DNA of 64,000 nucleotides, taken from assembly GCA_034003745.1 (NCBI GenBank), contig JAVEYA010000001.1, positions 43-64,042 of the forward strand, read 5' to 3'. The notes under the pieces were generated by a model, which did no database searches, was not told the origin of the DNA, and was given only the letters and a program-made list of their open reading frames with translations. How positions within the stretch are numbered: the first letter of the stretch is position 1; each line of letters opens with the position of its first letter. Positions 1-64,000 of the stretch are shown piece by piece. Position numbers and translations under genes: made by a program. Source of the stretch: Clostridia bacterium. Lineage in GTDB: Bacteria > Bacillota > Peptococcia > DRI-13 > PHAD01.

Positions 1-316
1 GGCCAATAAAGGCGATGTTCTCCTTTTTACGTATAAACTCGCAGGCGCCCAAATGGTAAATGGTCTGCCGGTTTATGCTGGGCTGGTAATTGAAATTAAA
101 TTCCTCTATGGTTTTGCTCTGCGGGAATTTGGCCCGCTGCATACGTTTTTTGTTCCCATTGTTGGTCCGGTTCATTAATTCATCGTTAATCAATATCTCC
201 AGAAACTCCTGATAGGCCAGTTTCTCCCGGATGGCCTGCTCGATCCGCATATCCGCCGTCTTGATGATTCCGGAGAAATGCAGTTTTGTGAGCTTGTTCT
301 GTAAGGCGTCATTCAC
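1..316 (-). CDS. istB: IS21-family helper ATPase IstB, N-terminal part (runs off the left window edge)
   Basis: The minus-strand frame opens with GTG at 316. It translates VNDALQNKLTKLHFSGIIKTADMRIEQAIREKLAYQEFLEILINDELMNRTNNGNKKRMQRAKFPQSKTIEEFNFNYQPS..., an IstB-like N-terminus. It overlaps the istA stop (309) by 8 nt, as in IS21 operons. It is absent from the ORF track because it is open at the edge. Confidence 0.8.
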   Translation of the reverse strand, partial: MNDALQNKLTKLHFSGIIKTADMRIEQAIREKLAYQEFLEILINDELMNRTNNGNKKRMQRAKFPQSKTIEEFNFNYQPSINRQTIYHLGACEFIRKKENIAFIG

Positions 317-1790
317 GGCCGATCACCCCCAGGATGGTCATGTGCTGGTAATGGGACAAGTCCCTGGCAATATTAATCCCCGTGGCGGCATGATCTTCAG
401 CGATCTGCTTGTCATCGACAGGGAGACTGACCAGGCCGCGCTCACAGATCTTTTTGACCGTACCATAGGTGATGGACTCGTAGTAGAGCGCCCGACGGCA
501 GGCCTGGTCAATTACATGGTCGGCATAGTTTTTTCTTAAGGCCAGCACGCCGGAGATGTTGTGGTAAAGATATTTCCCTACCAGGCCTTTACGGCAGAAG
601 GCATAGAAGAATTCCAGGGCGTGAGGGCCGATTTGTTACATTTCTTTTTCCTGCCTGGACAGGATTTCTACCGTGGTAATATTCTTGGATTCGGGATAAT
701 GCTCGTTGTTTGTGATATGCTCGCCCTTCGATTCCCGGCGGAGGTTATGGAGGGCAATCTCTTCGTTTTTGTAGAACACTTTGATCAGACGGTTGATTTC
801 AATGACATCCACTTCGCAGCCGATATAGGCGTACGGGACAGAATAGTAGTTACCCCCATAGGCGATATGGCAATTGGGATGGACAATTGCCCGGGCCGTT
901 TTGGAAAAGACGAAATCTTCCTGGGGCAGTTTTTGCAGTTTAGGCTTCTCCGCCTCTTCAAACAACTGGGCCGGCACCTTCTTGATGGTACCATGGAGAC
1001 GTTTGTTGGCTGTCTCGTTCAGCCAATGAGACAGGAAGGCCCTTGCTTCCTCTATATCCTCAAAGTCCCGGCCTTTAAAGCAGTTGTCTTTGACATACTT
1101 CACAGTGGACTCCACTTTGCCTTTGTCGGTCGGCGTATAGACCCGGCAGGGCTGGGCGTAGAACCCGTAATGGGCGGCAAAAGCCGCATAGGTACGCTGT
1201 AGGACCGGTTCATAAAAGTCCGCCTCTACCACGGCGGCCTTCAGGTTATCGATTTTTACGGTTTCCGGTACTCCTCCAAAGAAGTGAAATGCTTCAATAT
1301 GACATTGGATAAAGGATTTTACGGACTGGTCAAACGCAATGCTCACGTACATATACCTTGAATAGCTAAGTACCATAACGAAAATCCAAGCCTTTTTCGG
1401 CTTCCCGTTAACTTTGATGGTCCCGATGTACCCGTAATCCACTTGGGCTTCTTCGCCGGGTAAGGCCATTAGGACCATGTACGCTTTAGGGGTAGTGGCC
1501 AGGAGTTTTCTGGCATAGTCTTTGACTGTGGTATAACTCCCCTTGTAATTGAACTCGTTGACTAAATCTTGATAAATCCGTTGCCTTGACAATCCTTTGT
1601 TGAGCTGAATCTCAATAAACTCCCGGTATTCATCCAATATGGACGGATGCGGCTTTTTGATTAGTTGTTCTTCCCCCCTTTCTTCGCTTTGGATGACTTT
1701 GCGTACTGTGTTCCTGCTGACCCCAAGGGTCCTGGCGATATTCGCCTTGCTGTACCCCTTTTTGTACAGCGATTTGATGGTTGTTTGCAT
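309..1790 (-). pseudogene. istA: IS21-family transposase IstA interrupted by an in-frame TAA (636-638)
   Basis: ORF 636..1841 has an HTH N-terminus (MQTTIKSLYKKGYSKANIARTLGVSRNTVRKV) and a DDE core. The likely start is the ATG at 1790, after GGAGG. ORF 309..548 is in the same frame (1841-548 = 1293 = 3 x 431). The 29 codons between them read QIGPHALEFFYAFCRKGLVGKYLYHNISG with no further stop. The whole stretch is therefore one istA-length frame (about 494 codons from the 1790 start) broken by a single TAA. Confidence 0.8.
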
Positions 1791-1907
1791 CGCTACCTCC
1801 AGCATAAAAAAATTTCCCCTTTCGGGGGAGTTACCAAGCAAATATTATATCTGATACCTGCTCAATTTTCTCCGCCGAAAGTGCACATTTTTATTATGCC
1901 GGTGACA

Positions 1908-2628
1908 CTTTGCTTTCCGGATTGGCGCCGCGACATAAATACACGCTGAACTTGCACTCCTGGCGAAGCTTCTCAAATTCATAGGTATGGATAATGTCAC
2001 CGTTGTTTTCAGAAACGCAGACCAGGCTGTCCTGGTCAAAGACGATCTCCTGGGGCATACCCCCCAGGTATCGGAAGCAGCGATGACAGGCTTGGACAAG
2101 TTCCGTGGCTTTAAATGGCCTGGATTGGGCTTCGGCGTATTTAAAGCGGGAGTGAGAGAGGACGAAAGCTGCAACATATACTTTTACCCGGTTGCCGTCA
2201 ATGTCCCGCATCCATTTCTCACCGAAATCGGCCTGGAGCTGTTGGCCCATCGGAAGTTCCGGGACTGCCTCATATTCTCTCGGGTGGACGGTCTTCTTAA
2301 TGTCATAGGTCTTCCGCAGGTCTTGGACAAAACGGCTGACGGTCCGTTCGCTGAATTCAGCGCTGTAATGCTCTTTCAGCCAGTCGCAGACCTGGGCGGA
2401 ACTCATCGTCGGATAGCATTTCAGCCACCGGAGGATTATGTTCTCATATGCGCCTAATACCTTTGTCTTGGAGATATTAGCGGAATTAGACTCGTATTCG
2501 TCCGCTTTCATATCCCAGTAACGGTCGACTGTGCGGCGATTGATACTCAACTGTTTCGCCACTGCGGTTTTCTTGAATCCCTTTTCTTTAAGTTGCTGAA
2601 TTTGACTGTACACACTGTATCCCTTCAT
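1908..2628 (-). pseudogene. istA: Second IS21-family transposase IstA, truncated by insertion of the inner IS
   Basis: ORF 1894..2628 begins MKGYSVYSQIQQLKEKGFKKTAVAKQLSINRRTVDRYW (HTH) followed by a DDE core. It ends ...YLCRGANPESK and then VSPA*. The expected IS21 continuation (..PESKGKVE..) is replaced by sequence from the inserted element at about 1907/1908. Confidence 0.75.
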
Positions 2629-2752
2629 TTCTTGCCGCCTCCAATCGCTGGCGTAATTTTACCAGACGAATGAAGAACGTGCATTTATTGGCGGAAAAGT
2701 GTGCACTTTGTGGCGAGAAAGTGTGTATTTCTACTGGCGGAAATCTGTGCAG
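1908..2752 (-). mobile_element. Left-end fragment of an outer IS21-family element, disrupted by the inner IS
   Basis: It consists of the truncated istA plus three spaced terminal repeats upstream of it: TGGCGGAAAAGTGTGCAC (2689-2706), TGGCGAGAAAGTGTGTAT (2711-2728) and TGGCGGAAATCTGTGCAG (2735-2752). Multiple transposase-binding repeats near the end are typical of IS21. The exact terminus is uncertain by about 10 bp. Confidence 0.6.
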
Positions 2753-2758
2753 TTTATT

Positions 2759-2956
2759 TTACCATTCACAAAATTCGACCTCGACGGTATATGGATTTTT
2801 ATCTCCTCGCATTTTAATGCCGTGAAAAATAATTTCGTCGATTAATTCCTTGGCATCAAGCAAATACTCTTTTTCGCTCAGAACGATATGCGCTCCGTAT
2901 ACATCACTCCGCAGGGATTCCATAAATATATCCCAGCCGCCGATAAAAATGTCCAT
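2759..2956 (-). CDS. Hypothetical 65-aa protein (weak barstar/immunity-like flavour; unsupported)
   Basis: The ORF ends 7 bp from the IS end. A motif (GGWDIFMESL...IVL...ELIDEII...VEVEF) loosely recalls barstar-like immunity proteins. There is no clear RBS, and its 5' end overlaps the start of the divergent ORF by 8 nt. Confidence 0.3.
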   Translation of the reverse strand: MDIFIGGWDIFMESLRSDVYGAHIVLSEKEYLLDAKELIDEIIFHGIKMRGDKNPYTVEVEFCEW

Positions 2957-3521
2957 AAATAAGTTGACCGAAAACCCTGAATTTGTCTTTGCAAAGCTGA
3001 ATTGTGGCCGCCCAGTAGCCTTGTTTGGCAGGGCTAAAGACGACCCTCGCTATAATGCTGAAACAGGCGCCTTTTCAGACGGACATCGTCTTGTCACAAG
3101 TCCTATCACAGCAGTCAAAGATGGAAAATACTATACCGAAAACACTATCTATAGACTTGACGAAAAAACGAAAAACGCAAAATTCCAAAAATGGTGCGAG
3201 GCAAATCAATATCAAAAAATTGGAATAAGCAGAGTACGGGAAAAAGAAGAACAGGGCGGTATGCTTCTTCGTCACATTTGCGAAAATTGCGGGAAAGATG
3301 AAATTTTAAGTTCTGAGGACGCTTATAAACTGGGATGGGACTACCCGCCCAAAATGGGAGATTTCACAATTATTTCACCGAGGACCTGTGGTGAGTGTGG
3401 CATAGAGACGACTCTCTGGTGGGAAATTACGTGCAACAAGACCCCTGTAGAACAACTAAGCGAAAAGCATCGGCAGACGCTTCAGCGGATTCTGACTGAG
3501 CCCGAGAGCATATTCCCATAA
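2949..3521 (+). CDS. Hypothetical protein with a C-terminal CxxC...CxxC zinc-ribbon-like module
   Basis: I chose the ATG at 2949 (MSINKLTENPEF...) over the 2850 start of the track. The C-terminus reads CENCGKDEIL...GWDYPPKMGDFTIISPRTCGECGIETTLWW. I recognised no family. Confidence 0.5.
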   Translation: MSINKLTENPEFVFAKLNCGRPVALFGRAKDDPRYNAETGAFSDGHRLVTSPITAVKDGKYYTENTIYRLDEKTKNAKFQKWCEANQYQKIGISRVREKEEQGGMLLRHICENCGKDEILSSEDAYKLGWDYPPKMGDFTIISPRTCGECGIETTLWWEITCNKTPVEQLSEKHRQTLQRILTEPESIFP

Positions 3522-3633
3522 AAAGCTTAAAAAAAGCAAAGCTTGATGTCTGCATCTACCTGAAACAGGCGATGGCGGCGGGTAGTATAGCCTGCCTGTT
3601 GTATACTCATGGCATCAAAGGCAGATAATATTT

Positions 3634-3698
3634 CTATAAAAGAGGGTGCTGGACGCCAAAATCACTCAAGATTTCAACCGCCAGCACCCTCTTTATAG
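3634..3698. repeat. Long inverted repeat / hairpin in the convergent intergenic region
   Basis: AAAGAGGGTGCTGG (3639-3652) pairs perfectly with CCAGCACCCTCTTT (3681-3694) across a 28-nt loop. The stem extends by CTAT/ATAG with a 1-nt bulge. Confidence 0.7.
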
Positions 3699-3835
3699 CT
3701 TTTAGAATTCTTCCAACCCTTTCTACACAAGGCCTTTCAGACCTTACAAAAGATAGGACCCTAATTTTTTAGCGCCGCCTAGGCTGCTGTTAGCAAAATA
3801 GACCTATCTCTGTTTTTTCACATTAAGGAACACTT

Positions 3836-4057
3836 TTATTTTGCCAGCTTGTAAAGAATAAACTGGTTCAATGAAATACCCTCTTTTTTCGCATCCTCAA
3901 TAAGTTCTTTATGAAGTGATTTCGGTACACGGAGAGATATTTTTCCGTTGTATTCTGTCCGCCCCGCTATCTTTAAAAGTTCCAAGTCTTCGGCTTCCGG
4001 TTCGACTTCAGGAATTGCTTTCAGTTTTTTTTCAAATTCACTCATATTCATAATCAC
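3836..4057 (-). CDS. Type II antitoxin with a C-terminal ribbon-helix-helix (HicB/CopG-like)
   Basis: The C-terminus, ISLRVPKSLHKELIEDAKKEGISLNQFILYKLAK, is the usual RHH signature of HicB-family/CopG-like antitoxins. It lies 12 nt downstream of the toxin gene. Confidence 0.75.
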   Translation of the reverse strand: MIMNMSEFEKKLKAIPEVEPEAEDLELLKIAGRTEYNGKISLRVPKSLHKELIEDAKKEGISLNQFILYKLAK

Positions 4058-4069
4058 GGCCTCCTTCGC

Positions 4070-4318
4070 TTAAATATGCTTATAAAATTCTCCGCGTGGA
4101 TGTATAGCTTCAACAAGTATGATATTATTATTGATATCAATTGAGAATCCTATGCGGTAATGCTCAATTTTGAGCCTGTATAAGTCAGTTCCTTTGATTT
4201 TTTGAATATCACCCTCTAATTCTTTAAGCCTATCAATCGCTTTTTCTAGCTTTGCTCTTGTGTTTGCGTCAGCCTTTTTGAGATACTTTTTGGGTTGTCT
4301 ACCGTATTCAATCTTCAT
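4070..4318 (-). CDS. RelE/ParE-family type II toxin (mRNA interferase)
   Basis: MKIEYGRQPKKYLKKADANTRAKLEKAIDRLKELEGDIQKIKGTDLYRLKIEHYRIGFSIDINNNIILVEAIHPRGEFYKHI matches the RelE/StbE pattern (..LYRLRiGdYRiiy.i....i.v..i.hRge.Y). I chose the internal ATG at 4318, not 4378. Confidence 0.8.
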   Translation of the reverse strand: MKIEYGRQPKKYLKKADANTRAKLEKAIDRLKELEGDIQKIKGTDLYRLKIEHYRIGFSIDINNNIILVEAIHPRGEFYKHI

Positions 4319-4340
4319 TGAGTTACCTCGTATTGTCTTT

Positions 4341-4378
4341 GTATATAATATATTATGTAGTATTATATACTCTGTCAA
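4341..4378 (-). promoter_or_regulatory. TA-module promoter with palindromic operator
   Basis: On the minus strand: TTGACA (4373-4378), 17 nt, then TAATAT. A perfect 10-bp inverted repeat, GTATATAATA (4341-4350) / TATTATATAC (4361-4370), overlaps the -10 region. Confidence 0.6.
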
Positions 4379-4854
4379 TTATTTTTTCGTTTCTCTTTTT
4401 GTATTTGTTTTCTTAGCTTGTCTACTGCTTTCTCATACGTTGCCTTGTTGATTTCCCACGTTCGTATAAAATTTGTATAAGCGCCTTAACTATATGCAAT
4501 CATACAATCGTCCTCCTAAAAAAACTAATTATAATTATGTCATTTTAATAATAGCAATAAATATAACGGCTGTAATATACGTTGTATACGAAACATACAC
4601 TAACACGACCGCGTTGAAGGTAATATACAATATATTGATGTTTTATGCGAAATTATTCACGATAATTACTATATGTAGATTTTTGCAGCTTCCATATTTG
4701 AAACAATTTAATCATTACCACAATCCACGTAATCCCTTATAATAGATATTTTTGGAACTTTTGTATGCTCTTTATCCTCTGTATATCCAAAAGCACATTT
4801 CGTGTCAAAAATGCAAAATAATGCCTTCCGTTACAAAGTGCAAATCTATAAAGA

Positions 4855-4905
4855 AAGGGTATTATCACTCAAAACTATCAAGAGATAATACCCTTACTTT
4901 TTTAT
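4855..4905. terminator. Bidirectional intrinsic terminator downstream of ppdK
   Basis: AAGGGTATTATC (4855-4866) pairs with GATAATACCCTT (4884-4895). The stem is followed on the plus strand by ACTTTTTTATT and preceded by TATAAAGAAA, which gives a T-rich tail on the minus strand. Confidence 0.7.
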
Positions 4906-4943
4906 TACTCTATACCCTCAAACCCTTGATATACAAAGGCTTT

Positions 4944-7622
4944 TTACCTCTGACCAACCGAACCCGAACCGCCTTTTGATTGGTCTTTGTTGCTAATAGC
5001 CGCCTGGGCGGCGGCCAGCCGAGCGAGGGGGACCCTAAAGGGCGAGCAGCTGACATAGTCCAAGCCCAGGATGTGGCAGAATTCAACAGAATTGGGTTCA
5101 CCGCCATGTTCGCCGCAGATGCCTACTTCCAACTCAGGCTTCGTCGAGCGGCCGTTCTTGACGGCCAGCTCCATCATTTTGCCGACCCCTTTTCTGTCTA
5201 AAACGATAAAGGGATTATTCTTCAGGATTTTCTTATCGAGATAATCGTTCATGAATTTGCCCTCCGCATCGTCGCGGGAGAAGCCCAACGTGGTCTGGGT
5301 CAGGTCGTTCGTGCCGAAGGAGAAGAAATCAGCGGCCTCGGCGATTTCGTCGGCCGTTACGCAGGCCCGCGGCAGCTCAATCATGGTGCCCACCGTATAA
5401 GGAATCTTCACGCCGGTTTCCGCCATCACCTGAGCCGCCACATCTTCGACGTCTTTTCTAAGGAGGGTCAGCTCATTCTTATCGATGACCAGCGGAATTT
5501 CCACTTCCGGAATGACCTTATAGCCTTCTTTAATCAAGCGGGCGGAAGCCTGGAAGATGGCTCTTGATTGCATCCGGTAAATCTCCGGCCAGGAGACGCC
5601 CAGGCGACAGCCGCGATGTCCCAGCATGGGGTTGAATTCATGCAGAGAGCGGGCTTTGGTCAGGATTTTCTGCAGTTCCGCGATTTTGTGGTCTTCTTTT
5701 TGGGCTCTCAGTTCAGCAATCTCTACTGCCAGTTCCTCCACATTGGGCAAGAACTCATGCAGCGGCGGGTCCAGCAGGCGAATGGTCACAGGCAGGCTTT
5801 CCATCGCCTTTAATATGCCATAAAAGTCCTCTTCTTGTATCGGCAGCAGTTTGGCTAAAGCCTTTTCCCTGTCGGTGACGTTATCCGACATAATCATTTC
5901 CTGAACGATGGGCACGCGGTCCGGCGCCATAAACATATGCTCCGTGCGGCACAGGCCAATGCCTTCCGCCCCGAATTCCCGGGCCTTTTCCGCATCCGGC
6001 GGATTGTCCGCGTTGGCTCTGACTTTAAGCTTTTTGGTTTCATTGGCCCAATCTAATAATTGCTGGAATTCCCGGCTTAATTCCGGGTCAATCATCTTGA
6101 CTGTACCCAGCATCACTTTGCCGGTGCTGCCGTCCAAAGAGATGATATCGCCTTCTTTGATAACCAAATCACCCACCCTGACCGTTCCGGATTCGTAATC
6201 AATCTTCAGAGCTTCACAGCCGCAGACACAGCATTTGCCCATACCGCGAGCTACTACAGCGGCGTGGGAAGTCATCCCGCCGCGGCTGGTGAGTATTCCC
6301 TGGGCGGCAACGATACCGTGGATATCATCCGGTGTAGTTTCGGTGCGGACCAGGAGGACTTTCTTACCCTCCTTGGCCAAATCCTCCGCCTTGTCGGCAT
6401 TGAGCACCACCTGGCCGGAAGCCGCGCCGGGAGAGGCCGGCAGGCCCGTAGCCACTACCTTGAGTTCACAAGAAGGGTCAATGCGGCGGTGCAGGAGCTG
6501 GTCCAAAGAAGCGGGTTCCACCCTCAAGAGGGCTTCTTCTTTGGTGATGATACCCTCCGCTACCATGTCTACCGCTATTTTGACCGCAGCGCTGGCTGTG
6601 CGTTTGCCGTTTCTGGTCTGCAGCATATACAGCCGGCCATGCTCGATGGTAAACTCGATATCCTGCACATCCCGGTAATGATTCTCCAGGACATGGCAGA
6701 TTTCATTAAACTGTTTAAAAACTTCCGGATTCTCCAGGGCCAGTTTCTCTATGGTCTGCGGCGTACGAATCCCTGCGACAACGTCTTCGCCCTGGGCATT
6801 CATCAAAAATTCACCGTAGAGCTTCTTCTCGCCCGTGGAGGGGTTGCGCGTAAAGGCCACGCCCGTGCCGGAATCATCGCCTTTGTTGCCGAAAACCATG
6901 GTTTGGACGTTAACTGCCGTCCCCAGATCAGCAGAAATATTATGGATTTTTCGGTAGACATCGGCACGCGGATTGAACCAGGAAGAAAAGACCGCCCGGA
7001 TGGCCATCAAGAGCTGTTCTTTCGGGTCCTGCGGGAAAGATTGCTCGGTGACGCGCTTGATAATCGTCTTATAGTCTTCAATCAGTTTTTCCAGAGCTTC
7101 CGGCGTGAGGTCCTTGTCCAGCTCCACATGGATTTCATGTTTTTTTCTTTCCAGCGCCGTTTCAAACTGGTAATGCTCCACGCCCATGACCACATCGCCG
7201 AACATCTGAATAAAGCGGCGGTAGCTGTCCAAGGCGAAACGCTTGTTATTCGTTTTTTTGATCAGGCCCTGGACTGTTTCATCATTGAGGCCAAGATTCA
7301 GAATTGTATCCATCATACCGGGCATAGACACCGGCGCGCCGGAGCGGACGGACACCAGGAGCGGGTCATTGACATCGCCGAATTTCTTGCCGGCCTGCTG
7401 CTCCACTTCTCCCATCTTGCCCCATAATTCTTCTTCCATTCCGGCGGGAAACTCTTTGCCTGCGGCAAAATATTGAATGCAGGTCTCAGTGGTAATGGTC
7501 AGGCCGGGAGGGACGGGAAGTCCGATATTGGTCATCTCCGCCAGATTTGCGCCCTTGCCGCCCAGCAGATTCTTCTTATCCGCACTACCTTCTTTAAACA
7601 AAAAAACATATTTGTTACTCAT
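4944..7622 (-). CDS. ppdK: Pyruvate, phosphate dikinase
   Basis: 892 aa. The N-terminus is MSNKYVFLFKEGSADKKNLLGGKGANLAEMTNIGLPVPPGLTITTE. It has the phosphohistidine region GGMTSHAAVVARG and a PEP-utilising C-terminal TIM barrel. Confidence 0.97.
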   Translation of the reverse strand: MSNKYVFLFKEGSADKKNLLGGKGANLAEMTNIGLPVPPGLTITTETCIQYFAAGKEFPAGMEEELWGKMGEVEQQAGKKFGDVNDPLLVSVRSGAPVSMPGMMDTILNLGLNDETVQGLIKKTNNKRFALDSYRRFIQMFGDVVMGVEHYQFETALERKKHEIHVELDKDLTPEALEKLIEDYKTIIKRVTEQSFPQDPKEQLLMAIRAVFSSWFNPRADVYRKIHNISADLGTAVNVQTMVFGNKGDDSGTGVAFTRNPSTGEKKLYGEFLMNAQGEDVVAGIRTPQTIEKLALENPEVFKQFNEICHVLENHYRDVQDIEFTIEHGRLYMLQTRNGKRTASAAVKIAVDMVAEGIITKEEALLRVEPASLDQLLHRRIDPSCELKVVATGLPASPGAASGQVVLNADKAEDLAKEGKKVLLVRTETTPDDIHGIVAAQGILTSRGGMTSHAAVVARGMGKCCVCGCEALKIDYESGTVRVGDLVIKEGDIISLDGSTGKVMLGTVKMIDPELSREFQQLLDWANETKKLKVRANADNPPDAEKAREFGAEGIGLCRTEHMFMAPDRVPIVQEMIMSDNVTDREKALAKLLPIQEEDFYGILKAMESLPVTIRLLDPPLHEFLPNVEELAVEIAELRAQKEDHKIAELQKILTKARSLHEFNPMLGHRGCRLGVSWPEIYRMQSRAIFQASARLIKEGYKVIPEVEIPLVIDKNELTLLRKDVEDVAAQVMAETGVKIPYTVGTMIELPRACVTADEIAEAADFFSFGTNDLTQTTLGFSRDDAEGKFMNDYLDKKILKNNPFIVLDRKGVGKMMELAVKNGRSTKPELEVGICGEHGGEPNSVEFCHILGLDYVSCSPFRVPLARLAAAQAAISNKDQSKGGSGSVGQR

Positions 7623-8395
7623 TTTTCTCCCCCCCTATAATAGATGTGTAAAATCTTATTGGCTGTCTCTTCAATGGCTTTATTGGACACATCAATCACC
7701 GGACAACCGATTCTATGCATAATTTCTTCCGCATATTCGATTTCCTGTAAAATTCTCGCCAAATCGGCATAATCGGCGTTAGGCGCCAATCCCAGCGCTT
7801 TCAAACGCTCCTGCCGGATAGGGGTTAATATCTCCGGTTTGACTGTCAAACCGATAATTTTACGCGGGTTCACCTTGAACAGTTCTTCGGGGGGCTTGAC
7901 CTCGGGCACCAACGGAATATTGGCCGCCTTAATTCTTTTATGGGCCAGATACATGCACAGCGGCGTTTTCGAGGCACGGGAGACGCCCACCAGGACTACG
8001 TCGGCAAAATTAATGCCGCGGGGGTCTTTTCCGTCATCATATTTAACGGCAAATTCAATGGCTTCAACGCGGCTGAAGTATTCCTCATCCAGCTTGTATA
8101 ACAAGCCCGGCTCTAATCTCGGCTCTTTATGCGAAACCTTGGCGATAGCCTCCAGCATGGGCCCCAATATATCTACCACAACGATATTATGCTTTTGGGC
8201 AACAGCCAGCAAATGCTCCCTGAGCTGAGGCAATACCAGGGTAAAAGCCACCAGAGCTTTATCCTCTACAGCTTCGGCCAGCACCTGGTCAATATATTCT
8301 TTGTTATTAACATAAGGTATTCTCTTGATATCCACATGGCCGGAATTAAACTGGCTGGCTGCTGCCTTGACCACGAATTCCGCAGTCTCACCCAA
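7619..8395 (-). CDS. Pyruvate phosphate dikinase regulatory protein (PDRP, YqfL/DUF299 family); true start probably upstream of 8395
   Basis: The sequence ..SDSLGETAEFVVKAAASQFN.. and the P-loop VGVSRASKTP match B. subtilis YqfL. The stop overlaps the ppdK ATG (ATGA at 7619-7622). The conserved N-terminal residues PIIYVLSDS lie upstream of the first ATG/GTG/TTG (see finding). Confidence 0.9.
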   Translation of the reverse strand: MGETAEFVVKAAASQFNSGHVDIKRIPYVNNKEYIDQVLAEAVEDKALVAFTLVLPQLREHLLAVAQKHNIVVVDILGPMLEAIAKVSHKEPRLEPGLLYKLDEEYFSRVEAIEFAVKYDDGKDPRGINFADVVLVGVSRASKTPLCMYLAHKRIKAANIPLVPEVKPPEELFKVNPRKIIGLTVKPEILTPIRQERLKALGLAPNADYADLARILQEIEYAEEIMHRIGCPVIDVSNKAIEETANKILHIYYRGGEK

Positions 8396-8423
8396 GGAGT
8401 CGGATAATACATAAATAATCGGG

Positions 8424-9104
8424 CTAACGATTGTCTTCTCCCCCTTCTTTAGATATTAACGGCAACTCGGCTCCCAATTCCGCAAAAGCTCTGGTAATGG
8501 TGGTTTTGGTAATACGGCCGATGACCTCCAAGCCTTCCTTGCCATCCTGGCAAACCCGCCGGACCACCGGCAAAGAATCAATTTCATGATTCATTAATTT
8601 CCGGGCGGCCAGCATTAGCGTATCTTCCGGTTTTACCGTAACGACATTCGGCATTCTGGTCATAATTACGGTAATGGGTACCTTGTGGATATCCGCCTGG
8701 CCCAGGGCAACTTTCAGCAAATCCTTGCGCGAGACGACACCTTCCAGAAGACCGCCGGCTTTGACCACAAAGAGACTGCCGGTATCCATCATAAACAGCG
8801 TAACGATAGCGTCATAGGCCGTCGCGTTCTCACTGACAACGGCAGGAATTGCTTTCCAGTCATTAACCTTCAGTTTATTGACGGTTTCCTGTAACTGAAA
8901 GTTCGTGCCCTTGCCGGTAAAATAATACCCTACACGGGGGCGCGCTTCCAAAAAACCGCTTCTGGTCAATACGGCCAAATCCGGTCTTAAGGTAGCGCGC
9001 ACATAACCCAAGATATCGGCGATTTCCTCGCCTTTGATCGGTCCCTGTTCCTTCACTATGGTGATGATCTTTTCCTGTCGTTCTGAGAGCTGAATCTCTT
9101 TCAC
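8424..9104 (-). CDS. ccpN: Transcriptional repressor CcpN (HTH + 2 CBS domains)
   Basis: LSERQEKIITIVKEQGPIKGEEIADILGYVRATLRPDLAVLTRSGFLEARPRVGYYFTGK is near-identical in pattern to B. subtilis CcpN. The ccpN-yqfL gene order is conserved. Confidence 0.9.
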   Translation of the reverse strand: MKEIQLSERQEKIITIVKEQGPIKGEEIADILGYVRATLRPDLAVLTRSGFLEARPRVGYYFTGKGTNFQLQETVNKLKVNDWKAIPAVVSENATAYDAIVTLFMMDTGSLFVVKAGGLLEGVVSRKDLLKVALGQADIHKVPITVIMTRMPNVVTVKPEDTLMLAARKLMNHEIDSLPVVRRVCQDGKEGLEVIGRITKTTITRAFAELGAELPLISKEGGEDNR

Positions 9105-9214
9105 CCCCTCATGAACACATTAAATACATCTATATGATATACTATTTACGTCATACATCGCAATAATGTTACTCTATTTTATTAATAGTTAAATTATATT
9201 ATACTTATCGGTAT

Positions 9215-11305
9215 TTATTGTGAAACGATCTTACTCAAATCACCGACCTGCTGCGAAAGATGCACTACTTTTTTCAACAGGGCCAATCGATTGTCACGGA
9301 CTCTTTCATCTTCCACCATGACCATGGTTTCATTAAAGAATTGGGCAATCGGGCCGCCCAGCGAAGACAGGAGCTGAATCACCCCGGCATAATCCCTGCT
9401 TGCGGCCAGCGCCTGAATACGCCCTTCGATACTCGTAATCTGTTTGTATAGTTCCTGCTCGGCCGCCTCTGTTAAAAGCGCTTCCTCCACCGTCACCCCG
9501 GCGGATTTCTTCGTCAGGTTATAGGCCCGGGTAAAAGAGGTCAAAAGCTCCATAAAACCAGTGTTTTCTTTCAGTCTGCTCAAGGCCTCCGCCCGGGAGA
9601 GCGTATCCATCAGCAAATTATAGTCCACGCCCAATACGGCGTCGGCCACGTCATAGCGGTGTCCTTCCTCGCTCAGGATGTTCCGGACCCTGGCCTGGAA
9701 GAACTCTTTGATTTTGCTTATGCCGGACTCTCCCAACCGTTCCGGAGGCAGAATCTCCGCATAATTATTTAAGGCCAGAGCAATCAGTTCATCCAGAGCC
9801 AACTCAAATTTATGCCCGATGATGGTCAGGCAGACGCCCATAGCCTGACGGCGCAGAGCATAGGGATCCTGGGAGCCGGTCGGCTCGATGCCTACAGCAA
9901 AGCAGCCGGTAATGGTATCCAGTTTATCGGCTATGCTGACCAGTGCGCCGGCCAGGCTTGGCGGAACAGCGTCGCCGGCAAAGCGCGGCTGGTAATGCTC
10001 CTTAATCGCATCTGCCACTTCCTGTCCCTCACCGGAGAGCAGCGCATAATAGCGTCCCATGATGCCCTGCAGTTCCGGGAATTCATAAACCATATTCGTA
10101 ACCAAATCCGCCTTGGCCAGCTCCGCCGCCCGAAGGGACTGTTGTTTTTGCGCATCGGTTAAGTCTAAAAGACGGGCGATAGCCTCAACATTTTTAACGT
10201 TGCGCGCCACTTTTTGGGCAACGGTGCCCAGACTTTCCTGGAAGACGATTTTTTCCAACCTGGGCAGGTAGCCCGCCAGGTTTTGCTTCTTGTCTTCTTC
10301 CCAGAAAAAGCGGGCATCCGCAAGTCTTGCTTTGAGCACCTTTTCATTCCCTGCCCGCACAATCTCCAGGAATCTATCATCGCCATTCCTTACTGTGACA
10401 AAATAGTTGAGCAGCTTCCCGTCTTGGGAGCGCACCGGAAAATAGCGCTGGTGCTCGCGCATCGGCGTAATAATGACTTCATCCGGCATGGTCAGGTAGT
10501 CTGCGTCAAATGTCCCGCCCAAGGCGGTCGGCCACTCCAACAGATAAGTCACTTCATTCAGTAACTCTTCATCTTCTTCCACGTTCCCGCCGAGTTCCGC
10601 CGCCGTCGCTTGTATCTGCCGCCAGCATTCCGCACGGCGTTTTTCCTGGTCGGCGAGTACATACGCTTGCTCCAATTGCTCCAGATAGGACAGCGGGTCG
10701 GTGATCGTCAGACTTTCTTGGCCCAGGATACGGTGGCCCCGGGAAACCTGACCGGCAGTCAGCCCGGCCAGCTCAAAGGGGATGACTTCCCGGTCCAATA
10801 AGGAAACCAGCCAGCGGATGGGGCGGGCGAACCGCATCTCCTGGGCGGCCCAGCGCATTGGCTTGGGGAAATTTAAAGCGCCAATGAGCTGACAGGCAAT
10901 TTCCGGCAAGACCTCCCGTGTGGCCTGTCCTTTGATTTCTTTTTGGGCATACACATATTCCGCACCGCCCAGATTCTTCAAATACAACGCTTCCACCGTC
11001 ACGCCCTGGCCCCGGGCGAATCCTTCCGCCGCCTTGGTCGGCCGGCCGTCCGGCGCATAAGCCGCCTTTTTGGCCGGGCCCTTGACTTCTTCCGTGACGT
11101 CTTCTCCTTTATCCGCCAGACCATACGCCAATAAAGCAATGCGGCGCGGCGTGCCGTAAATCTTAATTTCCTGACAGGCGATGCGGCGTTCGCTGAACTG
11201 TTTCTCCGCCAAATCCTGCAGTTGTGTCAAAATGCCGCTCATAAATTTAGCCGGGATCTCTTCTGTGCCGATTTCCAATAAATAATTACTCCTCTTGTTG
11301 CTCAT
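9215..11305 (-). CDS. glyS: Glycine--tRNA ligase beta subunit
   Basis: 696 aa with N-terminus [15 protein letters not shown]. It overlaps the glyQ stop by 4 nt. Confidence 0.96.
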
Positions 11306-12225
11306 CTTGAAGCCTCCTCTTCCTGCCTGTCTAAGCCAAGCTCCGCACGCTTTGCCTTATCCTTCAGAAGCGGAAAACCTAAGTTTTCGCGCTGCTTTAT
11401 GTATCCTTGCGCGCAGGACCGGGCCATATTTCTGACTCTGGTAATATAGCCGGTCCGTTCCGTCACGCTGATGGCGCCCCGGGCGTCCAGCAGGTTAAAG
11501 GTGTGCGAGCATTTTAAGACATAATCGTAAGCCGGCTGCACCAAACCCAGTTCAATCACGCGCAAAGCCTCTTTTTCATAGTCGTCGAAATGCTTGAACA
11601 GCATCGCTGTATCGGCTACCGTAAAATTGTAGTGGGAATAATCCACTTCTCCCTGGTGGTGGACGTCGCCATAGCTGATGCCTTCCACCCACGCAATATC
11701 ATAAACGCTCTCCTTCTCCTGAATGAACATAGCGATTCTTTCCAGGCCGTAGGTGATCTCGCCGGAAACAGGCCGGCAGTCTAGTCCCCCACACTGCTGG
11801 AAATAGGTGAACTGGGTCACTTCCATCCCGTCCAGCCAGACTTCCCAGCCCAGCCCCCATGCGCCTAAAGTGGGGGACTCCCAATTATCCTCCACAAATC
11901 TGATATCATGCTGCAAAAGATCTATCCCTAATGCTTTCAGGCTTTCCAGGTAGATTTCCTGGATATTGTCGGGGGACGGCTTTAAGATGACCTGGTATTG
12001 ATAATAGTGCTGCAAACGGTTGGGGTTTTCGCCGTAGCGTCCGTCCGTGGGACGGCGGGACGGCTCCACATAGGCGACATTCCACGGCTCCGGGCCCAGT
12101 GCCCGCAGAAAGGTGGCCGGGTTCATCGTGCCGGCGCCCTTCTCCAGATCGTACGGCTGCGTAATGATGCAGCCCCTCTTCCCCCAGAATTTGTTCAATG
12201 TTAGGATAATTTCCTGGAAATTCAT
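11302..12225 (-). CDS. glyQ: Glycine--tRNA ligase alpha subunit
   Basis: [41 protein letters not shown]. The ATG at 12225 follows AAAGGAGAGAG; the track start at 12273 lies inside the T-box terminator. Confidence 0.96.
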
Positions 12226-12239
12226 ATATCTCTCTCCTT

Positions 12240-12521
12240 TATTAAAATATATAATCCCGTCCACATGCAGCATATGCTGCAGGGACGGGATTATAATCCC
12301 GCGGTTCCACCCTGCTTGGCCGCCGGCTCATCCTCTGCCGGCCGCCCGCTTTAATATTTAATTGTCAGACTCCGGGGCGCCACAGCTCTTCCTCCCGGCC
12401 GGGCTTCCACCGTCCCCGGCTCGCTTTGTTCAGGACTCAAAAGAGACTCTCCCCTTCATTGTCTTAACACCCTTGTAATACTTTCATACATAATTTAACC
12501 TGCCTCACAGGGACTTGTCAA
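12240..12521 (-). promoter_or_regulatory. Promoter plus T-box riboswitch leader of glyQS
   Basis: Minus-strand elements:
- Promoter: TTGACA (12516-12521), 17 nt, then TTAAAT (12493-12498).
- Stem I-like GAAGGGGAGAGTC.
- T-box sequence AAGCAGGGTGGAACCGCGGGA (about 12297-12317).
- Terminator ATAATCCCGTCC...GGACGGGATTAT followed by ATATTTTAAT (12244-12294).
- A GGC triplet (..CTGTGGCGCC..) in the 3' half of stem I. Its assignment as the specifier codon is tentative. Confidence 0.85.
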
Positions 12522-12545
12522 CCGGAAAAAGGCCGTCAATTATCA

Positions 12546-12992
12546 TCAATGTTCGGGCGGTTCATCCTCTTTTCCCAGGAAGTCCAAACCGTGCTCTTCC
12601 ACTTTGCCGTCATCATAGACGATTTCCAGCCTGTAATTATTAATCAGGGCGGCTACCGTTCCCACCACGCCAATCAGCGCCAGCGGCGGAATCATAATCG
12701 CGCCGCCGATACCGAGAACACTTACGGTTGCGGACAGTTCAAAGACGACCTTATCTTCTTTTTTCAGCCGTACTTTGGTCACATTGCCCTTCTTCACCAG
12801 CTCTTTCATGTATTCATACAGTTGCTGGGTCTTTTCCTCCAGCTTGTTATCCTTTTTCCTGCTTTTCTCATTTTCCATTTCGATCAGGGTCTGCACTACA
12901 TCGCCGTTATTACGGTCCAAAGCCTCTTTGGCCTGCTGATAAGAAACATTCATCCGCTCTCTGATGGCGTCGATTTTTTTCAATTCATCCAC
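12546..12992 (-). CDS. DUF4342-type protein with an N-terminal UBA/EF-Ts-like helix bundle
   Basis: The N-terminus, IDAIRERMNVSYQQAKEALDRNNGDVVQTLIEME, is UBA-like. The C-terminus, VRLKKEDKVVFELSATVSVLGIGGAIMIPPLALIG, fits the pattern I recall for DUF4342. Confidence 0.6.
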   Translation of the reverse strand: MDELKKIDAIRERMNVSYQQAKEALDRNNGDVVQTLIEMENEKSRKKDNKLEEKTQQLYEYMKELVKKGNVTKVRLKKEDKVVFELSATVSVLGIGGAIMIPPLALIGVVGTVAALINNYRLEIVYDDGKVEEHGLDFLGKEDEPPEH

Positions 12993-13054
12993 GGCTTACA
13001 CCTCCATATCCTTACTGCTCTTACTTACTATAATATATCCCTTTTGCCGATTCG

Positions 13055-13807
13055 TCACTCATTCATTATCATTTTCATGATCGCCCGTGATTTCAGCGGG
13101 CGCTCCAGCTGTTCCAGCAAGACCTCCCCGATGGATTCTTCCAATATGCTCGAACCGCGCAGGGTAACCTTGATTCTCGCGGTTTTGGTTAAGTCCATTT
13201 TGGCTAATTGCTGCCAGACCAACAAGGCCTCCTGGGAAAAAACGCCCGGCGGATAAGGGCTTTGCACCTGCGAACAGGCTGGGCACAAGACTCCTCCTTG
13301 TCTCGCCGAAAAAAAGGGTTGCTGATCGCTTAGATCGCGGCCGCAGACCACGCACCTGTCCAGGCACGGCGCATATCCAAGGAGCGTCAACAGTTTAATT
13401 TCCATAGCCCGGACGGTCAAATCCGACGGAGACAGGCACAAGATATGAAATCCCGCCAGCGCCAGGTTGAAGACATCCGTATCCGCTTCCCCCTCTACTG
13501 TCAACGCTTCCAGGAGCTCGCTCCAGTAAGCGGCCGCCGTCATCGCCCGGATATCATCCTGCAGCGGCGTAAAGGCCTCCAGACTCTGGCTTTGGGTCAC
13601 CACATCCAGATTGCGTCCGGCGGAAAGCAGCATATCATTTTGCGTAAAGGGCTGCACGCCTCCCCTTAATTTACTCTGGGGTTTGCGCGCCCCTTTGGCA
13701 ATAGCGGGTACTTTTCCTTTTTCCCGGGTTAAAAGAGTAAGGAGGCTGTCTGCCTCCAGGTATTTTCTACTGCGTAAAATCAAAGCTTCCGTACGGTAGA
13801 GCGCCAA
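13055..13807 (-). CDS. recO: DNA repair protein RecO
   Basis: LALYRTEALILRSRKYLEADSLLTLLTREKGKVPAIAKGARKPQSKLRGGVQPF, plus a Cys4 zinc motif CVVCG...CPAC. I prefer the TTG at 13807 (GGGGTGA RBS, N-terminal length matching B. subtilis RecO) over the track start at 13858. Confidence 0.88.
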   Translation of the reverse strand: MALYRTEALILRSRKYLEADSLLTLLTREKGKVPAIAKGARKPQSKLRGGVQPFTQNDMLLSAGRNLDVVTQSQSLEAFTPLQDDIRAMTAAAYWSELLEALTVEGEADTDVFNLALAGFHILCLSPSDLTVRAMEIKLLTLLGYAPCLDRCVVCGRDLSDQQPFFSARQGGVLCPACSQVQSPYPPGVFSQEALLVWQQLAKMDLTKTARIKVTLRGSSILEESIGEVLLEQLERPLKSRAIMKMIMNE

Positions 13808-13814
13808 CTTGTCT

Positions 13815-13949
13815 TCACCCCAATTTACGCTTAAAGCGCAGCTTTCCGGCATAATCATCTGTTTCCCCGATCAGATTCTTGAATAAAAGATAGGCGCCGA
13901 TTCTGCCGGTGGAGCTAAAATAGCTCCAAAAAAATTTGTTTTTATTCAT
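13815..13949 (-). CDS. yqzL: YqzL-family small protein (44 aa)
   Basis: Not in the ORF track (under 60 aa). ATG at 13949, TGA at 13815-13817. Translation: MNKNKFFWSYFSSTGRIGAYLLFKNLIGETDDYAGKLRFKRKLG. The motif W..F..TG.I..YLLFK and the position just upstream of recO match B. subtilis yqzL. Confidence 0.7.
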   Translation of the reverse strand: MNKNKFFWSYFSSTGRIGAYLLFKNLIGETDDYAGKLRFKRKLG

Positions 13950-14029
13950 TTTGGCATCATATCCTTTCACGAAGAAAGCTTTCGTCTTCTATTATAACTG
14001 TATCAGCTAAAAACACAACTTTTGAGCCT

Positions 14030-14062
14030 TACCAAAAAAAGGCCTATTCGGCCTTTTTTGTT
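14030..14062 (-). terminator. Intrinsic terminator overlapping the deoC stop codon
   Basis: The minus strand reads AAAAAAGGCCGAATAGGCCTTTTTTTGG: a GGCC/GGCC stem with flanking A and T runs. It is bidirectional in form. Confidence 0.7.
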
Positions 14063-14718
14063 ACGATCGCAACTCCGCTGCTGGCTCCAAGTCTATCTGC
14101 TCCGGCTTGAAGGAGTTCTTCCGCTGTCTCCCGTGTCCTGATGCCGCCGGAGGCTTTAATTTTGGCCCGTCCTTTTAACGCCGCCGCCAGCAGCCGGATG
14201 TCTTGCACTGTCGCTCCGCCGCCGCCCAGGCCGGTGGACGTTTTCACATAGTCCGCTCCGGCTTTTACAACCAGTTCGCAAGCCAGAACTTTTTCCTCAT
14301 CTGTCAATAACGCTGTTTCAATAATCACTTTGAACGCGGTTCCGGGAAACTTTCGCGAAACCACCGTTACAGATCCGATTTCCCGTAGGAGATATTCCGT
14401 ATTCTTGTCTTTTAAGGCGCCGATGTTCATGACCATATCTACTTCCGCCGCGCCTTGGGCAAAGGCTTTTTCCGCTTCAAAAACTTTAGTCTCTATCAGA
14501 TTAGCTCCCAAGGGAAAGCCGATTACCGTCGCAGTCAGAACACCTGACCCCGCTAATTCCTGTCCGCATAATTCTACATAACAGGGTTGAACGCATACTG
14601 CCTTGAAGCCATATTGGCGTGCTTCAGCGCAAAGTTTTATGATCATCTCTGCAGTAGCCTCAGGCTTTAAAAGGGTATGATCGATGCGCTGAGCCAGCTC
14701 CTGATTCGTATAACCCAT
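14044..14718 (-). CDS. deoC: Deoxyribose-phosphate aldolase
   Basis: 224 aa. IDHTLLKPEAT, VCVQPCYV, and the Schiff-base lysine context VKTSTG / KASGGIRT. Confidence 0.93.
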   Translation of the reverse strand: MGYTNQELAQRIDHTLLKPEATAEMIIKLCAEARQYGFKAVCVQPCYVELCGQELAGSGVLTATVIGFPLGANLIETKVFEAEKAFAQGAAEVDMVMNIGALKDKNTEYLLREIGSVTVVSRKFPGTAFKVIIETALLTDEEKVLACELVVKAGADYVKTSTGLGGGGATVQDIRLLAAALKGRAKIKASGGIRTRETAEELLQAGADRLGASSGVAIVTKKAE

Positions 14719-14733
14719 TACAGCACCCTCGCC

Positions 14734-16101
14734 TTATATCAGATATGCGATCAAAACGGTGGCCAGGGCGGAATAAATCACCAGCCCCGTGATATCAATC
14801 GCGGTAGAGATAAAGGGAGCCGAAGCCACCGCCGGGTCAATACCGATGCGGCGGAATAAAAGCGGGACCAGGGTACCCATCGTCGCCGCCGTCAGCATAT
14901 TGCCCATCATGGCCAAACCGACCACCAGGCCCAGCATCGGCTTATGCTGCCACCACGAAGCAACCCCGCCCACAATGAGTCCCAGAATAGCCCCGATGGC
15001 CAGACCGGTCAGCGCTTCACGCAGTATAACTCTGACGATATCCTCATTCTTGATTTGCCCGGTGGCGATTCCGCGCACAGTCACCGTAGAGGATTGGGTG
15101 CCCACATTGCCGCCCATGCCGGTCAGCAAAGGAATGAAAAAGGCCAGTGCAACCACCGCGCTGATTTGACCGGAAAAGCGGCTCAGAATTTGCCCTGAAA
15201 CCAGTCCCCCCAGCATAGTGATAAAGAGCCAGGGTAATCTTGCTTTCAAAGAGGACCTGAACCGCTCAAAAAATTCCTCTTCCTCCTCACCCGCTTCGCC
15301 GGCGGCGCCGGCCAAACGGTAGATATCCTCGGAGGCCTCTTCATGGATAACGTCGATAACGTCGTCAACCGTAATAATTCCCTGCAGGGATTTTTCGCGG
15401 TCGACTACCGGTACAGCCAAAAAGTTATATTTGGCAACAATGCGGGCGACTTCTTCCTGGTCCATATCCACCGGTACGCTGACCACATTGCGGCGCATAA
15501 TCTCATGAATCAGGGATTCAGGCGCGGCAATAATCAGCTCGCGCAGCGAAATAACGCCCACCAGCTGATTCTCCACATTAATGACATAAACATAATAAAC
15601 AGTCTCCGCGTCCGGCGCCGTCTCCCGGAGCACTTCTATGGCCTTGCCCGCAGTGATGTCTTCCCGAATGGCGACATACTCATACGTCATCAAGCCGCCG
15701 GCCGTATCCTCGGGATACCGCATCAATTCGCGGACGTCTTCCTGATCGCCGCTTTCCATCAGGTCCAGATACCGGTTCTGTTCCCGGTCAGGCATCTCGG
15801 AGAGCAAATCGGCCGCGTCATCCAGCGGCATCTCTTCGAGTATTTCCAAGGCGCGCTCTTCGTTCAGTAAAGCCAACAACTCGCTGCCCAACTCCGGGTC
15901 AAGTTCATTGATAACCAGCGCGGCTGTTTCATTATCCAATAAAGTAACCAGCCAATGCTGTTCTTCGGTCTCGTACTCTTCCAACAGCTCGGCGATATCA
16001 GCCGGCTGCAGGGCAGCCAGTTCTTCCTTTACCTGCTGAGCGGCTCTTTGCGCTACGAAATCATCCAGGCGCCGGAGCAACTCTTTGTCTTCAGTGTGCA
16101 T
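14734..16101 (-). CDS. mgtE: Magnesium transporter MgtE
   Basis: It has an N-domain, tandem CBS domains, and a C-terminal membrane domain (GGNVGTQSSTVTVRG). The ATG at 16101 follows AGGAGG. Confidence 0.95.
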   Translation of the reverse strand: MHTEDKELLRRLDDFVAQRAAQQVKEELAALQPADIAELLEEYETEEQHWLVTLLDNETAALVINELDPELGSELLALLNEERALEILEEMPLDDAADLLSEMPDREQNRYLDLMESGDQEDVRELMRYPEDTAGGLMTYEYVAIREDITAGKAIEVLRETAPDAETVYYVYVINVENQLVGVISLRELIIAAPESLIHEIMRRNVVSVPVDMDQEEVARIVAKYNFLAVPVVDREKSLQGIITVDDVIDVIHEEASEDIYRLAGAAGEAGEEEEEFFERFRSSLKARLPWLFITMLGGLVSGQILSRFSGQISAVVALAFFIPLLTGMGGNVGTQSSTVTVRGIATGQIKNEDIVRVILREALTGLAIGAILGLIVGGVASWWQHKPMLGLVVGLAMMGNMLTAATMGTLVPLLFRRIGIDPAVASAPFISTAIDITGLVIYSALATVLIAYLI

Positions 16102-16454
16102 CACGCATGCTTCCTCCTTTTACGGGAAGCATAAAAAAAGTGGCGTTCCGGAATTATGCCCCCCGCTGCTATTTTTCTTCCTGAAGTTTGAACGTATGAC
16201 TACTAGGGGGGTATGCATCCACAAAAACCACCTCCGGCATATCTTCATAAAAAGCTTAATAACACAGGTTTACTCTACCAGACTTATATTTACAGTGTCA
16301 AGAAGTCCGGGTCTTTTTTTATCGGCGCTGTTACAGAAGCGCTGCCGTATTTTTAATAATATATTATCTATTTTTTCGATTTTACTTAAATATTTTTCTA
16401 CATATTTAAAATATCTTAAAACTTTTAGTCAAATGTCTTCAGCGTTCATTAAAA

Positions 16455-17627
16455 CTACCTTTCTTGAAAAATCCTGCCGCCTCTGCCTGCTTTCCGTTCC
16501 GGAAAGCGGCATAAAGCCGCGCTGAGAAGGGCCGTCGCCGGCACAGCCAAAAAAAGTCCGATACTGCCGGAAAAAGCACGGATTACCTCGCTCGCTATCG
16601 TATCCAAATTAATATATTTAAGATAGGGAATATTATTTGCCATCAAGAGCAGCATCAGGGAAAGCGAGCCGCCTGTATAAGCCAGAATCAAGGTATTGGA
16701 CATCGTGCCGATGATATCCCGTCCGATATTCAATCCGCTTCTGAATAATTGCCCAAAAGTCAGCTCCGGTTTAACACAATGGATTTCACTGAGCGCAGAA
16801 GAAATGGACATGGCTACGTCCATGACCGCGCCCAAGGAACCGATAACGATACCGGCAAAAAGAATTCCTGTAAAATCAAGCTTCCCTTCCGCATAGGTAA
16901 AGAAAAAGAGCCGTCCTTCTTCCGAGCCGAGTCCGTTTACGCGGGTCAGATAAATCATGTACTTGGCCAAAAGCCCGCCCAATACGACCCCAATGATGGT
17001 TCCGGAAATGGCTGCCAGGGATTTTTTGGTGAAGCCGGAAATCAGCATATGGGTAATAATCGTAATCAGCGCACTGACTATAACCGAGACAACAATGGGA
17101 TTTTTACCCGCCAAAATGGCAGGTAATAGTATTGTGATCACTGCCCACCCTGTAAAAATCAAAGACAGCAACGTTTTTACACCTTGCCTGTGCCCAATCA
17201 GGATAATGCATAAGGCAAATGCAACGATCAGGACATACAAGTATATTTCCCGGGAAGGGCTGGAAATATAGGCTTCCTTCAGGACAAAATCCTCCACTTC
17301 CAGGCTGAGCACAACCTCATCCCCCGTAAAAACGGAAAAATCATAGGCCGGATTACTGCCTTCATAATGAATACAGGTGACCTGACGCCCCCTGAACTCG
17401 CCTTTGCTGATTTCAACCTGCACCTCATACTGCTTTTCCTCAGGGACAAACCTTTCTTCTTCCGGAATGTCCATTTCCCGGACGCTTAGCACTTTTCCCT
17501 TGGTCAAAACTTCCGTTTCCATGTTTCCGCTGTACTGAAGATTCTCGCTATAAAAATAACCGGCTGCCAAAAGCACAATACAAATGATATAGGCAGCCGT
17601 TTTCTGCAATATTTCCCTCTTGGGCAT
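16455..17627 (-). CDS. YibE/F-family integral membrane protein
   Basis: An N-terminal anchor and extracytoplasmic domain are followed by about 7 TM segments. The overall pattern fits YibE/F. The ATG at 17627 lies 8 nt after AGGAG. Confidence 0.6.
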   Translation of the reverse strand: MPKREILQKTAAYIICIVLLAAGYFYSENLQYSGNMETEVLTKGKVLSVREMDIPEEERFVPEEKQYEVQVEISKGEFRGRQVTCIHYEGSNPAYDFSVFTGDEVVLSLEVEDFVLKEAYISSPSREIYLYVLIVAFALCIILIGHRQGVKTLLSLIFTGWAVITILLPAILAGKNPIVVSVIVSALITIITHMLISGFTKKSLAAISGTIIGVVLGGLLAKYMIYLTRVNGLGSEEGRLFFFTYAEGKLDFTGILFAGIVIGSLGAVMDVAMSISSALSEIHCVKPELTFGQLFRSGLNIGRDIIGTMSNTLILAYTGGSLSLMLLLMANNIPYLKYINLDTIASEVIRAFSGSIGLFLAVPATALLSAALCRFPERKAGRGGRIFQER

Positions 17628-17639
17628 GCTCAACACTCC

Positions 17640-18539
17640 TTATTCCCTGTACCCCAGCTCACGCAGGACAGCATCCTTGTTGCGCCAGTCGCTTTTTACC
17701 CTGACAAATAACTCCAGATAAGTTTTGCTGCCCAGGAGCCGCTCGATATCGACCCGCGCTCTCGAGCCGATTGCTTTCAGCCTTTCTCCGTTTTTGCCGA
17801 TGATGATGCCTTTTTGCGAATCTCTTTCCACATAGATGCTGGCTGCAATGTACAGCAGTTGCTCACTGCGGCGCTCTAACTGCTCTATTGTTACCGCGAC
17901 GGCATGAGGCACCTCATCACGGGTTGCCTCGATCACCTTTTCCCTGACTATTTCAGCCAAGAGGACGCTCTCCGGCTGGTCGGTGAGCGTATCCTCCGGA
18001 TAATAACGCGGACCCGGCGTCAGATATTTGAGAGCAGCCTGCAATAAAGCCGGTACATTATCGCCTTTTAAAGCGGAGAGCGGGATGATCTCCTGCCATT
18101 CACGCATGTTCCGGTAAAAGTCCATCAGCGGCAGCAGCTTTTCTTTTTCCAGCAAGTCTACCTTATTTAAAAGCAAAAAAACCGGTGTCTCCACTGTTTG
18201 CAGTTTTTCCGCAAGATAGGCGTCCCCTGAGCCAAATGGCGCCGTAACGTCCACCAGGTAAAAGACGACATCCGTTTCATTCAGCGTATTCAGAGCGAGC
18301 CTTACCATGCTGTCGCCGAGTTTGTCCTTGGGCTTATGGATACCCGGCGTGTCCAACAGGACAAGCTGGTAATCCGTTCCGTTGATGATCCCGGCAATTC
18401 TATTTCTGGTCGTCTGGGGCTTATCGGAGGTTATGGCAATCTTAGCGCCGGTCATATAATTTAAAAGCGTGGATTTTCCGGCGTTGGGCCTACCCACCAG
18501 CGCCGCGAACCCGGAACGGAATTCTTTTTCTTTCGTCAA
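17640..18539 (-). CDS. era: GTPase Era
   Basis: G1 motif GRPNAGKST, G3 motif DTPG, NKVD, and a C-terminal KH domain. Confidence 0.96.
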   Translation of the reverse strand: MTKEKEFRSGFAALVGRPNAGKSTLLNYMTGAKIAITSDKPQTTRNRIAGIINGTDYQLVLLDTPGIHKPKDKLGDSMVRLALNTLNETDVVFYLVDVTAPFGSGDAYLAEKLQTVETPVFLLLNKVDLLEKEKLLPLMDFYRNMREWQEIIPLSALKGDNVPALLQAALKYLTPGPRYYPEDTLTDQPESVLLAEIVREKVIEATRDEVPHAVAVTIEQLERRSEQLLYIAASIYVERDSQKGIIIGKNGERLKAIGSRARVDIERLLGSKTYLELFVRVKSDWRNKDAVLRELGYRE

Positions 18540-18943
18540 GCGTTTGGTCCTCCCTTGAGGAAATTTGCATCAAAATGCAGCGGCAATAATTCCCGGACTG
18601 TCGAAGCCACCACCTGACCCTTGGTATTGGCCATCAGGACACGCATTCCGGGAGAAAACTCAGCCAGTACCTGGCGGCAGCCGCCGCACGGCGAAGCAGG
18701 AATCTCTCCTTCACTGACGATGGCAATCGCCTTAAAGTTCCTGGCCCCGGCGCTCACAGCATTGAAAACTGCGGCCCGTTCAGCGCAGATAGTATGACTG
18801 TATGAAGCGTTCTCCACGTTGCAGCCGGTATAAACCTGCCCGTCTTCGGCTAAGAGCGCCGCCCCCACCTTAAAGCCGGAATAAGGCGCATATGCTTTCT
18901 CCCTGGCGGTAATGGCAGCTTCAATCAGCTTCTCATACGTCAT
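18536..18943 (-). CDS. cdd: Cytidine deaminase
   Basis: MTYEKLIEAAITAREKAYAPYSGFKVGAALL..CAERAA..PCGGCRQV zinc motifs. I chose the internal ATG at 18943, because the upstream gene ends at 18954. Confidence 0.93.
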   Translation of the reverse strand: MTYEKLIEAAITAREKAYAPYSGFKVGAALLAEDGQVYTGCNVENASYSHTICAERAAVFNAVSAGARNFKAIAIVSEGEIPASPCGGCRQVLAEFSPGMRVLMANTKGQVVASTVRELLPLHFDANFLKGGPNA

Positions 18944-18953
18944 TTCCTTCACC

Positions 18954-19988
18954 TCAATATTCAATCCGGGTCCCGTTGGGAACGACCTCAATCCAGGTCG
19001 GCCCCTCCACAAAAGAAAGGGTTTTACCCTTGGAGTCCGTATATTTGGTGAACTGGCCCGGCTGTTTTTCCCATAACCCATTGATGAATTTGCCTTCCCG
19101 GAAAATCAGCGCTTTGCCTTTACCGTGCATAATCAGACGCAGCCGGCCTTCGCCGTCCAGATACTGATAAGAGACAAATTGGATAATGATATTGGCGGCC
19201 TTAAGCTGTTCATTCTTAGCCGTCATGTGCGGCTCTTCGCCCATAAATCTTTCGAAATAGAGTTTTTCTTTATTGAACTGATAGCGAATCAGGCTGAGGC
19301 GGTTCGGATAAAAAATGGTAATATCACTGACTATCTCCCCCTCGCTCTCCTCCCCCTCCAACAAATAGGGCAGCTGGGTGGGGGGCGTAGTCAAATTATA
19401 CTGCTTATTTACAGCCGCCTTTCTAAGGCTGTCGGAACTGGAGTAAAGATTATGGGGCTTAGCCCGTTCCGTCACCCGCCAGAAAGCGGTGGCCACGTTG
19501 CTGCCGCCGTTAATCTCATCCAGATTATTCAATTTTTCCGTCTTAATGGCGTCCAGAGCATCCATGGAACCACCCGCGTGCACCAGAATAGCCTTGTATT
19601 CTTTGGCTAAATCCACAAAATAGCTGCGGGCACTACGGATAGGACCCAATAGCTCCAGGTCCTCGCCGCTGATAATCGCCAACAGTCTGGTCATCCCGCC
19701 CTCCACCGGCATTTCGATAACCACATCGGCCAATTCCAGTCCGGACTGCGGCCGGGCGGCCGCAGCATTATCAATGACCACGGCCAGGGCGCGTTGTCTG
19801 TCTTTATCCCGCCAGCCGGGGAAGGGAATAACTTTCTCGGCTGGTTCTTCTATAACTTCCGGGGGCTTAACGATATTAAAGTTTATATTCTTTTGAAAAT
19901 AAGGACGGAGAAGCACAAAGGCTGTCGAGCCGATCATGATGCTCACGGCCAGCGCCGCTAAGAGCGCGATATAATATTTGCGCCGCAT
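18954..19988 (-). CDS. DUF3048 (YerB-like) secreted/lipoprotein-type protein
   Basis: ALAVVIDNAAAARPQSGLELADVVIEMPVEGGMTRLLAI is the DUF3048 core. The start is MRRKYYIALLAAL at 19988, after AAAGGAGGA. Confidence 0.8.
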   Translation of the reverse strand: MRRKYYIALLAALAVSIMIGSTAFVLLRPYFQKNINFNIVKPPEVIEEPAEKVIPFPGWRDKDRQRALAVVIDNAAAARPQSGLELADVVIEMPVEGGMTRLLAIISGEDLELLGPIRSARSYFVDLAKEYKAILVHAGGSMDALDAIKTEKLNNLDEINGGSNVATAFWRVTERAKPHNLYSSSDSLRKAAVNKQYNLTTPPTQLPYLLEGEESEGEIVSDITIFYPNRLSLIRYQFNKEKLYFERFMGEEPHMTAKNEQLKAANIIIQFVSYQYLDGEGRLRLIMHGKGKALIFREGKFINGLWEKQPGQFTKYTDSKGKTLSFVEGPTWIEVVPNGTRIEY

Positions 19989-20031
19989 CCCCCATCCTCC
20001 TTTGGACGTGTCATTTCTATTGATCATAGTG

Positions 20032-21285
20032 TTATTCCGTTCTCCAGATATGGAGCTTGCCGATTCTCCTTCCGGTTACTTTTTCCACGACCACATGCAG
20101 ATTATCGATGTCCAGTTCCTGCCCCTCCTGCGGGAGTTTCCCCAGGTGATGAAAGACCAGCCCGCTGATGGTATCGAATTCTTCGTCCGGCAAATCCAGT
20201 TCCAACTGCTCATTGATATCATAGATGGAGGTGCGGGCGCTGACCCGTAAGGAACCGTCCTCCAATATCTCAATCAGATTCTCTTCCTTATCAAATTCAT
20301 CCTGAATATCTCCGACGATTTCCTCGATCAGGTCTTCAATCGTGACCAAGCCGGCGGTGCCGCCGTATTCATCCAAAACAATCGCCATATGCACCTTCTC
20401 TTTGCGCAGTTCCTCAAATAAATCCCGGACTTTTTTACTTTCCGGAACATAATGGGCCTGCCGCATCAAAGCCTTGATGGAAGGCCTCTTTTCCTCCGGC
20501 CTGGCCAGCGGCTGCAGGAGGTCCTTGGCATAAATCACGCCGACAATATTATCGACCGTTCCTTCATATACCGGGATCCGGGAGTGTCCGATCACCACCG
20601 CAATCTCGATGACTTCATCCAGGGTCCCTTCGGCATTCACCGCGAAAATATCGATACGCGGCACCATCACCTCGCGTACCAGCGTATCATCAAATTCAAA
20701 GATACTGTCGATCATTTCCCGCTCGTCCTCATCCAGAAGTCCTTCTTCCTGTCCGACGTTAACGAGCATCCGGATTTCTTCTTCAGTTACCTGCTGCTCC
20801 TGCTCATTCTTCCCGCCCAACAGTCTGACCAACATGCCGGTAATCAGGTTAAGAATACGCACCAGGGGATTCAGGAGGATCTGCACAACACGGATATACC
20901 CGCTGACATTCAGGGCAATCTTCTCCGGCTTCCTGGCCGTCAGCGTCTTTGGGGTGATTTCGCCAAAGACCAAGACGAGTATGGTCATTACTATCGTGGC
21001 AATTCCGGGTCCGTTTTCTTCGAAGATGCTAATGGCCAAAGAGGTGGCCAGTGCGGTTGCCCCAATATTGACAATGTTGTTGCCAACCAATATGGTGGAA
21101 ATCAAACTTCCGGGCTGTTCCAACATACGCCGCACCGCTACGGCGCGCTTATCGCCTTCTTCGGCCAGGTGCCGGATTTTTATTTTATTGGCCGCAAAGA
21201 AAGCTGTCTCTGTTGCGGAAAAAAAGGCGGACAGTATCAGCAGACAGAACAATAAAAATAAAAGGGAAGTATGCGCAATTGACAA
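20032..21285 (-). CDS. CNNM/HlyC-CorC family transporter (DUF21 + 2 CBS + CorC_HlyC)
   Basis: 417 aa. The N-terminal 4-TM DUF21 domain contains the GEITPK motif. It also has a CBS pair and a C-terminal transporter-associated domain. Confidence 0.9.
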   Translation of the reverse strand: MSIAHTSLLFLLFCLLILSAFFSATETAFFAANKIKIRHLAEEGDKRAVAVRRMLEQPGSLISTILVGNNIVNIGATALATSLAISIFEENGPGIATIVMTILVLVFGEITPKTLTARKPEKIALNVSGYIRVVQILLNPLVRILNLITGMLVRLLGGKNEQEQQVTEEEIRMLVNVGQEEGLLDEDEREMIDSIFEFDDTLVREVMVPRIDIFAVNAEGTLDEVIEIAVVIGHSRIPVYEGTVDNIVGVIYAKDLLQPLARPEEKRPSIKALMRQAHYVPESKKVRDLFEELRKEKVHMAIVLDEYGGTAGLVTIEDLIEEIVGDIQDEFDKEENLIEILEDGSLRVSARTSIYDINEQLELDLPDEEFDTISGLVFHHLGKLPQEGQELDIDNLHVVVEKVTGRRIGKLHIWRTE

Positions 21286-21309
21286 AACTTTTCCCTCCTG
21301 CAGGTGGTA

Positions 21310-21777
21310 TCAGTTACGAGACAAATCAATCTCCGTCAGTATTTTCTCCTCAAAACGCCGCATTTGCACGGTCTCTTCTTCTTCATGATGATCGAAACCC
21401 AACAGATGCAACAGGCCGTGTACCGCCAGAAAACCCACTTCCCGGTCTAAGTCGTGCCCATATTCCTGGGCTTGGGCAGCGGCCCGTTCCAGGGATATGA
21501 TGATATCGCCCAGGAGATGCGGTTCTCCATCCGGCGATAGCAAAGGAACCACCTCCGCCTCATCAAAGGCAAAGGATAAAACATCGGTAGGGCAATCCAA
21601 ACCGCGGTAATCGCAGTTCAACGACTGAATTTGGGGATCGTCGACAAAGGTCACGCTGACTTCGGTATTTTCCGGGAGAGCAAAAATTTCCGTCGCCTTA
21701 ACCCCTATCCTATATAGTATATCCTCAATCCTCCCGGTCAGACTCTGCTTCTGCCGGTTTCCGATCAGTATCCGCAT
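21310..21777 (-). CDS. ybeY: rRNA maturation RNase YbeY
   Basis: PTDVLSFAF and the zinc motif HGLLHLLGFDH. The ATG at 21777 follows GGAG, giving a 53-nt overlap with the pgpH 3' end. Confidence 0.92.
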   Translation of the reverse strand: MRILIGNRQKQSLTGRIEDILYRIGVKATEIFALPENTEVSVTFVDDPQIQSLNCDYRGLDCPTDVLSFAFDEAEVVPLLSPDGEPHLLGDIIISLERAAAQAQEYGHDLDREVGFLAVHGLLHLLGFDHHEEEETVQMRRFEEKILTEIDLSRN

Positions 21778-23851
21778 GAGGGATTTCTCCTTCCTCCAAC
21801 TTCTCCAGTACATTCTCCGGATACTCGATACGGGTGTGGAAAATGCCGCTTAAGATTCTGGTAAAAGCCTGGGCGATCAAATCCAGGTCCTTGAAAGTCA
21901 GCGCAGACTCATCAAGCTGACCATCCTGCAGCCTTTCTTTGATAATCCGGCGGACCAATCCTTCTATTTTCCCCGGCGTAGCCGTATTCATCGAACGCAC
22001 AGCCGCCTCTACGTTATCCGCCAGCATGATAATGGCGGCTTCCTTCGATTGCGGTTTAGGCGCGTCATAGCGAAAATCGTTTTCTTTAATACTATCATGA
22101 TTCCCCAATTCCAGCGCTTTATGATAGAAGTAGGTAACCAGGCTGGTACCGTGATGCTGGGCGATAAAATCATTGATCTCCGGCGGGATACCCGACTCCT
22201 GCGCTAAGCTCAGTCCATCCTTGACGTGGGAAGTAATAATCAATGTGCTTAAGGCCGGGGTCAGTTTGGAATGCGGATTTTCTCCGCCCAATTGGTTTTC
22301 AATGAAGAAATAGGGGCGTTTCAGTTTGCCGATATCATGGTAATAGGCGCCGACCCGGACCAGCATAGAATCTGCTCCGACCGCATCAGCCGCGGCTTCG
22401 GCCAGATTACCTACCAGAATGCTGTGGTGATACGTACCCGGCGCCTCCAAGAGCAGCCTTTTTAAGAGCGGCTGGTTCGGATTGGCCAGTTCCATCAGAC
22501 GGACACTGGTGGTAATTTTAAAGGCCTGCTCGAAAAAGGGCAGACTGCCGTAAGCGAAGATCGCGGAAAAGAAACCGTTGAGTACGCCTAAACCCATCCC
22601 GATTAAAATTACATTAATGGTATAATTGTTCATTAAACCCAGCGCAAAAATAGAGACGAGATTCGCCGCGGCGATAAACAGGCCGGCCCGCACCCAATCC
22701 AGGCGCTGCGTAAACTTGGAGACGGAATAAATCCCCACCAGGCCGCCGACAAAAGCGTGGACCGCATGATATAACTGATTGTCGGAAAATATGCCGACAA
22801 AAATGGCCAGAACTACCGTTACAAAAACGGCGATCCGGGTATCCAACAAGATTGTAATCAGCATTGACCCCGCCGCCACAGGTACCAGGAGTCCCGCCAA
22901 ATTGGCAATCTCCACCCGGTCGCTAATATTCACGGACAGAATCAGCTTGGCCAGCAGGATAATAACAAACACCGTTAAGCATAAGATAAACAGTTTCTTC
23001 TCTTCACGGTAAATATCCTGGCTGAAATATTTCAGGAAAAATATCGACAGCACCAACACCAAGAGCAAAAAGACGGACACACCGCCCAGGGCGGCAAAAG
23101 GCGAGGCTTTCTGATACCCCAGATACTGCAGAATTTCTATCTGGTCCTGAGTGACTACCTCACCCTCACTGACAATCCTTTGTCCCTTATGAATCGTAAT
23201 CAGCACAGGACCCTCGGCGGCCGCAGCTTCTTCTTTGGCTTTTCCGGTGGCTTCCTCGTCGTAACTGTAGTTGGGGTAGAGCGTTATTTTATTGAAAACT
23301 GCCTTAATCAAATCACGGTACGGTTGATTATAGTTTAACAGTTCAATCTGATTGAGGATTTTCTCTTTTTTCTCGTTAATTTCAAAATCGCGTACACCCA
23401 TCTGCCAGTTTGTCCGAAGCAGGTTTACGGCTTCGGCCGTCAAGGCACGCATCGTGTCCGACTCCATGGACACCAGGACATTCGCCGCCACCCCGGAGAG
23501 ACGGTATTCGCTTTGTAAGAGTTTAAGTTTTTCGTTGGTATTAAGGTCCTGGCGTCTTACTGTAGTGTAATATTCATCAAAAGCCTCTTCTATGTCTTGT
23601 TCCATATTCAGCAGGACGACGCGGTCAAGGACATAGACCTCACCCACATTATTGGCCGCCTGTTCTCTTCTTAACTGGGTTTGCTCGGCGTCTTCGAAGG
23701 TGAAATCCTGCGACGCCCGAATCGTGCTGGGAGAGACTTGTCCCGCCCGGACAGGATATTCGGCCGGTAAGTAATGAAAAGCGAATATCGCAATTACGCC
23801 CAGATAGAATAGTAGAACCAATAAGAAAAACTTGATTTTCTTATGAAACAA
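21725..23851 (-). CDS. pgpH: 7TM-receptor/HD-domain phosphohydrolase PgpH (YqfF family, cyclic-di-AMP phosphodiesterase type)
   Basis: 708 aa with an extracellular domain, 7 TM segments and an HD domain (HHSILVGNLA...YYHDIGK). It sits at the conserved position after phoH. Confidence 0.9.
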   Translation of the reverse strand: MFHKKIKFFLLVLLFYLGVIAIFAFHYLPAEYPVRAGQVSPSTIRASQDFTFEDAEQTQLRREQAANNVGEVYVLDRVVLLNMEQDIEEAFDEYYTTVRRQDLNTNEKLKLLQSEYRLSGVAANVLVSMESDTMRALTAEAVNLLRTNWQMGVRDFEINEKKEKILNQIELLNYNQPYRDLIKAVFNKITLYPNYSYDEEATGKAKEEAAAAEGPVLITIHKGQRIVSEGEVVTQDQIEILQYLGYQKASPFAALGGVSVFLLLVLVLSIFFLKYFSQDIYREEKKLFILCLTVFVIILLAKLILSVNISDRVEIANLAGLLVPVAAGSMLITILLDTRIAVFVTVVLAIFVGIFSDNQLYHAVHAFVGGLVGIYSVSKFTQRLDWVRAGLFIAAANLVSIFALGLMNNYTINVILIGMGLGVLNGFFSAIFAYGSLPFFEQAFKITTSVRLMELANPNQPLLKRLLLEAPGTYHHSILVGNLAEAAADAVGADSMLVRVGAYYHDIGKLKRPYFFIENQLGGENPHSKLTPALSTLIITSHVKDGLSLAQESGIPPEINDFIAQHHGTSLVTYFYHKALELGNHDSIKENDFRYDAPKPQSKEAAIIMLADNVEAAVRSMNTATPGKIEGLVRRIIKERLQDGQLDESALTFKDLDLIAQAFTRILSGIFHTRIEYPENVLEKLEEGEIPHADTDRKPAEAESDRED

Positions 23852-23928
23852 ACCGCCGGATTTAGATAAAAACTTGGCCGGTTTCTCGCTTTTGATGGAA
23901 ATAACAATTCCCCCCTTCCGGCAGGTTC

Positions 23929-24954
23929 TTAATTGACAACCTGCTGTTCAACCGCTGCTTCCGATACCTTCTTCTCATCCGGTTCACGCGCTTCCTGGGC
24001 GCGCTGATATTCCTCATAGGCATGAATGATTTTTTGGACGACGGGGTGCCTGACCACGTCGGCCTGGGTAAGGTACTGGAAACTGATGCCCTTGATGCCT
24101 TTTAAAATATTTTGCACGACAACCAGCCCGGAATTAGCGTTCTTGGGCAGGTCCACCTGTGTTACATCCCCTGTGATTACGGCTTTGGAGCCAAAGCCTA
24201 TTCTGGTCAGAAACATTTTCATCTGTTCGGGCGTTGTGTTTTGCGCCTCGTCCAGAATAATAAAAGAATCATCCAGTGTGCGGCCCCGCATGTAGGCCAA
24301 CGGCGCAATTTCAATAATGGATTTATCCACATAACGCTGGGCCGTGTCGATGCCCAGAACATCATACAACCCGTCATACAAAGGGCGCAGGTAAGGATTA
24401 ACTTTTTCCTGCAGATCGCCGGGCAGAAAACCCAGCTTTTCTCCCGCTTCCACCGCAGGCCGGGTCAGGATAATCCTGTTGACTTCCTTGTTCTTCAAGG
24501 CGGTTACCGCCATAATCACAGCCAGATAGGTTTTGCCTGTTCCGGCCGGTCCGATGCAAAAAACGATATCGTTGGCCTTGACCGCTTGGATATACTGGGA
24601 TTGACCGATTGTTTTAGGCTTAATCTGTTTGCCCCGGGAAGTCACCTGAATCACTTCATGCAGGGTCTCGGACAAATGTTTTCCCTTGCCTTTCATCACG
24701 GTCTGGAGACAATAATTGATATCCGGAATCGAAAGTACGCTGCCTGTCCTGATCATGTCCACCAAATGCAAAATTACTTCTTTAGCCAGATCTACCTCTT
24801 CGGCGCTGCCGGAAAGATGAATCTCGCCGCCCCGCGCCACCAGTTTGGCGCCCAAATTATCCGCCAAAAACCTTAGGTTTGCATCCCGTAAACCGAATAA
24901 AGCCGCCGCTTCGTGATTATCCAAATGAAGATGTTCTTCCGTAATGGCTGCCAA
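23929..24954 (-). CDS. phoH: PhoH-family ATPase
   Basis: Walker A motif GPAGTGKTYLAV; ILDEAQN; N-terminal KH-like extension. Confidence 0.93.
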   Translation of the reverse strand: MAAITEEHLHLDNHEAAALFGLRDANLRFLADNLGAKLVARGGEIHLSGSAEEVDLAKEVILHLVDMIRTGSVLSIPDINYCLQTVMKGKGKHLSETLHEVIQVTSRGKQIKPKTIGQSQYIQAVKANDIVFCIGPAGTGKTYLAVIMAVTALKNKEVNRIILTRPAVEAGEKLGFLPGDLQEKVNPYLRPLYDGLYDVLGIDTAQRYVDKSIIEIAPLAYMRGRTLDDSFIILDEAQNTTPEQMKMFLTRIGFGSKAVITGDVTQVDLPKNANSGLVVVQNILKGIKGISFQYLTQADVVRHPVVQKIIHAYEEYQRAQEAREPDEKKVSEAAVEQQVVN

Positions 24955-24991
24955 GTAGTCAAGCCTCCAAACTCAAGTTATTTGTTAACTA

Positions 24992-26146
24992 TTAATTATA
25001 TCCGTACGCGCCGATATCTTCAACTGTTTCCAAAAAGTACCCCGTTTGAATCAAATCGGCTTTTTCCGCCGGAAGGGGTTCATGCCTTTCCGTTAAAATC
25101 CGGCAATCCTGCGGAAGCGATTCCATAGCCTCTGTCCTGGCCCGGCTTACTGCTTCCAGATAAGCGCCTTCTAAGCCCCATTCATGGATTTTCCGTTCTT
25201 GCTCAATATAGGTAACATTAATTATTTCGACAAGACCGTCCGGAATCCTGCCTGGTAAAAGCTTCTGACTGCGGCTGACCGTACGGTAATGCTCGTACGG
25301 CGCAAGCCTCGGCCCTTGTATAACGATATCCCAGCCTTTAAAACGGCATATTGTAATTTCCGCTTTTTTGCCCGTGTCGCGGTCAATTTCTTCCCGGATG
25401 GGGCATTGACCGATGACACGGCGCTCCACACGGGCCCGCACCAAAGCCCGCGCCTGGATATCCATCGTTTTTCCTGCGACCAGCACCTGGCCTTTTTGTA
25501 CCAGGTCTCCTTCCCATACCAATGGAACCCCTTTCATGACCAGCAATTCCTCAATCCGGCCGTCCTGCGCTGCGACCAGGTCGGCTGCTTCGCTCTCCAA
25601 TTCGGCTGGGACCAAGGCTTTTTCGGATACTTCGATGATAACGCCGCTTCCCCGGACCTGGATTCCGGCCCAGGCCAGACGGGGTATTTCGGCCAGCATC
25701 TGTTCCGTGACCTTATCTTTCATGAAGCCGCTTTTCGGCGCGCCTACCTTGACGCCGTGCATTGCCAGAAAATGCGTGATCTCCTCGGTTTTAACTTTTT
25801 CGTTGCCGGATATTTCGATAAACCAGATAAACGAACTCAGAAGATATAAAGTTACGCAAAATAATAAGAGCCCAGCCACCAACATCTTCCTTTGACCGAG
25901 CCGCATGAATAAAAATGGAGCGCCCTTTTTTTGGGTTATCTTCATACGGCAGCCGCAGCGTCTGACTAGCCGGCTTAAAGCTTTATACCCTCCCAAACGC
26001 GCCTTGAACGTAAATTTTCCCGCTTCATTCCGCCGGATATCCCAAAGATAAATACCGCGGCTCAAAGCCATATTGATGACTCTTTCCGGTTCACGCCCCC
26101 ACATGGTTATTACCAGATAACCTGTGACTGCTCTATCCCAACGCAT
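24992..26146 (-). CDS. yqfD: Sporulation protein YqfD
   Basis: 384 aa. The N-terminus is GYLVITMWGREPERVINMALSRGIYLWDI, followed by a single TM. It sits downstream of yqfC. Confidence 0.85.
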   Translation of the reverse strand: MRWDRAVTGYLVITMWGREPERVINMALSRGIYLWDIRRNEAGKFTFKARLGGYKALSRLVRRCGCRMKITQKKGAPFLFMRLGQRKMLVAGLLLFCVTLYLLSSFIWFIEISGNEKVKTEEITHFLAMHGVKVGAPKSGFMKDKVTEQMLAEIPRLAWAGIQVRGSGVIIEVSEKALVPAELESEAADLVAAQDGRIEELLVMKGVPLVWEGDLVQKGQVLVAGKTMDIQARALVRARVERRVIGQCPIREEIDRDTGKKAEITICRFKGWDIVIQGPRLAPYEHYRTVSRSQKLLPGRIPDGLVEIINVTYIEQERKIHEWGLEGAYLEAVSRARTEAMESLPQDCRILTERHEPLPAEKADLIQTGYFLETVEDIGAYGYN

Positions 26147-26169
26147 CGTCCTATCCGCCCTCCTGCCGG

Positions 26170-26457
26170 CTACTGATGATACCGGATGCCGTTAATCTGT
26201 CCATCCAGATAAATCTCTTCTCTTGATATGCTGCGTATAATCAGTTCCCGCCCAAGTATCTCCACTTCTCCGGTACTCGCGGCAATACGAATCGCTTCCG
26301 GGGCATAGGCGATAATTCCCCGGTGATTTTCAATATATAGCTGGAGATTGCCGATCAGGGTGATTTTGGGCAAATCATACAGGATATCCGAGGGGATTTC
26401 CAGAAAGCCGGCAATGTGCTGCAGTTTTTTATGGTCCTGCGGACTAACCATACGCAT
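26170..26457 (-). CDS. yqfC: Sporulation protein YqfC
   Basis: LEIPSDILYDLPKITLIGNLQLYIENHRGIIAYAPEAIRI matches the YqfC signature. I chose the ATG at 26457. Confidence 0.85.
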   Translation of the reverse strand: MRMVSPQDHKKLQHIAGFLEIPSDILYDLPKITLIGNLQLYIENHRGIIAYAPEAIRIAASTGEVEILGRELIIRSISREEIYLDGQINGIRYHQ

Positions 26458-26503
26458 ACCCCCGTTCCTAACTATTCTATGCATACGGGAAGCTAAACAG
26501 AAC

Positions 26504-26535
26504 GAAACCCTGCCATCTGAAGACGGCAGGGTTTC
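26504..26535 (-). terminator. Intrinsic terminator after the Pro-rich protein gene
   Basis: GAAACCCTGCC (26504-26514) pairs with GGCAGGGTTTC (26525-26535). On the minus strand the stem is followed by GTTCTGTTT. Confidence 0.6.
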
Positions 26536-26607
26536 ATCCATATCGATTAAGTTATCTGTGTCATTGTTGAGTACAGCGAAGAATCTTTAAACCGGCAGTC
26601 TCTCCAG

Positions 26608-27198
26608 TTAAGATATCTTTCTATATCCGGGGTATTTATTTTTGAAGCGGGGTTTCTGCAGGATTTCGCTCCAGATAACCGCTCTTCTAAGGTCCTCCTG
26701 ACCGGCAAATAGGGGAAGTGCTTCCGGCTCCGGCATATCTATCATCAGCACCGGCCCTATCTCCGCAGGGGCATGACAGGGATCCGCTCCTTCCATAATA
26801 GGCAGAGAATCGTACTCGCTGACGCCTTCCAGCGGATGCAAACGATCGTAATCGCTCAAACCTTCGTACCGGGGTTGCCTGTCGTACATGCTCATCCCTT
26901 CGCCGAGCGTCGCCGGCTGCAACGAAGGAGTAGGCTTTTTGCCGCCGGAAGCCCCAACCGGTTCCGGAGCTTTTCGCGCCGGCATAGCTTTTTCCGGTGC
27001 TTTTTTGACGGGAGCCGCGGCCGGACGGACTGGTTTTTGCGCCCGGGGCGGGGCAAGCGGACGGGTAGTAGTTCTCCCCGGTTCAGGCTGCTGCGCGTTC
27101 TTTTGATCCGGTTCCTTTTTCATGCCTTTTTTCCGGTCGCTCATAGCGCGTAAAGCTATAAAAACAATAAAAATTATGACGCCCAGAATATCTTCCAA
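26608..27198 (-). CDS. Hypothetical membrane-anchored proline-rich protein (at the yqfB position)
   Basis: An N-terminal TM (ILGVIIFIVFIAL) is followed by a P/A/K-rich linker and a duplicated motif YEGLSDYDRLHPLEGVSEYDSLPIMEG. The start is uncertain: TTG at 27198 after GGGGGGAGG, or TTG at 27222. Confidence 0.55.
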   Translation of the reverse strand: MEDILGVIIFIVFIALRAMSDRKKGMKKEPDQKNAQQPEPGRTTTRPLAPPRAQKPVRPAAAPVKKAPEKAMPARKAPEPVGASGGKKPTPSLQPATLGEGMSMYDRQPRYEGLSDYDRLHPLEGVSEYDSLPIMEGADPCHAPAEIGPVLMIDMPEPEALPLFAGQEDLRRAVIWSEILQKPRFKNKYPGYRKIS

Positions 27199-27230
27199 AG
27201 GGGCCTCCCCCCTTTCTCTCAAATCAAGCT

Positions 27231-28229
27231 TTATTTTTTATCCGGGATTACGCTTCCGCCCTGGGATTGACCCGGCTTGGCAATAGATTCCCGCATCGAG
27301 GTATCAGCGATAACATTTTGCATGTTATAGTAGTCCATGACACCGAGCTTGCCTTCCCGTAAAGCCTGCGCCATCGCTTTGGGCACTTCGGCTTCCGCTT
27401 CGACGACCTTGGCCCGCTGCTCCTGGACGGAAGCTCTCATTTCCTGCTCCCGGGCCACCGCCAGCGCCCTGCGCTCTTCGGCCTTGGCCTGGGCGATGCG
27501 CTTGTCGGCTTCGGCCTGGTCGGTCTGCAACTGCGCTCCGATGTTACGCCCTACATCAACGTCGGCTATATCAATGGAAAGAATTTCAAAGGCGGTTCCG
27601 GCATCCAGCCCTTTGTTCAGGACAGTATGCGAAATCTTATCGGGATTCTCCAACACTTCCTTATGGGTTTCAGAACTTCCGACGGTGGTGACGATCCCTT
27701 CCCCGACGCGGGCAATTATCGTCTCTTCCCCGGCGCCTCCGACCAGGCGGTCGATATTGGCTCGCACCGTCACACGGGCTCTGGCCCTGACCTCAATCCC
27801 GTTTTTAGCCATCGCCGCAATAACCGGCGTTTCGATAACGCGGGGATTAACGCTCATCTGTACTGCTTCCAGCACATTACGCCCGGCCAGGTCAATCGCC
27901 GCGGCGCGCTCAAAGGGCAACGGAATATTGGCCCGTTCTGCGGCAATCAGGGCGTTGACGACACGGTCCACATTGCCGCCGGCCAGATAATGGGCTTCCA
28001 GCTGGTTGATATTCACGTTCAAACCGGCCTTATCCGATTTAATCAGGCTGGTGACGATTAAACTGGGCGGCACTCTTCTAAAGCGCATTCCCACCAGAGT
28101 AAAGATGCCGACCCGGACGCCCGCCGCCAATGCCGAAATCCACAGTCCCACAGGAATAAACGAAAACAGAATGGCTAATGCGACAAGAATGATTACAATC
28201 ATAATAACGAATGAAACTAATGCTGCCAT
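27231..28229 (-). CDS. floA: Flotillin-like protein FloA (YqfA, SPFH domain)
   Basis: 332 aa. The sequence ..[43 protein letters not shown].. is the UPF0365/FloA signature. Confidence 0.93.
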
Positions 28230-28252
28230 ATTTCAACCTCCTAAAATTTTAT

Positions 28253-29620
28253 TTATTCTATGCATTTCGCCGAATTCTCGGCGTTAACATCCAGGCAATT
28301 TTGTCCCTCAATCGTTTTTACCACAATCCTGATGCCTTCAACGGCAACCACCACAACCTTTTCTCCGCGGGCGATAAATTCTCCCCCGGTCACCACGTCC
28401 AAGCGTACGCCGTCTTCCATTACCACCGTACCGGATGGACGCAACGGGGTATAGGCAGTGCCCGTCTTGCCGACGAATCCGCTCAAATCCTGAGACTGCG
28501 GGATATAGCCGTCTTCTTTTTTATAGGTTGTGCTTAAGATCAGGCGGTCCCATAATTTGCGCTTGCGCAGAATTTTAAAGCTCAGCATCAAGAGAACAAT
28601 CGTACCGACAATCGCAAAAATCAAGGAGATAATTCCTGTTTCCCAACTGGGCGCGGCCAGGACAATGCTCACAGTCATGCAGACAATCCCGCCGGCGCCG
28701 AACACGCCGAAGCCGGGCATAAAGGCTTCCACCGCTAAAAGAATCATCCCTAACAAGAATAAGAGTACCGCTTCCCAACCGGTAAACCCGGCCAGCAGGT
28801 TGCCGCCGAAATACAGCGCCAAAGATAAAATACCAATGGTGCCGGCAATGCCCCAACCGATGGTAAAGGCTTCAATGACAATTCCGGCGATGCCGATTGT
28901 CAGTAAAATAGGCGCCACATAAGGATTGGTCACCAGACGCATGAATTGTTCCGGCAGTGAGGGCGCAAATTCCTTCACGGCAGCGCCGCTTAAGTCCAGT
29001 TCAGTGAGCAGTTCCGCCCGGCTGTTCACAATATAATCCGCATAGCCATATTCCTGGGCTTCACGATAAGTCAGGGTCAGGAGCTTGCCCTTCTCGACCA
29101 GTCCTTCTATTTCTCTATCTACATCCACCATGGCTTCCGCAATATCGGTCCTTCTGCCGTTCACTTCGGCCGTGGCAGCCATTTCCTTGGCAAAATAGGA
29201 AACGAATTTTTCATCGGCTCTTTCCATTCCCACTCTGGGCTCCGCCGCTCCCATCGTCGCACCCGGGCGCATAGCAATTTGCTCACAGGCAATGGTAATC
29301 AGCGACCCGGCTGAGATGGCGCCTCCCTTAACAAAAGCAGTGGTAGGGACTTCGCTTTGCAGGATGGTATTCCTGATTTCCAGCGCAGCTTCAACCAGGC
29401 CTCCCGGTGTATCTACTTCCAGTATAACCATCGCCGCCTGCATTTCTGCGGCCTCTGCGAAGCTGCGTTCCACAAACTCAGCCTGCCCGGCGTCGACAAC
29501 CCCGGTTATCGGGATAATATAGACGGTCTCCCCTGCCGCCGATACAGCCGGCAGCATCGAACACAGCAGCACTCCGAACAAGATGGCGCTGATTATTAAT
29601 TTGACGAATTTCTTTCTCAT
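28253..29620 (-). CDS. nfeD: NfeD-family membrane-bound ClpP-class protease (YqeZ)
   Basis: It has a signal sequence and the ClpP-like segment VILEVDTPGGLVEAALEIRN...GGAISAGSLI. It also has a TM block and a C-terminal NfeD OB-fold. It is the conserved partner upstream of floA. Confidence 0.9.
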   Translation of the reverse strand: MRKKFVKLIISAILFGVLLCSMLPAVSAAGETVYIIPITGVVDAGQAEFVERSFAEAAEMQAAMVILEVDTPGGLVEAALEIRNTILQSEVPTTAFVKGGAISAGSLITIACEQIAMRPGATMGAAEPRVGMERADEKFVSYFAKEMAATAEVNGRRTDIAEAMVDVDREIEGLVEKGKLLTLTYREAQEYGYADYIVNSRAELLTELDLSGAAVKEFAPSLPEQFMRLVTNPYVAPILLTIGIAGIVIEAFTIGWGIAGTIGILSLALYFGGNLLAGFTGWEAVLLFLLGMILLAVEAFMPGFGVFGAGGIVCMTVSIVLAAPSWETGIISLIFAIVGTIVLLMLSFKILRKRKLWDRLILSTTYKKEDGYIPQSQDLSGFVGKTGTAYTPLRPSGTVVMEDGVRLDVVTGGEFIARGEKVVVVAVEGIRIVVKTIEGQNCLDVNAENSAKCIE

Positions 29621-29801
29621 CGCTTCACCTGCTTTCATCTTTAATTCTATCATATTGAGGAGAACCCCGCGAAAAAAATTTACATAATGTTCGTTGTCAA
29701 AATATTATTAATTCTATATAATGAACGACGTTACGGTATTGTATTTTCCAAATATTGGTACATGCTTGTCCCGCTTTACCGGTATCGAATGAGGTGATCG
29801 A

Positions 29802-30410
29802 ATGAAAGCAGTAAATTTACGGGTGCCCCTTCTTATATTTGCATATGCTGCCATATTCCTCGCCGCAGTATTCTGCATCCTGACCCTTTACATGGAAAAC
29901 GCCGCTATGCAGCAGGATTTGCTGGAATGGCAGCAACGAACCCATGAACTAAATCAAGAATTGGATAGAATCAACCGCTACAGCAGCAAATACGGCGCCA
30001 CGCCGGAAATTACAGCCGCAGTATTCAGAGAAAGTGAAAGACATAATCTGGACCCTGGCGTTATGTTTGAACTGATCAAGCTGGAGAGCGACTTTGACGC
30101 CCGGGCTATCAGTTCCCACGACGCCCACGGTCTTTGCCAGATCCGCCCCATTACGGCGAGGGAACTCTCACAGGAATTGAACATACCCTATTCCGATGAG
30201 CTGCTTTTTAATACGGATTATAACATCATGCTGGGATCCTATTACTTATCTAAGCTGCTTCATTCCTACGGTTACGATTACCATCACGCCCTTACCGCTT
30301 ACAACAGAGGTCCCGCCGGTCTGAAAAAGTACTTAAACCGCACCGGAACCGCCGTCAGCTCCTATTCCGCCAGAATATTTGAGGGAAGCCTGGCCGCCGT
30401 CATACAGTAA
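29802..30410 (+). CDS. Membrane-anchored lytic transglycosylase (SLT domain)
   Basis: LESDFDARAISSHDAHGLCQIRPITAREL ... AYNRGPAGLKKY, with an N-terminal TM. Confidence 0.85.
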   Translation: MKAVNLRVPLLIFAYAAIFLAAVFCILTLYMENAAMQQDLLEWQQRTHELNQELDRINRYSSKYGATPEITAAVFRESERHNLDPGVMFELIKLESDFDARAISSHDAHGLCQIRPITARELSQELNIPYSDELLFNTDYNIMLGSYYLSKLLHSYGYDYHHALTAYNRGPAGLKKYLNRTGTAVSSYSARIFEGSLAAVIQ

Positions 30411-30436
30411 CGCACAATCAATTCCTCCGTTGTCAT

Positions 30437-30467
30437 AAGCCGCGAGTGTTTACTTGCGGCTTTTTTA
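30437..30467 (+). terminator. Intrinsic terminator after the SLT gene
   Basis: AAGCCGCGAG (30437-30446), a 6-nt loop, CTTGCGGCTT (30453-30462, contains one G-T wobble), then T-rich TTTTATTT. Confidence 0.8.
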
Positions 30468-30593
30468 TTTAACCATTTGTTTTCCTGTGCCTAACCTTTT
30501 CGACATATTTTGGCAGGAAATTACCAAAATAAACAGAATTATTATTATCATTCCGATTTTATGTAAGATTATGTAAACGAGGTGTTGCCTGCA

Positions 30594-32066
30594 ATGAATA
30601 CTAAAGCGCGTAAAATCTTCGCCAGACTGGCTTTGCTGACCGCTCTGGCGTTTTTTGCCTGCGCCTTCCCCTTCTCGCTCCTGGCCGGAACAAATCCTAT
30701 GGATATATTCGCCGGCAGCGGACTTCCGGGCAGCGCGGACGGTCCCCTGAACAAGGCGGGGTTGAACGTACCCTACGGCCTTGCCGTGAACAGCAAAGGA
30801 CACCTTTATATAGCCGACTCTTATAATAACACTGTCCGGATGATAGCCAACGGCATTATGACCACCGTCGCCGGCGGCAATAAAGGCGGTGACGCCTATG
30901 GATTCCCCCGGGGCGGCTACAACGACGGGGAGGCCCTAAAGGCCCGTTTCAACCGGCCCCGCGCTGTGGCTGTAGATAAGTCCGGAGTCCTCTATGTGGC
31001 CGACACAGGCAATCATGCCATTCGCAAGATCGCCGGGGGAAAAGTAACTACCTTGGCGGGAACGGGACAACCCGGATATAAGGATGGAACAGGTAAAGAC
31101 GCCCGCTTCAACTCTCCCGCCGGACTGGTCATAGACGCCAAAGGCAACCTCTATGTCGCCGATACTTTAAACCAGGTGATCCGGAAAATCACGCCTGCCG
31201 GTGTAGTCAGTACTTATGCCGGAAAAAGCGGGGACGGCGGCTATAAGGACGGTTCCGTTTCCTCCGCCTTGTTTAATGAACCTTCCGCCCTTGCCTTGGA
31301 CAGCCGGGGAGACCTCTATATCGCCGATACGGGCAATCAATTGATCCGTAAAGTATCCTCCGGAGAAGTGACCACCGTGGCCGGCAGCCACGGCGCGCTG
31401 CTGGAAGACACGGGCTATTGCCGGGGCGCTTACCGGAACGGCCCGGCGTTAGCTGCCGCCTTCAATTTCCCCAAGGGGTTAACAGTCTTGGATAATGGCG
31501 TTATCATCATCGCCGACACCTGGAATTCCCGCATCCGGGCCATCACTGGGGACAAAGTTATTACCCTGGCGGGTACCGGTGAATACGGCAGCCGGGCTGA
31601 TTCCCTCGATACGGCTATCCTGGCCGCCCCGGCGGGCGTAGTCTATAAAGATAAGCTGCTCTATATCTCCGATAGCGATAATCACCTGATCTGGCAGCTT
31701 CCCTTAGACCCGGATAACTTGCAGGCCCGGCCGGACTACACCCCGCCCGCGGAAGAAATTCAAATCTGGGTGGACGGTGAGAAACTGCTTACCGATGAGA
31801 ATACCCGGCCGTACATCTTCAGTGACCGGACCATGCTGCCCCTTCGGGCTATCTGCGAGAAAGCGGGTTGGAGCGTAGATTGGGCGGAAGACGGCACGAT
31901 TACGGTAACCCAGGAAGATAAGCAAAAGGCGTTTCTCCCCGGAGACGTCAACTTACAGAATAAAAACGGCTTTACTATGACAGGCGTGCGTTATCTGGCC
32001 GAGAGCATGGGCTGTACAGTGGATTGGCTGCCCGAATACCGGGCTGTCTCCGTGCGGTCCCGTTAG
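30594..32066 (+). CDS. Secreted NHL-repeat beta-propeller protein with a C-terminal copper-amine-oxidase-N-terminal-like (stalk) domain
   Basis: Signal peptide MNTKARKIFARLALLTALAFFACAF. There are at least 6 repeats of the type PYGLAVNSKGHLYIADSYNNTVRMI / PRAVAVDKSGVLYVADTGNHAIRKI. The C-terminus is RTMLPLRAICEKAGWSVDWAEDGTITV. The ATG at 30594 follows GAGGTG. Confidence 0.85.
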   Translation: MNTKARKIFARLALLTALAFFACAFPFSLLAGTNPMDIFAGSGLPGSADGPLNKAGLNVPYGLAVNSKGHLYIADSYNNTVRMIANGIMTTVAGGNKGGDAYGFPRGGYNDGEALKARFNRPRAVAVDKSGVLYVADTGNHAIRKIAGGKVTTLAGTGQPGYKDGTGKDARFNSPAGLVIDAKGNLYVADTLNQVIRKITPAGVVSTYAGKSGDGGYKDGSVSSALFNEPSALALDSRGDLYIADTGNQLIRKVSSGEVTTVAGSHGALLEDTGYCRGAYRNGPALAAAFNFPKGLTVLDNGVIIIADTWNSRIRAITGDKVITLAGTGEYGSRADSLDTAILAAPAGVVYKDKLLYISDSDNHLIWQLPLDPDNLQARPDYTPPAEEIQIWVDGEKLLTDENTRPYIFSDRTMLPLRAICEKAGWSVDWAEDGTITVTQEDKQKAFLPGDVNLQNKNGFTMTGVRYLAESMGCTVDWLPEYRAVSVRSR

Positions 32067-32077
32067 GAGTGAGTGAG

Positions 32078-34807
32078 ATGAAAAGAATCCGTACAGTGTT
32101 GATATTAACGTTGATTCTGTCCCTGCTTCTGCCCGCCATGCCGCTTGTGGCGGCGGATACCCTGAAAGCGGCTAAGATCGTGTCCGTTACAGGGGACGTC
32201 AAGGTGCTCAGGGCCGGGGGGGAACGGCTTTTCCCCGCTTTCCAGGGCATGGGCCTGACCAAAGGAGACACTGTGGTTACCGGAGGGGACGGCAAGGCTG
32301 CTATTGATCTGGACCCGGATAAAGAGCTGATCATCGCGCCCAATTCCAAAGTAATGATCAGCGAGCTGATAGAATCATTAGAGACGAATACGGACCAAAC
32401 CCTCTTAAATCTTAAAGCGGGGCAGGTCTATATCAATGTCAAAAAACCCCTGACTACGGGTTCTAAATATGAAATCAAAACCTCTACTGCCGTCATGGGG
32501 GTCAGAGGTACCAAGTTCTTTGTCAATCTGTCCGGGGGCGGTCAAGCCGAAATCGTCACCCTGGAAGGCGTGGTAACCGTCTCGATTCCGCAGACGGTCA
32601 CGGGGCCCGATGGGACGCCTCTTACCCAGATGACGGAAATCCGCTTGGAGCCGAATCAGATGTTTGTGCAAACCGGCGAGGGTACCGGCCAATATGATTT
32701 GACCACCCTGACCGGTAATACATCTTTGAGCCTCTTTGTTCTGGAAACCCTTCAGCAAATCAGTTCACAGCAGCCGGACCTGATTAAGCCTGAACTGCTG
32801 CAAAACCTGGAACAGAAAATCGAGCAGGCCAGACAACAGGAACAGCAGCGTCAACAGCAGCTACAGCAGCAAGAAGAAGACGAAGCCAACAGCCCGGGTA
32901 TTGACTACGGCAGCGGCGCCGGGGACGGAACCGGCAACCGCCGCGGCGGCAATGATAATCAGAACGATGAAGACGAGGATGAAGATGAAGACGACGAGGA
33001 TGAGGATGAGGATGAGGATGGGGATGGGGAGGCGGTGGAAAACGGCTGGGTCAAGAGCGTTATTACTTCCATCGGAAGCCACTGGTATCCCTGGGGTGAA
33101 ACGGATATCGCCGTAGATAGCGACGGCATGCCCCATGTTATCTATACGGCCGGTTCGATAAAATACCGCTATTGGGATGGAAGCTCCTGGCAGGATCGGG
33201 GCTTTCAGTCGGGTACTTCCCGCGGGGCGCTGACCATAGAACAATATGAGGACGGGCAAAATCGCATCCACGTTTCCTGTGCGGATGGCGGTCGTCTGGG
33301 ATATTCAATGATTGAGGAAGGTGGGGGGCTTTACCATTCCTTTGGATCCGAAGAAGCGGAGGTGGAGGGCTCAGCTATTGCTGTGCTTCCCTACTACAAT
33401 GACTATTCGGGTGTGGTGGGAATCAGCTATTATGACGGCACCGGGGGTGATTTGCGCTTCAGATTTGATACGGATACCGGCGATGTTTTACCGGATACTT
33501 GGAGTAATCCTATTCATGTAGCCGGAGTAGAAAGCGACGCCGGAAAGTATTCCTCCCTGGCCTTTACCGGGGAAGGGCAAGTTCTGATTGCCTACTATGA
33601 TGACGACGGCGAAACAGGTTCCCTGAAGCTGGCTGCTATTGCCGATCCGTGGGAGGCTGAACCCCAAATAGAATTAATGGATATTGACGCAGAAGCGGGA
33701 GGGAATGTGGGTCAATACGTCTCTTTGGCTCTGGATAGTGAGGGGCAGCCTCACCTAGCTTACTACGACGAAAGCAATGGGGGCCTCAAGTATGCCACCA
33801 ATCCTACCCTGCAGTATATTGAAGAGGAATGGAATATAGGCGATTGGCAGATCGACATCGTGGACACGGTGGGAGATGTAGGACAATACGCCTCCCTGGC
33901 CCTGGACAACGGCGGCAAGCCCCATATCAGCTACTATGATGCCACCAACGAGGACCTCAAATATGCTGCCAATACCGATGGGGCATGGCAGCTTACCCTT
34001 GTGGACAGCAAGGGGGACGCCGGGCGGTACAGCGCCATTGCCATCGAACCTGCCAATAACGTGCCGCAGATCGCCTATATGGCTCAAAAACATCACTGGG
34101 CGAGCTATAAAGTGAAATACGCCGCTCCGCTGGGGTTTATGAATAAAATTACGCCTGCTGCTATTACCAATGAAATCAGGAATTTCTCCGGGGATATGAC
34201 CATAAGCTATGCGTCTTATGGTTCAGGGCTGTATTTTATGAAATGCGGTGAGTATACTTTAAAGGCTAATGAGCCTGATGATTTCGATATATCGACGGAA
34301 TCCAAGACCATTACTTTTAAAAAGAACTATCTAAACAGCTTGGGAGTCGGTACTCATAAAATCAAGATTTTATTTGCTAATAACGGCCTTCCTGCTGTCC
34401 TTACCATCAATATAACCGACCATGATCATGGTATTTATACGATTGGCAGCATTCCCATCCCCCAAGACGAAGAAGATTTTGCCCAGTTTATAGCTGGAGC
34501 CGTCGATGGGGTGCTGCTGATTGAAGCTACCGGACATGACCCACTATCCATTGTTATGGGGAGCTACGATACAAGAGCGGAATTTCTGGAAAGCCTGAAC
34601 AGCGCGTTGTTAGACGGGTTGGGAGTAAATGATTCCGAAGAACCGTATGTGGAAGCTTTCTTTACCGCCGGGGATTATCTTAAACTTGTTTATAATAATC
34701 ACTATGGATCTGTGGTACCTCTCCGGATTGTGGAGCCCGGGGAAGTTCCAGACGGCTACGATATTTTTTTCGGGGACGACCTTTATATTAAAGAAAAAGC
34801 GTATTAG
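32078..34807 (+). CDS. Secreted 909-aa FecR-domain protein with a Q-rich coil, an acidic D/E tract, a propeller-like repeat region and a C-terminal Ig-like region
   Basis: - Signal peptide MKRIRTVLILTLILSLLLPAMPLVAA.
- FecR-type segment GDVKVLRAGGERLFPAFQGMGLTKGDTVVTGGDGKAAIDL...AVMGVRGTKFFV.
- Repeats GQYVSLALDSEGQPHLAYYDESNGGLKYA / GQYASLALDNGGKPHISYYDATNEDLKYA / GKYSSLAFTGEGQVLIAYYDD / GRYSAIAIEPANNVPQIAYM.
- The ATG at 32078 follows GGAGTGAGTGAG, 11 nt after the NHL gene stop. Confidence 0.85.
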   Translation: MKRIRTVLILTLILSLLLPAMPLVAADTLKAAKIVSVTGDVKVLRAGGERLFPAFQGMGLTKGDTVVTGGDGKAAIDLDPDKELIIAPNSKVMISELIESLETNTDQTLLNLKAGQVYINVKKPLTTGSKYEIKTSTAVMGVRGTKFFVNLSGGGQAEIVTLEGVVTVSIPQTVTGPDGTPLTQMTEIRLEPNQMFVQTGEGTGQYDLTTLTGNTSLSLFVLETLQQISSQQPDLIKPELLQNLEQKIEQARQQEQQRQQQLQQQEEDEANSPGIDYGSGAGDGTGNRRGGNDNQNDEDEDEDEDDEDEDEDEDGDGEAVENGWVKSVITSIGSHWYPWGETDIAVDSDGMPHVIYTAGSIKYRYWDGSSWQDRGFQSGTSRGALTIEQYEDGQNRIHVSCADGGRLGYSMIEEGGGLYHSFGSEEAEVEGSAIAVLPYYNDYSGVVGISYYDGTGGDLRFRFDTDTGDVLPDTWSNPIHVAGVESDAGKYSSLAFTGEGQVLIAYYDDDGETGSLKLAAIADPWEAEPQIELMDIDAEAGGNVGQYVSLALDSEGQPHLAYYDESNGGLKYATNPTLQYIEEEWNIGDWQIDIVDTVGDVGQYASLALDNGGKPHISYYDATNEDLKYAANTDGAWQLTLVDSKGDAGRYSAIAIEPANNVPQIAYMAQKHHWASYKVKYAAPLGFMNKITPAAITNEIRNFSGDMTISYASYGSGLYFMKCGEYTLKANEPDDFDISTESKTITFKKNYLNSLGVGTHKIKILFANNGLPAVLTINITDHDHGIYTIGSIPIPQDEEDFAQFIAGAVDGVLLIEATGHDPLSIVMGSYDTRAEFLESLNSALLDGLGVNDSEEPYVEAFFTAGDYLKLVYNNHYGSVVPLRIVEPGEVPDGYDIFFGDDLYIKEKAY
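32963..33031 (+). repeat. GAW-codon microsatellite-like tract encoding NDEDEDEDEDDEDEDEDEDGDGE
   Basis: GATGAAGACGAGGATGAAGATGAAGACGACGAGGATGAGGATGAGGATGAGGATGGGGATGGGGA is read directly. It is preceded by a CAG/CAA-rich tract (about 32830-32880). Confidence 0.9.
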
Positions 34808-34823
34808 AAGGAGATCACCCATT

Positions 34824-35648
34824 ATGCCAGCTGACTTTATTGTCACCTTTTGGGGAGTACGGGGCTCCCGGCCTGTGCCGGGGCCTGAGACAACAAAATA
34901 CGGCGGCAATACGCCCTGCGTGGAAGTGCGAATTGGGGATAGATTAATAATTTTGGATGCGGGGACAGGTATCTGCGAACTGGGCTGCAAGCTGGACCGG
35001 ACGGAGGAACCCCTGCAGGGGGATATTCTCCTGACCCATACCCATTGGGATCATATCCATGGCTTGCCCTTCTTTAAACCCGCTTATAAAGGGGATAATC
35101 GCTTTTGTCTGTACGGAGCCAGGCCAAAAGAGACCTCCCTGGAGTCGTTGCTGAAACGGGCTATACTGGCCCCCCTCTTTCCCATTCCCCTGGAGAAAAT
35201 GGGAGCTGACTTTCGTTTCCGTGAGACTGCCCCGGGGGAGGAACTGGACCTGGGACAGGGAATCACCGTGCGGAGCGCTGCCAACAACCACCCCGACGGC
35301 GGTCTCTCTTACCGCGTGCAGTATGGGGATAAATCCTGCTGCTACGTGACGGATACGGAGCACGGAGGGAGCGCGGACCAGGCCCTTCAGGAGCTGTGCC
35401 GGGGCGCCGGGGCGATTATCTATGACGCCCATTTTACGGAGGACGAGTATCCCCGCTATAAAGGCTGGGGCCACTCCACCTGGCGTGAGGGCGTGAAGCT
35501 ACTGGAAGCGTCCGGAGCCAAACAACTGCTCCTTTTTCATCATCACCCCGAGCGTACCGATCAGGAAATGGCTGAGCTGGAGGAGCTCCTCCGCGGACAG
35601 TATACCCATGTCCGGGCTGCCCGGGAAGGGCTGGTGCTCAGCCTGTGA
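34824..35648 (+). CDS. MBL-fold metallo-hydrolase (274 aa)
   Basis: MPADFIVTFWGVRGSRPVPGPETTKYGGNTPCVEVRIGDRLIILDAGTG, plus the metal motif HTHWDHIHG. The ATG at 34824 follows GGAG. The stop overlaps the cyclase GTG start (GTGA at 35645-35648). Confidence 0.85.
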   Translation: MPADFIVTFWGVRGSRPVPGPETTKYGGNTPCVEVRIGDRLIILDAGTGICELGCKLDRTEEPLQGDILLTHTHWDHIHGLPFFKPAYKGDNRFCLYGARPKETSLESLLKRAILAPLFPIPLEKMGADFRFRETAPGEELDLGQGITVRSAANNHPDGGLSYRVQYGDKSCCYVTDTEHGGSADQALQELCRGAGAIIYDAHFTEDEYPRYKGWGHSTWREGVKLLEASGAKQLLLFHHHPERTDQEMAELEELLRGQYTHVRAAREGLVLSL

Positions 35649-37426
35649 ACACGCTGAAAACTTATCGCAAATTCTTTCTTATCATTATACTGGGGATAGC
35701 CTTTTGTCTTTTAGCCTGGCTGGATACCTTTGAGACCCTGGAAAATAAGCTGCAGGATACTTTTCTTCAAAAAAGCGGTCCGGTAGATACTCAGATTGTT
35801 CTAATCGGTATCGACGACCAAAGTCTGACGGATTTGGGGCGCTTCCCCTGGTCCCGCTATGTCTACGCCGAATTATTCCGCATTCTGGCTCAGGGGGAGC
35901 CGGCGGCCGTCGGTATCGACCTGATCTTCAGCGAACCCTCGTCCGACCCGGCGGAAGACGCCGCTCTGGTAGAGTCTATCCAGGCGGCTGGGAACGTGAT
36001 TCTTCCCGTCTATGCCAACCTGGAAGGCTATGCGGACGGGCGGGGCGCTATCCAGACGGATAATCTGGTCGTACCCTTCCCCGATTATCCGCCGGAATTT
36101 CTCACCGGCCATATCAATACCTTTCCCGATCCGGACGGCATCATCCGCAAGACCGCCCTCTACCTGGGCTACCGGGGCGAAACCGTACCCAGCTTTGCCT
36201 GGCGGATTTATGAACAGTTTTGCAAGTCCACCGGCCGTGTTCCAAGGTCATTGCATCAATTTCCTTTAGACCCTATCAAGCGTCTGGAAATCGCCTATAC
36301 CGGTGTGCCCGGGGATTTCGAACATGTCGGCTTTTCCCAGGTTATTGCCGGGGAAATAGACCCGGAATTCTTTCGGAATCGCATCGTCCTGATTGGTCCC
36401 TACACCGTGGGGATTGACGATTATTATTTTACCCCGCTGCAACCCGAGACCCCCATGTACGGAGTGGAGATTCACGCCAATATTCTGCAGAATCTTCTTC
36501 ATGATACCTATAAGGAACGTATCGCTTATCCGGTGATCCTCCTGGTCATTCTCTTTTTCGGTGCGGCCTCCGCCCTGGGCTTTAACCGGCTCAGCCCGTT
36601 TCAGGGACTTGCCCTGCTTGCCGGCCTGGCCGCCGCATATCTCTTTATAGCCAAGCAGTTGTACGCGCAAGGCTATATCCTTTCCCTGCTCTATCCCCTT
36701 ACTTTCCTGGCCCTGGCTTACCTCGCAGCCCTGGGCGCCAACTATGTGACGGAGATGCTGGAACGCCGCCGCATTACCGGGGTTTTTTCCCGCTATGTGG
36801 CGCCCCAGGTCGTCAATAAGCTTCTGGCAGGAGGTGAGGCCGCCCTGCAGTTGGGTGGCTCCCGCAAAGAGATTTCCGTCTTGTTCGTAGATATCCGCGG
36901 CTTTACCCCCCTTTCTGAGGCGGCTGCGCCGGAGGAAGTGGTGGAAATCCTTAATGAATATCTGACCTTGGTGGCCAACGCCATCTTTCGGTACGGCGGG
37001 ACCCTGGATAAATTTATCGGCGACGCGGCCATGGCCCTTTTCAACGCGCCCCTGGATCTGGACGATCACTGTTTTCAGGCGGTCCAAGCGGCCTGGGCTA
37101 TGAAGGAAGGGGCTGTTCCCCTGCAGAAAAGGCTGCAGGAGAAGTTTGGGCGTAACGTGCAGTTCGGCATCGGGGTCAACACGGGCCCGGCGGTTATCGG
37201 CAATATCGGAGCCAGTTTCCGTATGGACTACACTGCCATTGGCGATACGGTGAACACGGCGGCCCGCCTGGAGAGCAACGCTCAGCCCGGACAAATTCTT
37301 ATTTCCGAAGCTGTTTACGAACAAGTCAAAGAAAAAGTGGAGGCCGCCTCCCTTGGAGAAATCAAGGTCAAAGGCAAAGCCCAAGGAGTTCCGGTCTATC
37401 AGTTGGACGGCGTCAAAGATAATTAA
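35645..37426 (+). CDS. CHASE2-sensor class III nucleotidyl (probably adenylyl) cyclase
   Basis: - N-terminal TM plus CHASE2 pattern (VLIGIDDQSLTDLGRFPWSRYVYAELFRILAQGEPAAVGIDLIFSEPS).
- About 3 TM segments.
- Cyclase domain VLFVDIRGFTPLSE ... GGTLDKFIGDAAMALFNAP ... IGVNTGPAVIGNIG..RMDYTAIGDTVNTAARLES.
- The Lys in DKFIGD and Thr in DYTAIGD fit the Lys/Thr pair of class IIIb adenylyl cyclases; this alignment was done by eye. Confidence 0.88.
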   Translation: MNTLKTYRKFFLIIILGIAFCLLAWLDTFETLENKLQDTFLQKSGPVDTQIVLIGIDDQSLTDLGRFPWSRYVYAELFRILAQGEPAAVGIDLIFSEPSSDPAEDAALVESIQAAGNVILPVYANLEGYADGRGAIQTDNLVVPFPDYPPEFLTGHINTFPDPDGIIRKTALYLGYRGETVPSFAWRIYEQFCKSTGRVPRSLHQFPLDPIKRLEIAYTGVPGDFEHVGFSQVIAGEIDPEFFRNRIVLIGPYTVGIDDYYFTPLQPETPMYGVEIHANILQNLLHDTYKERIAYPVILLVILFFGAASALGFNRLSPFQGLALLAGLAAAYLFIAKQLYAQGYILSLLYPLTFLALAYLAALGANYVTEMLERRRITGVFSRYVAPQVVNKLLAGGEAALQLGGSRKEISVLFVDIRGFTPLSEAAAPEEVVEILNEYLTLVANAIFRYGGTLDKFIGDAAMALFNAPLDLDDHCFQAVQAAWAMKEGAVPLQKRLQEKFGRNVQFGIGVNTGPAVIGNIGASFRMDYTAIGDTVNTAARLESNAQPGQILISEAVYEQVKEKVEAASLGEIKVKGKAQGVPVYQLDGVKDN

Positions 37427-37458
37427 GCGGAGGCGCCATCCTCTGCTTTCTTTTTTTT
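37427..37458 (+). terminator. Intrinsic terminator closing the four-gene operon
   Basis: GCGGAGG cgccat CCTCTGC followed by TTTCTTTTTTTT. Confidence 0.85.
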
Positions 37459-37576
37459 CAGACCTTTGCTATAATAAAGTGCGGACAAAGATGTTCTTTT
37501 TTTCGGGAATTTCTTTGTTTTTTCTTTATATTATTTCCAGGAAAATTCTGGCTTAAAAAATTGAGGAGTGATGTGG

Positions 37577-39343
37577 ATGGATGTTAAAGCGATGATGCGG
37601 GCAATGGATGTGGCCCTGGGCAAAACACCGGCGGATCTGGCCATTACCAACGCTAAATTGGTCAACGTGGCCACTCGCCGGGTGGAAGAAGCGGATATCC
37701 TGGTTGCGGAAGGTATCATCGCGGCGATTCAGGAGCGCGGCAGTGCAAAAAAAGGCGCCGCCACACAGGAACTGGACGCAGGCGGCAGGTATCTTCTGCC
37801 CGGACTGCTGGACGCCCATACCCATATCGAGATGTCTTTTTTATCGGCCGTACCGTACGCTGAGTGCGTCTTACCCCTCGGCACGACGGGTATTATGGTC
37901 GATCCTCATGACATGGTGAACGCCACCGGCCTGGAAGGGCTCCGGCATTTTGCCGCAGAAATGGCTTCCACACCCCTTAAATGCTACCTGATGGTTCCCC
38001 CCTGTATTCCTTCTTCGCCGGATTTGGAAGACGCCGCTATCAATATGACCCTCCAAGACATGAAGAAAGCCTTCAATCTGCCCAGCGCCCACGGCATTGC
38101 GGAAACCATGGACTTTTCCCGGGTGCTGGCCCAAGAGCAGGAGCTCCTCCATATCCTGTCCTGGTCCCGTGAACAGAACCTTCTGGTGGACGGGCACTGC
38201 CCGGAATTGCGGGGGCGTGCCCTGCAGGCCTATGCCCTGACCGGTCCGGTTCTCACCGACCATGAATCCGTGACCGTTGAGGAAATGCAGGAGAAATACC
38301 GTCTGGGTATGCGGGTGATTATTCGCCGGGGTTCTTTGAGCGAATCCGCCTCCGCCGGCGACTTTGTCAATTCCCTGGCTGATACCAGCAATGTCCTGCT
38401 CTCCACCGACGGCTGCATTACCGTTCATGATATCCTCACCAAAGGCCATATGAACTATGCCCTGCGCTGCGTAGTGGAGGAAGGCGTCGACCCGCTGGTC
38501 GCCGTACAGATGGGCACCATCAACGTCGCCCGGGCCTATGGACTTTCCCATCGGGTCGGAATCATCGCGCCCGGCCGCGCCGCCGATCTGGTCCTCGTCA
38601 ATAATCTGCATGAATTCAAGGTGGAGGCTGCATACCTTAACGGCCGGCGCCTTCCTGCGCCCGGGAAGTACCAACTACCGCGCTATGCGTATCCCCAGCA
38701 GGTTCTGGAAACGGTGAAGCTGAAGGAAGTCGCCGCAGAGGCCTTCCGTATTAAAACGCCTGCAGCCGGCGGTATGGTAAAAGTACGCGCTATCGCCATC
38801 ATCGACGAAACCGTAGCCACAGCCGAGGAAATACATGAAATGCAGGCTGTGGGCGGCGAACTGCAGATTGACCCCTCCCGTGACTTACTCAAAGCGGCGG
38901 TCTTCGAAAGATATGGCCGCGCCGGAACCCACGCTACGGCCATAGTCAAAGGCTTTGGCCTGAAGAAAGGAGCTCTGGCCGGCAGTGTGGCCCAGGACAC
39001 ACAAAACATCGTCGCAGTGGGCGCTTCAGATGAAGATATGGCTTTGGCCGTCAATACCCTCAAAAAACAGCATGGCGGCATCGTCCTGGCCGAGGGAGGA
39101 AAAATTTTGGCCAATATCAAACTCCCCATCGGCGGTATCATGACCGACATCCCGCCTGAACAACTGCAGACTGCCATGGCCGACTTGAACCAAAAAGCGA
39201 AAGCCCTGGGCAGTACGCTTACCGACCCCATTTTTTCCTTATATATGCAAATTGCGCTGGCAGTTATCCCGGAAATACGCCTGACCAACCGCGGCCTGGT
39301 TCATGTCGCTTCGGCACAGTTTATCCCCTTATGGATAGATTAA
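37577..39343 (+). CDS. ade: Adenine deaminase
   Basis: DLAITNAKLVNVATRRVEEADILVAEGIIAAI ... LLPGLLDAHTHIEMS, an amidohydrolase fold about 590 aa long. The start is uncertain (37568 / 37571 / 37577). 37577 has the best spacing from GAGGAG. Confidence 0.9.
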   Translation: MDVKAMMRAMDVALGKTPADLAITNAKLVNVATRRVEEADILVAEGIIAAIQERGSAKKGAATQELDAGGRYLLPGLLDAHTHIEMSFLSAVPYAECVLPLGTTGIMVDPHDMVNATGLEGLRHFAAEMASTPLKCYLMVPPCIPSSPDLEDAAINMTLQDMKKAFNLPSAHGIAETMDFSRVLAQEQELLHILSWSREQNLLVDGHCPELRGRALQAYALTGPVLTDHESVTVEEMQEKYRLGMRVIIRRGSLSESASAGDFVNSLADTSNVLLSTDGCITVHDILTKGHMNYALRCVVEEGVDPLVAVQMGTINVARAYGLSHRVGIIAPGRAADLVLVNNLHEFKVEAAYLNGRRLPAPGKYQLPRYAYPQQVLETVKLKEVAAEAFRIKTPAAGGMVKVRAIAIIDETVATAEEIHEMQAVGGELQIDPSRDLLKAAVFERYGRAGTHATAIVKGFGLKKGALAGSVAQDTQNIVAVGASDEDMALAVNTLKKQHGGIVLAEGGKILANIKLPIGGIMTDIPPEQLQTAMADLNQKAKALGSTLTDPIFSLYMQIALAVIPEIRLTNRGLVHVASAQFIPLWID

Positions 39344-39376
39344 TTTATAAAAAGAGAATAGGAGAGGTGTTCACCA

Positions 39377-40441
39377 TTGTTGGATTTACAGGATATCTTA
39401 AGTATTATTGGCGCCTTATTTGACGCCATTGCCTCTGGTTTAGTGGCCTTATACTATGGTTTTGCAGCGTTCCCGTCCGGGCTGGCCTTCGTGGTCGGCG
39501 TCATCGGAGCGCTGGCCTTCGGCCTGGTTACCCCCATTTCTTTTCAGGCGGAAACCCTCGTCCTCGTAGGCGGTCTGGGTAAGAACATCAAGGAACGGTT
39601 ATCCATTGTTATCTTAGCCGGCATCATGATGGGCATTTTAGGCGCCTTCGGTTTTCTGGGAGCCGTCCTTGATTTTATCGGTGAGGATATCCTGTCCGGC
39701 ATGCTGGCAGGGGTAGGCATCATTCTGGCCCGCGCCGGCCTGACCCTGATGAAGGAACATTATCCTTCCGGCATCGTGTCTATGATTGTAGCGCTCAGCG
39801 TCTTCTTCTTTCATGGGGATTTGGCCTACATGATTGCCGCTTCCATCCTGGCCGGCACCGCTGTCTATGTTTTCATGACCAAAGGCCGGACGAATGCCGG
39901 GCTGCAGGATTTAGACCCTGTCTTAACCGCCCGCAAACTAAACTTTACCAAGCCGATCTTCAACAATTGGGGCGTCTGGCGCGCCGCTTTGGCCGTCTGC
40001 ACTCTGCAGATAGGGGCTAACATCAGTTACGGCACTATCACCGGACAGATTGCCAACCATCCCGTCGATATCGACAAGCTGACCGTGGTCTCGGCCCTGG
40101 CCGATTTTGTCAGCGCCCTCTTCGGCGGCGCCCCCATGGAATCCATCATTGCCGTTACAGCCACCGGGACACATCCGGTAACTGCCGGTATCATCTTTAT
40201 GGCAATCATGGCCGTCATTCTCTTAAGCGGGCTCCTGCCCAAACTGGCCCGCTGGATCCCCATCAGTTCCACCTCCGGCTACTTGTTTGTATTGGGCGCC
40301 GTCCTGGTGGTTCCTGACAACATGGCTGCCGCTGTAGGGGGAAATCCGCTGGTCGGCAGCATTACCGCAGTCGTTACGGCCATTTCCGATCCTTTCATCG
40401 GCATGCTGGCCGGTATTATTGTGAGGATGATTACGGGATGA
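39377..40441 (+). CDS. Polytopic membrane protein, putative nucleobase permease (function inferred from context only)
   Basis: 354 aa with about 10 hydrophobic segments. TTG start, 7 nt after GGAGAGGTG. It sits between adenine deaminase and a PRTase, and its stop overlaps the PRTase ATG. I could not assign it to a family with confidence. Confidence 0.55.
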   Translation: MLDLQDILSIIGALFDAIASGLVALYYGFAAFPSGLAFVVGVIGALAFGLVTPISFQAETLVLVGGLGKNIKERLSIVILAGIMMGILGAFGFLGAVLDFIGEDILSGMLAGVGIILARAGLTLMKEHYPSGIVSMIVALSVFFFHGDLAYMIAASILAGTAVYVFMTKGRTNAGLQDLDPVLTARKLNFTKPIFNNWGVWRAALAVCTLQIGANISYGTITGQIANHPVDIDKLTVVSALADFVSALFGGAPMESIIAVTATGTHPVTAGIIFMAIMAVILLSGLLPKLARWIPISSTSGYLFVLGAVLVVPDNMAAAVGGNPLVGSITAVVTAISDPFIGMLAGIIVRMITG

Positions 40442-40983
40442 GCAGATTTTATATGCTGGAGATAGCCGGACTAAAAAGAGAACTGCCGGTTATCCCCATC
40501 AGTGAGAATTTATCTATCGCCAGCTTTGTTATCCTGGGTGATACGGAACTGGTCTGCGCGGCGGCGCCCCTGCTGGCCGCAAAGCTGCCGCCTGTGGACC
40601 TTTTGGTCACGGCCGAAGCTAAGGGCATCCCCCTTGTCTTCGAGCTTTCCCGTCTGTTGAACTTAAAGCAGTACATTGTCGCCCGCAAAAGCGTCAAACC
40701 CTACATGGAAGAACCTTTGATCGACCAAGTGATTTCTATCACCACACAAAAAAAGCAGACGCTATGCCTGGACCGTAAAGACGCCCGCGAGATCGCCGGA
40801 AAAAGAGTCGCTATCATCGATGATGTTATCAGCACCGGTGAATCCATTGAGGCAGTGGGCCGGCTGGTCAAAGAAGCCGGCGGCAAAGTAGCGGCCAAAG
40901 CGGCCATCCTGGCCGAAGGCGACGCCGCGAAAAGAGACGATATCCTCTTCCTGCAGGCGCTCCCGGTGTTTCCGCATTCTTGA
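40438..40983 (+). CDS. Type I phosphoribosyltransferase (adenine/purine PRT-like)
   Basis: PRPP-binding motif VAIIDDVISTGESI; 181 aa. ATGA overlap with the permease gene. Confidence 0.8.
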   Translation: MSRFYMLEIAGLKRELPVIPISENLSIASFVILGDTELVCAAAPLLAAKLPPVDLLVTAEAKGIPLVFELSRLLNLKQYIVARKSVKPYMEEPLIDQVISITTQKKQTLCLDRKDAREIAGKRVAIIDDVISTGESIEAVGRLVKEAGGKVAAKAAILAEGDAAKRDDILFLQALPVFPHS

Positions 40984-41028
40984 ATAATACAGGATTATAG
41001 GTTAATTTTTAAAAAGTAGGTGACGCAT

Positions 41029-41223
41029 ATGAGTACAGTTTACTATTGCCCCGAATGCCGCAATGAACTCGAAGAAATATCCGGCTGCGGCTCCGTAAGT
41101 TATTTTTGCCATACCTGCAAAAAGCTGATTTCCCGCAAGCAAATCATAACCAAAGAAGAAGCGCAAACAGCCGGGGCTGAACAGAGCGGCCCCGATAAAA
41201 CAGGTAAAGAACAGTCGTCCTAA
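41029..41223 (+). CDS. Small double-CxxC zinc-ribbon protein (YfgJ/DUF1407-like)
   Basis: MSTVYYCPECRNELEEISGCGSVSYFCHTCKKLISRKQI. The ATG at 41029 follows AGGTGA. Confidence 0.6.
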   Translation: MSTVYYCPECRNELEEISGCGSVSYFCHTCKKLISRKQIITKEEAQTAGAEQSGPDKTGKEQSS

Positions 41224-41328
41224 GTTTTCCCTAGTTATATTGTATACTTAAGAATTTACCCTTGCATAACCCGGATAACGTGCTACAATATCACTAAGTT
41301 TAGATAATTGAATAACCAATCGTCAAGA

Positions 41329-41418
41329 GATTACAATGATGTTTTCTCTGATTTCGGCGAAAAGCTGATGATGGAAACAAAGACGTTTTCTTCCGCAAGG
41401 GGAAAATGTCTTTTTTTT
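41329..41418 (+). promoter_or_regulatory. amtB-glnK leader: strong intrinsic terminator with overlapping alternative hairpin (transcription attenuator)
   Basis: The terminator pairs GACGTTTTCTTC (41382-41393) with GGGGAAAATGTC (41399-41410), followed by T8 (41411-41418), 36 nt before the amtB ATG. The hairpin GGAAAC-AAAGAC-GTTTTC (41373-41390) uses the 5' arm of the terminator. A related 18-nt unit, GATTAC-AATGAT-GTTTTC, lies at 41329-41346. Confidence 0.7.
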
Positions 41419-41454
41419 ATTTAAATAACTTATTAAACAAAGGAGGAAAAAAAG

Positions 41455-42822
41455 ATGGACTTTCAAGTAATGATTGACACTATGTGGGTATTGATCGCCG
41501 GTTTTTTGGTCTTTTTTATGAATCTTGGCTTCGCCTGCGTGGAAAGCGGTTTCGCCAGATCTAAGAACACAGTAAACATTTTATCCAAAAACTTTATCGT
41601 CTTTGCAGTATCGTCGCTGGGCTTCCTGCTCTTAGGCTGGGGCATTATGTTCGGTGACGGCGGCGGATTTATGGGTACTTCCGGCCTGTTCTTCGTAAGC
41701 GGCGCCGATAACTCTCCCGCCATCGGAGACGCTTATCAGGGCGTGTACTCCGCAATTGGCTGGACCGGCATTCCGCTATGGGCCAAATTCTTCTTCCAGC
41801 TGGTGTTCTGCGGGACGGCCGCCACCATCGTCTCCGGAGCAGTGGCGGAACGTGTTAAGTACATCTCCTTTATTGTCTTTTCATTTGTCCTGACCTTAAT
41901 CATTTATCCCATCGTGGGCCATTGGATTTGGGGCGGCGGCTTCCTGGCGGACTTAGGCATGTGGGACTTCGCAGGCGGCACCGTAGTTCACTCCGTCGGC
42001 GGATGGGCAGCATTAGCCGGCATTATTGTTCTGGGTCCCCGGGTTGGTAAATATACCAAAGACGGAAAAATTCATCCTATCCCCGGTCACAGTATGGCTC
42101 TGGCTACCATAGGCGGTTTCATCCTCTGGCTCGGCTGGTTCGGATTCAACCCCGGCTCCACCATGGGTCTGGCGGATCCCGGCGCGGTCGCCCACATCGT
42201 TATAACCACGAATACCGCGGGTATTGTCGCCGTCTTAACTGCTACCGCTACTTCCTGGATTATCATCGGTAAGCCCGACCTCGGCATGTCCATCAACGGC
42301 TTGCTCGCCGGCTTGGTAGCGATCACTCCCTGCTGCGCTTTCGTCAGCGTTCCCAGTTCCCTGATTATCGGCGCAATTGCCGGTATCGTCGTAGTACTCT
42401 CCGTCATGGCTTTCGACCGCGCCAAGCTGGACGACCCGGTCGGCGCCACCTCCGTTCACCTGGTCTGCGGCGTAATGGGCACGATTATGGTCGGCCTCTT
42501 TGCAGAAAATGGCATCACCGGCGCTGCTACCGGCAACGGACTCTTCTTCGGCGGCGGAACTACCCTTTTAATTGCCCAGGTTATCGGTGTAATCGCTGCA
42601 GGGGCGTTTGTCTTTATCTCTTCTTTCATCGTTTGGAATATTATTAAGGTCGTCCTGGGCGCCCGGGTTCCGCTCAGCGAAGAAATTGCCGGCCTGGATA
42701 TCGGCGAACACGGTAACTCCGCTTATCCTGACTTCATGACTCAGAGGGTCTCCTACGCTCTGATTTCCAAGGATATTAACGTCACTGCGGTAGAATCTGC
42801 AAAGGGGGTTAAAGCGTTATGA
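41455..42822 (+). CDS. amtB: Ammonium transporter
   Basis: 455 aa, Amt/MEP family (FACVESGFARSKN, VVHSVGGWAALAG, GFNPGS). Confidence 0.95.
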   Translation: MDFQVMIDTMWVLIAGFLVFFMNLGFACVESGFARSKNTVNILSKNFIVFAVSSLGFLLLGWGIMFGDGGGFMGTSGLFFVSGADNSPAIGDAYQGVYSAIGWTGIPLWAKFFFQLVFCGTAATIVSGAVAERVKYISFIVFSFVLTLIIYPIVGHWIWGGGFLADLGMWDFAGGTVVHSVGGWAALAGIIVLGPRVGKYTKDGKIHPIPGHSMALATIGGFILWLGWFGFNPGSTMGLADPGAVAHIVITTNTAGIVAVLTATATSWIIIGKPDLGMSINGLLAGLVAITPCCAFVSVPSSLIIGAIAGIVVVLSVMAFDRAKLDDPVGATSVHLVCGVMGTIMVGLFAENGITGAATGNGLFFGGGTTLLIAQVIGVIAAGAFVFISSFIVWNIIKVVLGARVPLSEEIAGLDIGEHGNSAYPDFMTQRVSYALISKDINVTAVESAKGVKAL

Positions 42823-43160
42823 AACATATCAAAGCCGTAATCAAACCGGAAAAACTTTCCGATGTGCGTGACGCGTTAGAAAATCTAGGCTGCTATGGCG
42901 GCGCCATGATTACCGATATTATGGGCCAGGGTACGCAAAAAGGGATCACCCAGGCCTGGCGCGGCGAGAAATTCCAAATGGACCTGCTGCCCAAAGTATC
43001 CGTCGACATAATCGTTAAAGACGAAGACGCGGAAAGCGTGAAAAAAGCCATTCTGGAAAGCGCCTGCACAGGCTCCATCGGCGACGGCAAAATCTTTGTT
43101 TATAACGTAGAAGAAGTTATCAGAATCAGAACCGGCGAAAAAGACGACAAAGCAATCTAA
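42819..43160 (+). CDS. glnK: P-II nitrogen regulatory protein (GlnK type)
   Basis: MKHIKAVIKPEKLSDVRDALENLG...TGSIGDGKIFVYNVEEVIRIRTGE. ATGA overlap with amtB. The T-loop reads GQGTQKGITQAWRGEKFQMDL; Phe sits at the position of E. coli Tyr51. Confidence 0.93.
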   Translation: MKHIKAVIKPEKLSDVRDALENLGCYGGAMITDIMGQGTQKGITQAWRGEKFQMDLLPKVSVDIIVKDEDAESVKKAILESACTGSIGDGKIFVYNVEEVIRIRTGEKDDKAI

Positions 43161-43185
43161 ATCCTGCTTGAAAACCCGCTCAAAA

Positions 43186-43222
43186 GAAAACTGCCCGGTT
43201 CAAATGCCGGGCAGTTTCTTTC
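43186..43222. terminator. Bidirectional terminator between the convergent glnK and feo operons
   Basis: AAACTGCCCGG (43186-43196) pairs with CCGGGCAGTTT (43205-43215). The stem is flanked by an A-rich run upstream and a T-rich run downstream. Confidence 0.85.
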
Positions 43223-43234
43223 TTGCTCTTGCTA

Positions 43235-43384
43235 TTAGTCGCAGGAATCCTTGACGGAGCACGTGCAGCTATGGGGGCATCCGGAGCACTTCACGCCTCT
43301 TTTTTTATCACGGACGATTTTTAAAACAGCCAAACCGATAATAGCCGCTAATACAATGGCGACAACAATATTTACCGTATTCAT
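43235..43384 (-). CDS. FeoB-associated Cys-rich small membrane protein (49 aa)
   Basis: Not in the ORF track. Its ATG overlaps the feoB TGA (ATGA at 43381-43384). Translation: MNTVNIVVAIVLAAIIGLAVLKIVRDKKRGVKCSGCPHSCTCSVKDSCD. It has one TM and a Cys-rich tail, as in the family usually found after Firmicute feoB. Confidence 0.75.
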   Translation of the reverse strand: MNTVNIVVAIVLAAIIGLAVLKIVRDKKRGVKCSGCPHSCTCSVKDSCD

Positions 43385-45393
43385 GCTTTCACCACCCCTA
43401 TTTCAGGAAGGGATTGTTCTTTTTTACTGCCCTTTCTCATCAGGTACCCGATGGTTCCCGCGATTACCGCCACCGCGATAAGTCCGCCGAGGAAGCCTGC
43501 GCCGAAAGAGCCGGTAGTGGCCAGTGTGCCAATCTGGTAAACCAGGAAAGCCAAGACATAACCCATAGAGAGCTGAAAAGCGATTGCGGCAGCCAGCCAC
43601 TTCTTGGATTCCAACTCCGAGTTCATGGCGCCGATCGCCGCGAAGCACGGCGGCGTAAAGAGGTTAAAGACCAGGTAGGAAAGAGCGGCCACCGCGCCAA
43701 TACCCATAACCGAACTGACGTCGGCAGCGCCGCCGACCAGGGCCAATTCCTCCGTATCGATAAAATTTGTAATACCAAAGCATACGGCCAAAGTACCCAC
43801 CACGTTTTCCTTGGCGATAAATCCGGTTACGGCTGCCGCCGCGAACTGCCACATACCGAAACCAAGCGGGATGAACAAAAGCGCCAGGGGAGAAGCAATG
43901 GTAGCCAGGATGCTGGTTTCCGGCGCGGTCTCCGCGACGACCTGCAACTGCCAGTCAAAGGTCTGCAACATCTGCACCACTGCATTGCTGACCAGAATAA
44001 TGGTTCCGGCTTTGATAATAAAGGCTTTCGCCCGCATCAGCATGGAGATGGCCGCCCGTTTCACGCTGGGAATTCTGTATTCGGGCAGTTCCATGATGAA
44101 ATAGGAACGGGAGAAATCTCCGGTGATCTGCCGGATAATCAACGCACCCAGGAGAATGACGACGATGCCCAAAAAGTACATAGACGTGCCCACCCAGCTG
44201 TTGTCGGAAAAGAAAACGCCGGCGAACAGGGCAATAATCGGCAGCTTCGCTCCGCAGGGCATGAAGGGGGCCAGCATGGCCGTGGTGCGTCTTTGTCTTT
44301 CATTCTTGATTGTTCTGGTAGCCATGACGCCGGGAATACTGCAGCCGGTGCCGATAATCATCGGAATAATGGAACGGCCGGATAATCCCACCTTTTTGAA
44401 GAAGCGGTCCATCACCATCGCCACGCGGGCCATATAGCCACAGTCTTCCAAGAGAGCCAGACAGAAGAACAAAACCATGATCAGCGGCAAAAAGCCGATG
44501 ACCGCGCCCACGCCGCCGATGATACCGTCCAGGAGCAAAGCGCCCAAAACCGGATTCACTTCTTCACCCAAAAGTGCGGCTACACTTTCGTACAATAAGT
44601 CGATCCAGCCCACAAAGGTATCGGCAAACCAGGGTCCGACCCAGGTCTGGGAGATGGAAAAGACCAGCCAGATAATAAGGGCAAAAATCGGGATGCCCAG
44701 CCACTTGTGGGCAACAATACGGTCAACCTTATCCTGCAGGGTTTGTTTTTCCGAGCTGACCTTTCTTCTTTCGACTTCCGCTACAATAGTATTGACAACG
44801 GCAAAGCGCTTTTTATCGGCTTTTTCAAATTGTTCTTTGGTAGAAGCGTTTCTTACTCCCCCGATATTCAAAGCAACCTGCTTTTTCCCTGACCTGACAA
44901 CGGTGATGACCGCGTTAATCAGTTCCGGCAAGCCGTTATTGGCTGATTTTGCGGCCACGGTTTGTATGACAGGGCAGTGCAAAGCATCACTCAAGGCCGG
45001 GATATCGATGGCAATCCCTTTTTCTTCTGTCAAATCACTCTTATTGAGGGCAACCACGACGGGTATTCCCAGTTCCAATAATTGCGTGGTAAAAAACAAA
45101 CTTCTGCTCAAATTGGTGGCATCGACAATATTGATAATCGCATCGGGTTTTTCAGTGAGGACAAAATCCTTGGTGATCGATTCTTCACTGGTATATGGCG
45201 ACATGGAATAGGCGCCCGGCAGGTCCACTACGATCAAATTTTCCTTCTTGGGGTTCAGACTCTGCTTTATATCCCCTTCCTTTTTCTCCACGGTCACGCC
45301 GGGCCAATTGCCCACATGCTCCACCCGGCCCGTAATCGCGTTGAACAAAGTGGTTTTCCCGCTATTAGGATTTCCTGCTAAAGCTATTTTCAT
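43381..45393 (-). CDS. feoB: Ferrous iron transporter FeoB
   Basis: 670 aa. N-terminal G-domain MKIALAGNPNSGKTTLFN, followed by the polytopic permease. Confidence 0.96.
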   Translation of the reverse strand: MKIALAGNPNSGKTTLFNAITGRVEHVGNWPGVTVEKKEGDIKQSLNPKKENLIVVDLPGAYSMSPYTSEESITKDFVLTEKPDAIINIVDATNLSRSLFFTTQLLELGIPVVVALNKSDLTEEKGIAIDIPALSDALHCPVIQTVAAKSANNGLPELINAVITVVRSGKKQVALNIGGVRNASTKEQFEKADKKRFAVVNTIVAEVERRKVSSEKQTLQDKVDRIVAHKWLGIPIFALIIWLVFSISQTWVGPWFADTFVGWIDLLYESVAALLGEEVNPVLGALLLDGIIGGVGAVIGFLPLIMVLFFCLALLEDCGYMARVAMVMDRFFKKVGLSGRSIIPMIIGTGCSIPGVMATRTIKNERQRRTTAMLAPFMPCGAKLPIIALFAGVFFSDNSWVGTSMYFLGIVVILLGALIIRQITGDFSRSYFIMELPEYRIPSVKRAAISMLMRAKAFIIKAGTIILVSNAVVQMLQTFDWQLQVVAETAPETSILATIASPLALLFIPLGFGMWQFAAAAVTGFIAKENVVGTLAVCFGITNFIDTEELALVGGAADVSSVMGIGAVAALSYLVFNLFTPPCFAAIGAMNSELESKKWLAAAIAFQLSMGYVLAFLVYQIGTLATTGSFGAGFLGGLIAVAVIAGTIGYLMRKGSKKEQSLPEIGVVKA

Positions 45394-45479
45394 ATTTATC
45401 CCTCCTCTGACAGTTAGGTCCTTCTAACTTTTACTCTAAAAAATATCTTTATTTTAATAAATGAATAGACCAGACCCGC

Positions 45480-45701
45480 CTAGACCATAATGGCATTGGC
45501 CAAATCTTCATCGATACTGTATCTGGCGTCTTTAATGTTGATAATATAGTTTGAAGCCAGTTTAGAAATAATCGTCACTTTTTCACCCGGATAACACCCC
45601 AAAGTAAACAAGAACTCCCGTAAATCTTCCTGTGACGTATTAATACAATTTACCGTATAAGGGGTATTGATTTTTCCTTTTGACAACGCCATCATGAGCA
45701 C
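45480..45701 (-). CDS. feoA: FeoA family protein
   Basis: 73 aa, SH3-like. The segment GCYPGEKVTIISKLASNYIINIKDARYSIDEDLANAI fits FeoA. Confidence 0.85.
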   Translation of the reverse strand: MLMMALSKGKINTPYTVNCINTSQEDLREFLFTLGCYPGEKVTIISKLASNYIINIKDARYSIDEDLANAIMV

Positions 45702-45775
45702 CTCCTCCTGGTTGAATATCCTTTATGTACTTATTGTGGAAGCGTTCACAGTAATGTTAGTTAAACCTAACTTCC

Positions 45776-45790
45776 TAATAATAATTTATA
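45776..45790 (-). promoter_or_regulatory. Candidate Fur box overlapping the feoA promoter -10 region
   Basis: On the minus strand: TTGACA, about 16 nt, then TATAAATTATTATTA. The 15-mer matches the 7-1-7 Fur consensus TGATAATNATTATCA at roughly 10 of 14 specified positions. Confidence 0.35.
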
Positions 45791-45857
45791 CCCGTTTGCC
45801 GAAATTGTCAATAGCCTCTAAGGAAAAATATAGACGCGCACTTATCGAGAGGCTGTT

Positions 45858-45890
45858 AAAAACCCGCCCGGGTAATCCGGACGGGTTTTT
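45858..45890. terminator. Terminator after yqeY (bidirectional in form)
   Basis: AAAAACCCG cCCGG gtaat CCGG a CGGGTTTTT, directly abutting the yqeY stop (45894). Confidence 0.8.
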
Positions 45891-45893
45891 GCA

Positions 45894-46352
45894 TCAGAGC
45901 TGGCCGCTTAAGGCCCTTTTCACAATTTCATTGACAAGCTTGCCATCGGCTCTGCCTTTGGTCTCCGGCATTACTTTGCTCATCACGTTCCCCATCTCCT
46001 GGGGCGTCTGCGCGCCGGTTTCCTGCAGCGCCTTTTTGACAATGACGATGATTTCTTCCTCCGTCAACTGCCGGGGCAAATAGCCCATCAGGACCTCTAT
46101 TTCTTCTTTGAGGGTTTCGACCGCTTCGGCCCGGCCGGCTTTCTCAAACTCAAGGAGAGATTCCCGGCGCAGCTTCGCCTCTTTGGTGAGAACCTGCGTT
46201 ACTTCCTCATCGTTCAGTTCCCGACCTTTGTCAATCTCTTGATTCTTCACGGCCGCGCGTACCATCCGGATGACGGAGAGCCTGAGTTTGCCGGCTTCCT
46301 TAGCCTTCATGGCTTCTTTCATATCCTCTGTCAGCCTGTCTTTTAGACTCAT
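45894..46352 (-). CDS. yqeY: GatB/YqeY domain protein
   Basis: MSLKDRLTEDMKEAMKAKEAGKLRLSVIRMVRAAVKNQEID..., 152 aa. Confidence 0.9.
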   Translation of the reverse strand: MSLKDRLTEDMKEAMKAKEAGKLRLSVIRMVRAAVKNQEIDKGRELNDEEVTQVLTKEAKLRRESLLEFEKAGRAEAVETLKEEIEVLMGYLPRQLTEEEIIVIVKKALQETGAQTPQEMGNVMSKVMPETKGRADGKLVNEIVKRALSGQL

Positions 46353-46374
46353 AACAGAGACCCCCTATTTTACC

Positions 46375-46551
46375 CTATTTATATTTACGCTTTCTCGCGG
46401 CTTCGGACTTTTTCTTCCTTTTTACACTTGGCTTTTCATAATGCTCACGTTTTCTTACTTCTGAAAGAACTCCGGCCTTTTGGCACGTCCGTTTAAAACG
46501 ACGAAGCGCGCTGTCCAGAGATTCGTTTTTACCCACTTTAACTTCGCTCAT
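46375..46551 (-). CDS. rpsU: 30S ribosomal protein S21
   Basis: [59 protein letters not shown] chose the internal ATG at 46551. Confidence 0.95.
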
Positions 46552-46662
46552 ACATTTCCCTCCCTCCACTATGACCATCCTGGGACTTGAGCTTAAAAAT
46601 GCACATTCTTTATTATAATCCAACAATGTAAGAGGGTCAAGGAATTTAAGACTGTAAAATCC

Positions 46663-47004
46663 TCAACCGGGCGGCCAGGTCATATTCCTCTGTCCGAGCA
46701 AATGAAAGTGCAGATGATCGACGGTTTGGCCGCCTTCTTCTCCGCAATTGATCACCACGCGATAGCCTTCCTGTAAACCAAGTTTTTGCGCCAAATCACG
46801 GATCACGCCCAAAATATGGCCGGCCAGGGCCAACTGGTCATCCTGCAATTGCGCCAAACTGCTGATATGGGCTTTCGGCATCACCAGCACGTGTACCGGC
46901 GCGGCGGGGCTGATATCATGAATCGCCAGCACCTGTTCATCCTCATAGGCCTTTTTGCCGGGGATGGTTCCGTCAATAATTTTGCAAAAAATACACTCCG
47001 ACAT
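46663..47004 (-). CDS. HIT-family (histidine triad) protein
   Basis: MSECIFCKII... and the HLHFHLLG triad. The ATG at 47004 follows AAGGAGGTG. Confidence 0.92.
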   Translation of the reverse strand: MSECIFCKIIDGTIPGKKAYEDEQVLAIHDISPAAPVHVLVMPKAHISSLAQLQDDQLALAGHILGVIRDLAQKLGLQEGYRVVINCGEEGGQTVDHLHFHLLGQRNMTWPPG

Positions 47005-47017
47005 CTCTACCACCTCC

Positions 47018-48325
47018 TTACTGTATGACAATGCCGGTCAGTCCGGGGGCTGTTTCCTGTAGTCTGACCCGGACAATTTCTCCTTTGGCAATAGTATTGC
47101 CGTCAAAATACACTTGCAGATAATTTTCGCTATGCCCTTCCCAGATTCCTGCATGATCTTGCTGTTCAGCCAGGACCTGCAGAATTTTTCCGTGAAAGCG
47201 CTTTGCGTACTGCGCTTCTATCTTATCGGCCAAAAGCCTTGCTTGACGGCTGCGCTCTTCCTTGACCCCGGCCGGCACTTGATGGGGAAAAGTGGCTGCG
47301 GGCGTGCCGCGGCGGGGGGAATATTTAAAAATATGCATACGGCTGAAAGCCATTTCCTCTATAAATTCCAGCGTCGCCGCAAAATGCTGTTCCGTCTCGC
47401 CAGGAAAACCTACTATCAGGTCGGTGGTAAGGGCAATATCGGGCAAAGCGGCCCTGGCCTTTTCCGCCGCTTGACGGTAATCCCCCGTCGTATAGGGACG
47501 GTTCATCGCCCGCAGGATTTCATCATGTCCGCTCTGCAGCGGCAGATGCAGGTGCGGGCAGAAATTATCATACTCCTGCATTTGCCTTAAGATCCCTGCG
47601 CTTAATTCCAGCGGTTCCAGCGAGCTCAAGCGCCAGCGTGTGTCTTTGGAGAGCGGCAAAAGCTGCGCCAGGAGCTTCTCCAGCGTTAGACCATCGCCCC
47701 TGTCCCGTCCGTACAGGCCCAGATGGATACCGGTTAGCACAATCTCCCGGCAGCCGGCGTCAATCAGCCGTCCGGCTTCATTCAGCGCGCTGTCCGGCGT
47801 TCTGCTCTTCAAGTGCCCGCGCGCATACGGGATAATACAATAAGCGCAATACTGCTCACAGCCGTCCTGAACCTTCAGATAAGCCCGCGCCCGTTCGGTG
47901 AGCGTATCGGAAGCGATCTCCGCAAAGGTATCTTCCTCCGGCAACGTTTCCGGCAACAAGCCCGGACGTGCTTCTTCCACCAATTCGACAATTCTTTTCT
48001 TACCGGGATTGCCGACTACCAAATGTACGCCCTCAATCTTTTCCACTTCCTGTGGAGCCACTTGGGCATAGCAGCCGGTCACCGCGATCAAAGCGTCGGG
48101 ATTCAATTTATGACAGCGGCGGATGAGCTGGCGGGATTTACGGTCGGCCAGATGCGTCACCGTGCAGGTATTCAAAACATAAATATCCGCTTCCTGGGTG
48201 AACTCAACCACTTCATAGCCCGCGGCGGCAAACAATGCGGCCATAGCCGCGGTTTCATTCTGATTTACTTTGCAGCCCAGGGTAGCCAGAGCTGCCCGCC
48301 TGCGCGTCGCCTGGCTCATCCCCAA
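47018..48325 (-). CDS. mtaB: tRNA threonylcarbamoyladenosine methylthiotransferase MtaB (YqeV)
   Basis: UPF0004 N-domain (LGCKVNQNE), radical-SAM motif CEQYCAYC, and a TRAM C-terminus. Confidence 0.9.
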   Translation of the reverse strand: MGMSQATRRRAALATLGCKVNQNETAAMAALFAAAGYEVVEFTQEADIYVLNTCTVTHLADRKSRQLIRRCHKLNPDALIAVTGCYAQVAPQEVEKIEGVHLVVGNPGKKRIVELVEEARPGLLPETLPEEDTFAEIASDTLTERARAYLKVQDGCEQYCAYCIIPYARGHLKSRTPDSALNEAGRLIDAGCREIVLTGIHLGLYGRDRGDGLTLEKLLAQLLPLSKDTRWRLSSLEPLELSAGILRQMQEYDNFCPHLHLPLQSGHDEILRAMNRPYTTGDYRQAAEKARAALPDIALTTDLIVGFPGETEQHFAATLEFIEEMAFSRMHIFKYSPRRGTPAATFPHQVPAGVKEERSRQARLLADKIEAQYAKRFHGKILQVLAEQQDHAGIWEGHSENYLQVYFDGNTIAKGEIVRVRLQETAPGLTGIVIQ

Positions 48326-49065
48326 TCACCCCATTGGTACATCAACGCTGCCGTCAGCGCCAGACCGGCCGTTTCCGTCCGCAGGATACGGGGACCGAGG
48401 GTAACCAGGCGGGCGCCGTTTTGCACCAGGAGGTCCGCCTCTTCCGTGCTCAATCCGCCTTCAGGGCCAATCAAGAGATAGACCGGGATTTTTCTAATCT
48501 CCTCCTGCGTAAATTGCTGAGCCAGCGCTTTCAATGGCTCCCCGCCTCCCTCCCAGGCTGCCAGGAGCATTTTCTCGGCCGGCAGATTTTGCAGGAATTC
48601 TGAAAGGCCGCAGCTCTCCGCTACTGTGGGAAGCCAGGAGCGTCCGCTCTGTTTGGCGGCCTCTGCAGCTATTTTCTGCCAGCGTTCCTGTTTGCCTGCT
48701 TTCTTTCCGCTATCCAGACGCACCACGGTCCGCCGGGTCTCCACCGGGATGATTCCCCAGACGCCCAGCTCCACCGCCTTTTGAATGATCAGGTCCATCT
48801 TTTCGCCTTTGGCGATACCCTGCGCCAGCCATAGTTCCAGCGGACTTTCTTTATTGATCAGGCTGCAGGCGCTCAAAGCTACCTCAGCCTGGTTCTTCCC
48901 GATTACAGTAATGACTCCTGCGGCTTCCCGCCCTTGACCGTCAAAAACAAGAACAGGGTCTCCGCTTTTCAGTCGTAACACCCTGGTTAAATGCTGTCCT
49001 TCTTCTCCCGTAATGATGGCCAGGCCATTTTCTATTCCCTGCGGGTCCACTATAAAACGATGCAC
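48316..49065 (-). CDS. rsmE: 16S rRNA (uracil1498-N3)-methyltransferase RsmE
   Basis: VHRFIVDPQGIENGLAIITGEEGQHLTRVLRLKSGD... and LLIGPEGGLS. GTG start at 49065 after AAGGGG; the track start at 49272 would run through prmA. Confidence 0.9.
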   Translation of the reverse strand: MHRFIVDPQGIENGLAIITGEEGQHLTRVLRLKSGDPVLVFDGQGREAAGVITVIGKNQAEVALSACSLINKESPLELWLAQGIAKGEKMDLIIQKAVELGVWGIIPVETRRTVVRLDSGKKAGKQERWQKIAAEAAKQSGRSWLPTVAESCGLSEFLQNLPAEKMLLAAWEGGGEPLKALAQQFTQEEIRKIPVYLLIGPEGGLSTEEADLLVQNGARLVTLGPRILRTETAGLALTAALMYQWGDWG

Positions 49066-49078
49066 CCATCTTACCCCT

Positions 49079-49957
49079 TTATGCGTTAATTCGGAAAGCC
49101 AGCGCCGCCCATTCTTCCTCTCCGCGCTCTTCCAGAAGGGAAAAACCGGCTTTTGCGGCAGCAGCGATAATTTCATCTTTGCGCTCGGCGATAATGCCGG
49201 AAGCAATGAAGACGCCTTGGGGCGCCAGACAAATTTTAACCTGAGGCAGGAGCGCCAGGATGACGTCGGCAATAATATTGGCTACGATCACATCAGCCTG
49301 CTCCGTAACCCCTTGGAGCAAATCATGCTGTTCGGCTTTCACCGTCTCCGCCAGCGCGTTCAACGTGATATTCTCCCGGGCCACCCGGACAGCCACCGGG
49401 TCATCATCCACAGCCCAGACCACACGCGCGCCCAGACGGGCGGCGCACATAGCCAGGATCCCCGTGCCCGTGCCCACATCAAAAACCTGCGCACCGGGCT
49501 GAATATATTTCTCCAAAAGCCGGATACACAGGCTGGTTGAAGCGTGGCTGCCCGTGCCAAAAGCCATGCCGGGGTCAATATCCAGAACGATTTCGCCTTC
49601 CTGGGGCTGATACGGCTCCCAAGTCGGACGGACGACAATTCTTTCGCCGATCTTTAACGGCTTAAAATATTTCTTCCAAGCGTTGGCCCAATCCTCTTCA
49701 TTCATCACCAGACGGCCGATTTCATACGGTTTCTTGTTCAGGCGCCGGGCTATCTGGGCCAGCTCTTCCTGCAGTTCATCGAGCTTGCCGGATAAATGCT
49801 CATCCACCGGCAAATAGCCCTTTACCAGGGCATAGGGCAGCTTATGCGTGTCCTGGTCCTCGACCACAACGCCGCCCGCGCCAAGCTGATGAAATACCGA
49901 GGCAATAGCTTCCACCGCCTCATTTCCTGTCTTGATGGTGATTTCCTGCCACTCCAT
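49079..49957 (-). CDS. prmA: Ribosomal protein L11 methyltransferase
   Basis: MEWQEITIKT..., SAM motif VFDVGTGTGILA. Confidence 0.93.
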   Translation of the reverse strand: MEWQEITIKTGNEAVEAIASVFHQLGAGGVVVEDQDTHKLPYALVKGYLPVDEHLSGKLDELQEELAQIARRLNKKPYEIGRLVMNEEDWANAWKKYFKPLKIGERIVVRPTWEPYQPQEGEIVLDIDPGMAFGTGSHASTSLCIRLLEKYIQPGAQVFDVGTGTGILAMCAARLGARVVWAVDDDPVAVRVARENITLNALAETVKAEQHDLLQGVTEQADVIVANIIADVILALLPQVKICLAPQGVFIASGIIAERKDEIIAAAAKAGFSLLEERGEEEWAALAFRINA

Positions 49958-49968
49958 CCAACTTCTCC

Positions 49969-51108
49969 TTACCCTTTGATACTATCCCAGATTTTTTCAA
50001 AAAAACCTTTGTCCCGGTCCTTTTCGAAAGGCTTATAATTCCCTTTATTGCTAAGGCTGCTGAATTGCTCCAAAAGCTTTTTCTGCTCCTCGTTCAATTT
50101 GGTCGGCGTGGCGATAATTACCCGGATATGCTGGTCCCCCCGGCCGCCGCCGCGCAAATGCGGAATGCCCTGTCCCTTCAGGCGGAAGGTGGTATGGGTC
50201 TGGGTACCTTCGGGAACCTTCAGGTCGGCTTTCCCTTCCAGCGTCGGCACCTTGATGGTATCCCCCAGAGCCGCCTGCACAAAGGTGATCGGCATCTCCA
50301 TAAAAATATCGTCATCCTGGCGTTTAAAAATCTTATGGGGCTTTACTTGAATATATACGTAGAGGTCGCCGCGGGGTCCGCCTTTGGAGCCCGGTTCCCC
50401 TTCCCCGCCGAGACGGATGCGCGAACCGGAATCCACCCCTGCCGGAATCTTGATATGCAGGCTGCGGTTCTTCCTGACTTTACCCCGGCCGCGGCATTCC
50501 GGACAAGGATTTTTGATGACGGTCCCTTCACCGCCGCAGTCAGGACAGGTCCGGACCGTCTGGAAATGACCCAGCGGCGTCCGCTGGGTCGATCTGACCT
50601 GCCCGGCGCCATTGCATTTGGGGCATTTCTCCGGCTGTGTACCGGGTTTGGCTCCGCTGCCCTGGCAGGTGGGACAATTCTCCAGACTGGGAACGTCAAT
50701 GTCCTTCTCTACCCCAAAAGCGGCCTCTTCGAAACTAAGGTCGATATCCAGCCGCAAATCCGAGCCCTTTTGCGGGCCGCGGGGCTGCCGCGCGCCTGTT
50801 CCGCCGAAGAAAGCCTCAAAGATATCCTCAAACCCGCCGAAGCCCGCCGCTCCGCCAAAGCCCCCGCCGAAACCGGCGTTAGGGTCCGTGCCGGCATGGC
50901 CGAACTGGTCGTAGCGGCCCCGTTTTTCCGAGTCGCTTAGAACTTCGTAGGCTTCATTTACTTCCTTGAACTTCTCCTCCGCTGACTTATCTCCCGGGTT
51001 CACGTCCGGGTGATACTGACGGGCCAATTTGCGGAATGCTTTTTTTATCTCTGTCTCTGAGGCATTTTTTTCAACGCCCAATACCTCGTAATAGTCCCTT
51101 TTAGCCAC
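49969..51108 (-). CDS. dnaJ: Chaperone DnaJ
   Basis: J-domain with HPD (YHPDVNPGD), a G/F region and four CxxCxGxG zinc motifs. Confidence 0.97.
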
Positions 51109-51162
51109 GTATCACACCTCTAATAATAGCATTAGTAAGGGCTGGTTCCCTCGCCATATACT

Positions 51163-51240
51163 GTCATTCTGAGACGATATCGCTGTCGAAGAATCTTTTT
51201 GCAGTAACTCATTAAGATTCTTCGTTGCACTCAGAATGAC
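51163..51240. repeat. 78-bp nested inverted repeat in the dnaK-dnaJ intergenic spacer
   Basis: The outer arms GTCATTCTGAG (51163-51173) / CTCAGAATGAC (51230-51240) and the inner arms CGAAGAATCTT (51187-51197) / AAGATTCTTCG (51214-51224) are each perfect 11-mers. Confidence 0.9.
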
Positions 51241-51250
51241 AATAGGGAGC

Positions 51251-53077
51251 CTATTTCTCGTCATTAACCTCGTAATCGGCATCCACCACATTATCATCCT
51301 GCTGCGGGGCGTCCTGCTGCTGCCCGGCCTCCGCTCCCGCGGCGCCGGCCTGCTGATACATTTTAGAGGTCAGCGCATGCAGTTCCGTCTGCAGGGTCTC
51401 GGTCTTCTGCCGGATGTTTTCCGAATCGCCCGCCGATACGGCAGCCTGCAAATCTTCCTTCGCCCGGTTGATTTTATCGGTTTCTTCAGCAGAGGCTTTG
51501 TCCCCGGCTTCTTTTAAAATCTTTTCCGTCTGGTAAATAAGGTTGTCGGCCTGGTTTTTGACCTCCGCCTCTTCTTTTTTCTGCTTATCGTCCGAGGCAT
51601 GCTGTTCCGCTTCCTTGACCATGCGCTCGATTTCATCCTTCGCCAGATTGGTGGAGGCGGTAATCGTAATGTTCTGCTGCTTGCCCGTGCCCAAATCCTT
51701 GGCCGAGACTTCGAAAATACCGTTGGCGTCGATATCGAACTTCACTTCGATTTGCGGAATGCCGCGCGGCGCGGGGGGAATCCCGGTCAGCTGGAATTTG
51801 CCCAAGGTCTTGTTATAGGCGGCCATTTCCCGTTCTCCCTGCAGCACGTGAATCTCCACCGTGGTCTGGTTATCCCCGGCGGTGGAGAAAATCTGGCTCT
51901 TGGAAGTGGGAATGGTCGTATTTCTTTCAATCAGCCTGGTAAATACGCCGCCTAAAGTTTCAATCCCCAAAGAAAGCGGCGTCACATCCAACAAGAGGAC
52001 GTCTTTTACTTCGCCGGCCAGCACGCCGGCCTGAATGGCAGCCCCAACGGCAACGCACTCGTCCGGGTTGATGCCCTTGAAGGGTTCTTTGCCGATAATT
52101 TTCTTGATGGCTTCCTGTACCGCCGGGGTGCGGGTCGAACCGCCCACCAGGAGAACCTTATTGATTTTGGACGGGTCCAATCCGGCGTCTTTTAAGGCTT
52201 GGCGCGTAGGTCCCACCGTCGCCTCCACCAGGTCGGCCGTCAATTCGTCGAATTTGGCGCGGGTCAGGTTGAGGTCCAAATGCAGCGGGCCTTCCGCCGT
52301 CGCCGTAATAAAAGGCAGATTGATATTGGATGTAACCACCGAAGACAGCTCGTGCTTAGCCTTCTCCGCCGCTTCCCGCAGTCTTTGCAGGGCCATTTTA
52401 TCATTCTTTAGATCCACACCCGAGGACTTCTTAAATTCCTCATTCATCCAGTTGACGACCCGCTCGTCGAAATCGTCCCCGCCTAAATTATTATTACCGC
52501 TGGTGGCCTTGACTTCGAAGACCCCGTCGCCTAACTCCAGAATGGAGACGTCGAAAGTGCCGCCGCCTAAGTCAAAAACCAGAATCGTCTGGTCCTCTTC
52601 CTTATCAATCCCATAAGCCAGCGCGGCTGCCGTGGGCTCGTTGATAATGCGCAGGACCTCCAGGCCGGCGATTTTTCCGGCGTCTTTGGTAGCCTGGCGC
52701 TGGGAATCGTTAAAATAAGCCGGGACAGTGATAACGGCCTGGGTCACTTTTTCCCCCAGGTAGCTTTCCGCATCCGCTTTCAGCTTTTGCAGAATCATTG
52801 CGGAAATCTCCTGCGGCGTATAGTGCTTATCGTCAATTTTCACCTTATAATCGCTGCCCATTTTTCTTTTGATGGATTGCACGGTGCGCTCCGAGTTGGT
52901 CACGGCCTGACGTTTGGCTACCTGACCCACCAGCCTTTCGCCGGTCTTGGAAAAGGCCACAACCGAGGGCGTTGTCCTGTTGCCTTCCGAATTGGCGATG
53001 ACCACCGGCTCACCGCCTTCAATCACTGCCACGCATGAATTTGTCGTACCCAAATCTATTCCAATTACTTTCGCCAT
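51251..53077 (-). CDS. dnaK: Chaperone DnaK (Hsp70)
   Basis: [18 protein letters not shown]..., 608 aa. Confidence 0.98.
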
Positions 53078-53129
53078 TTAACGTTCCCTCCTAAATCAGT
53101 AATTTTCCTTACTTATGTTCATTTCTTGT

Positions 53130-53708
53130 TTACTTCTTGGCGACTTTGACCATAGCCGCCCGGAGCAATTTATCCCTGAAAAGATAGCCTTTGCGCAGCA
53201 CGCCCGTAATCTCGTTATCCGCTTCCCCGTATTGGGCCGGCTCACTCATTACCGCCTCGTGCAGCGTGGGGTCAAAACTCTTGCCCAGGTCTTCTACACT
53301 GCTTAAGCCCTCGTTTTGCAGCACATCCAGCAATTGCCGCTGTATCATGACCACGCCGGAGAAAATCCCCTTGACTTCTTCCCCTTGATTCTGCACATTC
53401 TCCAAAGCCCGCTCCAGATTATCGAGCACCGGCAGAAGCTTCTCCATTAAATTCATGGCCCCATAGCGGGTCCAGTCTTCTTTTTCCCGCTGGATCCGTT
53501 TTCTGTAATTATCAAAATCAGCCATCAGCCGGACAACCCTATCGTTGGCTTCCTTCAATTGCATGTCCTTGGAATCTCCCTGCGGTTTTTCCGGAGGCGC
53601 GTCGTCCAATCCGGCTTCATCCAATATTTTATCAACGATTTCGTCCATTTCTTCCGGCGTAGTTTCGCGGATATCCTCCCGTTCTACATGATGTTTCTTT
53701 GCATTCAT
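53130..53708 (-). CDS. grpE: Nucleotide exchange factor GrpE
   Basis: RLMADFDNYRKRIQRE ... GYLFRDKLLRAAMVKV. Confidence 0.95.
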   Translation of the reverse strand: MNAKKHHVEREDIRETTPEEMDEIVDKILDEAGLDDAPPEKPQGDSKDMQLKEANDRVVRLMADFDNYRKRIQREKEDWTRYGAMNLMEKLLPVLDNLERALENVQNQGEEVKGIFSGVVMIQRQLLDVLQNEGLSSVEDLGKSFDPTLHEAVMSEPAQYGEADNEITGVLRKGYLFRDKLLRAAMVKVAKK

Positions 53709-53720
53709 TTTATCACCACC

Positions 53721-55286
53721 CTAATATAAATCTGTGTGTTCTTGTAATGCTTTGGTTTCTTTCTTCTTGATAATCGTATCAATGCGCAGGATCGCTTCGG
53801 CGACCTCGCCGGCTGCCTTCAGCGCATATTTTTTGACCAAGGCCGGGTCATAGACGCCCAGCTCCGTCAAATCCCGGATTTCTCCACTGTCGGAATCGAT
53901 CCCCAGGGAGTCCTTACCGCTTTCTACCTGCGCGGCGGAGACGTCACCCAGCTTTTCCAGCGGATTGAAGCCTGCATTTAAAACTATTTGCGAAAAGGGC
54001 GCTTTTAATGCGGCAATGACACAATCCAAACCATAGGCCGCCATCCCTTTGGCTTCCCTTCTTAAAGACTCTATCTCGCGGGCTACGGCCAATTCCACCG
54101 TGCCGCCGCCGGGGATAATTCCTCCCCGCACTGCCGCCTGTACCGCCGAGGCCGCATCTTTGGCAATTCTTTCCCGTTCCCCGGCGACTTCCTCGGTAGA
54201 GGCCCCCACCAGGATGGTCGCCTGGGCTTTCGCACTTCCGCCGATAATGCGGACATGCTCCAGCTTTTCATCGAAGACAGCCTCTTGGGCTTGACCAAAA
54301 TACTTTTCCAGCTCCGCCGGCGCCTTCTTTAAGGCGGACTTTTTAAGAAGCTTGGCGCCGCAGTGCTCCGCCGCCCGGCGCAGTTCCTTGTTCATCACCC
54401 GGGACAAGACCATAACCCCGGCGTCGGTCAGAATCTCTTCAGCCCGGTCGTGAACGCCTCGGTCCGCCAGGACAAGGTTCATCCCTAATTGCGCGATTTT
54501 TTGGATGTTCTCCTTAAATTCTTCCTGCAGCAGGATGTACCGGTTGAAACCGGATTCAGTAGTCAGCGCTTCTTCTTCAATTTCTTCCGGCTCCAGCGCG
54601 TCGTCTATAATCAAGAGTTTAACCGGGGTAAGCTGTTTGGGCATTTCCGCATTCAGAGGCTCCTTGCCGATAATTACGCCGGATATCACCTCATTAACTG
54701 CGCCAACTTCAGCCTGCACCAGCTCAGAGAGCTTAAACGTTACTTCTTTTAATTTCTCCGGGCCAATCAACCGGGCTGCTTCAATCACCAATTGGGCAAT
54801 ATCCGTATGGCCCCGCCCTGCTACCAACGCCACATCCCATAAGGCCGGATCATTCAGATCGGAGATTTCCCGCTTCTTTTCATCCAGGACTTGCAGGGCC
54901 TTAGCAACGCCGGTACGCATTCCTTCAATTACTTTTATTACAGGGACGCCTTTTAAAACCTGCGCTACCCCTTCACTGATCAGATGCCCCGCCATAATTG
55001 TCGCCGTGGTCGTACCGTCGCCGATTTCCGCCTGCTGGGCTTTAGCGATATTAATCAGCATACGCGCGGCCGGATGATTCACATCCATCAGCTCCAGAAT
55101 CGTCACGCCGTCATTGGTGATGACCACGTTCCCGAACTGGTCGACCAGCATGGTATCCAGACCTTTGGGGCCCAAAGTGCCTTCCACGGCCTGGTTGACC
55201 GCCCGGATCGCATTGGCGTTGGTCATTAAAGCCGCCAACTTTTCATCCACTTCGGAATTTGGCGCGGCCTGTTGTTTAACATTCAC
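53721..55286 (-). CDS. Thermosome-like (group II-type, TCP-1/cpn60 family) chaperonin encoded inside the hrcA-dnaK operon
   Basis: [65 protein letters not shown] is the thermosome/CCT signature; GroEL would read GPKGRNVVL. 521 aa. The GTG start overlaps the hrcA stop (GTGA at 55283-55286). Confidence 0.9.
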
Positions 55287-56308
55287 AGCTTATTCATTCC
55301 TTCCTTTAAGGTAGCTGTTAAAAATTCCACAATGCCGACGGCTTTGGAATATTCCATTCGGGTGGGACCCAGGAGGCCCAGCGTCCCAATCAATTTGCCG
55401 TTCAGATGATACGTTGCCGTAATCAGGCTGCAATCTTTCATGACCTCATACCTGTTTTCGGAACCTATTTTGATAATTACGCCATTTTCTTTATCCGGCG
55501 ACAGCACCTCTTTTAAGGCATTTTTCTCCTCCAGAAGTTCCAAGAGGGACCTGACCTTTTCAATTTGCTTGAATTCCGGCTGGTTCAGGATGTTCAGCGT
55601 GCCCCCCAGAAAAACTTTCTGCGCCTGTTCCAGCGCCAGCGTATCACTGATTTGTTCCATCAGATAAGACAGGAATTTCATGCGGTCGGCCAGTTTGGCG
55701 AATATCGAATTCATCAGGCCGGTCTGCCACTGTTCCAGCGAGAGACCGCGCAAATTTTCATTCAACAAAGAGGTAAACGCGGCATACTCTTCCTCCCGGA
55801 TGGATTCCGGCACCTCGATGACCCGGTGTTCCACATGGCCGTTCTCCAGGACAATCATCAGCACCGCCCGGCCGTTTTCAATCGGCAGGAGCTGAATATG
55901 CTTGAGCCGGTGTTTGGCCAGCACAGGCGATAAGATCAAGGCTGTATAGTTTGTCAACTCCGAGAGGAGTTTCCCGGTTATCTGAATCAGAGCATCCGTT
56001 TCCCGGATACGGTTTAAGAGTTCTCCGCAAATCAAATCCCTGGCCTCGTCGGCAACAGGTTCCTTCTGCATCAGGCAGTCCACATAATAGCGGTAGCCCA
56101 ACTGGGAAGGTACCCGGCCCGCTGAAGTATGGGGCTGCTCAATCAGGCCCATCTCTTCTAAGTCGGCCATTTCATTACGAACCGTCGCCGGGCTGACGCC
56201 CAGGTTGTATTTACGGGCAATCGTGCGTGAGCCCACAGGATCTGCGGTAGCAATGTAATCCAGGATGATTGCGTGTAAAATCATCCTCTTGCGTTCATCC
56301 ATCTGCAT
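55283..56308 (-). CDS. hrcA: Heat-inducible transcription repressor HrcA
   Basis: [66 protein letters not shown]. Confidence 0.96.
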
Positions 56309-56327
56309 TCTGGGGCCACCTCCCTTG

Positions 56328-56354
56328 TTAGCACTCTCCTTCTTCGAGTGCTAA
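56328..56354 (-). promoter_or_regulatory. CIRCE operator (HrcA binding site)
   Basis: TTAGCACTC (56328-56336), 9 nt, GAGTGCTAA (56346-56354). This is a perfect match to the CIRCE consensus, with a TATAAT hexamer abutting it on the minus strand (56354-56359). Confidence 0.95.
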
Positions 56355-56499
56355 TTATATCTCTTTAAAAATATCATTAACCCTTTTTTTTGTCAACGAT
56401 ATAAGGCTATTTTCATTTGGGGACAGGTCTCTCGTCCCATTTTTATAGGCTCTCTTGTTAAAGGGGAGGCGCCAGGCGAAGCTGATGAAAGGATTCTTA

Positions 56500-57657
56500 T
56501 CAAGGCAAAAATTCCATGAAGACTACATTGGCCAAAAACAGTCCTTTTTTAGTGAGCTTTACCTGCGCGGGCGTTTTCTCAAGCAAGCCGTCCGCATAAA
56601 GCTTTTGCAGCGTTTCTCCATAAACGCTTTCCAGAGACTGCCCAAATTTTTGCCGGAATATTTCTTTATTGACACCCTCTAAAAGCCGCAAGCCCAAAAA
56701 CATCTGCTCCGCCATCGCCAATCTTTGGTCAATTGCTTCCTCCCCGGCGGTGGGTCTTCTTCCCTGGGAAACTTTATCCGCATATACTGCCAAATCCGCC
56801 TCGTTAGTGTAACGAACGCCTTGCAGATAGCCGCTTGCACCCGCGCCCAATCCGATGTATTCGCGGTTTTGCCAGTACAGCGTATTATGCCGGCTCATCC
56901 TGCCGGGCTGCGCAAAATTGCTGATTTCATAATGATGATAGCCCTGCCGGGTCAGATATTCTATCGTCTCTTCAACCATCCGGCGGGCTGTTTCTTCCGC
57001 AGCCTCTTGCAATTCTCCCTTTTGCCGCCGCATAAAAAAGGGCGTACCCTCTTCGATATGCAGCTGATACAGGGATAGATGCTCCGGTGAAAGCGCCACC
57101 GCAGCCTGCAGATTCTTTTTCCAATCCTTTATAGTCTGTCCAGGCAGACCATACATCAAATCCAGGCTGATATTCGTAAAACCGGCTTGCCGGGCCAAGC
57201 GGCAAGCTAAAGACACATCCTGGGGCGAATGAATCCGTCCCAGTGCCTGCAACTCGCCCACAGAAAAGCTCTGTATCCCTATGGATAAGCGGTTAACGCC
57301 GCCTTCCTTCAGCCTTTCCAGCTTCTCCCGGTCTACCGTGCCGGGATTGGCTTCCGCCGTAATTTCCGCGTCAGGGAGAAATACAAACATCTGCTGCAAT
57401 GACTGCAACAGATGAAATAGCTGCCCGCCCGCCAAGCAGGTGGGCGTTCCGCCGCCCAGATACAGGCTTTCGTGGGACAGAGGGACAGGTCCCTTGTCCC
57501 ACTGATATAGCGCGGCTTCTTCCAGCAACAGCCGGACATAGCGCTCCTGCTCCGCTAAGCGCGCCGTCTCATCTGCCGGCACCACGTAAGAAGTAAAATC
57601 ACAGTAGGGGCATTTGCGAACGCAGAAAGGAATATGCACATAGATCCCCAGGCTCAT
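56500..57657 (-). CDS. hemW: Radical-SAM heme chaperone HemW (HemN-like)
   Basis: [16 protein letters not shown] radical-SAM motif; 385 aa. It sits at the conserved position between lepA and hrcA. Confidence 0.92.
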
Positions 57658-59456
57658 TTATCTTCCAGACTAAGCACAGCGACAAAGGCTTCCTGCGGGA
57701 TCTCCACGCTGCCCACCATCTTCATGCGCTTCTTGCCTTCCTTCTGCTTCTCCAGGAGCTTGCGTTTACGCGTGATGTCGCCGCCGTAGCATTTATCGAT
57801 AACGTTCTTGCGCAGGGCTTTGATGGATTCCCGGGCAATGATTTTATTGCCGATGGCCGCCTGTATCGGCACCTCAAACATCTGCCGGGGAATCAGGCTG
57901 CGCAGTTTTTCCACCATGGCCCGCCCGCGATAATAGGATTTCTCCCGGTGCGCAATGAAGGATAAAGCGTCCACCACCTCGTTGTTCACCAGGATGTCCA
58001 GCTTGACCAGGCTCGACTCCTTATAGCCGCTCAATTCATAATCCAGCGAGGCATACCCGCGTGTGCGCGATTTCAGCGCGTCAAAAAAATCATAAATTAT
58101 CTCAGCCAGCGGTAGCTCATATTTCAGCATCACCCGGTTGGCCGAAAGGTAATCCATATTTTTAAAGACGCCGCGCTTCTCCTGGGCCAGTTCCATGATG
58201 CCGCCGACATATTCGCTCGGCGTCATCACCGTAGCCAGGATATAGGGTTCCTCAATCGTCTCGATTTCCTGTACGGTCGGAAGCTTCGTGGGATTATCTA
58301 TCTCCAGGGTTTCGCCATTGGTCTTATTCACCCGGTACACCACGGAGGGCGCGGTAATCAGCAAATCCAGCGAATACTCCCGCTCCAGACGTTCCCGGAT
58401 AATCTCCATATGCAAAAGCCCCAAAAAGCCACAGCGATAACCAAAGCCCAAAGCCACCGAAGTTTCCGCTTCATAGACTAAGGAGGCGTCGTTCAGCTTC
58501 AGTTTTTCCAATGCGTCGCGCAGATTCTCGTAGTCGCTGGTCTCGATGGGATACAGCCCGCAATAGACCATGGGTTTAACCGTGCGGTAGCCCGGCAGCG
58601 GGGTATCCACGATATTATCCGCCGAGGTGATAGTATCACCCACCCGGGTATCTTTCACATTCTTGGCGCTGGCCGCCAGAAAACCGACCATACCCGCTGA
58701 GAGTTCTTCCACGCCGCGCATCGCGGGTGTAAATACGCCGACCTCTGTTACGTCGAAGACTTTCCCGGTAGCCATCATTTTAATCTTCATATCTTTGGCG
58801 ACTTTGCCGTCCACCACGCGCAGATAGGAAATGGCGCCTTTATAGGAATCGAAATGAGAATCAAAAATCAGCGCCTTCAGCGGGGCTTCCGGATCCCCCT
58901 GGGGCGGCGGAATCTTCGCGATTACAGCTTCCAGAATCTCTTCAATGCCGACGCCTTCTTTGGCGGAGGCCAAAATAGCCTCGCTGCAGTCCAGTCCGAT
59001 AACGTCCTCCAGTTCCTGCCTGACCCGCTCCGGTTCGGCGCTGGGTAAATCGATCTTATTGATGACGGGAATCAATTCCAGATCATGTTCCAGGGCCAGA
59101 TAAATATTGGCCAGCGTCTGGGCTTCAATCCCCTGAGAAGCGTCCACCACCAGGATGGCCCCCTCGCAGGCGGCCAGACTCCGCGAGACCTCATAGGTAA
59201 AGTCGACATGGCCGGGGGTATCAATCAGATTCAAAAGATATTCCTGCCCGTTTCTGGCCTGGTAGTTCATGCGGACAGCCTTCAGCTTGATGGTAATGCC
59301 GCGTTCCCGTTCCAGATCCATATGGTCTAAGACCTGCGACGTCATTTCCCGTGCGGACAAAGCCCCGGTATATTCCAGCAGGCGGTCGGCCAGGGTGGAC
59401 TTCCCGTGGTCGATATGGGCGATGATGCAAAAATTACGGATGTTACTCTGACTCAT
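57654..59456 (-). CDS. lepA: Translation elongation factor 4 (LepA)
   Basis: [27 protein letters not shown]... The ATG at 59456 follows GGAGGAG. Confidence 0.97.
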
Positions 59457-59520
59457 ATACTCCTCCAATGCAGACTGTGGATAAGCACTCCTTGGAGTAC
59501 TTCTGAAAAGTCCGGTATAT

Positions 59521-61083
59521 TCAATGCCGTGGTCTTAACTTTCTTAAAAACAGTTTCTTAGCCAGTTCGCTTTCTTCCATTTTCAACAGCAGGGCCAGCC
59601 CGATAAAGAGAACGACGCCGACCGCGATGGCGACCGCTACCTGGATCACCTGGCCGGTTTTCGTACCCACGTCCAGGAAGGCTTCCAGCCAGGCCGCCGT
59701 TTGATACGCGGCCAGCCCCATGATCACGGAAACACCTGTAGTCTTCAGAAACGAAGCCAGCATTTTTCTGCCGTCAATGGAGCCGATCCGGATCCTTAAC
59801 ACTACCAATAGCCCAATCATGTTGACAATCCCGGCCAAAGAATAGGCCAGCGCCAGCCCGCCGTGCGCCAGTGAGCCAATCAGCCAGAAATTCAGCGCGA
59901 TATTAATTAAGATGGTGAGAATCCCCACCGTCACCGGGGTCCTGGTATCCTGCAGGGCATAAAAGACCCTGTTTAAAAGCTGAATAGCCGAATAGGCAAA
60001 AAGACCGATACAGTAGAATAATAAAGCGTAGGCGGTAGCTTCCGTATCTTCCGGCGTAAAAAGCCCCTGCTGGAACAAGAGCCGGATTACCGGCGTCCGT
60101 AAGGCCATCAGGCCGATCGCCGAGGGGATGGTGATAAAAAGAATCGTCCGTACGCCCAAAGACATGGTTTGCTTAAATTGCTGTTTCTCCTCCCGGGCCG
60201 CGTGCCCGGTCAGTGTTGGGAAGACCGCCACGGCAATAGCGATGGCAAAGACGCCGATAGGCAGCTGCATAATCCGCTGGGCTGCCCTCAGCGCTGAAAT
60301 CATTCCCTCCGGCAGCGTGGAACCGAGATTCTGATTGACGAAAAGATTGAAATGCGTCACCGACAGGCCGATTAAAACGGGCAAAATCAGGGCGCCAATC
60401 TTTCTGACGCCGGGATGGTTTAAATCGATGACTGGCCGATAGCGCAGGCCTAAACGTATTAAAGCCGGCAGCTGCACCGCGAAATTTAAGGCGGCGCCCG
60501 CTACCACGCCGACGGCGAAACCAACAATACCCAGATAAGGCGACAGCAGGAGGCCGATGGCGATAATCCCGAAGTTATATAAAACCGCGCCCACCGCCGG
60601 CGCCATAAACTGCTGATAGGAGTTCAGTATTCCCATGGAAATGCCGTTTAGCGCCATAAAGAACGTCTGCACAAACATGATCCTGGTCATGCTTACCGTA
60701 AGCGCCATATTGACCTCGTCAAAACCGGGAACCAGGAGACGAATCAGGGCAGGGGCAAAAATCATCCCGATGGCAATGCCGATCAGCATTAAAATAATTA
60801 TAATATTAAAAATCGTGCTGGCAACAATCCAACCTTCTTTTTCTTTCTTCGTGGCAATCAAAGAGGAAAATACTGGGATAAAGGCCGAGGAGAGCGCCCC
60901 CCCTACCAGCAGGTAATACAGGAAATCCGGGATGGAAAAGGCTGCGTTATAGGCGTCCGTAAAACTGTTTTGCCCGAAACGGGCATAAATAACCATATCC
61001 CGCACATAACCGAGGATGCGGGACAGGACCATCGCTATCATTAAAATACCCGCCGCTTGGGCTACCTTTTTCCCTGTGGACAT
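59521..61083 (-). CDS. murJ: Lipid II flippase MurJ (MviN)
   Basis: [54 protein letters not shown]; 520 aa, about 14 TM. Confidence 0.9.
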
Positions 61084-61124
61084 TTAACACTCCTGCTTAT
61101 CCAGAATCCGACAATTAGTATAAC

Positions 61125-61415
61125 CTAATTTATATTCAGCATGTTTTGCAGATATTCCTTTATTGTTTGCGACTTTATTTCTACAAACGGTCCTATGCCG
61201 GAAAAGATATCCACAACACCCCGCGCCTGCTTATCCAGATTCAGTCCCAGGAACCTGACCTCGATCCCCTCCGGACCCCCCTTAAAAACCAAAGGGTCTT
61301 CTCCCGGCCATAAAGTCATCGTCTTCATATTAAAATTGGTTGCATAAATGCCGCAGCAGATTAAAATCACAGACAGCAGCATGACCAAAATGAGTTTTCT
61401 TCTGAAAATGCGCAT
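61125..61415 (-). CDS. Hypothetical small membrane-anchored protein (at the position of B. subtilis yqxA, downstream of spoIIP)
   Basis: 96 aa with an N-terminal TM (LILVMLLSVILICCGIY). I recognised no family. Confidence 0.5.
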   Translation of the reverse strand: MRIFRRKLILVMLLSVILICCGIYATNFNMKTMTLWPGEDPLVFKGGPEGIEVRFLGLNLDKQARGVVDIFSGIGPFVEIKSQTIKEYLQNMLNIN

Positions 61416-61539
61416 CGCCTACGCCCCCTTCTCCATAAATTGCCCGTAATAGAGAGGATTTAAACTTACGGCCTGTCCCTTTGAGCAGACAACCGGTTAA
61501 ATCAGAAAGCTGTCATCCGGAGCTCTGCAAAGGATGACA

Positions 61540-61571
61540 AATAGAAAAGCCGCCCCTGATTCAGGCGGCGG
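61540..61571 (-). terminator. Intrinsic terminator after spoIIP
   Basis: The minus strand reads GCCGCCGCCTGAATCAGGGGCGGC followed by TTTTCTATTT. Confidence 0.75.
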
Positions 61572-61587
61572 CCGGCCCTGCCAATCT

Positions 61588-62664
61588 TTACTGTCCTTCC
61601 CTTAGAATGCCGTTCATGATTCCGGCCAGCGCAGCGGCGGAATTCAGCGCATCTTCTTCTTTATTCAGGTCGCTGCCGAATTCCAGTAAAATCGAACGGG
61701 GGTGCAAGTGCTGGTTATAACGGCGTTCTTCCCGGATGCGGATGGTCTTGATTAATCCCGGATAAAGTTCGTTGGCTTTGGCTTCTACTTTCTGGGCGAA
61801 GGTCAGGTTCTGTCTCCAATTCTTATGTTCATTTCCGATGACAATCATCACTTTAGCATATTCCTTATCGCCGATTTTCACCAGCGTGTCCGAGCGTGAG
61901 GATAATCCTGCGTCCCGGTGGATATCCAGCACCAATTGGATGGAAGGATATTTTTTCAGGAGCTGCTGCACCGTATTTAAAGAATTGTTGTAGGCCTTGG
62001 CAAAATCGGGATAATCATGGATCACGTCGCAATAATAGGTCTTCACGCCATATTTGTTCTCCAACTGCTGCGAAAAATATCGTGATACTCTGGCCACGCC
62101 GGCATTCTTCCCTTCAAACTTGGAGGCCCCATCCGTCGGTTTATACGATTCGGCGTTATGCGTGGTATAAATCAGGACCGCAGGGTCCCCGCTCAAATTC
62201 GAAGGATAGGACGGCTCTTCCGGAATCAGCCATTCTCTCAGCCCTTCTTCCTGGCCCGGCAAATAATAATCCTCCTCTCCTACTTCAGGAGGTTCCACTA
62301 CAGGCGCAGCAGCCAGGAAGGAAGCCAGTGCAGCTTGATGGTGGAGCAGATTTAACTCCGTACCGATGATGCTCATCGGGTTTTGAGCGTCAAAACCGGT
62401 AATACTGTAAATAAACTGAGCGGCCCAATATTCCGGCAACCCCGTCAGTCCCCCGTCAGGTCCGTTTGGGCCCAAAGGCAGGGCCTCCTTCACAATGGCA
62501 TCGCAACTGTTATCCGGATTAACCATAGCATATACCGTTTTGATGTTGGCAGACGAACCGGTCAGCGACGAGAACCCTATGAACAGCACAATCAGCAGAA
62601 TGGGCAGGACAAACTTAATTTGACCTATATGAATCATTTTTTGTCTTCTTCGCAAAAACAACAT
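61588..62664 (-). CDS. spoIIP: Stage II sporulation protein P
   Basis: VLIYTTHNAESYKPTDG ... VIHDYPDFAKAYNNSLNTVQQLLKKYPSIQLVLDIHRDA. The start may instead be the internal MIHIGQ at 62637. Confidence 0.9.
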   Translation of the reverse strand: MLFLRRRQKMIHIGQIKFVLPILLIVLFIGFSSLTGSSANIKTVYAMVNPDNSCDAIVKEALPLGPNGPDGGLTGLPEYWAAQFIYSITGFDAQNPMSIIGTELNLLHHQAALASFLAAAPVVEPPEVGEEDYYLPGQEEGLREWLIPEEPSYPSNLSGDPAVLIYTTHNAESYKPTDGASKFEGKNAGVARVSRYFSQQLENKYGVKTYYCDVIHDYPDFAKAYNNSLNTVQQLLKKYPSIQLVLDIHRDAGLSSRSDTLVKIGDKEYAKVMIVIGNEHKNWRQNLTFAQKVEAKANELYPGLIKTIRIREERRYNQHLHPRSILLEFGSDLNKEEDALNSAAALAGIMNGILREGQ

Positions 62665-62732
62665 GCTTCCCCATCCTCCACATCAGACCCTAATCTCTAA
62701 TGTATATGAACAGGGAAGCATTTATATAACCG

Positions 62733-63062
62733 TTACCTCAATTCCGTCGGCACAAAAGCATCGACTAAGCCAATGACCAGCGAAGCCAGCAGCGCCCCGA
62801 TGATGCTTACACTGATGCTGCCGGGAACAATGTACTGCGCTGCATAAATAACTACCGCAGCGGAGATAAATCCCGATAAACCTCTGGACTGCGGCGTGGC
62901 CTTCTTGCCCAACAACATTTCGATGACCCATCCGAGGATGGCAATGACAACCGCAGCGATAAGCGCGCCCCCAAACCCTGCTACCGAAATCCCCGGCAAG
63001 AGCCAGCTCACCAACATCAAAACCAGCGCCGAAACAATAAAACGGATAATTGCCCTGATCAT
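62733..63062 (-). CDS. DUF360 / phage-holin-4-like small membrane protein (YvlD type)
   Basis: MIRAIIRFIVSALVLMLVSWLLPGISVAGFGGALIAAVVIAILGWVIE...; 109 aa, about 3-4 TM. The RBS is GGAGGTGA. Confidence 0.8.
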   Translation of the reverse strand: MIRAIIRFIVSALVLMLVSWLLPGISVAGFGGALIAAVVIAILGWVIEMLLGKKATPQSRGLSGFISAAVVIYAAQYIVPGSISVSIIGALLASLVIGLVDAFVPTELR

Positions 63063-63087
63063 GCTGATATTTCACCTCCTTTTTTTA

Positions 63088-63111
63088 AGGTGAGGATGTA
63101 CATCCTCACCT
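63088..63111. repeat. 24-bp perfect palindrome upstream of the DUF360 gene
   Basis: AGGTGAGGATG TA CATCCTCACCT is read directly. It lies 26 bp upstream of the start codon (63062), just 5' of the SD on the minus-strand mRNA. Confidence 0.9.
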
Positions 63112-63249
63112 GATAATAGGTTAGACTTTTTTACAGATTCTTATACTTTTTCACGTTAATTATCCTTGCCTTTTATGAATATTAATGGTATTATTTAATT
63201 CGTGACTTTTTCCATTTAGATTTACAGTTCCAAAGGAGGTGAACTTAAA

Positions 63250-63516
63250 TTGGCAAATATCAAATCCGCCTTAAAAAGAGCACAAATAGCCCGCGTTCGT
63301 ACCGTAAAGAATGCTGCATATAAATCGATGATGAAAACATCCATCCGCCGTTTTGAGACATCTCTGAAGGACAACAACCCGGATACGGCGAAAGATACCC
63401 TGAAAAAGGCGCTGCGCATTATTGACAAACTTGCCGGCAAAGGCATTATTCATAAAAATACGGCAGCCCGCAAGAAATCACAGCTGACCAGAAAGCTCAA
63501 CAAGACAGCCAGCTGA
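63250..63516 (+). CDS. rpsT: 30S ribosomal protein S20
   Basis: (M)ANIKSALKRAQIARVRTVKNAAYKSMMKTSIRRFE...; TTG start after AAAGGAGGTGA. Confidence 0.95.
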   Translation: MANIKSALKRAQIARVRTVKNAAYKSMMKTSIRRFETSLKDNNPDTAKDTLKKALRIIDKLAGKGIIHKNTAARKKSQLTRKLNKTAS

Positions 63517-63530
63517 TTCCGTAAAAAAAC

Positions 63531-63572
63531 GAAAGAAGCCTCCAATAGTAATAGTGGAAGCTTCTTTTTTTG
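63531..63572 (+). terminator. rpsT intrinsic terminator
   Basis: AAAGAAGCCTCCA ... TGGAAGCTTCTTT followed by TTTTGTTTT; the stem has one mismatch. Confidence 0.8.
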
Positions 63573-63595
63573 TTTTATGATGATGGTTTACCCGG

Positions 63596-64000
63596 CTATT
63601 GCAGGGTCATCTCCGCCAAAAGTCTCTCCAGCTCGGTTTTATCGAAAAAATAACGTTCGTTGCAGAAATGGCAGCGCAATTCGGCCTGCCCCTCTTTTCC
63701 CAGCATATCCTCCAGTTCTTCCCGGCCCAGGCTGATTAATAACTTCTCCAGTCGTTCCTTATTGCAGCCGCAGTCAAAAGACCATTCTTCCTCCGCCAAA
63801 TATTCCAGCTCCACCCCGCCGAAAACTTTCTCCAGGATATCCTGAGGCGACAGTCCCCCTGCGATAAGCTGGGTGACCGAGGGGATCCCCTGAATGATCT
63901 CCTCCAGGCCTGCCAGAACATCGTCGGCAGCCCCGGGCAGGGCCTGCAGAAAAAAGCCTCCGGCGGCGATACAGCTATGGTCCGTATCAATCAGCACGCC
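63596..64000 (-). CDS. hslO: Redox-regulated chaperone Hsp33, C-terminal part (continues beyond the right edge)
   Basis: The zinc centre is ..FDCGCNKERL.. and ..RCHFCNERYFFDKTELERLL. The frame is open to the window end. Confidence 0.9.
   Translation of the reverse strand, partial: GVLIDTDHSCIAAGGFFLQALPGAADDVLAGLEEIIQGIPSVTQLIAGGLSPQDILEKVFGGVELEYLAEEEWSFDCGCNKERLEKLLISLGREELEDMLGKEGQAELRCHFCNERYFFDKTELERLLAEMTLQ

Follow-up and report, generated by a model that had tools for sequence, protein, structure and literature searches.

The FecR domain (Pfam accession PF04773) is an extracytoplasmic protein–protein relay module, and the FecI/FecR/FecA proteins of E. coli function in cell-surface signalling. 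FecR proteins have also been described beside CHASE2 proteins. In Campylobacterota, the genes for a CHASE2 adenylate cyclase, a cAMP phosphodiesterase and FecR and TPR proteins make up a cluster, which was inferred, from genomes only, to form one pathway that has been horizontally transferred (PMC9239204). In S. meliloti, clr-cyaD1-smc02177-smc02178 form a cAMP cascade with the outer-membrane protein NsrA, which relays the cue, a plant uL2 protein (PMC5498481, PMC13001267). The FecR-domain gene of this cascade, smc02177, adjoins cyaD1 and is a cAMP/Clr-induced target; it is dispensable for plant-signal perception, and its mutant phenocopies the cyclase mutant (PMC5498481). S. meliloti is the sole CHASE2 cyclase system with genetics. 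Finally, a Burkholderia ‘BiofilmReg’ operon and a P. aeruginosa pair encode a response regulator, a LysM-FecR protein, a CHASE2 histidine kinase and a DUF4136 protein (PMC5192318). The FecR–CHASE2 neighbourhood is already published, as is the four-gene cluster of cyclase, phosphodiesterase, FecR protein and repeat protein (PMC9239204, PMC5192318).

We analysed a comparable block of four tightly spaced plus-strand genes, g1 to g4, in a 64-kb window (the whole stretch of DNA under study; Table 1). The ORF coordinates bear out the packing described in the original prediction. A purine-rich spacer of 11 nt precedes g2, a 16-nt spacer containing AAGGAG precedes g3, and the GTG start of g4 shares a 4-nt GTGA with the TGA stop of g3. 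From this spacing alone, we infer that g1–g4 are co-transcribed as a single transcription unit. The terminators predicted to bracket the block proved to be the top two terminator-like sites between 28 and 40 kb. The 5′ site (30437–30462 plus T-run), which follows an SLT domain protein gene (29802–30410), folds at −17.2 kcal/mol (z = −5.7; as stable in 0 of 200 shuffles), and the 3′ site (37425–37448 plus T-run) at −12.8 kcal/mol (z = −2.5; 3 of 200 shuffles). The same scan returned 14 sites against 13.5 in shuffles, no excess, and we therefore rely on these two long-stem sites alone. The promoter scan overall gave no enrichment over shuffles, and the leader promoters are candidates based on consensus matching alone (9/12 matches). 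The leader matches no Rfam family. A promoter-like site is also present inside g1 (31479–31507).

Table 1. Coordinates of the g1–g4 block and its boundaries (nt positions in the window).
Feature	Position	Strand	Details
5′ boundary, intrinsic terminator of upstream SLT transglycosylase gene	30437..30470	+	11-bp stem, 6 GC pairs, T-run
AT-rich leader, 126 nt	30471..30596	+	candidate sigma-70-like promoters 30510-30539 and 30521-30548; g1 RBS GAGGTG 5′ of ATG
g1, secreted NHL protein (predicted), 489 aa	30597..32066	+	signal peptide; six-repeat NHL beta-propeller (~residues 40-370); C-terminal Cu_amine_oxidN1 (~residues 392-489)
g2, secreted FecR-domain protein (predicted), 909 aa	32078..34807	+	whole gene; ORF and start codon
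g2 FecR domain, residues 64-166	32267..32575	+	follows signal peptide (residues 1-25); Pfam FecR 5.2e-14
g2 low-complexity linker	32783..33031	+	Gln-rich, then poly-Asp/Glu; sequence reading
g2 seven-bladed beta-propeller, residues 319-690	33032..34147	+	G.Y.SLALD..G.PH..YYD repeat; AF2 model
g2 C-terminal region, residues 691-909	34148..34804	+	weak Ig-like/CBM_X2 match
g3, cytoplasmic phosphodiesterase-type MBL enzyme, 274 aa	34824..35648	+	candidate cNMP phosphodiesterase; HxHxDH at residues 72-77
g4, membrane class III cyclase, 593 aa	35645..37426	+	TM1 residues 10-28; CHASE2 nt 35696-36562; three TMs residues 293-363; catalytic nt 36866-37405
3′ boundary, intrinsic terminator overlapping g4 stop codon	37425..37458	+	9-bp stem, T-rich tail; TCTTTTTTTT

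The block resembles the Campylobacterota cluster in encoding a CHASE2 class III cyclase, an exported FecR protein, an exported repeat protein and a putative cyclic-nucleotide phosphodiesterase. The host here is Gram-positive and lacks an outer membrane, the repeat protein is built on an NHL propeller and ends in Cu_amine_oxidN1 rather than being a TPR protein, and the FecR protein is a secreted protein of 909 aa with a sialidase-like propeller. The S. meliloti locus likewise has a CHASE2 adenylate cyclase adjoining an exported FecR-domain protein, and there cyaD1 and smc02177 are both required for one phenotype; however, its NsrA relay, Clr-target FecR protein and co-encoded CRP-type regulator are absent from the window. 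The block shares with the Burkholderia and P. aeruginosa loci a gene for an exported FecR protein that directly adjoins, with very short gaps, the gene for a CHASE2 transmembrane sensor. Those loci differ in signalling through a histidine kinase and response regulator instead of a cyclase, in having LysM on the FecR protein in place of a propeller, and in lacking a phosphodiesterase.

Pfam HMM searches upheld all four of the original domain calls (NHL, FecR, MBL and CHASE2 cyclase). Judged by sequence, g1 and g2 are both exported proteins: each has one hydrophobic segment, at the N-terminus (residues 11–29 in g1 and 7–25 in g2; TM scan), as expected from the signal peptides first proposed. g1 matches NHL (6.9e-45, 6 stretches), TEN_NHL (7.3e-26) and Cu_amine_oxidN1 (3e-15), and the same NHL plus Cu_amine_oxidN1 architecture adjoins FecR or cyclase genes in relatives.

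An NCBI entry from a Clostridia MAG, named ‘FecR domain-containing protein’, has a sequence 100% identical to g2. The FecR region of g2 also matches NCBIfam LipL45 (8.9e-14, under that model's cut-off), and of 59 related FecR ORFs, 56 have a hydrophobic segment ahead of the domain. The linker has a sole Pfam match, to BUD22, which is weak and compositional. The repeat that follows had been read as a propeller, and its AF2 model agrees: it is all-beta, with ~7 blades and ~28 strands (pLDDT 82, pTM 0.88). Top Foldseek matches are GH145 BT3686, putative neuraminidases and lectin propellers (E ~1e-10, TM ~0.6), alongside a weak Pfam match to BNR_4. A FecR domain followed by the same propeller occurs in P0242-P0249, Desulfofalx alkaliphila among them. 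The C-terminal region gives a CBM_X2 match under the cut-off (1.8e-4); it has no homologue in the 80 related loci, and an iterated search found no match outside the window. FecR proteins of this kind pair a conserved N-terminal FecR domain with a lineage-variable tail, which in g2 is the sialidase-like seven-bladed propeller. The tails seen include RCC1 propellers, this BNR-like propeller, Big_13, Flg_new and Calx-beta, among others, and the ORFs span 189 to 2825 aa. We also considered g2 as a member of a FecI/FecR/FecA system. Although g2 shares the FecR domain with E. coli FecR, it has a cleavable-type signal peptide where that protein has a transmembrane anchor and a cytoplasmic anti-sigma domain, and genes for an ECF sigma factor or a TonB-dependent transducer are absent from the vicinity of the operon. 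We rejected this assignment on these grounds.

The g4 protein matches CHASE2 (3.6e-55) and Guanylate_cyc (2e-29), and a TM scan places an extracytoplasmic CHASE2 domain after TM1, followed by three further TMs and a cytoplasmic catalytic domain. Residues D416, K456, D460, T530, N537 and R541 are invariant across 14 homologues; K456 and T530 are purine/adenine-type specificity residues. Among solved chains, those nearest to the catalytic domain come from adenylate cyclases of bacteria, namely P. aeruginosa CyaB (1.3e-36) and Spirulina CyaC, and the CHASE2 part has no match among solved chains. From these sequence features, g4 looks like a catalytically competent, adenylate-type cyclase.

We surveyed 80 Bacillota CHASE2-cyclase loci. 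A FecR gene is nearby in 65 (64 within 5 kb, 36 with a gap of ≤200 nt and 63 on the same strand), and loci with full flanks have a FecR-family ORF in 33 of 37 cases. The tendency of FecR genes to neighbour CHASE2 genes is borne out here as it is in print (PMC9239204, PMC5192318, PMC5498481). NHL genes are nearby in 23 loci and g3-like MBL genes in 13. Within 5 kb of the cyclase, FecR genes reach 120 per Mb, compared with 10 per Mb farther away (p = 2e-14), and for NHL genes the densities are 35 and 2 per Mb, respectively (p = 2e-5). MBL enrichment near the cyclases is weak and, on this internal control, not significant (p = 0.08). FecR/cyclase junctions have 4-nt overlaps in 13 instances. Seven loci (L003, L006, L010, L031, L048, L053 and L068) contain all four families, with the gene order shuffled, and the adjacency is thus not unique to this genome. 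Across Bacillota, CHASE2 cyclase genes are co-inherited with FecR genes and, within one large subgroup, also with NHL genes. The operon set recurs in many Gram-positives and resembles the reported Gram-negative clusters, placing it within a known kind of signalling module.

These data bear on whether the four genes are chance neighbours or are co-expressed without a common pathway, in which case g1 and g2 would be surface proteins, g3 a housekeeping enzyme like RNase Z and g4 a cyclase working independently. The linkage of g1–g4 is read from sequence rather than from transcripts or interactions, and the terminator and promoter scans stand overall at shuffle level. However, the same families surround diverged cyclases (37–73% identical) in differing gene orders and genomic contexts, and within the window members of these families are confined to this block. 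The census strongly disfavours mere coincidence, which we consider very improbable.

We favour, with a probability of roughly 55%, a reading in which the block is one transcription unit for a multi-protein, outward-facing sensory module that controls cAMP, with the MBL protein as its reset enzyme. The FecR domain would act as a constant adaptor and make contact with the CHASE2 ectodomain, whereas the variable g2 tail and the g1 NHL propeller would capture or present an extracellular cue, probably of a cell-surface or glycan type. The Cu_amine_oxidN1 domain may hold g1 at the wall. Cue binding would change the activity of the cyclase dimer and so alter cAMP, and g3, translationally coupled to g4, would hydrolyse the cyclic nucleotide and reset the signal. 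The searched literature, in which only four papers name both FecR and CHASE2, contains no physical or genetic evidence for a contact between them.

The exported FecR and NHL proteins could instead act downstream of or alongside cAMP signalling, for example as effectors at the envelope or cell surface, and share a phenotype with the cyclase without being its ligand-sensing subunits; CHASE2 would then sense alone or through another partner. In S. meliloti, smc02177 is induced by cAMP/Clr and perception runs through NsrA, and the large adhesin-like FecR tails, with Big_13, Flg_new, Calx-beta or propellers, look like parts of surface proteins. In mirror-tree comparisons, FecR distances follow those of CHASE2 (r = 0.83) no better than those of the cytoplasmic cyclase domain (r = 0.86), and the signal therefore reflects co-inheritance with the whole cyclase gene rather than a specific interface. 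On the other hand, the Bacillota FecR gene is usually in the cyclase operon, often with overlapping stop and start codons, an arrangement that favours matched stoichiometry over a regulated target. The pairing also persists where the output is a histidine kinase (PMC5192318), an indication that FecR belongs with the CHASE2 sensor and not with cAMP. We regard a purely effector role as unlikely. The sensing complex of the original prediction stands in part, in that the families are functionally linked and the cyclase appears adenylate-type; it is weakened by the mirror-tree result, by the dispensability of the S. meliloti FecR neighbour for perception and by the firmest partnership of the MBL protein elsewhere, which is with HD-GYP.

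The g3 protein has no hydrophobic or TM segment in a TM scan and matches Lactamase_B_2 (1.8e-20). It also matches the NCBIfam ‘cyclic nucleotide-degrading phosphodiesterase’ model over nearly its full length (1.1e-9; 38 bits against a 400-bit cut-off), and PF23023 (Anti-Pycsar_Apyc1) is precomputed on g3 and its homologues. The metal-site residues are invariant across 30 homologues. Fold neighbours of the AF2 model (pLDDT 88) include PhnP-family enzymes, RNase Z, an AMP/GMP-bound Brucella MBL, YhfI, Apyc1 and yeast PDE1, and do not discriminate between cNMP phosphodiesterases and RNase Z or PhnP. YhfI-type MBL enzymes prefer cAMP/cGMP (PMC9117128). g3 shares the HxHxDH di-metal site and fold of B. 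subtilis YhfI, Apyc1 and yeast PDE1 (Foldseek E 1e-10 to 1e-13), but at only 17–21% identity and TM ~0.6–0.7, and its scores against RNase Z and PhnP-family enzymes are as good or better; in the sequence profile RNase Z ranks above Apyc1 (5e-15 vs 1e-3). By sequence and model, g3 is a member of the phosphodiesterase MBL branch that includes cAMP/cGMP-preferring YhfI and Apyc1, and it likely degrades cyclic nucleotides.

The closest relatives (cyclase 73% identical), which include cultured Desulfofalx alkaliphila, have the order NHL, FecR, MBL, GAF-HD-GYP, cyclase. Their fifth gene, between MBL and cyclase, encodes a GAF domain and a full HD...HHE..DGTGYP domain. Tlr0485, also a GAF-HD-GYP protein, is a cAMP-activated c-di-GMP phosphodiesterase (10.1101/2021.11.05.467447); by analogy, putative cAMP gating in the relatives would couple cAMP to c-di-GMP breakdown. 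This gene is cleanly absent from the window, where the g4 start codon lies at the exact position of the HD-GYP start in relatives, so cAMP there would have to act on effectors encoded elsewhere.

This loss raises the possibility that g3 is not a cAMP turnover enzyme but a leftover of a separate MBL plus GAF-HD-GYP cassette, in which it might, for example, clear the linear product left by c-di-GMP hydrolysis or act on a different phosphodiester. The GAF-HD-GYP gene, rather than the cyclase, is the tightest conserved partner of the MBL gene: MAG contigs of Syntrophomonas type and of ‘Acidobacteriota’ and ‘Methylocystaceae’ show a 4-nt overlap between the two, with no adjacent cyclase in the ‘Acidobacteriota’ and ‘Methylocystaceae’ cases, and in the census a GAF-HD gene lies ≤100 nt from 6 of 7 MBL genes. 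In another locus (L086), the HD-GYP gene is broken into two ORFs. The weak MBL enrichment near cyclases, the position of the g4 start and the RNase Z ranking point the same way. Against this, g3 is intact, with all metal-site residues conserved and translational coupling to the cyclase kept; its family-level matches are cNMP-degrading MBLs, its fold neighbours include cAMP/cGMP-preferring YhfI and AMP/GMP-bound MBLs (PMC9117128), and Campylobacterota clusters likewise pair a cyclase with a cAMP phosphodiesterase. We consider the cassette origin possible but doubtful. The turnover role first suggested for the MBL protein is supported by its phosphodiesterase branch and not by its closest genomic association.

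An anti-phage, Pycsar-like system, in which the cyclase makes a defence nucleotide regulated by an Apyc1-like MBL, would fit the matches of the g4 catalytic domain to PADLOC PycC models (best 1.1e-28) and of g3 homologues to PF23023. However, the PycC matches are generic class III cyclase homology, g4 has an extracellular sensor domain and purine/adenine-type residues, a gene for an effector is missing, and neither g2 nor g3 matches a PADLOC defence model. The surrounding genes are housekeeping genes, and such a defence role is disfavoured as extremely improbable. A run of nfeD-floA-...-yqfD-phoH-pgpH lies at 21.7–29.6 kb and a minus-strand run of lepA-hemN-hrcA-(cpn60)-grpE-dnaK-dnaJ-prmA-rsmE-mtaB-yqeY at 46–59 kb. 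The mainly plus-strand stretch that contains the operon (29.8–45.4 kb) splits these two runs, and the suggested interruption of conserved synteny is plausible. The host is a spore-forming Clostridia bacterium.

Within block 30437-37458, we identified four plus-strand open reading frames with well-supported likely starts. They encode an NHL-repeat protein (g1), a FecR-domain protein (g2), a metallo-beta-lactamase-fold (MBL) enzyme (g3), and a CHASE2-domain cyclase (g4). The genes are packed as tightly as originally predicted, and of the terminator-like hairpins between 28 and 40 kb, the two strongest coincide exactly with the ends of the block (5' hairpin, -17.2 kcal/mol, z = -5.7; 3' hairpin, -12.8 kcal/mol, z = -2.5). 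An SLT transglycosylase gene lies directly 5' of the first terminator. The 126-nt leader is AT-rich and contains only weak promoter-like hexamers, and neither this leader nor the 29.6-38 kb region has an Rfam match at E <= 1. From the gene spacing, we infer that g1-g4 are co-transcribed. A 72.7-kb contig of a ‘Clostridia bacterium’ MAG encodes proteins with 100% identity to g2, g3, and g4.

Coordinates of genes in the window and in related loci (L###) that encode CHASE2 cyclases
Feature	Location	Coordinates	Strand	Start or junction
g1, NHL protein	Window	30597-32066	+	ATG nine bases after GAGGTG
g2, FecR protein	Window	32078-34807	+	Purine-rich 11-nt spacer after g1 TAG
g3, MBL enzyme	Window	34824-35648	+	AAGGAG within 16-nt spacer
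g4, CHASE2 cyclase	Window	35645-37426	+	GTG start overlaps g3 TGA as GTGA
Cpn60/TCP-1 chaperonin	Window	53721-55286	-	
GAF-HD-GYP gene between MBL and cyclase	L087	10555-12042		
GAF-HD-GYP gene between MBL and cyclase	L081	8499-9986		
GAF-HD-GYP gene between MBL and cyclase	L086	8500-9984		
AP_endonuc_2 gene	L026	11696-12487		
MBL-like domain-GAF-GGDEF fusion	L072	3071-4918		
FecR, cyclase and putative export genes	L084	10001-21145		
Cyclase and MBL/GAF-HD-GYP pair	L088	411-9354		

The 593-aa g4 protein consists of a transmembrane helix (residues 10-28), a CHASE2 ectodomain (Pfam accession PF05226, residues 18-306, 3.6e-55), three further transmembrane helices (residues 293-363), and a class III catalytic domain (Guanylate_cyc, 2e-29). 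Flanked by transmembrane segments, the CHASE2 domain is predicted to face outward. No solved chain in the PDB matches this part of g4 in sequence. Six catalytic-domain residues are invariant in 14 homologues. From the residue roles established for class III cyclases and an alignment with solved adenylate cyclases, we take these to be the metal-binding aspartates (D416 and D460), the transition-state residues (N537 and R541), and the adenine-specifying pair (K456 and T530). The nearest solved structures to the catalytic domain are bacterial adenylate cyclases, and g4 is probably an adenylate-type class III enzyme. We also considered a role in Pycsar or other defence. Pycsar combines a cytosolic pyrimidine cyclase with an adjacent gene for a transmembrane or TIR effector. 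The operon has no such effector gene, and the PycC matches to the catalytic domain reflect generic cyclase homology. We reject this reading because g2 and g3 have no PADLOC matches and the cyclase is membrane-bound with an outward sensor.

The 909-aa g2 protein begins with a signal peptide, followed by a FecR domain (residues 64-166, 5.2e-14), a Gln-rich and then poly-Asp/Glu linker, a repeat region, and a poorly matched C-terminus. We found no solved structure for the FecR-containing residues 1-241. Modelling of the repeat region from an alignment of eight homologous segments yielded an all-beta, roughly seven-bladed propeller (pLDDT 82, pTM 0.88). Its nearest solved folds are the GH145 rhamnosidase BT3686, putative neuraminidases, and sugar-binding lectin propellers (E ~1e-10, TM ~0.6), in agreement with a weak Pfam match to BNR_4. 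In a set of 5.8 billion proteins, g2 has no homologue over its full length, and recurrence is limited to the part comprising FecR and the propeller.

FecR domains are familiar from FecIRA systems, in which the protein has an N-terminal cytoplasmic anti-sigma domain and a single transmembrane anchor and is accompanied by an ECF sigma gene and a TonB-dependent transducer. Both architecture and neighbours rule out this reading for g2, because its FecR domain starts at residue 64, right after the signal peptide, and because sigma70_r2/r4 and TonB receptor genes are absent nearby. Genes near the operon instead encode SLT, NfeD, FloA, and adenine deaminase. In 56 of 59 related FecR open reading frames, a hydrophobic segment precedes the domain, which starts about 36 residues in. 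These related proteins range from 189 to 2825 aa. Their tails vary from RCC1 propellers and BNR-like propellers (g2 and database proteins P0242-P0249) to Glucodextran_B, Big_13, Flg_new, and Calx-beta domains, or contain nothing recognisable.

In the 489-aa g1 protein, an N-terminus resembling a signal peptide is followed by six NHL repeats (6.9e-45), and the C-terminal part is a Cu_amine_oxidN1 domain (3e-15). It also matches the Teneurin NHL domain in Pfam (7.3e-26). The six NHL stretches are consistent with a single predicted beta-propeller. Each domain family named in the original prediction was thus recovered by profile searches, including the Lactamase_B_2 domain of g3.

To place the operon among its relatives, we scanned one genome per species and obtained 80 loci, nearly all from Bacillota, with cyclases 37-57% identical to g4. 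Six-frame open reading frames from these loci were searched with iterated HMMs built from the window domains and clustered all against all. FecR genes occur in 65 of 80 loci, at a density of 120 per Mb within 5 kb of the cyclase versus 10 per Mb beyond (p = 2e-14). NHL genes (23 loci, 35 versus 2 per Mb, p = 2e-5) and GAF-HD-GYP genes (45 loci, 63 versus 18 per Mb, p = 1e-4) are also concentrated near the cyclase, and g3-like MBL genes occur in 13 loci (17 versus 6 per Mb, p = 0.08). Of the 37 loci whose flanks extend 6 kb or more in each direction, 33 have a FecR gene. The FecR gene lies within 5 kb of the cyclase in 64 loci, on the same strand in 63, and across a gap of 200 nt or less in 36; thirteen FecR/cyclase junctions have a 4-nt overlap. 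The architecture of g1 (NHL plus Cu_amine_oxidN1) recurs in 16 of the 23 NHL loci. Seven loci contain all four of the window families, with gene orders that vary and include NHL-MBL-cyclase-FecR, MBL-FecR-cyclase-NHL, and MBL-FecR-NHL-cyclase. The adjacency is therefore conserved beyond this genome. These observations show that an exported FecR protein, joined in a subgroup by an exported NHL propeller, is co-inherited with CHASE2 cyclases.

Related neighbourhoods have been described in other phyla. All adenylate cyclases found in Campylobacterota bear a CHASE2 sensor domain, and most are clustered with a cAMP phosphodiesterase and with FecR-domain and TPR proteins, from which a single pathway was inferred (PMC9239204). 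The window shares with these clusters an exported FecR protein beside the cyclase, but Pfam detected no TPR domain among the operon products, and the repeat protein here is instead the NHL propeller. In operons of Burkholderia and P. aeruginosa, the gene for a CHASE2 histidine kinase has a LysM-FecR gene as its neighbour (PMC5192318). The block is a Gram-positive representative of this FecR/CHASE2 signalling neighbourhood, which is already known but mechanistically unsolved. Features peculiar to it are the NHL partner, the BNR-like propeller tail, and the loss of an HD-GYP gene.

In the literature consulted, CHASE2 has no known environmental cue (PMC5192318). In the mechanism we propose, the FecR domain would dock on CHASE2, and the variable g2 tail, together with the NHL protein, would capture a surface or glycan-type cue. 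Cue capture would modulate cAMP synthesis, and g3 would hydrolyse the nucleotide. The original prediction, that the NHL and FecR proteins form an extracytoplasmic sensing complex acting on CHASE2, with the MBL enzyme as a turnover or effector arm, is reasonable, only partly supported, and partly anticipated in print. The co-inheritance, the adenylate-type cyclase with its outward sensor, and the phosphodiesterase-type MBL enzyme are consistent with it. Mirror-tree correlations do not indicate a specific FecR-CHASE2 interface: FecR correlates with CHASE2 at r = 0.83 and with the catalytic domain at r = 0.86, which shows only co-inheritance with the whole cyclase gene. FecR proteins may alternatively be outputs of the pathway, a reading that we keep in play based on S. 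meliloti genetics. In that species, the FecR-domain gene smc02177 lies by cyaD1 and clr. Its expression is switched on by cAMP/Clr, and loss of the gene gives the same phenotype as loss of the cyclase.

A broader form of the sensing model is that FecR proteins are general, obligatory ligand-capturing subunits of CHASE2 receptors in all bacteria. A constant FecR ‘plug’ would dock on CHASE2, interchangeable tails (BNR-like or RCC1 propellers, LysM, Ig-like repeats) would set what is sensed, and the NHL propeller would be a third subunit in Firmicutes. We consider this tentative, with a probability of about one in three. If true, it would provide the first general input mechanism for CHASE2, an orphan since its description, and would explain the lack of a known small-molecule ligand. 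The most tangible clue to how CHASE2 is activated is a partner whose gene nearly always lies beside it, across phyla and output types. Lacking an outer membrane, the Bacillota version is experimentally simpler; together with a cultured host (Desulfofalx alkaliphila) and the recognisable carbohydrate-type propellers of the FecR partner, this makes the question approachable. While no surprise to signalling specialists, the block is a tractable entry to this long-open question.

The g3 gene encodes a 274-aa MBL enzyme without a hydrophobic segment. Its HxHxDH site is intact, and its metal ligands (H72, H74, D76, H77, H156, D177, and H239/H240) are invariant in 30 homologues. The public gene call (P0121, 231 aa) begins at an internal Met and is N-terminally short. 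We favour the 274-aa frame because it has an AAGGAG ribosome-binding site and because homologues of 274-275 aa align from residue 1, over 99-100% of the g3 length. Among solved proteins, the family profile best matches RNase Z (5e-15) and matches Apyc1 weakly (1e-3). An AF2 model (pLDDT 88) matches several enzymes about equally, including PhnP-family proteins, RNase Z, a Brucella MBL crystallised with AMP/GMP, YhfI, ELAC1, Apyc1, and yeast PDE1. The fold search does not discriminate the substrate, as PhnP-family, RNase Z, YhfI, Apyc1, and PDE1 matches all have TM 0.6-0.7.

YhfI-type MBL phosphodiesterases favour cAMP/cGMP, and Apyc1 is a relative with relaxed specificity (PMC9117128). Like these class II enzymes, g3 has the HxHxDH site and metal ligands. 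The NCBIfam ‘cyclic nucleotide-degrading phosphodiesterase’ model (NF041851) aligns nearly full length to g3 (1e-9), but its score of 38.1 bits falls far below the curated cut-off of 400. We treat the putative link to Apyc1 as weak because a Pfam search, unlike precomputed annotations, did not detect PF23023 in g3, even at E = 10, or in its orthologue. JGI calls the protein a ‘phosphoribosyl 1,2-cyclic phosphodiesterase’, a name apparently transferred at the level of the family. Beta-lactamase and PhnP (phosphonate) functions were rejected, as all fold and sequence neighbours are phosphodiesterases and phn context is absent. We conclude that g3 is a phosphodiesterase-type MBL enzyme with cNMP-phosphodiesterase relatives and a candidate cAMP phosphodiesterase. 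The operon can accordingly be reannotated as a putative adenylate cyclase sensory operon in which g3, with a corrected start, is a predicted phosphodiesterase rather than a beta-lactamase.

The closest relatives of the operon, with a 73% identical cyclase, are two MAG or metagenome contigs and D. alkaliphila. Their gene order is NHL, FecR, MBL, GAF-HD-GYP, cyclase, with unrelated flanks. In these relatives, the MBL stop overlaps the GAF-HD-GYP start (ATGA), and the encoded protein has full HD and HHE..DGTGYP motifs. At 35640-35650 in the window, GTGA starts the cyclase exactly where relatives have the HD-GYP ATG, and the cyclase N-terminus aligns with theirs, implying that the HD-GYP gene was removed cleanly. 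We found no GAF-HD-GYP gene anywhere in the 64-kb window. L086, another 72% relative, has the gene broken into two open reading frames (277 and 211 aa), which suggests that it is decaying. The c-di-GMP output arm thus seems to have been lost more than once in the window's clade, and the window is a clean example of HD-GYP gene loss. Hydrolysis of c-di-GMP by the GAF-HD-GYP protein Tlr0485 requires cAMP on the GAF domain (10.1101/2021.11.05.467447). In the relatives, cAMP would similarly act on GAF-HD-GYP and so lower c-di-GMP, an output lost in the window. If the general FecR model holds, the window and its relatives document natural output rewiring, with cAMP feeding into c-di-GMP and this connection then lost here. 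Elsewhere, translational coupling pairs the MBL gene with the GAF-HD-GYP gene also where no cyclase lies next to them. Given this coupling, g3 may alternatively serve the c-di-GMP branch.

Several related loci encode additional proteins. We identified an AP_endonuc_2 (xylose-isomerase-like TIM barrel) gene in 30 loci, directly downstream of the cyclase in 29 of them. These Lachnospiraceae/Oscillospiraceae loci (within L015-L071) usually also have GAF-HD-GYP and FecR genes; the example in L026 encodes 263 aa. Directly after its CHASE2 cyclase, L072 encodes a 615-aa protein in which an MBL-like domain is fused to GAF and GGDEF, so that one polypeptide ties the MBL domain to GAF and to c-di-GMP enzymes. 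In the Syntrophomonas-type contig L088, an ABC transporter separates the CHASE2 cyclase from an MBL/GAF-HD-GYP pair, which begins some 4.7 kb further downstream; no FecR gene was called in this stretch, and the linkage is looser than in the window's clade. Downstream of FecR and the cyclase, L084 (60% identical cyclase) encodes DUF3307, a cNMP_binding-Peptidase_C39-ABC exporter, an AprE-like barrel protein, a rotamase, a radical SAM/SPASM enzyme, and YcaO. The set suggests a locus for cyclic-nucleotide-gated export of a RiPP or bacteriocin, placed after the same sensor.

The operon lies between two halves of a classic Firmicute gene run on the minus strand. One half (59 kb down to 46 kb) is lepA-hemN-hrcA-grpE-dnaK-dnaJ-prmA-rsmE-mtaB-yqeY, and the other (29.6 kb down to 21.7 kb) is nfeD-floA-yqfD-phoH-pgpH. 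The separating stretch (29802-45393, ~16 kb) is plus-strand except for feoB and contains SLT, the cyclase operon, adenine deaminase, a permease, a phosphoribosyltransferase, amt, and feoB. It is therefore plausible that, as originally proposed, the block sits inside a region interrupting conserved synteny. The dnaK operon also contains, between hrcA and grpE, a gene for a 521-aa Cpn60/TCP-1 chaperonin (3e-108). It appears similar to archaeal-like ‘group III’ chaperonins, which have been reported from dnaK operons in Carboxydothermus and certain other Firmicutes.

Follow-up and report, generated by a model that had tools for sequence, protein, structure and literature searches.

The window, by which we mean the whole 64-kb stretch of DNA analysed here, carries an ammonium transporter gene, amtB, followed by the P-II gene glnK, which overlaps it by 4 nt. 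These gene identities, proposed in an earlier sequence-only reading, are borne out by profile searches: amtB matches Pfam Ammonium_transp (5e-115) and scores above the cut-off of NCBIfam TIGR00836 (amt), and glnK matches Pfam P-II (8e-27). A terminator scan places a terminator-like site 3' of glnK, at 43188-43217. The operon and the elements of its leader are listed below.

41262-41289, forward strand: candidate promoter of the amtB-glnK leader, read from the sequence (-35-like TTGCAT at 41262-67, 16-nt spacer, extended -10 TGcTACAAT at 41281-89)
41326-41349, forward strand: HP1, AGAGAUUAC-AAUGAU-GUUUUCUCU, a candidate upstream hairpin
41354-41368, forward strand: linker hairpin UCGGC-GAAAA-GCUGA between HP1 and HP2
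41370-41393, forward strand: HP2, GAUGGAAAC-AAAGAC-GUUUUCUUC, with core at 41373-41390 and hexaloop at 41379-41384, proposed site of an ANTAR-type regulator
41379-41418, forward strand: intrinsic terminator before amtB (stem 41379/41382 to 41410/41413, loop GCAA, U8)
41455-42822, forward strand: amtB
42819-43160, forward strand: glnK (P-II)
41455-43160, forward strand: amtB and glnK together, the operon taken to be regulated

Competing structures in the amtB-glnK leader

The terminator and the alternative hairpin that the sequence-only reading had described upstream of amtB are both present, at the positions it gave. The terminator stem contains G-U wobbles and is followed by T8 at 41411-41418, 36 nt 5' of the amtB ATG (41455). 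Its predicted folding energy is -15.8 kcal/mol (z -4.1), a stability equalled by none of 200 shuffles, and the terminator scan likewise recovered it, with 15 pairs. The alternative hairpin, HP2, has the core GGAAAC-AAAGAC-GUUUUC with six contiguous pairs, or eight of nine pairs in its extended form, and its loop AAAGAC carries the A1 and G4 of the ANTAR hexaloop. Taken alone it is weak (-4.5 kcal/mol, z -1.5). Positions 41379-41393 are shared, serving as loop and 3' arm in HP2 and as 5' arm in the terminator, and the two structures are mutually exclusive.

The extended -10 at 41281-89 is probably the promoter of this leader, and transcription probably starts at about 41296. The candidate promoter is absent from a consensus promoter scan because its -35, TTGCAT, agrees with the consensus at only three of six positions.

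No Rfam family reached its gathering score anywhere in the window, and at E<=10 on 41150-41500 only chance matches were returned, among them PyrR and Yfr19, the latter with 27.8 bits where its gathering score is 70. The covariance search of the leader suggested in the sequence-only reading thus gave nothing relevant, a null that weighs little for or against the ANTAR reading, since no ANTAR-target family was among the matches. A nitrogen-sensing small-molecule riboswitch or a leader-peptide attenuator would suit the nitrogen-gene context, and a 10-codon ORF, MMFSLISAKS, does lie at 41337-41369. However, nothing in Rfam matched, glutamine riboswitches included, and a ligand pocket would not fit into the conserved part, which amounts to no more than six loop bases on a stem of 4-5 bp. 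The ORF lacks a convincing ribosome-binding site or a regulatory codon run and was not seen in relatives. On the grounds of the missing Rfam match, the tiny conserved core and the unconvincing ORF we rejected both readings, which we consider hardly credible.

A recurrent hexaloop unit before nitrogen genes

Relatives of the locus were collected by AmtB-based scans of species-representative genomes and metagenomes, which yielded 160 loci. No record of the identical AmtB protein was found. The closest AmtB relatives are 80% (genomes) and 77% (metagenomes) identical, and most of the top matches are Bacillota or Clostridia MAGs. The leaders are not alignable base by base with that of any relative, and motifs were compared instead. 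This comparison brings out a family unit that consists of one stem of 3-6 bp, a closing C-G pair and a hexaloop R-A-W-G-R-N (R-A-W/H-G-R-N in the wider definition), with AAAGGC, AAAGGU, AAAGAU and AAUGGC as the commonest loops. The loop and 3' arm of the unit form the 5' half, or base, of an intrinsic terminator whose U-tract lies about 28-42 nt after the loop start. Some 25% of the family loops have G instead of the canonical A at position 1.

The conserved unit is linked to nitrogen genes. Of 53 strict units in the 160 loci, 39 fall in the 350 nt before amtB, a region that makes up 1.5% of all the sequence scanned. Units precede amtB in 32 of 155 related loci, and in most relatives the amtB-proximal unit lies 73-86 nt before the ATG. 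They are frequently arranged in tandem, in 2-4 copies that each have their own terminator (three in loci L001, L005 and L063; two in L006, L007, L010, L022, L025, L027 and L082). Apart from the first amtB, units precede type III glutamine synthetase (GS-III; L009, L048), gltB, the gene of the large glutamate synthase subunit (L038), glnA as well as another amtB-glnK pair (both in L048), and ANTAR regulator genes.

Two tests bear on whether the hairpin is a real partner of the terminator. Among 147 terminators that start with RAHGRN, detected in a way that is blind to the 5' flank, 44 close the hexamer with three or more contiguous pairs, against 12 expected from permuted flanks and 6-10 when the flank is slid by 1-3 nt; for at least four pairs the count is 31 against 5 expected. 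Stem pair 4, which played no part in the selection of units, forms in 70% of them, through six pair types, in an ungapped alignment of 46 units (alignment A1), and its covariation score is 0.49 as against 0.24 in shuffles and at most 0.18 for slid partners. Detection of hairpins with terminators irrespective of the loop was noisy over all loci, with similar counts for loop lengths 4-8, and was not used as a test of A1 and G4; only AAAGGC, AAAGGT and AATGGC recur in it.

By sequence, HP2 and its terminator are a typical member of this family. HP2 has the closing C-G pair, the loop, the stem, the shared terminator and the position in a nitrogen-gene leader that define the unit; its loop starts 76 nt 5' of the amtB ATG, and the U-tract begins 32 nt after the loop start. 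HP2 is the top match in the window (41372-41391, 17.8 bits, E 0.006) of R1, a covariance model of the family hairpin built without the window sequence. As a hairpin-only model, R1 is too short to be specific by itself. Its matches in the window at 60240, 10213 and 34027 fall within coding regions or antisense to them and lack a terminator.

We further note a second unit within the window, upstream of an adenine deaminase gene.

37466-37525, forward strand: second family unit (extended -10 TGCTATAAT at 37466-74; hairpin GGAC-AAAGAU-GUUC at 37483-96)
37568-39343, forward strand: adenine deaminase gene, downstream of the second unit

The hairpin of the second unit is embedded in a terminator at 37483-37520 that is followed by a U-tract beginning 31 nt after the loop start, and the unit folds at -12.9 kcal/mol (z -4.2). 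R1 matches it with 13.7 bits (E 0.18). The extended -10 form TGCTAYAAT is common to the amtB leader (41281-89) and the second unit (37466-37474). A strict scan of the window (closing C-G pair, loop RAHGRN, at least 4 bp, a terminator using the loop bases, and a T-run) returned just these two sites (41379 and 37487), whereas 60 dinucleotide shuffles yielded no site at all. A predicted switch of the amtB type is also found before the adenine deaminase operon, at 37483-37525. Besides adenine deaminase, the genes downstream of this unit are permease-like and adenine PRTase-like; together they plausibly form a nitrogen-scavenging operon, which would be placed in the same regulon as amtB-glnK.

These observations bear on another account of the leader, in which an ordinary unregulated terminator, for example one ending the upstream adenine deaminase operon, stands beside two chance hairpins, HP1 and HP2. 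The terminator does follow the stop of the upstream zinc-ribbon ORF (41223) by 155 nt, and HP2 alone is not significantly stable. However, a hairpin and terminator recur, equally far from amtB, in dozens of leaders that are otherwise unalignable, the stem covaries, the strict scan is empty in all 60 shuffles, and a promoter-like extended -10 stands between the upstream ORF and the element. This account is therefore very improbable.

The upstream hairpin and the number of hexaloops

The sequence-only reading had paired HP2 with a paralogous 18-nt unit, GAUUAC-AAUGAU-GUUUUC, which is found at 41329-41346 as it described and forms the core of HP1 (-6.7 kcal/mol, z -2.8). The two 18-nt units are identical at 13 of 18 positions, and AAUGAU (41335-40), like AAAGAC, has the A1 and G4 that had been pointed out for both loops, together with a closing C-G pair. 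On the loop side the stem of HP1 has two pairs; below them come a 2x2 U-U internal loop, the mismatch against which that reading had cautioned, and five further pairs. HP1-like sites, defined by the loop consensus and at least seven of nine flanking pairs, number nine in the window against 3.2 in shuffles, where 3.2 is the number of comparable sites expected per 128 kb. For a correctly oriented site in the roughly 85 nt before HP2 the chance is about 0.002, a post hoc figure. HP1 has no terminator of its own.

ANTAR proteins bind A1/G4 hexaloops and antiterminate, the dimer touching a single hexaloop at any one time (PMC8934654). Antitermination by EutV, NasR and NasT requires two hexaloops close to each other; EutV works with a linker of 5-12 nt and loses function with one of 3 or 14 nt or with a 20-nt extension (PMC3369931, PMC8934654). 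On this model the leader would be a canonical dual-hairpin site: a single ANTAR dimer would recognise HP1 (P1) and HP2 (P2), jointly or successively, and neither could be dispensed with. The A1, G4 and closing C-G pair present in both hairpins, their likeness and the low chance of an HP1-like site at this place favour such a site. So does the loop of HP1: AAUGAU is identical to the loops of units adjacent to ANTAR genes in L112, L134 and L012, and in L112 and L134 it is the P1 loop of dual sites that follow an ANTAR gene. The linker itself folds (-5.4 kcal/mol, z -3.0) as part of the whole-leader MFE structure and could draw the two loops nearer to each other. Further, GUUUUC at 41341-46 can pair with GGAAAC at 41373-78 (-8.8 kcal/mol), which would block HP2, and formation of HP1 could promote HP2 by preventing this pairing.

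Against a dual site stands first the spacing, which is 26 nt between the core stems, the long distance noted as a caveat in the sequence-only reading, and 20 nt between the extended stems, in either case outside the EutV range. HP1 has only two contiguous pairs on the loop side, and R1 gives no match to it at E<=10 in the window scan. Relatives show no enrichment of a second hexaloop, either upstream of their units (11 of 62, against 7.5 expected) or inside the terminator (3 against 2.8 expected). In L009, L022, L025 and L038 the unit starts at most 15 nt after the -10 box, and therefore no room is left for a P1. Finally, a promoter-like match, TTGAAT-18-TACAAT at 41308-41337, overlaps HP1, which may be partly promoter. 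We therefore regard the dual site as unlikely, and the dual hairpin is not supported as the functional unit. What is conserved in relatives is a single-hexaloop hairpin, found before glnA, GS-III and gltB as well as amtB.

HP1 is at most accessory, and the functional core would be the single hairpin HP2. HP1 may have arisen as an upstream tandem copy that has since decayed, or it may serve as an additional docking site or as a structural helper by which GGAAAC is freed. In the related nitrogen-gene leaders one hexaloop per terminator, often stacked, seems from sequence to be the rule, which would be a counter-example to the current dual-hexaloop model of ANTAR action. We tentatively extend this to a broader proposal, possible but somewhat short of an even chance, that ANTAR nitrogen regulators in this Clostridia lineage and in several other phyla act through a single hexaloop hairpin, of which the loop and 3' arm make up the terminator base, often as 2-4 independent attenuators in series, with HP1 as a decayed copy or structural helper. 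If so, ANTAR antitermination would not in general require the close dual hexaloop on which EutV, NasR and NasT depend. Current searches for ANTAR targets insist on two hairpins and could be improved accordingly. The literature searched contained no described single-hexaloop nitrogen attenuator in Clostridia.

ANTAR genes in relatives and a proposed mechanism

ANTAR genes adjoin the units in relatives. Those confirmed by Pfam (PF03861) are found in L048, L112, L134, L012, L062, L092, L121, L135 and L137, which span several phyla; the first three are Bacillota-type glnA-ANTAR clusters. In L048, a Bacillota MAG (AmtB 75% identical to that of the window), the order is unit, glnA and response-regulator-ANTAR gene, and the hairpin arms, GGAAAC/GUUUCU, are nearly those of HP2. 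L112 and L134 have the order glnA, response-regulator-ANTAR gene, amtB and glnK, and their amtB leader contains a true dual site, CCU-AAUGAU-AGG followed after 7-9 nt by AAC-AAUGGC-GGU and a terminator. GAF-ANTAR proteins are encoded in L012, L092 and L121, and response-regulator-ANTAR proteins in L062, L135 and L137. Most unit-bearing Bacillota loci have no ANTAR gene within 5-10 kb, and the ANTAR link therefore rests on a minority of loci. The sequence-only reading had noted that the window has no ANTAR gene, and none was found in its 64 kb by Pfam on 20 ORFs, by tblastn with a consensus query, or by an HMM of 12 ANTAR domains from the loci against six-frame ORFs.

This distribution raises the alternative that the same switch operates with its hexaloop read by a non-ANTAR RNA-binding factor, perhaps an undescribed nitrogen regulator of the Clostridia lineage. 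The lack of an ANTAR gene in the window and near most unit-bearing Bacillota loci would be explained, as would the departure of the unit from the canonical target, with its single hexaloop and with G1 in about a quarter of cases. However, regulators need not be linked to their targets, and units stand directly beside ANTAR genes in at least nine loci of several phyla, L048, L112 and L134 among them. Nor is another antiterminator family known to recognise a G4 hexaloop, the targets considered being those of LicT/SacY, PyrR, HutP, TRAP and GlpP. A non-ANTAR binder is thus quite improbable, though less so than an ordinary terminator.

The preferred reading is that the amtB-glnK leader is probably a protein-dependent transcription attenuator of the ANTAR type. 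The control proposed in the sequence-only reading survives in its main part, since the HP2/terminator switch belongs to a family tied to nitrogen genes and ANTAR genes, but its dual-hairpin architecture does not. ANTAR-type antitermination at amtB-glnK appears well supported by these comparisons; that this genome encodes such a binder, that the signal is nitrogen and where transcription starts we infer. Transcription would begin near 41296. By default the terminator at 41379-41418 would form and RNA polymerase would stop in the U8 tract, leaving amtB-glnK off. Under nitrogen limitation an activated ANTAR regulator, presumably a response regulator resembling NitR whose gene lies outside the window, would bind the AAAGAC hexaloop and the closing C-G pair of HP2 (41373-41390). 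The closed HP2 would then sequester 41379-41393, which is needed as the 5' arm of the terminator, and polymerase would read through into amtB-glnK. HP1 might act as a first docking site, or might free GGAAAC from its pairing with GUUUUC at 41341-46. This offers a concrete and testable control mechanism for ammonium uptake in a Clostridia lineage that is uncultured or has been little sampled.

The switch kind is already known, and the amtB-glnK leader is a further example of it and of an expected kind of regulation. The leader resembles the targets of EutV (Enterococcus faecalis eut), NasR (Klebsiella nasF), AmiR (Pseudomonas amiE) and NasT (NalA) in its A1/G4 hexaloop, conserved closing pair and short stem. 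It further resembles them in the exclusion between hairpin and terminator and in its association with nitrogen-supply genes; in those systems protein binding leads to read-through (PMC3369931, PMC8934654, PMC10783516). Unlike those targets, which have two required hexaloops 5-12 nt apart, the conserved unit here is one hairpin, and the second candidate is imperfect and 20-26 nt away. The family loop itself, and not only the 3' arm, enters the terminator stem, and the G1 loops are a further difference.

Closer parallels come from nitrogen control by response-regulator-ANTAR proteins. NitR of Clostridium saccharobutylicum is described, in work cited in PMC6316151, as inducing GS/GOGAT genes under nitrogen limitation by antitermination. 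To the extent covered by the cited accounts, its control of glnA and gltAB in C. saccharobutylicum/acetobutylicum shares with our locus the Clostridia lineage and the nitrogen-assimilation genes (PMC6316151, PMC4676874), and the glnA-ANTAR gene pair of L048, L112 and L134 is the same arrangement as in the NitR system. In contrast to the NitR system as outlined there, the window has no glnA-nitR cluster, and the proposed targets are amtB-glnK and the adenine deaminase operon rather than glnA/gltAB. In Geobacter sulfurreducens the ANTAR response regulator GnfR relieves terminators of nitrogen genes under nitrogen limitation (PMC2995071). It is like our proposed regulator in having nitrogen-gene terminators as its target and unlike it in phylum and regulatory cascade, the comparison being one of target genes.

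The nearest precedent for the gene context is predictive. The majority of predicted ANTAR targets relate to nitrogen metabolism (PMC3369931), and Table S2 of Ramesh et al. 2012 lists ANTAR RNA matches before ammonium-transporter and P-II genes in Clostridium thermocellum (Cthe_1499) and Desulfotomaculum acetoxidans, the latter with 13 attenuators in 6 transcription units (PMC3369931). Those matches were found with a dual-hairpin model, unlike the single-hairpin unit of the relatives, and the organism of the window lies outside the genomes that were searched. The amtB/P-II context, the phylum, the overlap with a terminator and the presence of several attenuators per transcription unit are common to both (PMC3369931).

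A second unit of the family in the window

The hairpin and terminator unit of the amtB leader recurs upstream of a purine-deamination operon:

37466-37525, plus strand: second unit of the amtB-leader family
37568-39343: adenine deaminase, downstream of this unit
39377-40441: permease-like gene, downstream of this unit
40438-40983: adenine PRTase-like gene, downstream of this unit

Here an extended -10, TGCTATAAT, precedes the hairpin GGAC-AAAGAU-GUUC, which sits within a terminator with its U-tract. The placement of this unit upstream of the adenine deaminase operon suggests that all three genes are part of the same nitrogen regulon as amtB.

Serial units and loop variation in related loci

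Among the loci collected by AmtB similarity (L001-L160), three serial attenuator units precede amtB at these positions:

L001, 9619-9850
L005, 9802-9940
L063, 9792-9930

Each unit consists of GAC-RAWGRA-GUC with its own terminator. Such a stack of terminators in a single leader is unusually deep.

We further note that the first loop position is G rather than A in about one quarter of the strict units, those of L001-L160 that fit the strict hairpin and terminator definition (GAUGGC, GAAGGC, GACGGC and others). These loops do not follow the rule, reported for targets of ANTAR proteins, that position 1 is A.

Loci that also encode ANTAR proteins

Genes for proteins with the RNA-binding ANTAR domain accompany the units in several loci, including:

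L048, 7395-20234: nitrogen island of a Bacillota MAG
L112, 4860-5000: true dual hexaloop site, flanked by a response-regulator-ANTAR gene and amtB
L134, 4790-4870: true dual hexaloop site in the same setting

On the minus strand of L048, one unit is followed by glnA and a response-regulator-ANTAR gene and another by amtB2 and glnK2; the plus strand carries amtB-glnK, gatA/gatB-like genes, and a unit followed by a type III glutamine synthetase. No clean unit is seen at the main copy of amtB in this locus (9983). The dual sites of L112 and L134 comprise CCU-AAUGAU-AGG, 7-9 nt, and then AAC-AAUGGC-GGU with a terminator, the second stem containing an A-G mismatch. In the glnA leader of L112, UGC-AGGGAC-GUA is directly followed by CUC-AAUGAA-GAG, which lies inside the terminator loop. 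At L012 (6040-6170), a promoter and two serial units lie downstream of a GAF-ANTAR gene. The first unit is AGAC-AAUGAU-GUCU; the second, GGAC-CGUGAC-GUCC, has a loop that begins with C. The next gene, judged by its N-terminus, is a putative glutamine-dependent NAD synthetase.

The upstream hairpin and other genes of the window

A promoter-like match, TTGAAT-18-TACAAT (41308-41337, plus strand), places its -10 within the 5' arm and loop of HP1, the upstream hexaloop hairpin of the amtB leader. Initiation from this match would put the 5' end of the transcript near 41344, leaving the RNA without HP1. A ten-codon ORF, MMFSLISAKS (41337-41369, plus strand), runs from the HP1 loop to a point shortly upstream of HP2, the proposed antiterminator hairpin; no convincing ribosome-binding site precedes it, and the ORF probably has no significance.

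Two further genes were annotated:

41020-41223, plus strand: double zinc-ribbon protein of 67 aa (Pfam Zn_ribbon_6), encoded after the adenine PRTase-like gene and ahead of the amtB leader
1894-2628, minus strand: transposase-like ORF with integrase core (rve) and HTH domains, near the window start

Follow-up and report, generated by a model that had tools for sequence, protein, structure and literature searches.

The chaperonin of Carboxydothermus hydrogenoformans, Ch-CPN, is the prototype of the Group III chaperonins, a bacterial clade of thermosome-like Cpn60 proteins, and is available in open (PDB 5X9U) and closed (PDB 5X9V) structures (An et al. 2017, PMC5635000). It is a hexadecamer that has ATPase activity, refolds MDH and closes on binding of AMPPNP, and it likewise closes on binding of ATP, with little or no cooperativity (PMC5635000). 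The reconstructed ancestor of Group III chaperonins, ACIII (PDB 9RWQ), assembles into double rings of eight subunits and hydrolyses ATP (2025, PMC12696368); Ch-CPN and ACIII are the only cases in which two stacked rings of eight that are not staggered are known (PMC5635000, PMC12696368). The molecule name in PDB entry 9RWQ is ‘ACII’; PMC12696368 assigns the entry to ACIII. For Carboxydothermus and numerous further Firmicutes, the literature describes the position of Group III genes in the hrcA-dnaK operon and their control by HrcA (PMC5635000, PMC5220055, PMC5904260), HrcA control being stated in PMC5904260, which cites Techtmann & Robb 2010. Bacteria with a Group III chaperonin also possess GroEL/ES (PMC5220055), and an ancient transfer from an archaeon to a Firmicute may lie at the origin of the Group III family (PMC12696368).

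The window, by which we mean the whole 64-kb stretch of DNA that was analysed, contains a gene that we read, at a probability of roughly 93%, as an ordinary, functional Group III chaperonin under HrcA/CIRCE control together with the DnaK machine; its assembly, ATP cycle and heat induction we infer from the family. A Group III chaperonin in the hrcA-dnaK operon is an already known arrangement, and the gene is real but ordinary. The original prediction had judged it unusual but not new, which is how it stands: the same operon position and HrcA control are in the literature, an identical protein from a Clostridia MAG is already in NCBI, and the exact protein also occurs on one 5-kb Logan contig. 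With this gene, a chaperonin class that was described in 2010, crystallised in 2017 and ancestrally reconstructed in 2025 gains one further orthologue.

Layout and predicted control of the operon

Read along the minus strand, the locus runs from lepA-hemW through a promoter-like site, CIRCE, hrcA, the Cpn60/TCP-1 gene, grpE, dnaK and dnaJ to prmA-rsmE-mtaB, with the following features.

56368..56396, minus strand: sigma-70-type promoter-like site (consensus match only, 10/12; best site in the region)
56328..56354, no strand assigned: CIRCE operator, the predicted HrcA site, perfect TTAGCACTC-N9-GAGTGCTAA (pattern search)
55283..56308, minus strand: hrcA, heat-inducible transcriptional repressor, 341 aa (TIGR00331, 346 bits, cutoff 197; Pfam HrcA, 230 bits)
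53721..55286, minus strand: Group III (bacterial thermosome-like) chaperonin, 521 aa (ORF, profiles, PDB matches, tree and model)
53130..53708, minus strand: grpE, 192 aa (ORF and clear GrpE family match)
51251..53077, minus strand: dnaK, 608 aa (Hsp70, 847 bits)
51159..51244, minus strand: long stable stem-loop in the 142-nt dnaK-dnaJ spacer (RNA folding)
49969..51108, minus strand: dnaJ, 379 aa (ORF and clear DnaJ family match)

The 521-aa chaperonin that had been claimed between hrcA and grpE is confirmed as an open reading frame at 53721-55286 on the minus strand, and the claimed overlap of its GTG start with the hrcA stop proves to be the 4-nt GTGA in which the start (55286-55284) meets the TGA of hrcA (junction AAG CTG TGA / GTG AAT GTT). 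A Shine-Dalgarno-like run, AAGGAAGGAA, lies 12 nt upstream of the GTG, and since the relatives align from residue 1, the position of this start is homologous to their ATG starts. On the other side, grpE begins 12 nt past the chaperonin stop, with a Shine-Dalgarno sequence, GGTGGTGA, inside the gap. The 4-nt overlap and the 12-nt gap leave no room for a terminator around the chaperonin gene, and a terminator scan found no credible minus-strand terminator inside hrcA-chaperonin-grpE. For a machine of 16 subunits, translational coupling to hrcA, the gene of a low-abundance repressor, is a strange mode of production. The chaperonin gene has the same GC3 and codon usage as the neighbouring genes and is not a recent import. 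A phmmer comparison with all window ORFs of at least 100 aa found no second chaperonin (groEL) in the 64 kb besides the gene itself, and no groES adjoins it among the window ORFs.

The perfect CIRCE said to head the operon is indeed present at 56328-56354 and remains unique across the 64 kb when up to 3 mismatches are tolerated (no match in 100 shuffles). Between its end and the hrcA ATG there are 19 nt, which contain a Shine-Dalgarno sequence, GGGAGGTG. Upstream, the promoter-like site combines TTGACA (56396-56391), a 17-nt spacer and TATTTT (56373-56368) preceded by TG, and ends 13 nt before CIRCE; shuffles give sites of this kind about as often as the region does (6 found, 5.2 expected). 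The window has the two marks of an HrcA/CIRCE regulon, namely a CIRCE lying between promoter, here the promoter-like site, and first gene, and an encoded HrcA.

We propose that a sigma-A-type promoter before hrcA would give rise to a single hrcA-chaperonin-grpE-dnaK(-dnaJ) message, and that HrcA, bound to the single CIRCE operator, would repress the operon at normal temperature. By analogy with the family, for which heat induction has been reported (Techtmann & Robb 2010, as cited in PMC5904260), heat or protein-folding stress would lift this repression, and the chaperonin would therefore be made together with DnaK, DnaJ and GrpE. A direct client hand-off from DnaK to the chaperonin is speculative, in the literature as well as here.

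Further downstream, the dnaK-dnaJ spacer folds with a minimum free energy of -47.1 kcal/mol (z = -5.0; 0 of 200 shuffles as stable), and the corresponding spacers of many relatives are similarly structured. Partial termination or stabilisation of the mRNA are possible functions of the stem-loop; it lies outside any curated RNA family, since an Rfam scan across 49500-57000 returned no match (E<=1).

Family assignment and functional residues

Pfam PF00118 (Cpn60_TCP1) scores 363 bits over residues 31-509 of the protein, and the translation carries the motifs GPKG, ITNDG and GDGTTT. The original prediction had read these as a group II signature rather than a GroEL one: the motifs are present and the protein is not a GroEL, but they are common to Groups II and III and so not specific to Group II. 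The best PDB sequence matches are the Group III ancestor ACIII (9RWQ, 637 bits) followed by Ch-CPN (5X9U/5X9V, 485 bits), while the best real thermosome reaches 226 bits. Identity is 61% to the resurrected ancestor 9RWQ and 48% to Ch-CPN (507 residues aligned, one gap of 1 residue); in our own alignment it is 48-86% to Group III proteins, only 25-32% to the thermosomes sampled and 27-28% to GroELs. A neighbour-joining distance tree (300 bootstraps; 6 Group II and 3 Group I sequences, no CCT) recovers Groups III, II and I at 100% bootstrap each, and places the window protein inside Group III and outside GroEL, as sister to the homologue P0002 and Thermanaerosceptrum. This placement bears out the original statement that the gene encodes a thermosome-like chaperonin of the Carboxydothermus kind, proposed as a third group, whose operon is on record (PMC5635000, PMC5220055, PMC5904260). 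Judged by its sequence, the protein does not belong to Group II and is a typical Group III chaperonin.

A true archaeal Group II thermosome subunit, recently transferred into the dnaK operon, would likewise have TCP-1-type motifs and a built-in lid, which are common to both groups, and thermosome profiles do score best among the NCBIfam models (293 bits); these profiles nevertheless miss their cutoffs (TIGR02339, 293 against 671 bits; NF041083, 290 against 400; NF041082, 287 against 450), and all CCT profiles are far under theirs. Such an origin also sits badly with the low identity to thermosomes, the placement in Group III at 100% bootstrap, codon usage and GC3 that fit the neighbouring genes, the absent nucleotide-sensing loop and shortened lid described below, and an insertion site that is the same in 80 of 80 related loci. 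Although the whole family may stem from an ancient transfer of this kind (PMC12696368), a recent one into this operon is very improbable, and codon usage, tree and synteny effectively refute it.

Database names point in another direction, as JGI and UniRef call several close homologues ‘chaperonin GroEL (HSP60 family)’ or ‘60 kDa chaperonin’, and partial GroEL profile matches of 149-173 bits could be taken to indicate a divergent Group I paralogue. The matches are fragmentary, however: TIGR02348 reaches 149 bits (cutoff 582), split over two separate stretches. No GroEL is found among the best 60 PDB matches, the tree parts the protein from GroEL at 100% support, no groES adjoins the gene, and the protein has a helical lid that GroEL is without. 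We consider a GroEL paralogue scarcely credible, refuted as it is by profile scores, PDB matches, tree and structural comparison. Group III is captured by no NCBIfam model, since the protein stays under the cutoffs of all thermosome, CCT and GroEL profiles, and databases consequently name its members ‘GroEL’, ‘thermosome subunit’ or ‘TCP-1/cpn60 family’. The practical value of the window gene is for annotation.

Two stretches of the Group III gene were matched to Ch-CPN, the lid of which is delimited following the residue definition of PMC5635000.

54813..54815, minus strand: codon of R158 (Ch-CPN R155), the gamma-phosphate-contacting Arg (alignment; invariant in 45/45)
54486..54608, minus strand: built-in lid (helical protrusion), residues 227-267 (Ch-CPN 223-263; alignment to 5X9U)

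Conservation was counted in an alignment of 45 homologues, across which mean column identity is 74% and in which the window protein departs from columns conserved to at least 90% at only 10 positions. All Ch-CPN key residues are kept, with little or no variation at these positions among the 45 homologues. The catalytic residues N58 and D59 of the stem loop and D377 of the intermediate domain correspond to Ch-CPN N55, D56 and D373, and R158 sits in a short loop that replaces the nucleotide-sensing loop of Group II, which is 6 residues longer in thermosomes (the six-residue gap falls after A156 against 1A6D_A, 1Q3R_A, 9RWP and Halorussus ThsA with MAFFT, and after G159 with HMMER). The lid retains the hydrophobic tip residues L241, F247, Y250 and F257 (Ch-CPN L237, F243, Y246 and F253); compared with Group II it has lost 4 residues, and the segment is missing from GroEL in the same alignment. 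The inter-ring ball-and-socket contact is represented by L443 (ball) and K112, V114, M415 and Y418 (socket), which in Ch-CPN numbering are L439 and K109, V111, M411 and Y414; of the five, L443, V114 and M415 do not vary at all in the family alignment.

The AlphaFold2 model (pLDDT 87.2, pTM 0.83) fits chaperonin subunits over about 490-520 columns. A built-in lid, which the original prediction had proposed to look for in a predicted structure, appears there as helices 238-242 and 244-266, and the best Foldseek PDB matches are 5X9V_A and 5X9U_A (TM 0.88-0.89 query-normalised, 0.93 target-normalised), with Group II matches trailing at TM of about 0.8. By analogy with relatives of 48-61% identity, the chaperonin would assemble as a double ring of eight subunits each. 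N58/D59, R158 and D377 would bind ATP in the equatorial domain, and this binding would cause the protein's own short helical lid (residues ~227-267) to shut the folding chamber without help from GroES. L443 as the ball and K112/V114/M415/Y418 as the socket would form the joint at which the rings articulate. Given the built-in helical lid, GroES is probably not needed by the window protein.

One might see in the GTG start and the hrcA overlap the traces of a decaying or silent relic without current function, yet the reading frame is intact, free of frameshifts and full length (521 aa; about 518-543 aa among the best 120 matches), so that the pseudogene originally considered as a refutation is rejected. 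Further arguments against a relic are the retention of all catalytic and structural key residues, the column conservation reported above and a confident predicted structure. Lying in the middle of an essential operon, the gene should moreover be at least transcribed for expression of grpE-dnaK from the CIRCE promoter. A relic is, in our estimation, highly improbable.

Synteny among relatives and the link to HrcA

We compared the locus with 80 related genome loci across Peptococcia, Negativicutes, Desulfotomaculia and others. The hrcA gene lies directly upstream of the chaperonin gene in all 80, and the order hrcA-chaperonin-grpE is found in 70. CIRCE is present in all 77 related loci that could be judged, being perfect at the same position in 74 of the 80 and carrying one mismatch in 3 more. 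As the insertion site is the same in 80/80 loci, the gene is old and vertically inherited. In 7 loci, belonging to a related group of lineages, grpE-dnaK is absent from the operon while the hrcA-chaperonin pair is kept; dnaJ is still downstream of the chaperonin gene in these. An overlap between hrcA and the chaperonin gene occurs in only 4 of the 80 relatives.

Linkage of the chaperonin gene to hrcA is thus universal among the related loci, and its linkage to dnaK is not. The Group III family is biologically interesting, and this observation is all that the locus adds to it.

Besides general folding, the primary role of the chaperonin could be regulatory: it would keep HrcA active, and so complete the feedback loop of the heat-shock response, in the way known for GroEL in Bacillus subtilis, where a GroEL-HrcA titration model was reportedly established by Mogk et al. 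in 1997. Such a role would explain why the chaperonin gene is always joined to hrcA. From the adjacency in 80/80 loci, the survival of the pair in the 7 loci without grpE-dnaK and the 4-nt overlap in the window, a putative translational coupling, it follows that the chaperonin could be a dedicated folding sensor of HrcA. The adjacency is, however, equally explained if the chaperonin gene has to lie behind the single CIRCE promoter; in those 7 loci dnaJ likewise stays downstream, the overlap recurs in only the 4 relatives noted above, and the cited Group III literature yielded no experimental hint of such a role. We therefore hold a primarily regulatory role to be unlikely, and it is similarly doubtful that the conserved partner of Group III chaperonins is HrcA and not DnaK, in a role taken over from GroEL or shared with it. 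If true, the sensor reading would make the chaperonin a regulatory part of the heat-shock circuit, beyond a foldase, and it is compatible with the main explanation of the gene as an ordinary Group III foldase.

Comparison with known chaperonins and the Bacillus-type locus

Ch-CPN resembles the window protein in its length (521 aa) and in having a short lid, no nucleotide-sensing loop and a place in the hrcA-dnaK operon, and its catalytic, lid-tip and ball-and-socket residues are all identical in the window protein. The two differ in their hosts, an extreme thermophile for Ch-CPN and an uncultured Clostridia MAG here, and in the GTG start with its 4-nt hrcA overlap, which sets the window gene apart; the window protein is also nearer than Ch-CPN to most of the family (64-86% identity, own alignment). 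ACIII, its best PDB sequence match, is a reconstructed sequence, whereas the window protein is natural.

With thermosomes and CCT (Group II) the protein shares the three-domain fold, the built-in helical lid and the GPKG, ITNDG and GDGTTT motifs. The Group II nucleotide-sensing loop has a conserved Lys, whereas the window protein is without that loop and has Arg158 instead, and unlike the genes of thermosomes and CCT, the window gene resides in a bacterial host under predicted HrcA/CIRCE control. GroEL is likewise a PF00118 protein with an equatorial ATP site (GDGTTT), and in Firmicutes both GroEL and the Group III chaperonin belong to the HrcA/CIRCE regulon. Unlike GroEL/GroES, the window protein has a built-in lid and no adjoining groES, and octameric rather than heptameric rings are expected.

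Finally, the window shares gene order and orientation with the Bacillus-type lepA-hemN-hrcA-grpE-dnaK-dnaJ-prmA-yqeU-yqeV locus with CIRCE, reading spoIIP, murJ, lepA, hemW, CIRCE, hrcA and then grpE, dnaK, dnaJ, prmA, rsmE and mtaB, and as in that locus its CIRCE matches the consensus perfectly and is flanked by the promoter, here the promoter-like site, on one side and by the hrcA Shine-Dalgarno sequence on the other. What the Bacillus-type locus does not have is the one additional gene, the Group III chaperonin, between hrcA and grpE.

Placement of the protein among the chaperonins

Translation of the open reading frame (ORF) between hrcA and grpE yields a 521-residue protein that contains all chaperonin motifs quoted in the original prediction and matches the Pfam family Cpn60_TCP1 over residues 31–509 with 363 bits. 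The best NCBIfam matches are to thermosome models (293, 290 and 287 bits against cutoffs of 671, 400 and 450), and the GroEL models give only fragmentary matches (149 bits, with the cutoff at 582). As these scores lie far under the cutoffs, the protein is neither a Group II (thermosome/CCT) nor a Group I (GroEL) chaperonin by curated thresholds, and the fragmentary nature of the GroEL matches makes a divergent GroEL very unlikely, if not excluded. A search against all PDB sequences gave the following scores.

Scores of the window protein against PDB sequences
9RWQ, resurrected Group III ancestor: 637 bits
5X9U/5X9V, Carboxydothermus hydrogenoformans chaperonin (Ch-CPN), the Group III prototype: 485 bits, 48% identity, a single 1-residue gap across 507 residues
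9RWP, reconstructed Group II ancestor: 272 bits
Best real thermosome, Group II: at most 226 bits

The PDB molecule name of 9RWQ is ‘Ancestral Group II Chaperonin (ACII)’; according to the data-availability statement and Figure 5 legend of PMC12696368 it is ACIII, the Group III ancestor, and the sequence, which is without the nucleotide-sensing loop and 61% identical to the window protein, sides with the paper.

We built a neighbour-joining tree (300 bootstraps) from a MAFFT alignment of 24 sequences: the window protein, 12 named relatives, Ch-CPN, two ancestral reconstructions, five thermosomes (two from PDB, three haloarchaeal from plasmid records) and three GroELs, also from plasmid records. 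In this distance tree, with modest outgroup sampling, each of the three groups (I, II and III) has 100% bootstrap support and the window protein falls within Group III, apart from GroEL and Group II, its neighbours being an unnamed metagenomic protein (86% identity) and that of Thermanaerosceptrum fracticalcis (75%). Identities in the trimmed alignment are 64–86% to natural Group III proteins other than Ch-CPN, 61% to ACIII, 48% to Ch-CPN, 25–32% to thermosomes and 27–28% to GroEL. The suggestion of a Carboxydothermus-type third chaperonin group is thus borne out by the tree, the PDB ranking and the feature match described below.

The original description, ‘unusual but not new’, is also upheld: NCBI already lists an identical protein, encoded on a 72.7-kb contig and named ‘MAG: TCP-1/cpn60 chaperonin family protein [Clostridia bacterium]’, and more than 120 clusters are at least 63% identical to it. 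Because Group III chaperonins are missed by all NCBIfam models (the window protein lies below every thermosome, CCT and GroEL cutoff), public names of close homologues are inconsistent, with ‘chaperonin GroEL (HSP60 family)’, ‘60 kDa chaperonin’, ‘thermosome subunit’ and ‘TCP-1/cpn60 chaperonin family protein’ all in use.

Defining residues and predicted structure

Group III was defined as a separate clade with its place in the dnaK operon (An et al. 2017; PMC5635000). In its members the two-helix lid is built in but shortened, and its hydrophobic tip (L237, F243, Y246, F253) is strictly conserved. They are without the Group II nucleotide-sensing loop and so six residues shorter there, with a conserved Arg155 touching the gamma-phosphate, carry catalytic residues N55, D56 and D373, and join their rings by a ball-and-socket contact of L439 into K109, V111, M411 and Y414 (PMC5635000). 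The corresponding window residues (N58, D59, K112, V114, R158, L241, F247, Y250, F257, D377, M415, Y418 and L443) are all identical to those of Ch-CPN, and every one of these positions apart from K112, where K and R alternate, is either unvaried or at least 90% conserved across 45 family members.

In the multiple alignment the window protein lacks six residues after A156 that all Group II sequences have, at the nucleotide-sensing loop (HMMER puts this gap after G159), and shows a four-residue gap in the lid; the helical protrusion is missing from GroEL. The ‘group II signature’ originally reported stands as a set of motifs common with Group II, but Group II membership itself fails on both the curated thresholds and the missing loop. 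A confident AlphaFold2 model from the 45-sequence alignment (mean pLDDT 87.2, pTM 0.83) has disorder confined to residues 1–10 and 504–521 and places helices 238–242 and 244–266 at the expected lid position, in line with the built-in lid that had been proposed for checking. In a Foldseek search of PDB the top two matches are 5X9V_A (Group III, closed) and then 5X9U_A (open), with TM scores of 0.88–0.89 query-normalised and 0.93 target-normalised, followed by Group II chaperonins at about 0.8.

A dead gene is likewise excluded or very unlikely, as the protein differs from just ten of the columns conserved at 90% or more, and no functional position is among these. With its key residues all kept, it is evidently a functional and unremarkable family member and no pseudogene, as judged from its sequence.

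Operon anatomy and candidate control elements

Genes around the chaperonin ORF, all on the minus strand
61588–62664 (−), spoIIP
59521–61083 (−), murJ
57654–59468 (−), lepA
56500–57657 (−), hemW, followed by a 191-nt spacer before hrcA
55283–56308 (−), hrcA
53721–55286 (−), chaperonin ORF, 521 aa
53130–53708 (−), grpE
51251–53077 (−), dnaK
49969–51108 (−), dnaJ
then (−), in order, prmA, rsmE and an MtaB-like radical-SAM gene

These coordinates confirm the predicted position of the ORF within the dnaK operon. The spacer 5' of hrcA reads, in order, TTGACA-17 nt-(TG)TATTTT, 13 nt, TTAGCACTC-GAAGAAGGA-GAGTGCTAA, 19 nt containing GGGAGGTG, and ATG. The perfect CIRCE (HrcA operator) said to head the operon was recovered at 56328–56354 as the sole match in 64 kb with up to three mismatches permitted, and 100 shuffles gave no CIRCE match. 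A perfect TATAAT hexamer at 56354–56359 (−) adjoins it, the last T of the hexamer being the operator's first T. This hexamer, with no good −35 at 16–18 nt, is an alternative candidate −10 to the TTGACA-17-TATTTT found by the scan; if used, it would put HrcA right on the transcription start. Between hemW and the hrcA promoter (~56419–56439) we spotted by eye a short GC-rich hairpin, GGGAC-N11-GTCCC, which the terminator scan did not report; a T-run follows on the plus strand and, on the minus strand, an A-run flanks it. The hairpin may be a terminator that sets lepA-hemW apart from the CIRCE-controlled operon.

The chaperonin GTG start lies inside the CTG-TGA that ends hrcA (55283–55286, −), in agreement with the overlap originally noted, here a 4-nt GTGA. 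A AAGGAAGGAA run 12 nt 5' of the GTG may allow independent initiation of chaperonin translation, and grpE starts 12 nt past the chaperonin stop. These junctions are too tight for a terminator or promoter, and the terminator scan found no credible terminator in hrcA-chaperonin-grpE. On this gene anatomy, the chaperonin gene is predicted to be part of a single CIRCE-controlled transcription unit. It is odd for a 16-subunit machine to be coupled to a repressor gene, and the overlap is a minority arrangement: 4-nt overlaps occur in 4 of 80 related loci (the best 80 of at least 103), the usual junction being a 12–100-nt spacer with its own Shine-Dalgarno and ATG.

The 142-nt dnaK-dnaJ spacer holds a long near-perfect stem-loop (51159–51244, −; arms TGTCATTCTGAG...CTCAGAATGACA and GAAGAATCTT...AAGATTCTTC), folding at −47.1 kcal/mol (z = −5.0, with none as stable among shuffles) and without an Rfam match. 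In many relatives with long spacers this region is also strongly folded (−0.3 to −0.57 kcal/mol per nt); others have unstructured spacers of 21–50 nt. The stem-loop may act as a partial terminator, or as a stabiliser setting the DnaK:DnaJ ratio.

By analogy with the Ch-CPN prototype, 16 subunits would form two stacked octameric rings (PMC5635000, PMC12696368), and stem-loop residues N58/D59 and intermediate-domain residues R158/D377 would sense ATP bound in the equatorial pocket; upon ATP binding the short helical lids would meet side by side and shut the chamber, with no GroES and little cooperativity. No groESL lies within the 64-kb window. CIRCE-bound HrcA would repress the operon until stress lifts repression, whereupon the chaperonin would rise with GrpE, DnaK and DnaJ. 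Such control is established in Firmicutes and, in PMC5904260, reported for Group III genes; client delivery by DnaK to the lid is a suggestion of the family's discoverers (PMC5635000, PMC5220055).

Related loci and comparison with known systems

When one genome of each species was scanned, at least 103 relatives came up; the best 80, which were retrieved, are from Peptococcaceae/Peptococcia MAGs (up to 80% identity), Sporomusa, Pelosinus, Lucifera, Thermincola, Desulfotomaculum, Desulfofundulus, Desulfocucumis, Phosphitispora and others. Among these loci, hrcA is directly upstream on the same strand in all 80; 51 have the complete order lepA-hemW-hrcA-cpn-grpE-dnaK-dnaJ (cpn, the chaperonin gene), most others showing it cut by contig ends. 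CIRCE before hrcA is perfect in 74 and has one mismatch in three, the other three loci ending within 40 nt of hrcA. A recently transferred thermosome, which is excluded or very unlikely, would fit neither the sub-cutoff Group II scores and missing loop nor the gene's GC3 (0.61) and codon usage (r = 0.89 against neighbouring genes); since these match the surrounding genes, the chaperonin gene is an old resident and no recent import.

Seven of the 80 loci (L039, L054, L055, L059, L062, L074 and L075) carry an hrcA-cpn-dnaJ operon, with cpn mostly at ~6001–7530 of the locus, dnaJ starting 50–415 nt past it, and grpE and dnaK absent between them and within ~6 kb. L054 has a short DnaK-like fragment (7674–7916; DnaK residues 199–279, 36% identity) that may be a relic, and the seven chaperonins cluster in one region of the Group III tree. 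Because these loci are without grpE/dnaK, the hrcA-cpn linkage is steadier than that of cpn with dnaK, which the literature emphasises. That HrcA rather than DnaK is the chaperonin's invariant partner, with the chaperonin acting in an HrcA feedback loop, seems improbable; promoter sharing accounts for the adjacency equally well. Four typical Bacillota lepA-hemW-hrcA-cpn-grpE-dnaK loci (L010, L055, L065 and L068) bear MAG labels of Patescibacteria, Pseudomonadota, Armatimonadota and Candidatus Sumerlaeota. These probably reflect mis-binning or wrong taxonomy, not a wider Group III distribution; L010 falls in the chaperonin tree among Sporomusa loci, some of them MAGs from the same study.

The window locus is like the standard Bacillus/Clostridia lepA-hemN-hrcA-grpE-dnaK-dnaJ-prmA locus, plus one gene between hrcA and grpE, and that gene agrees with the published, already known Group III chaperonin in every testable respect.
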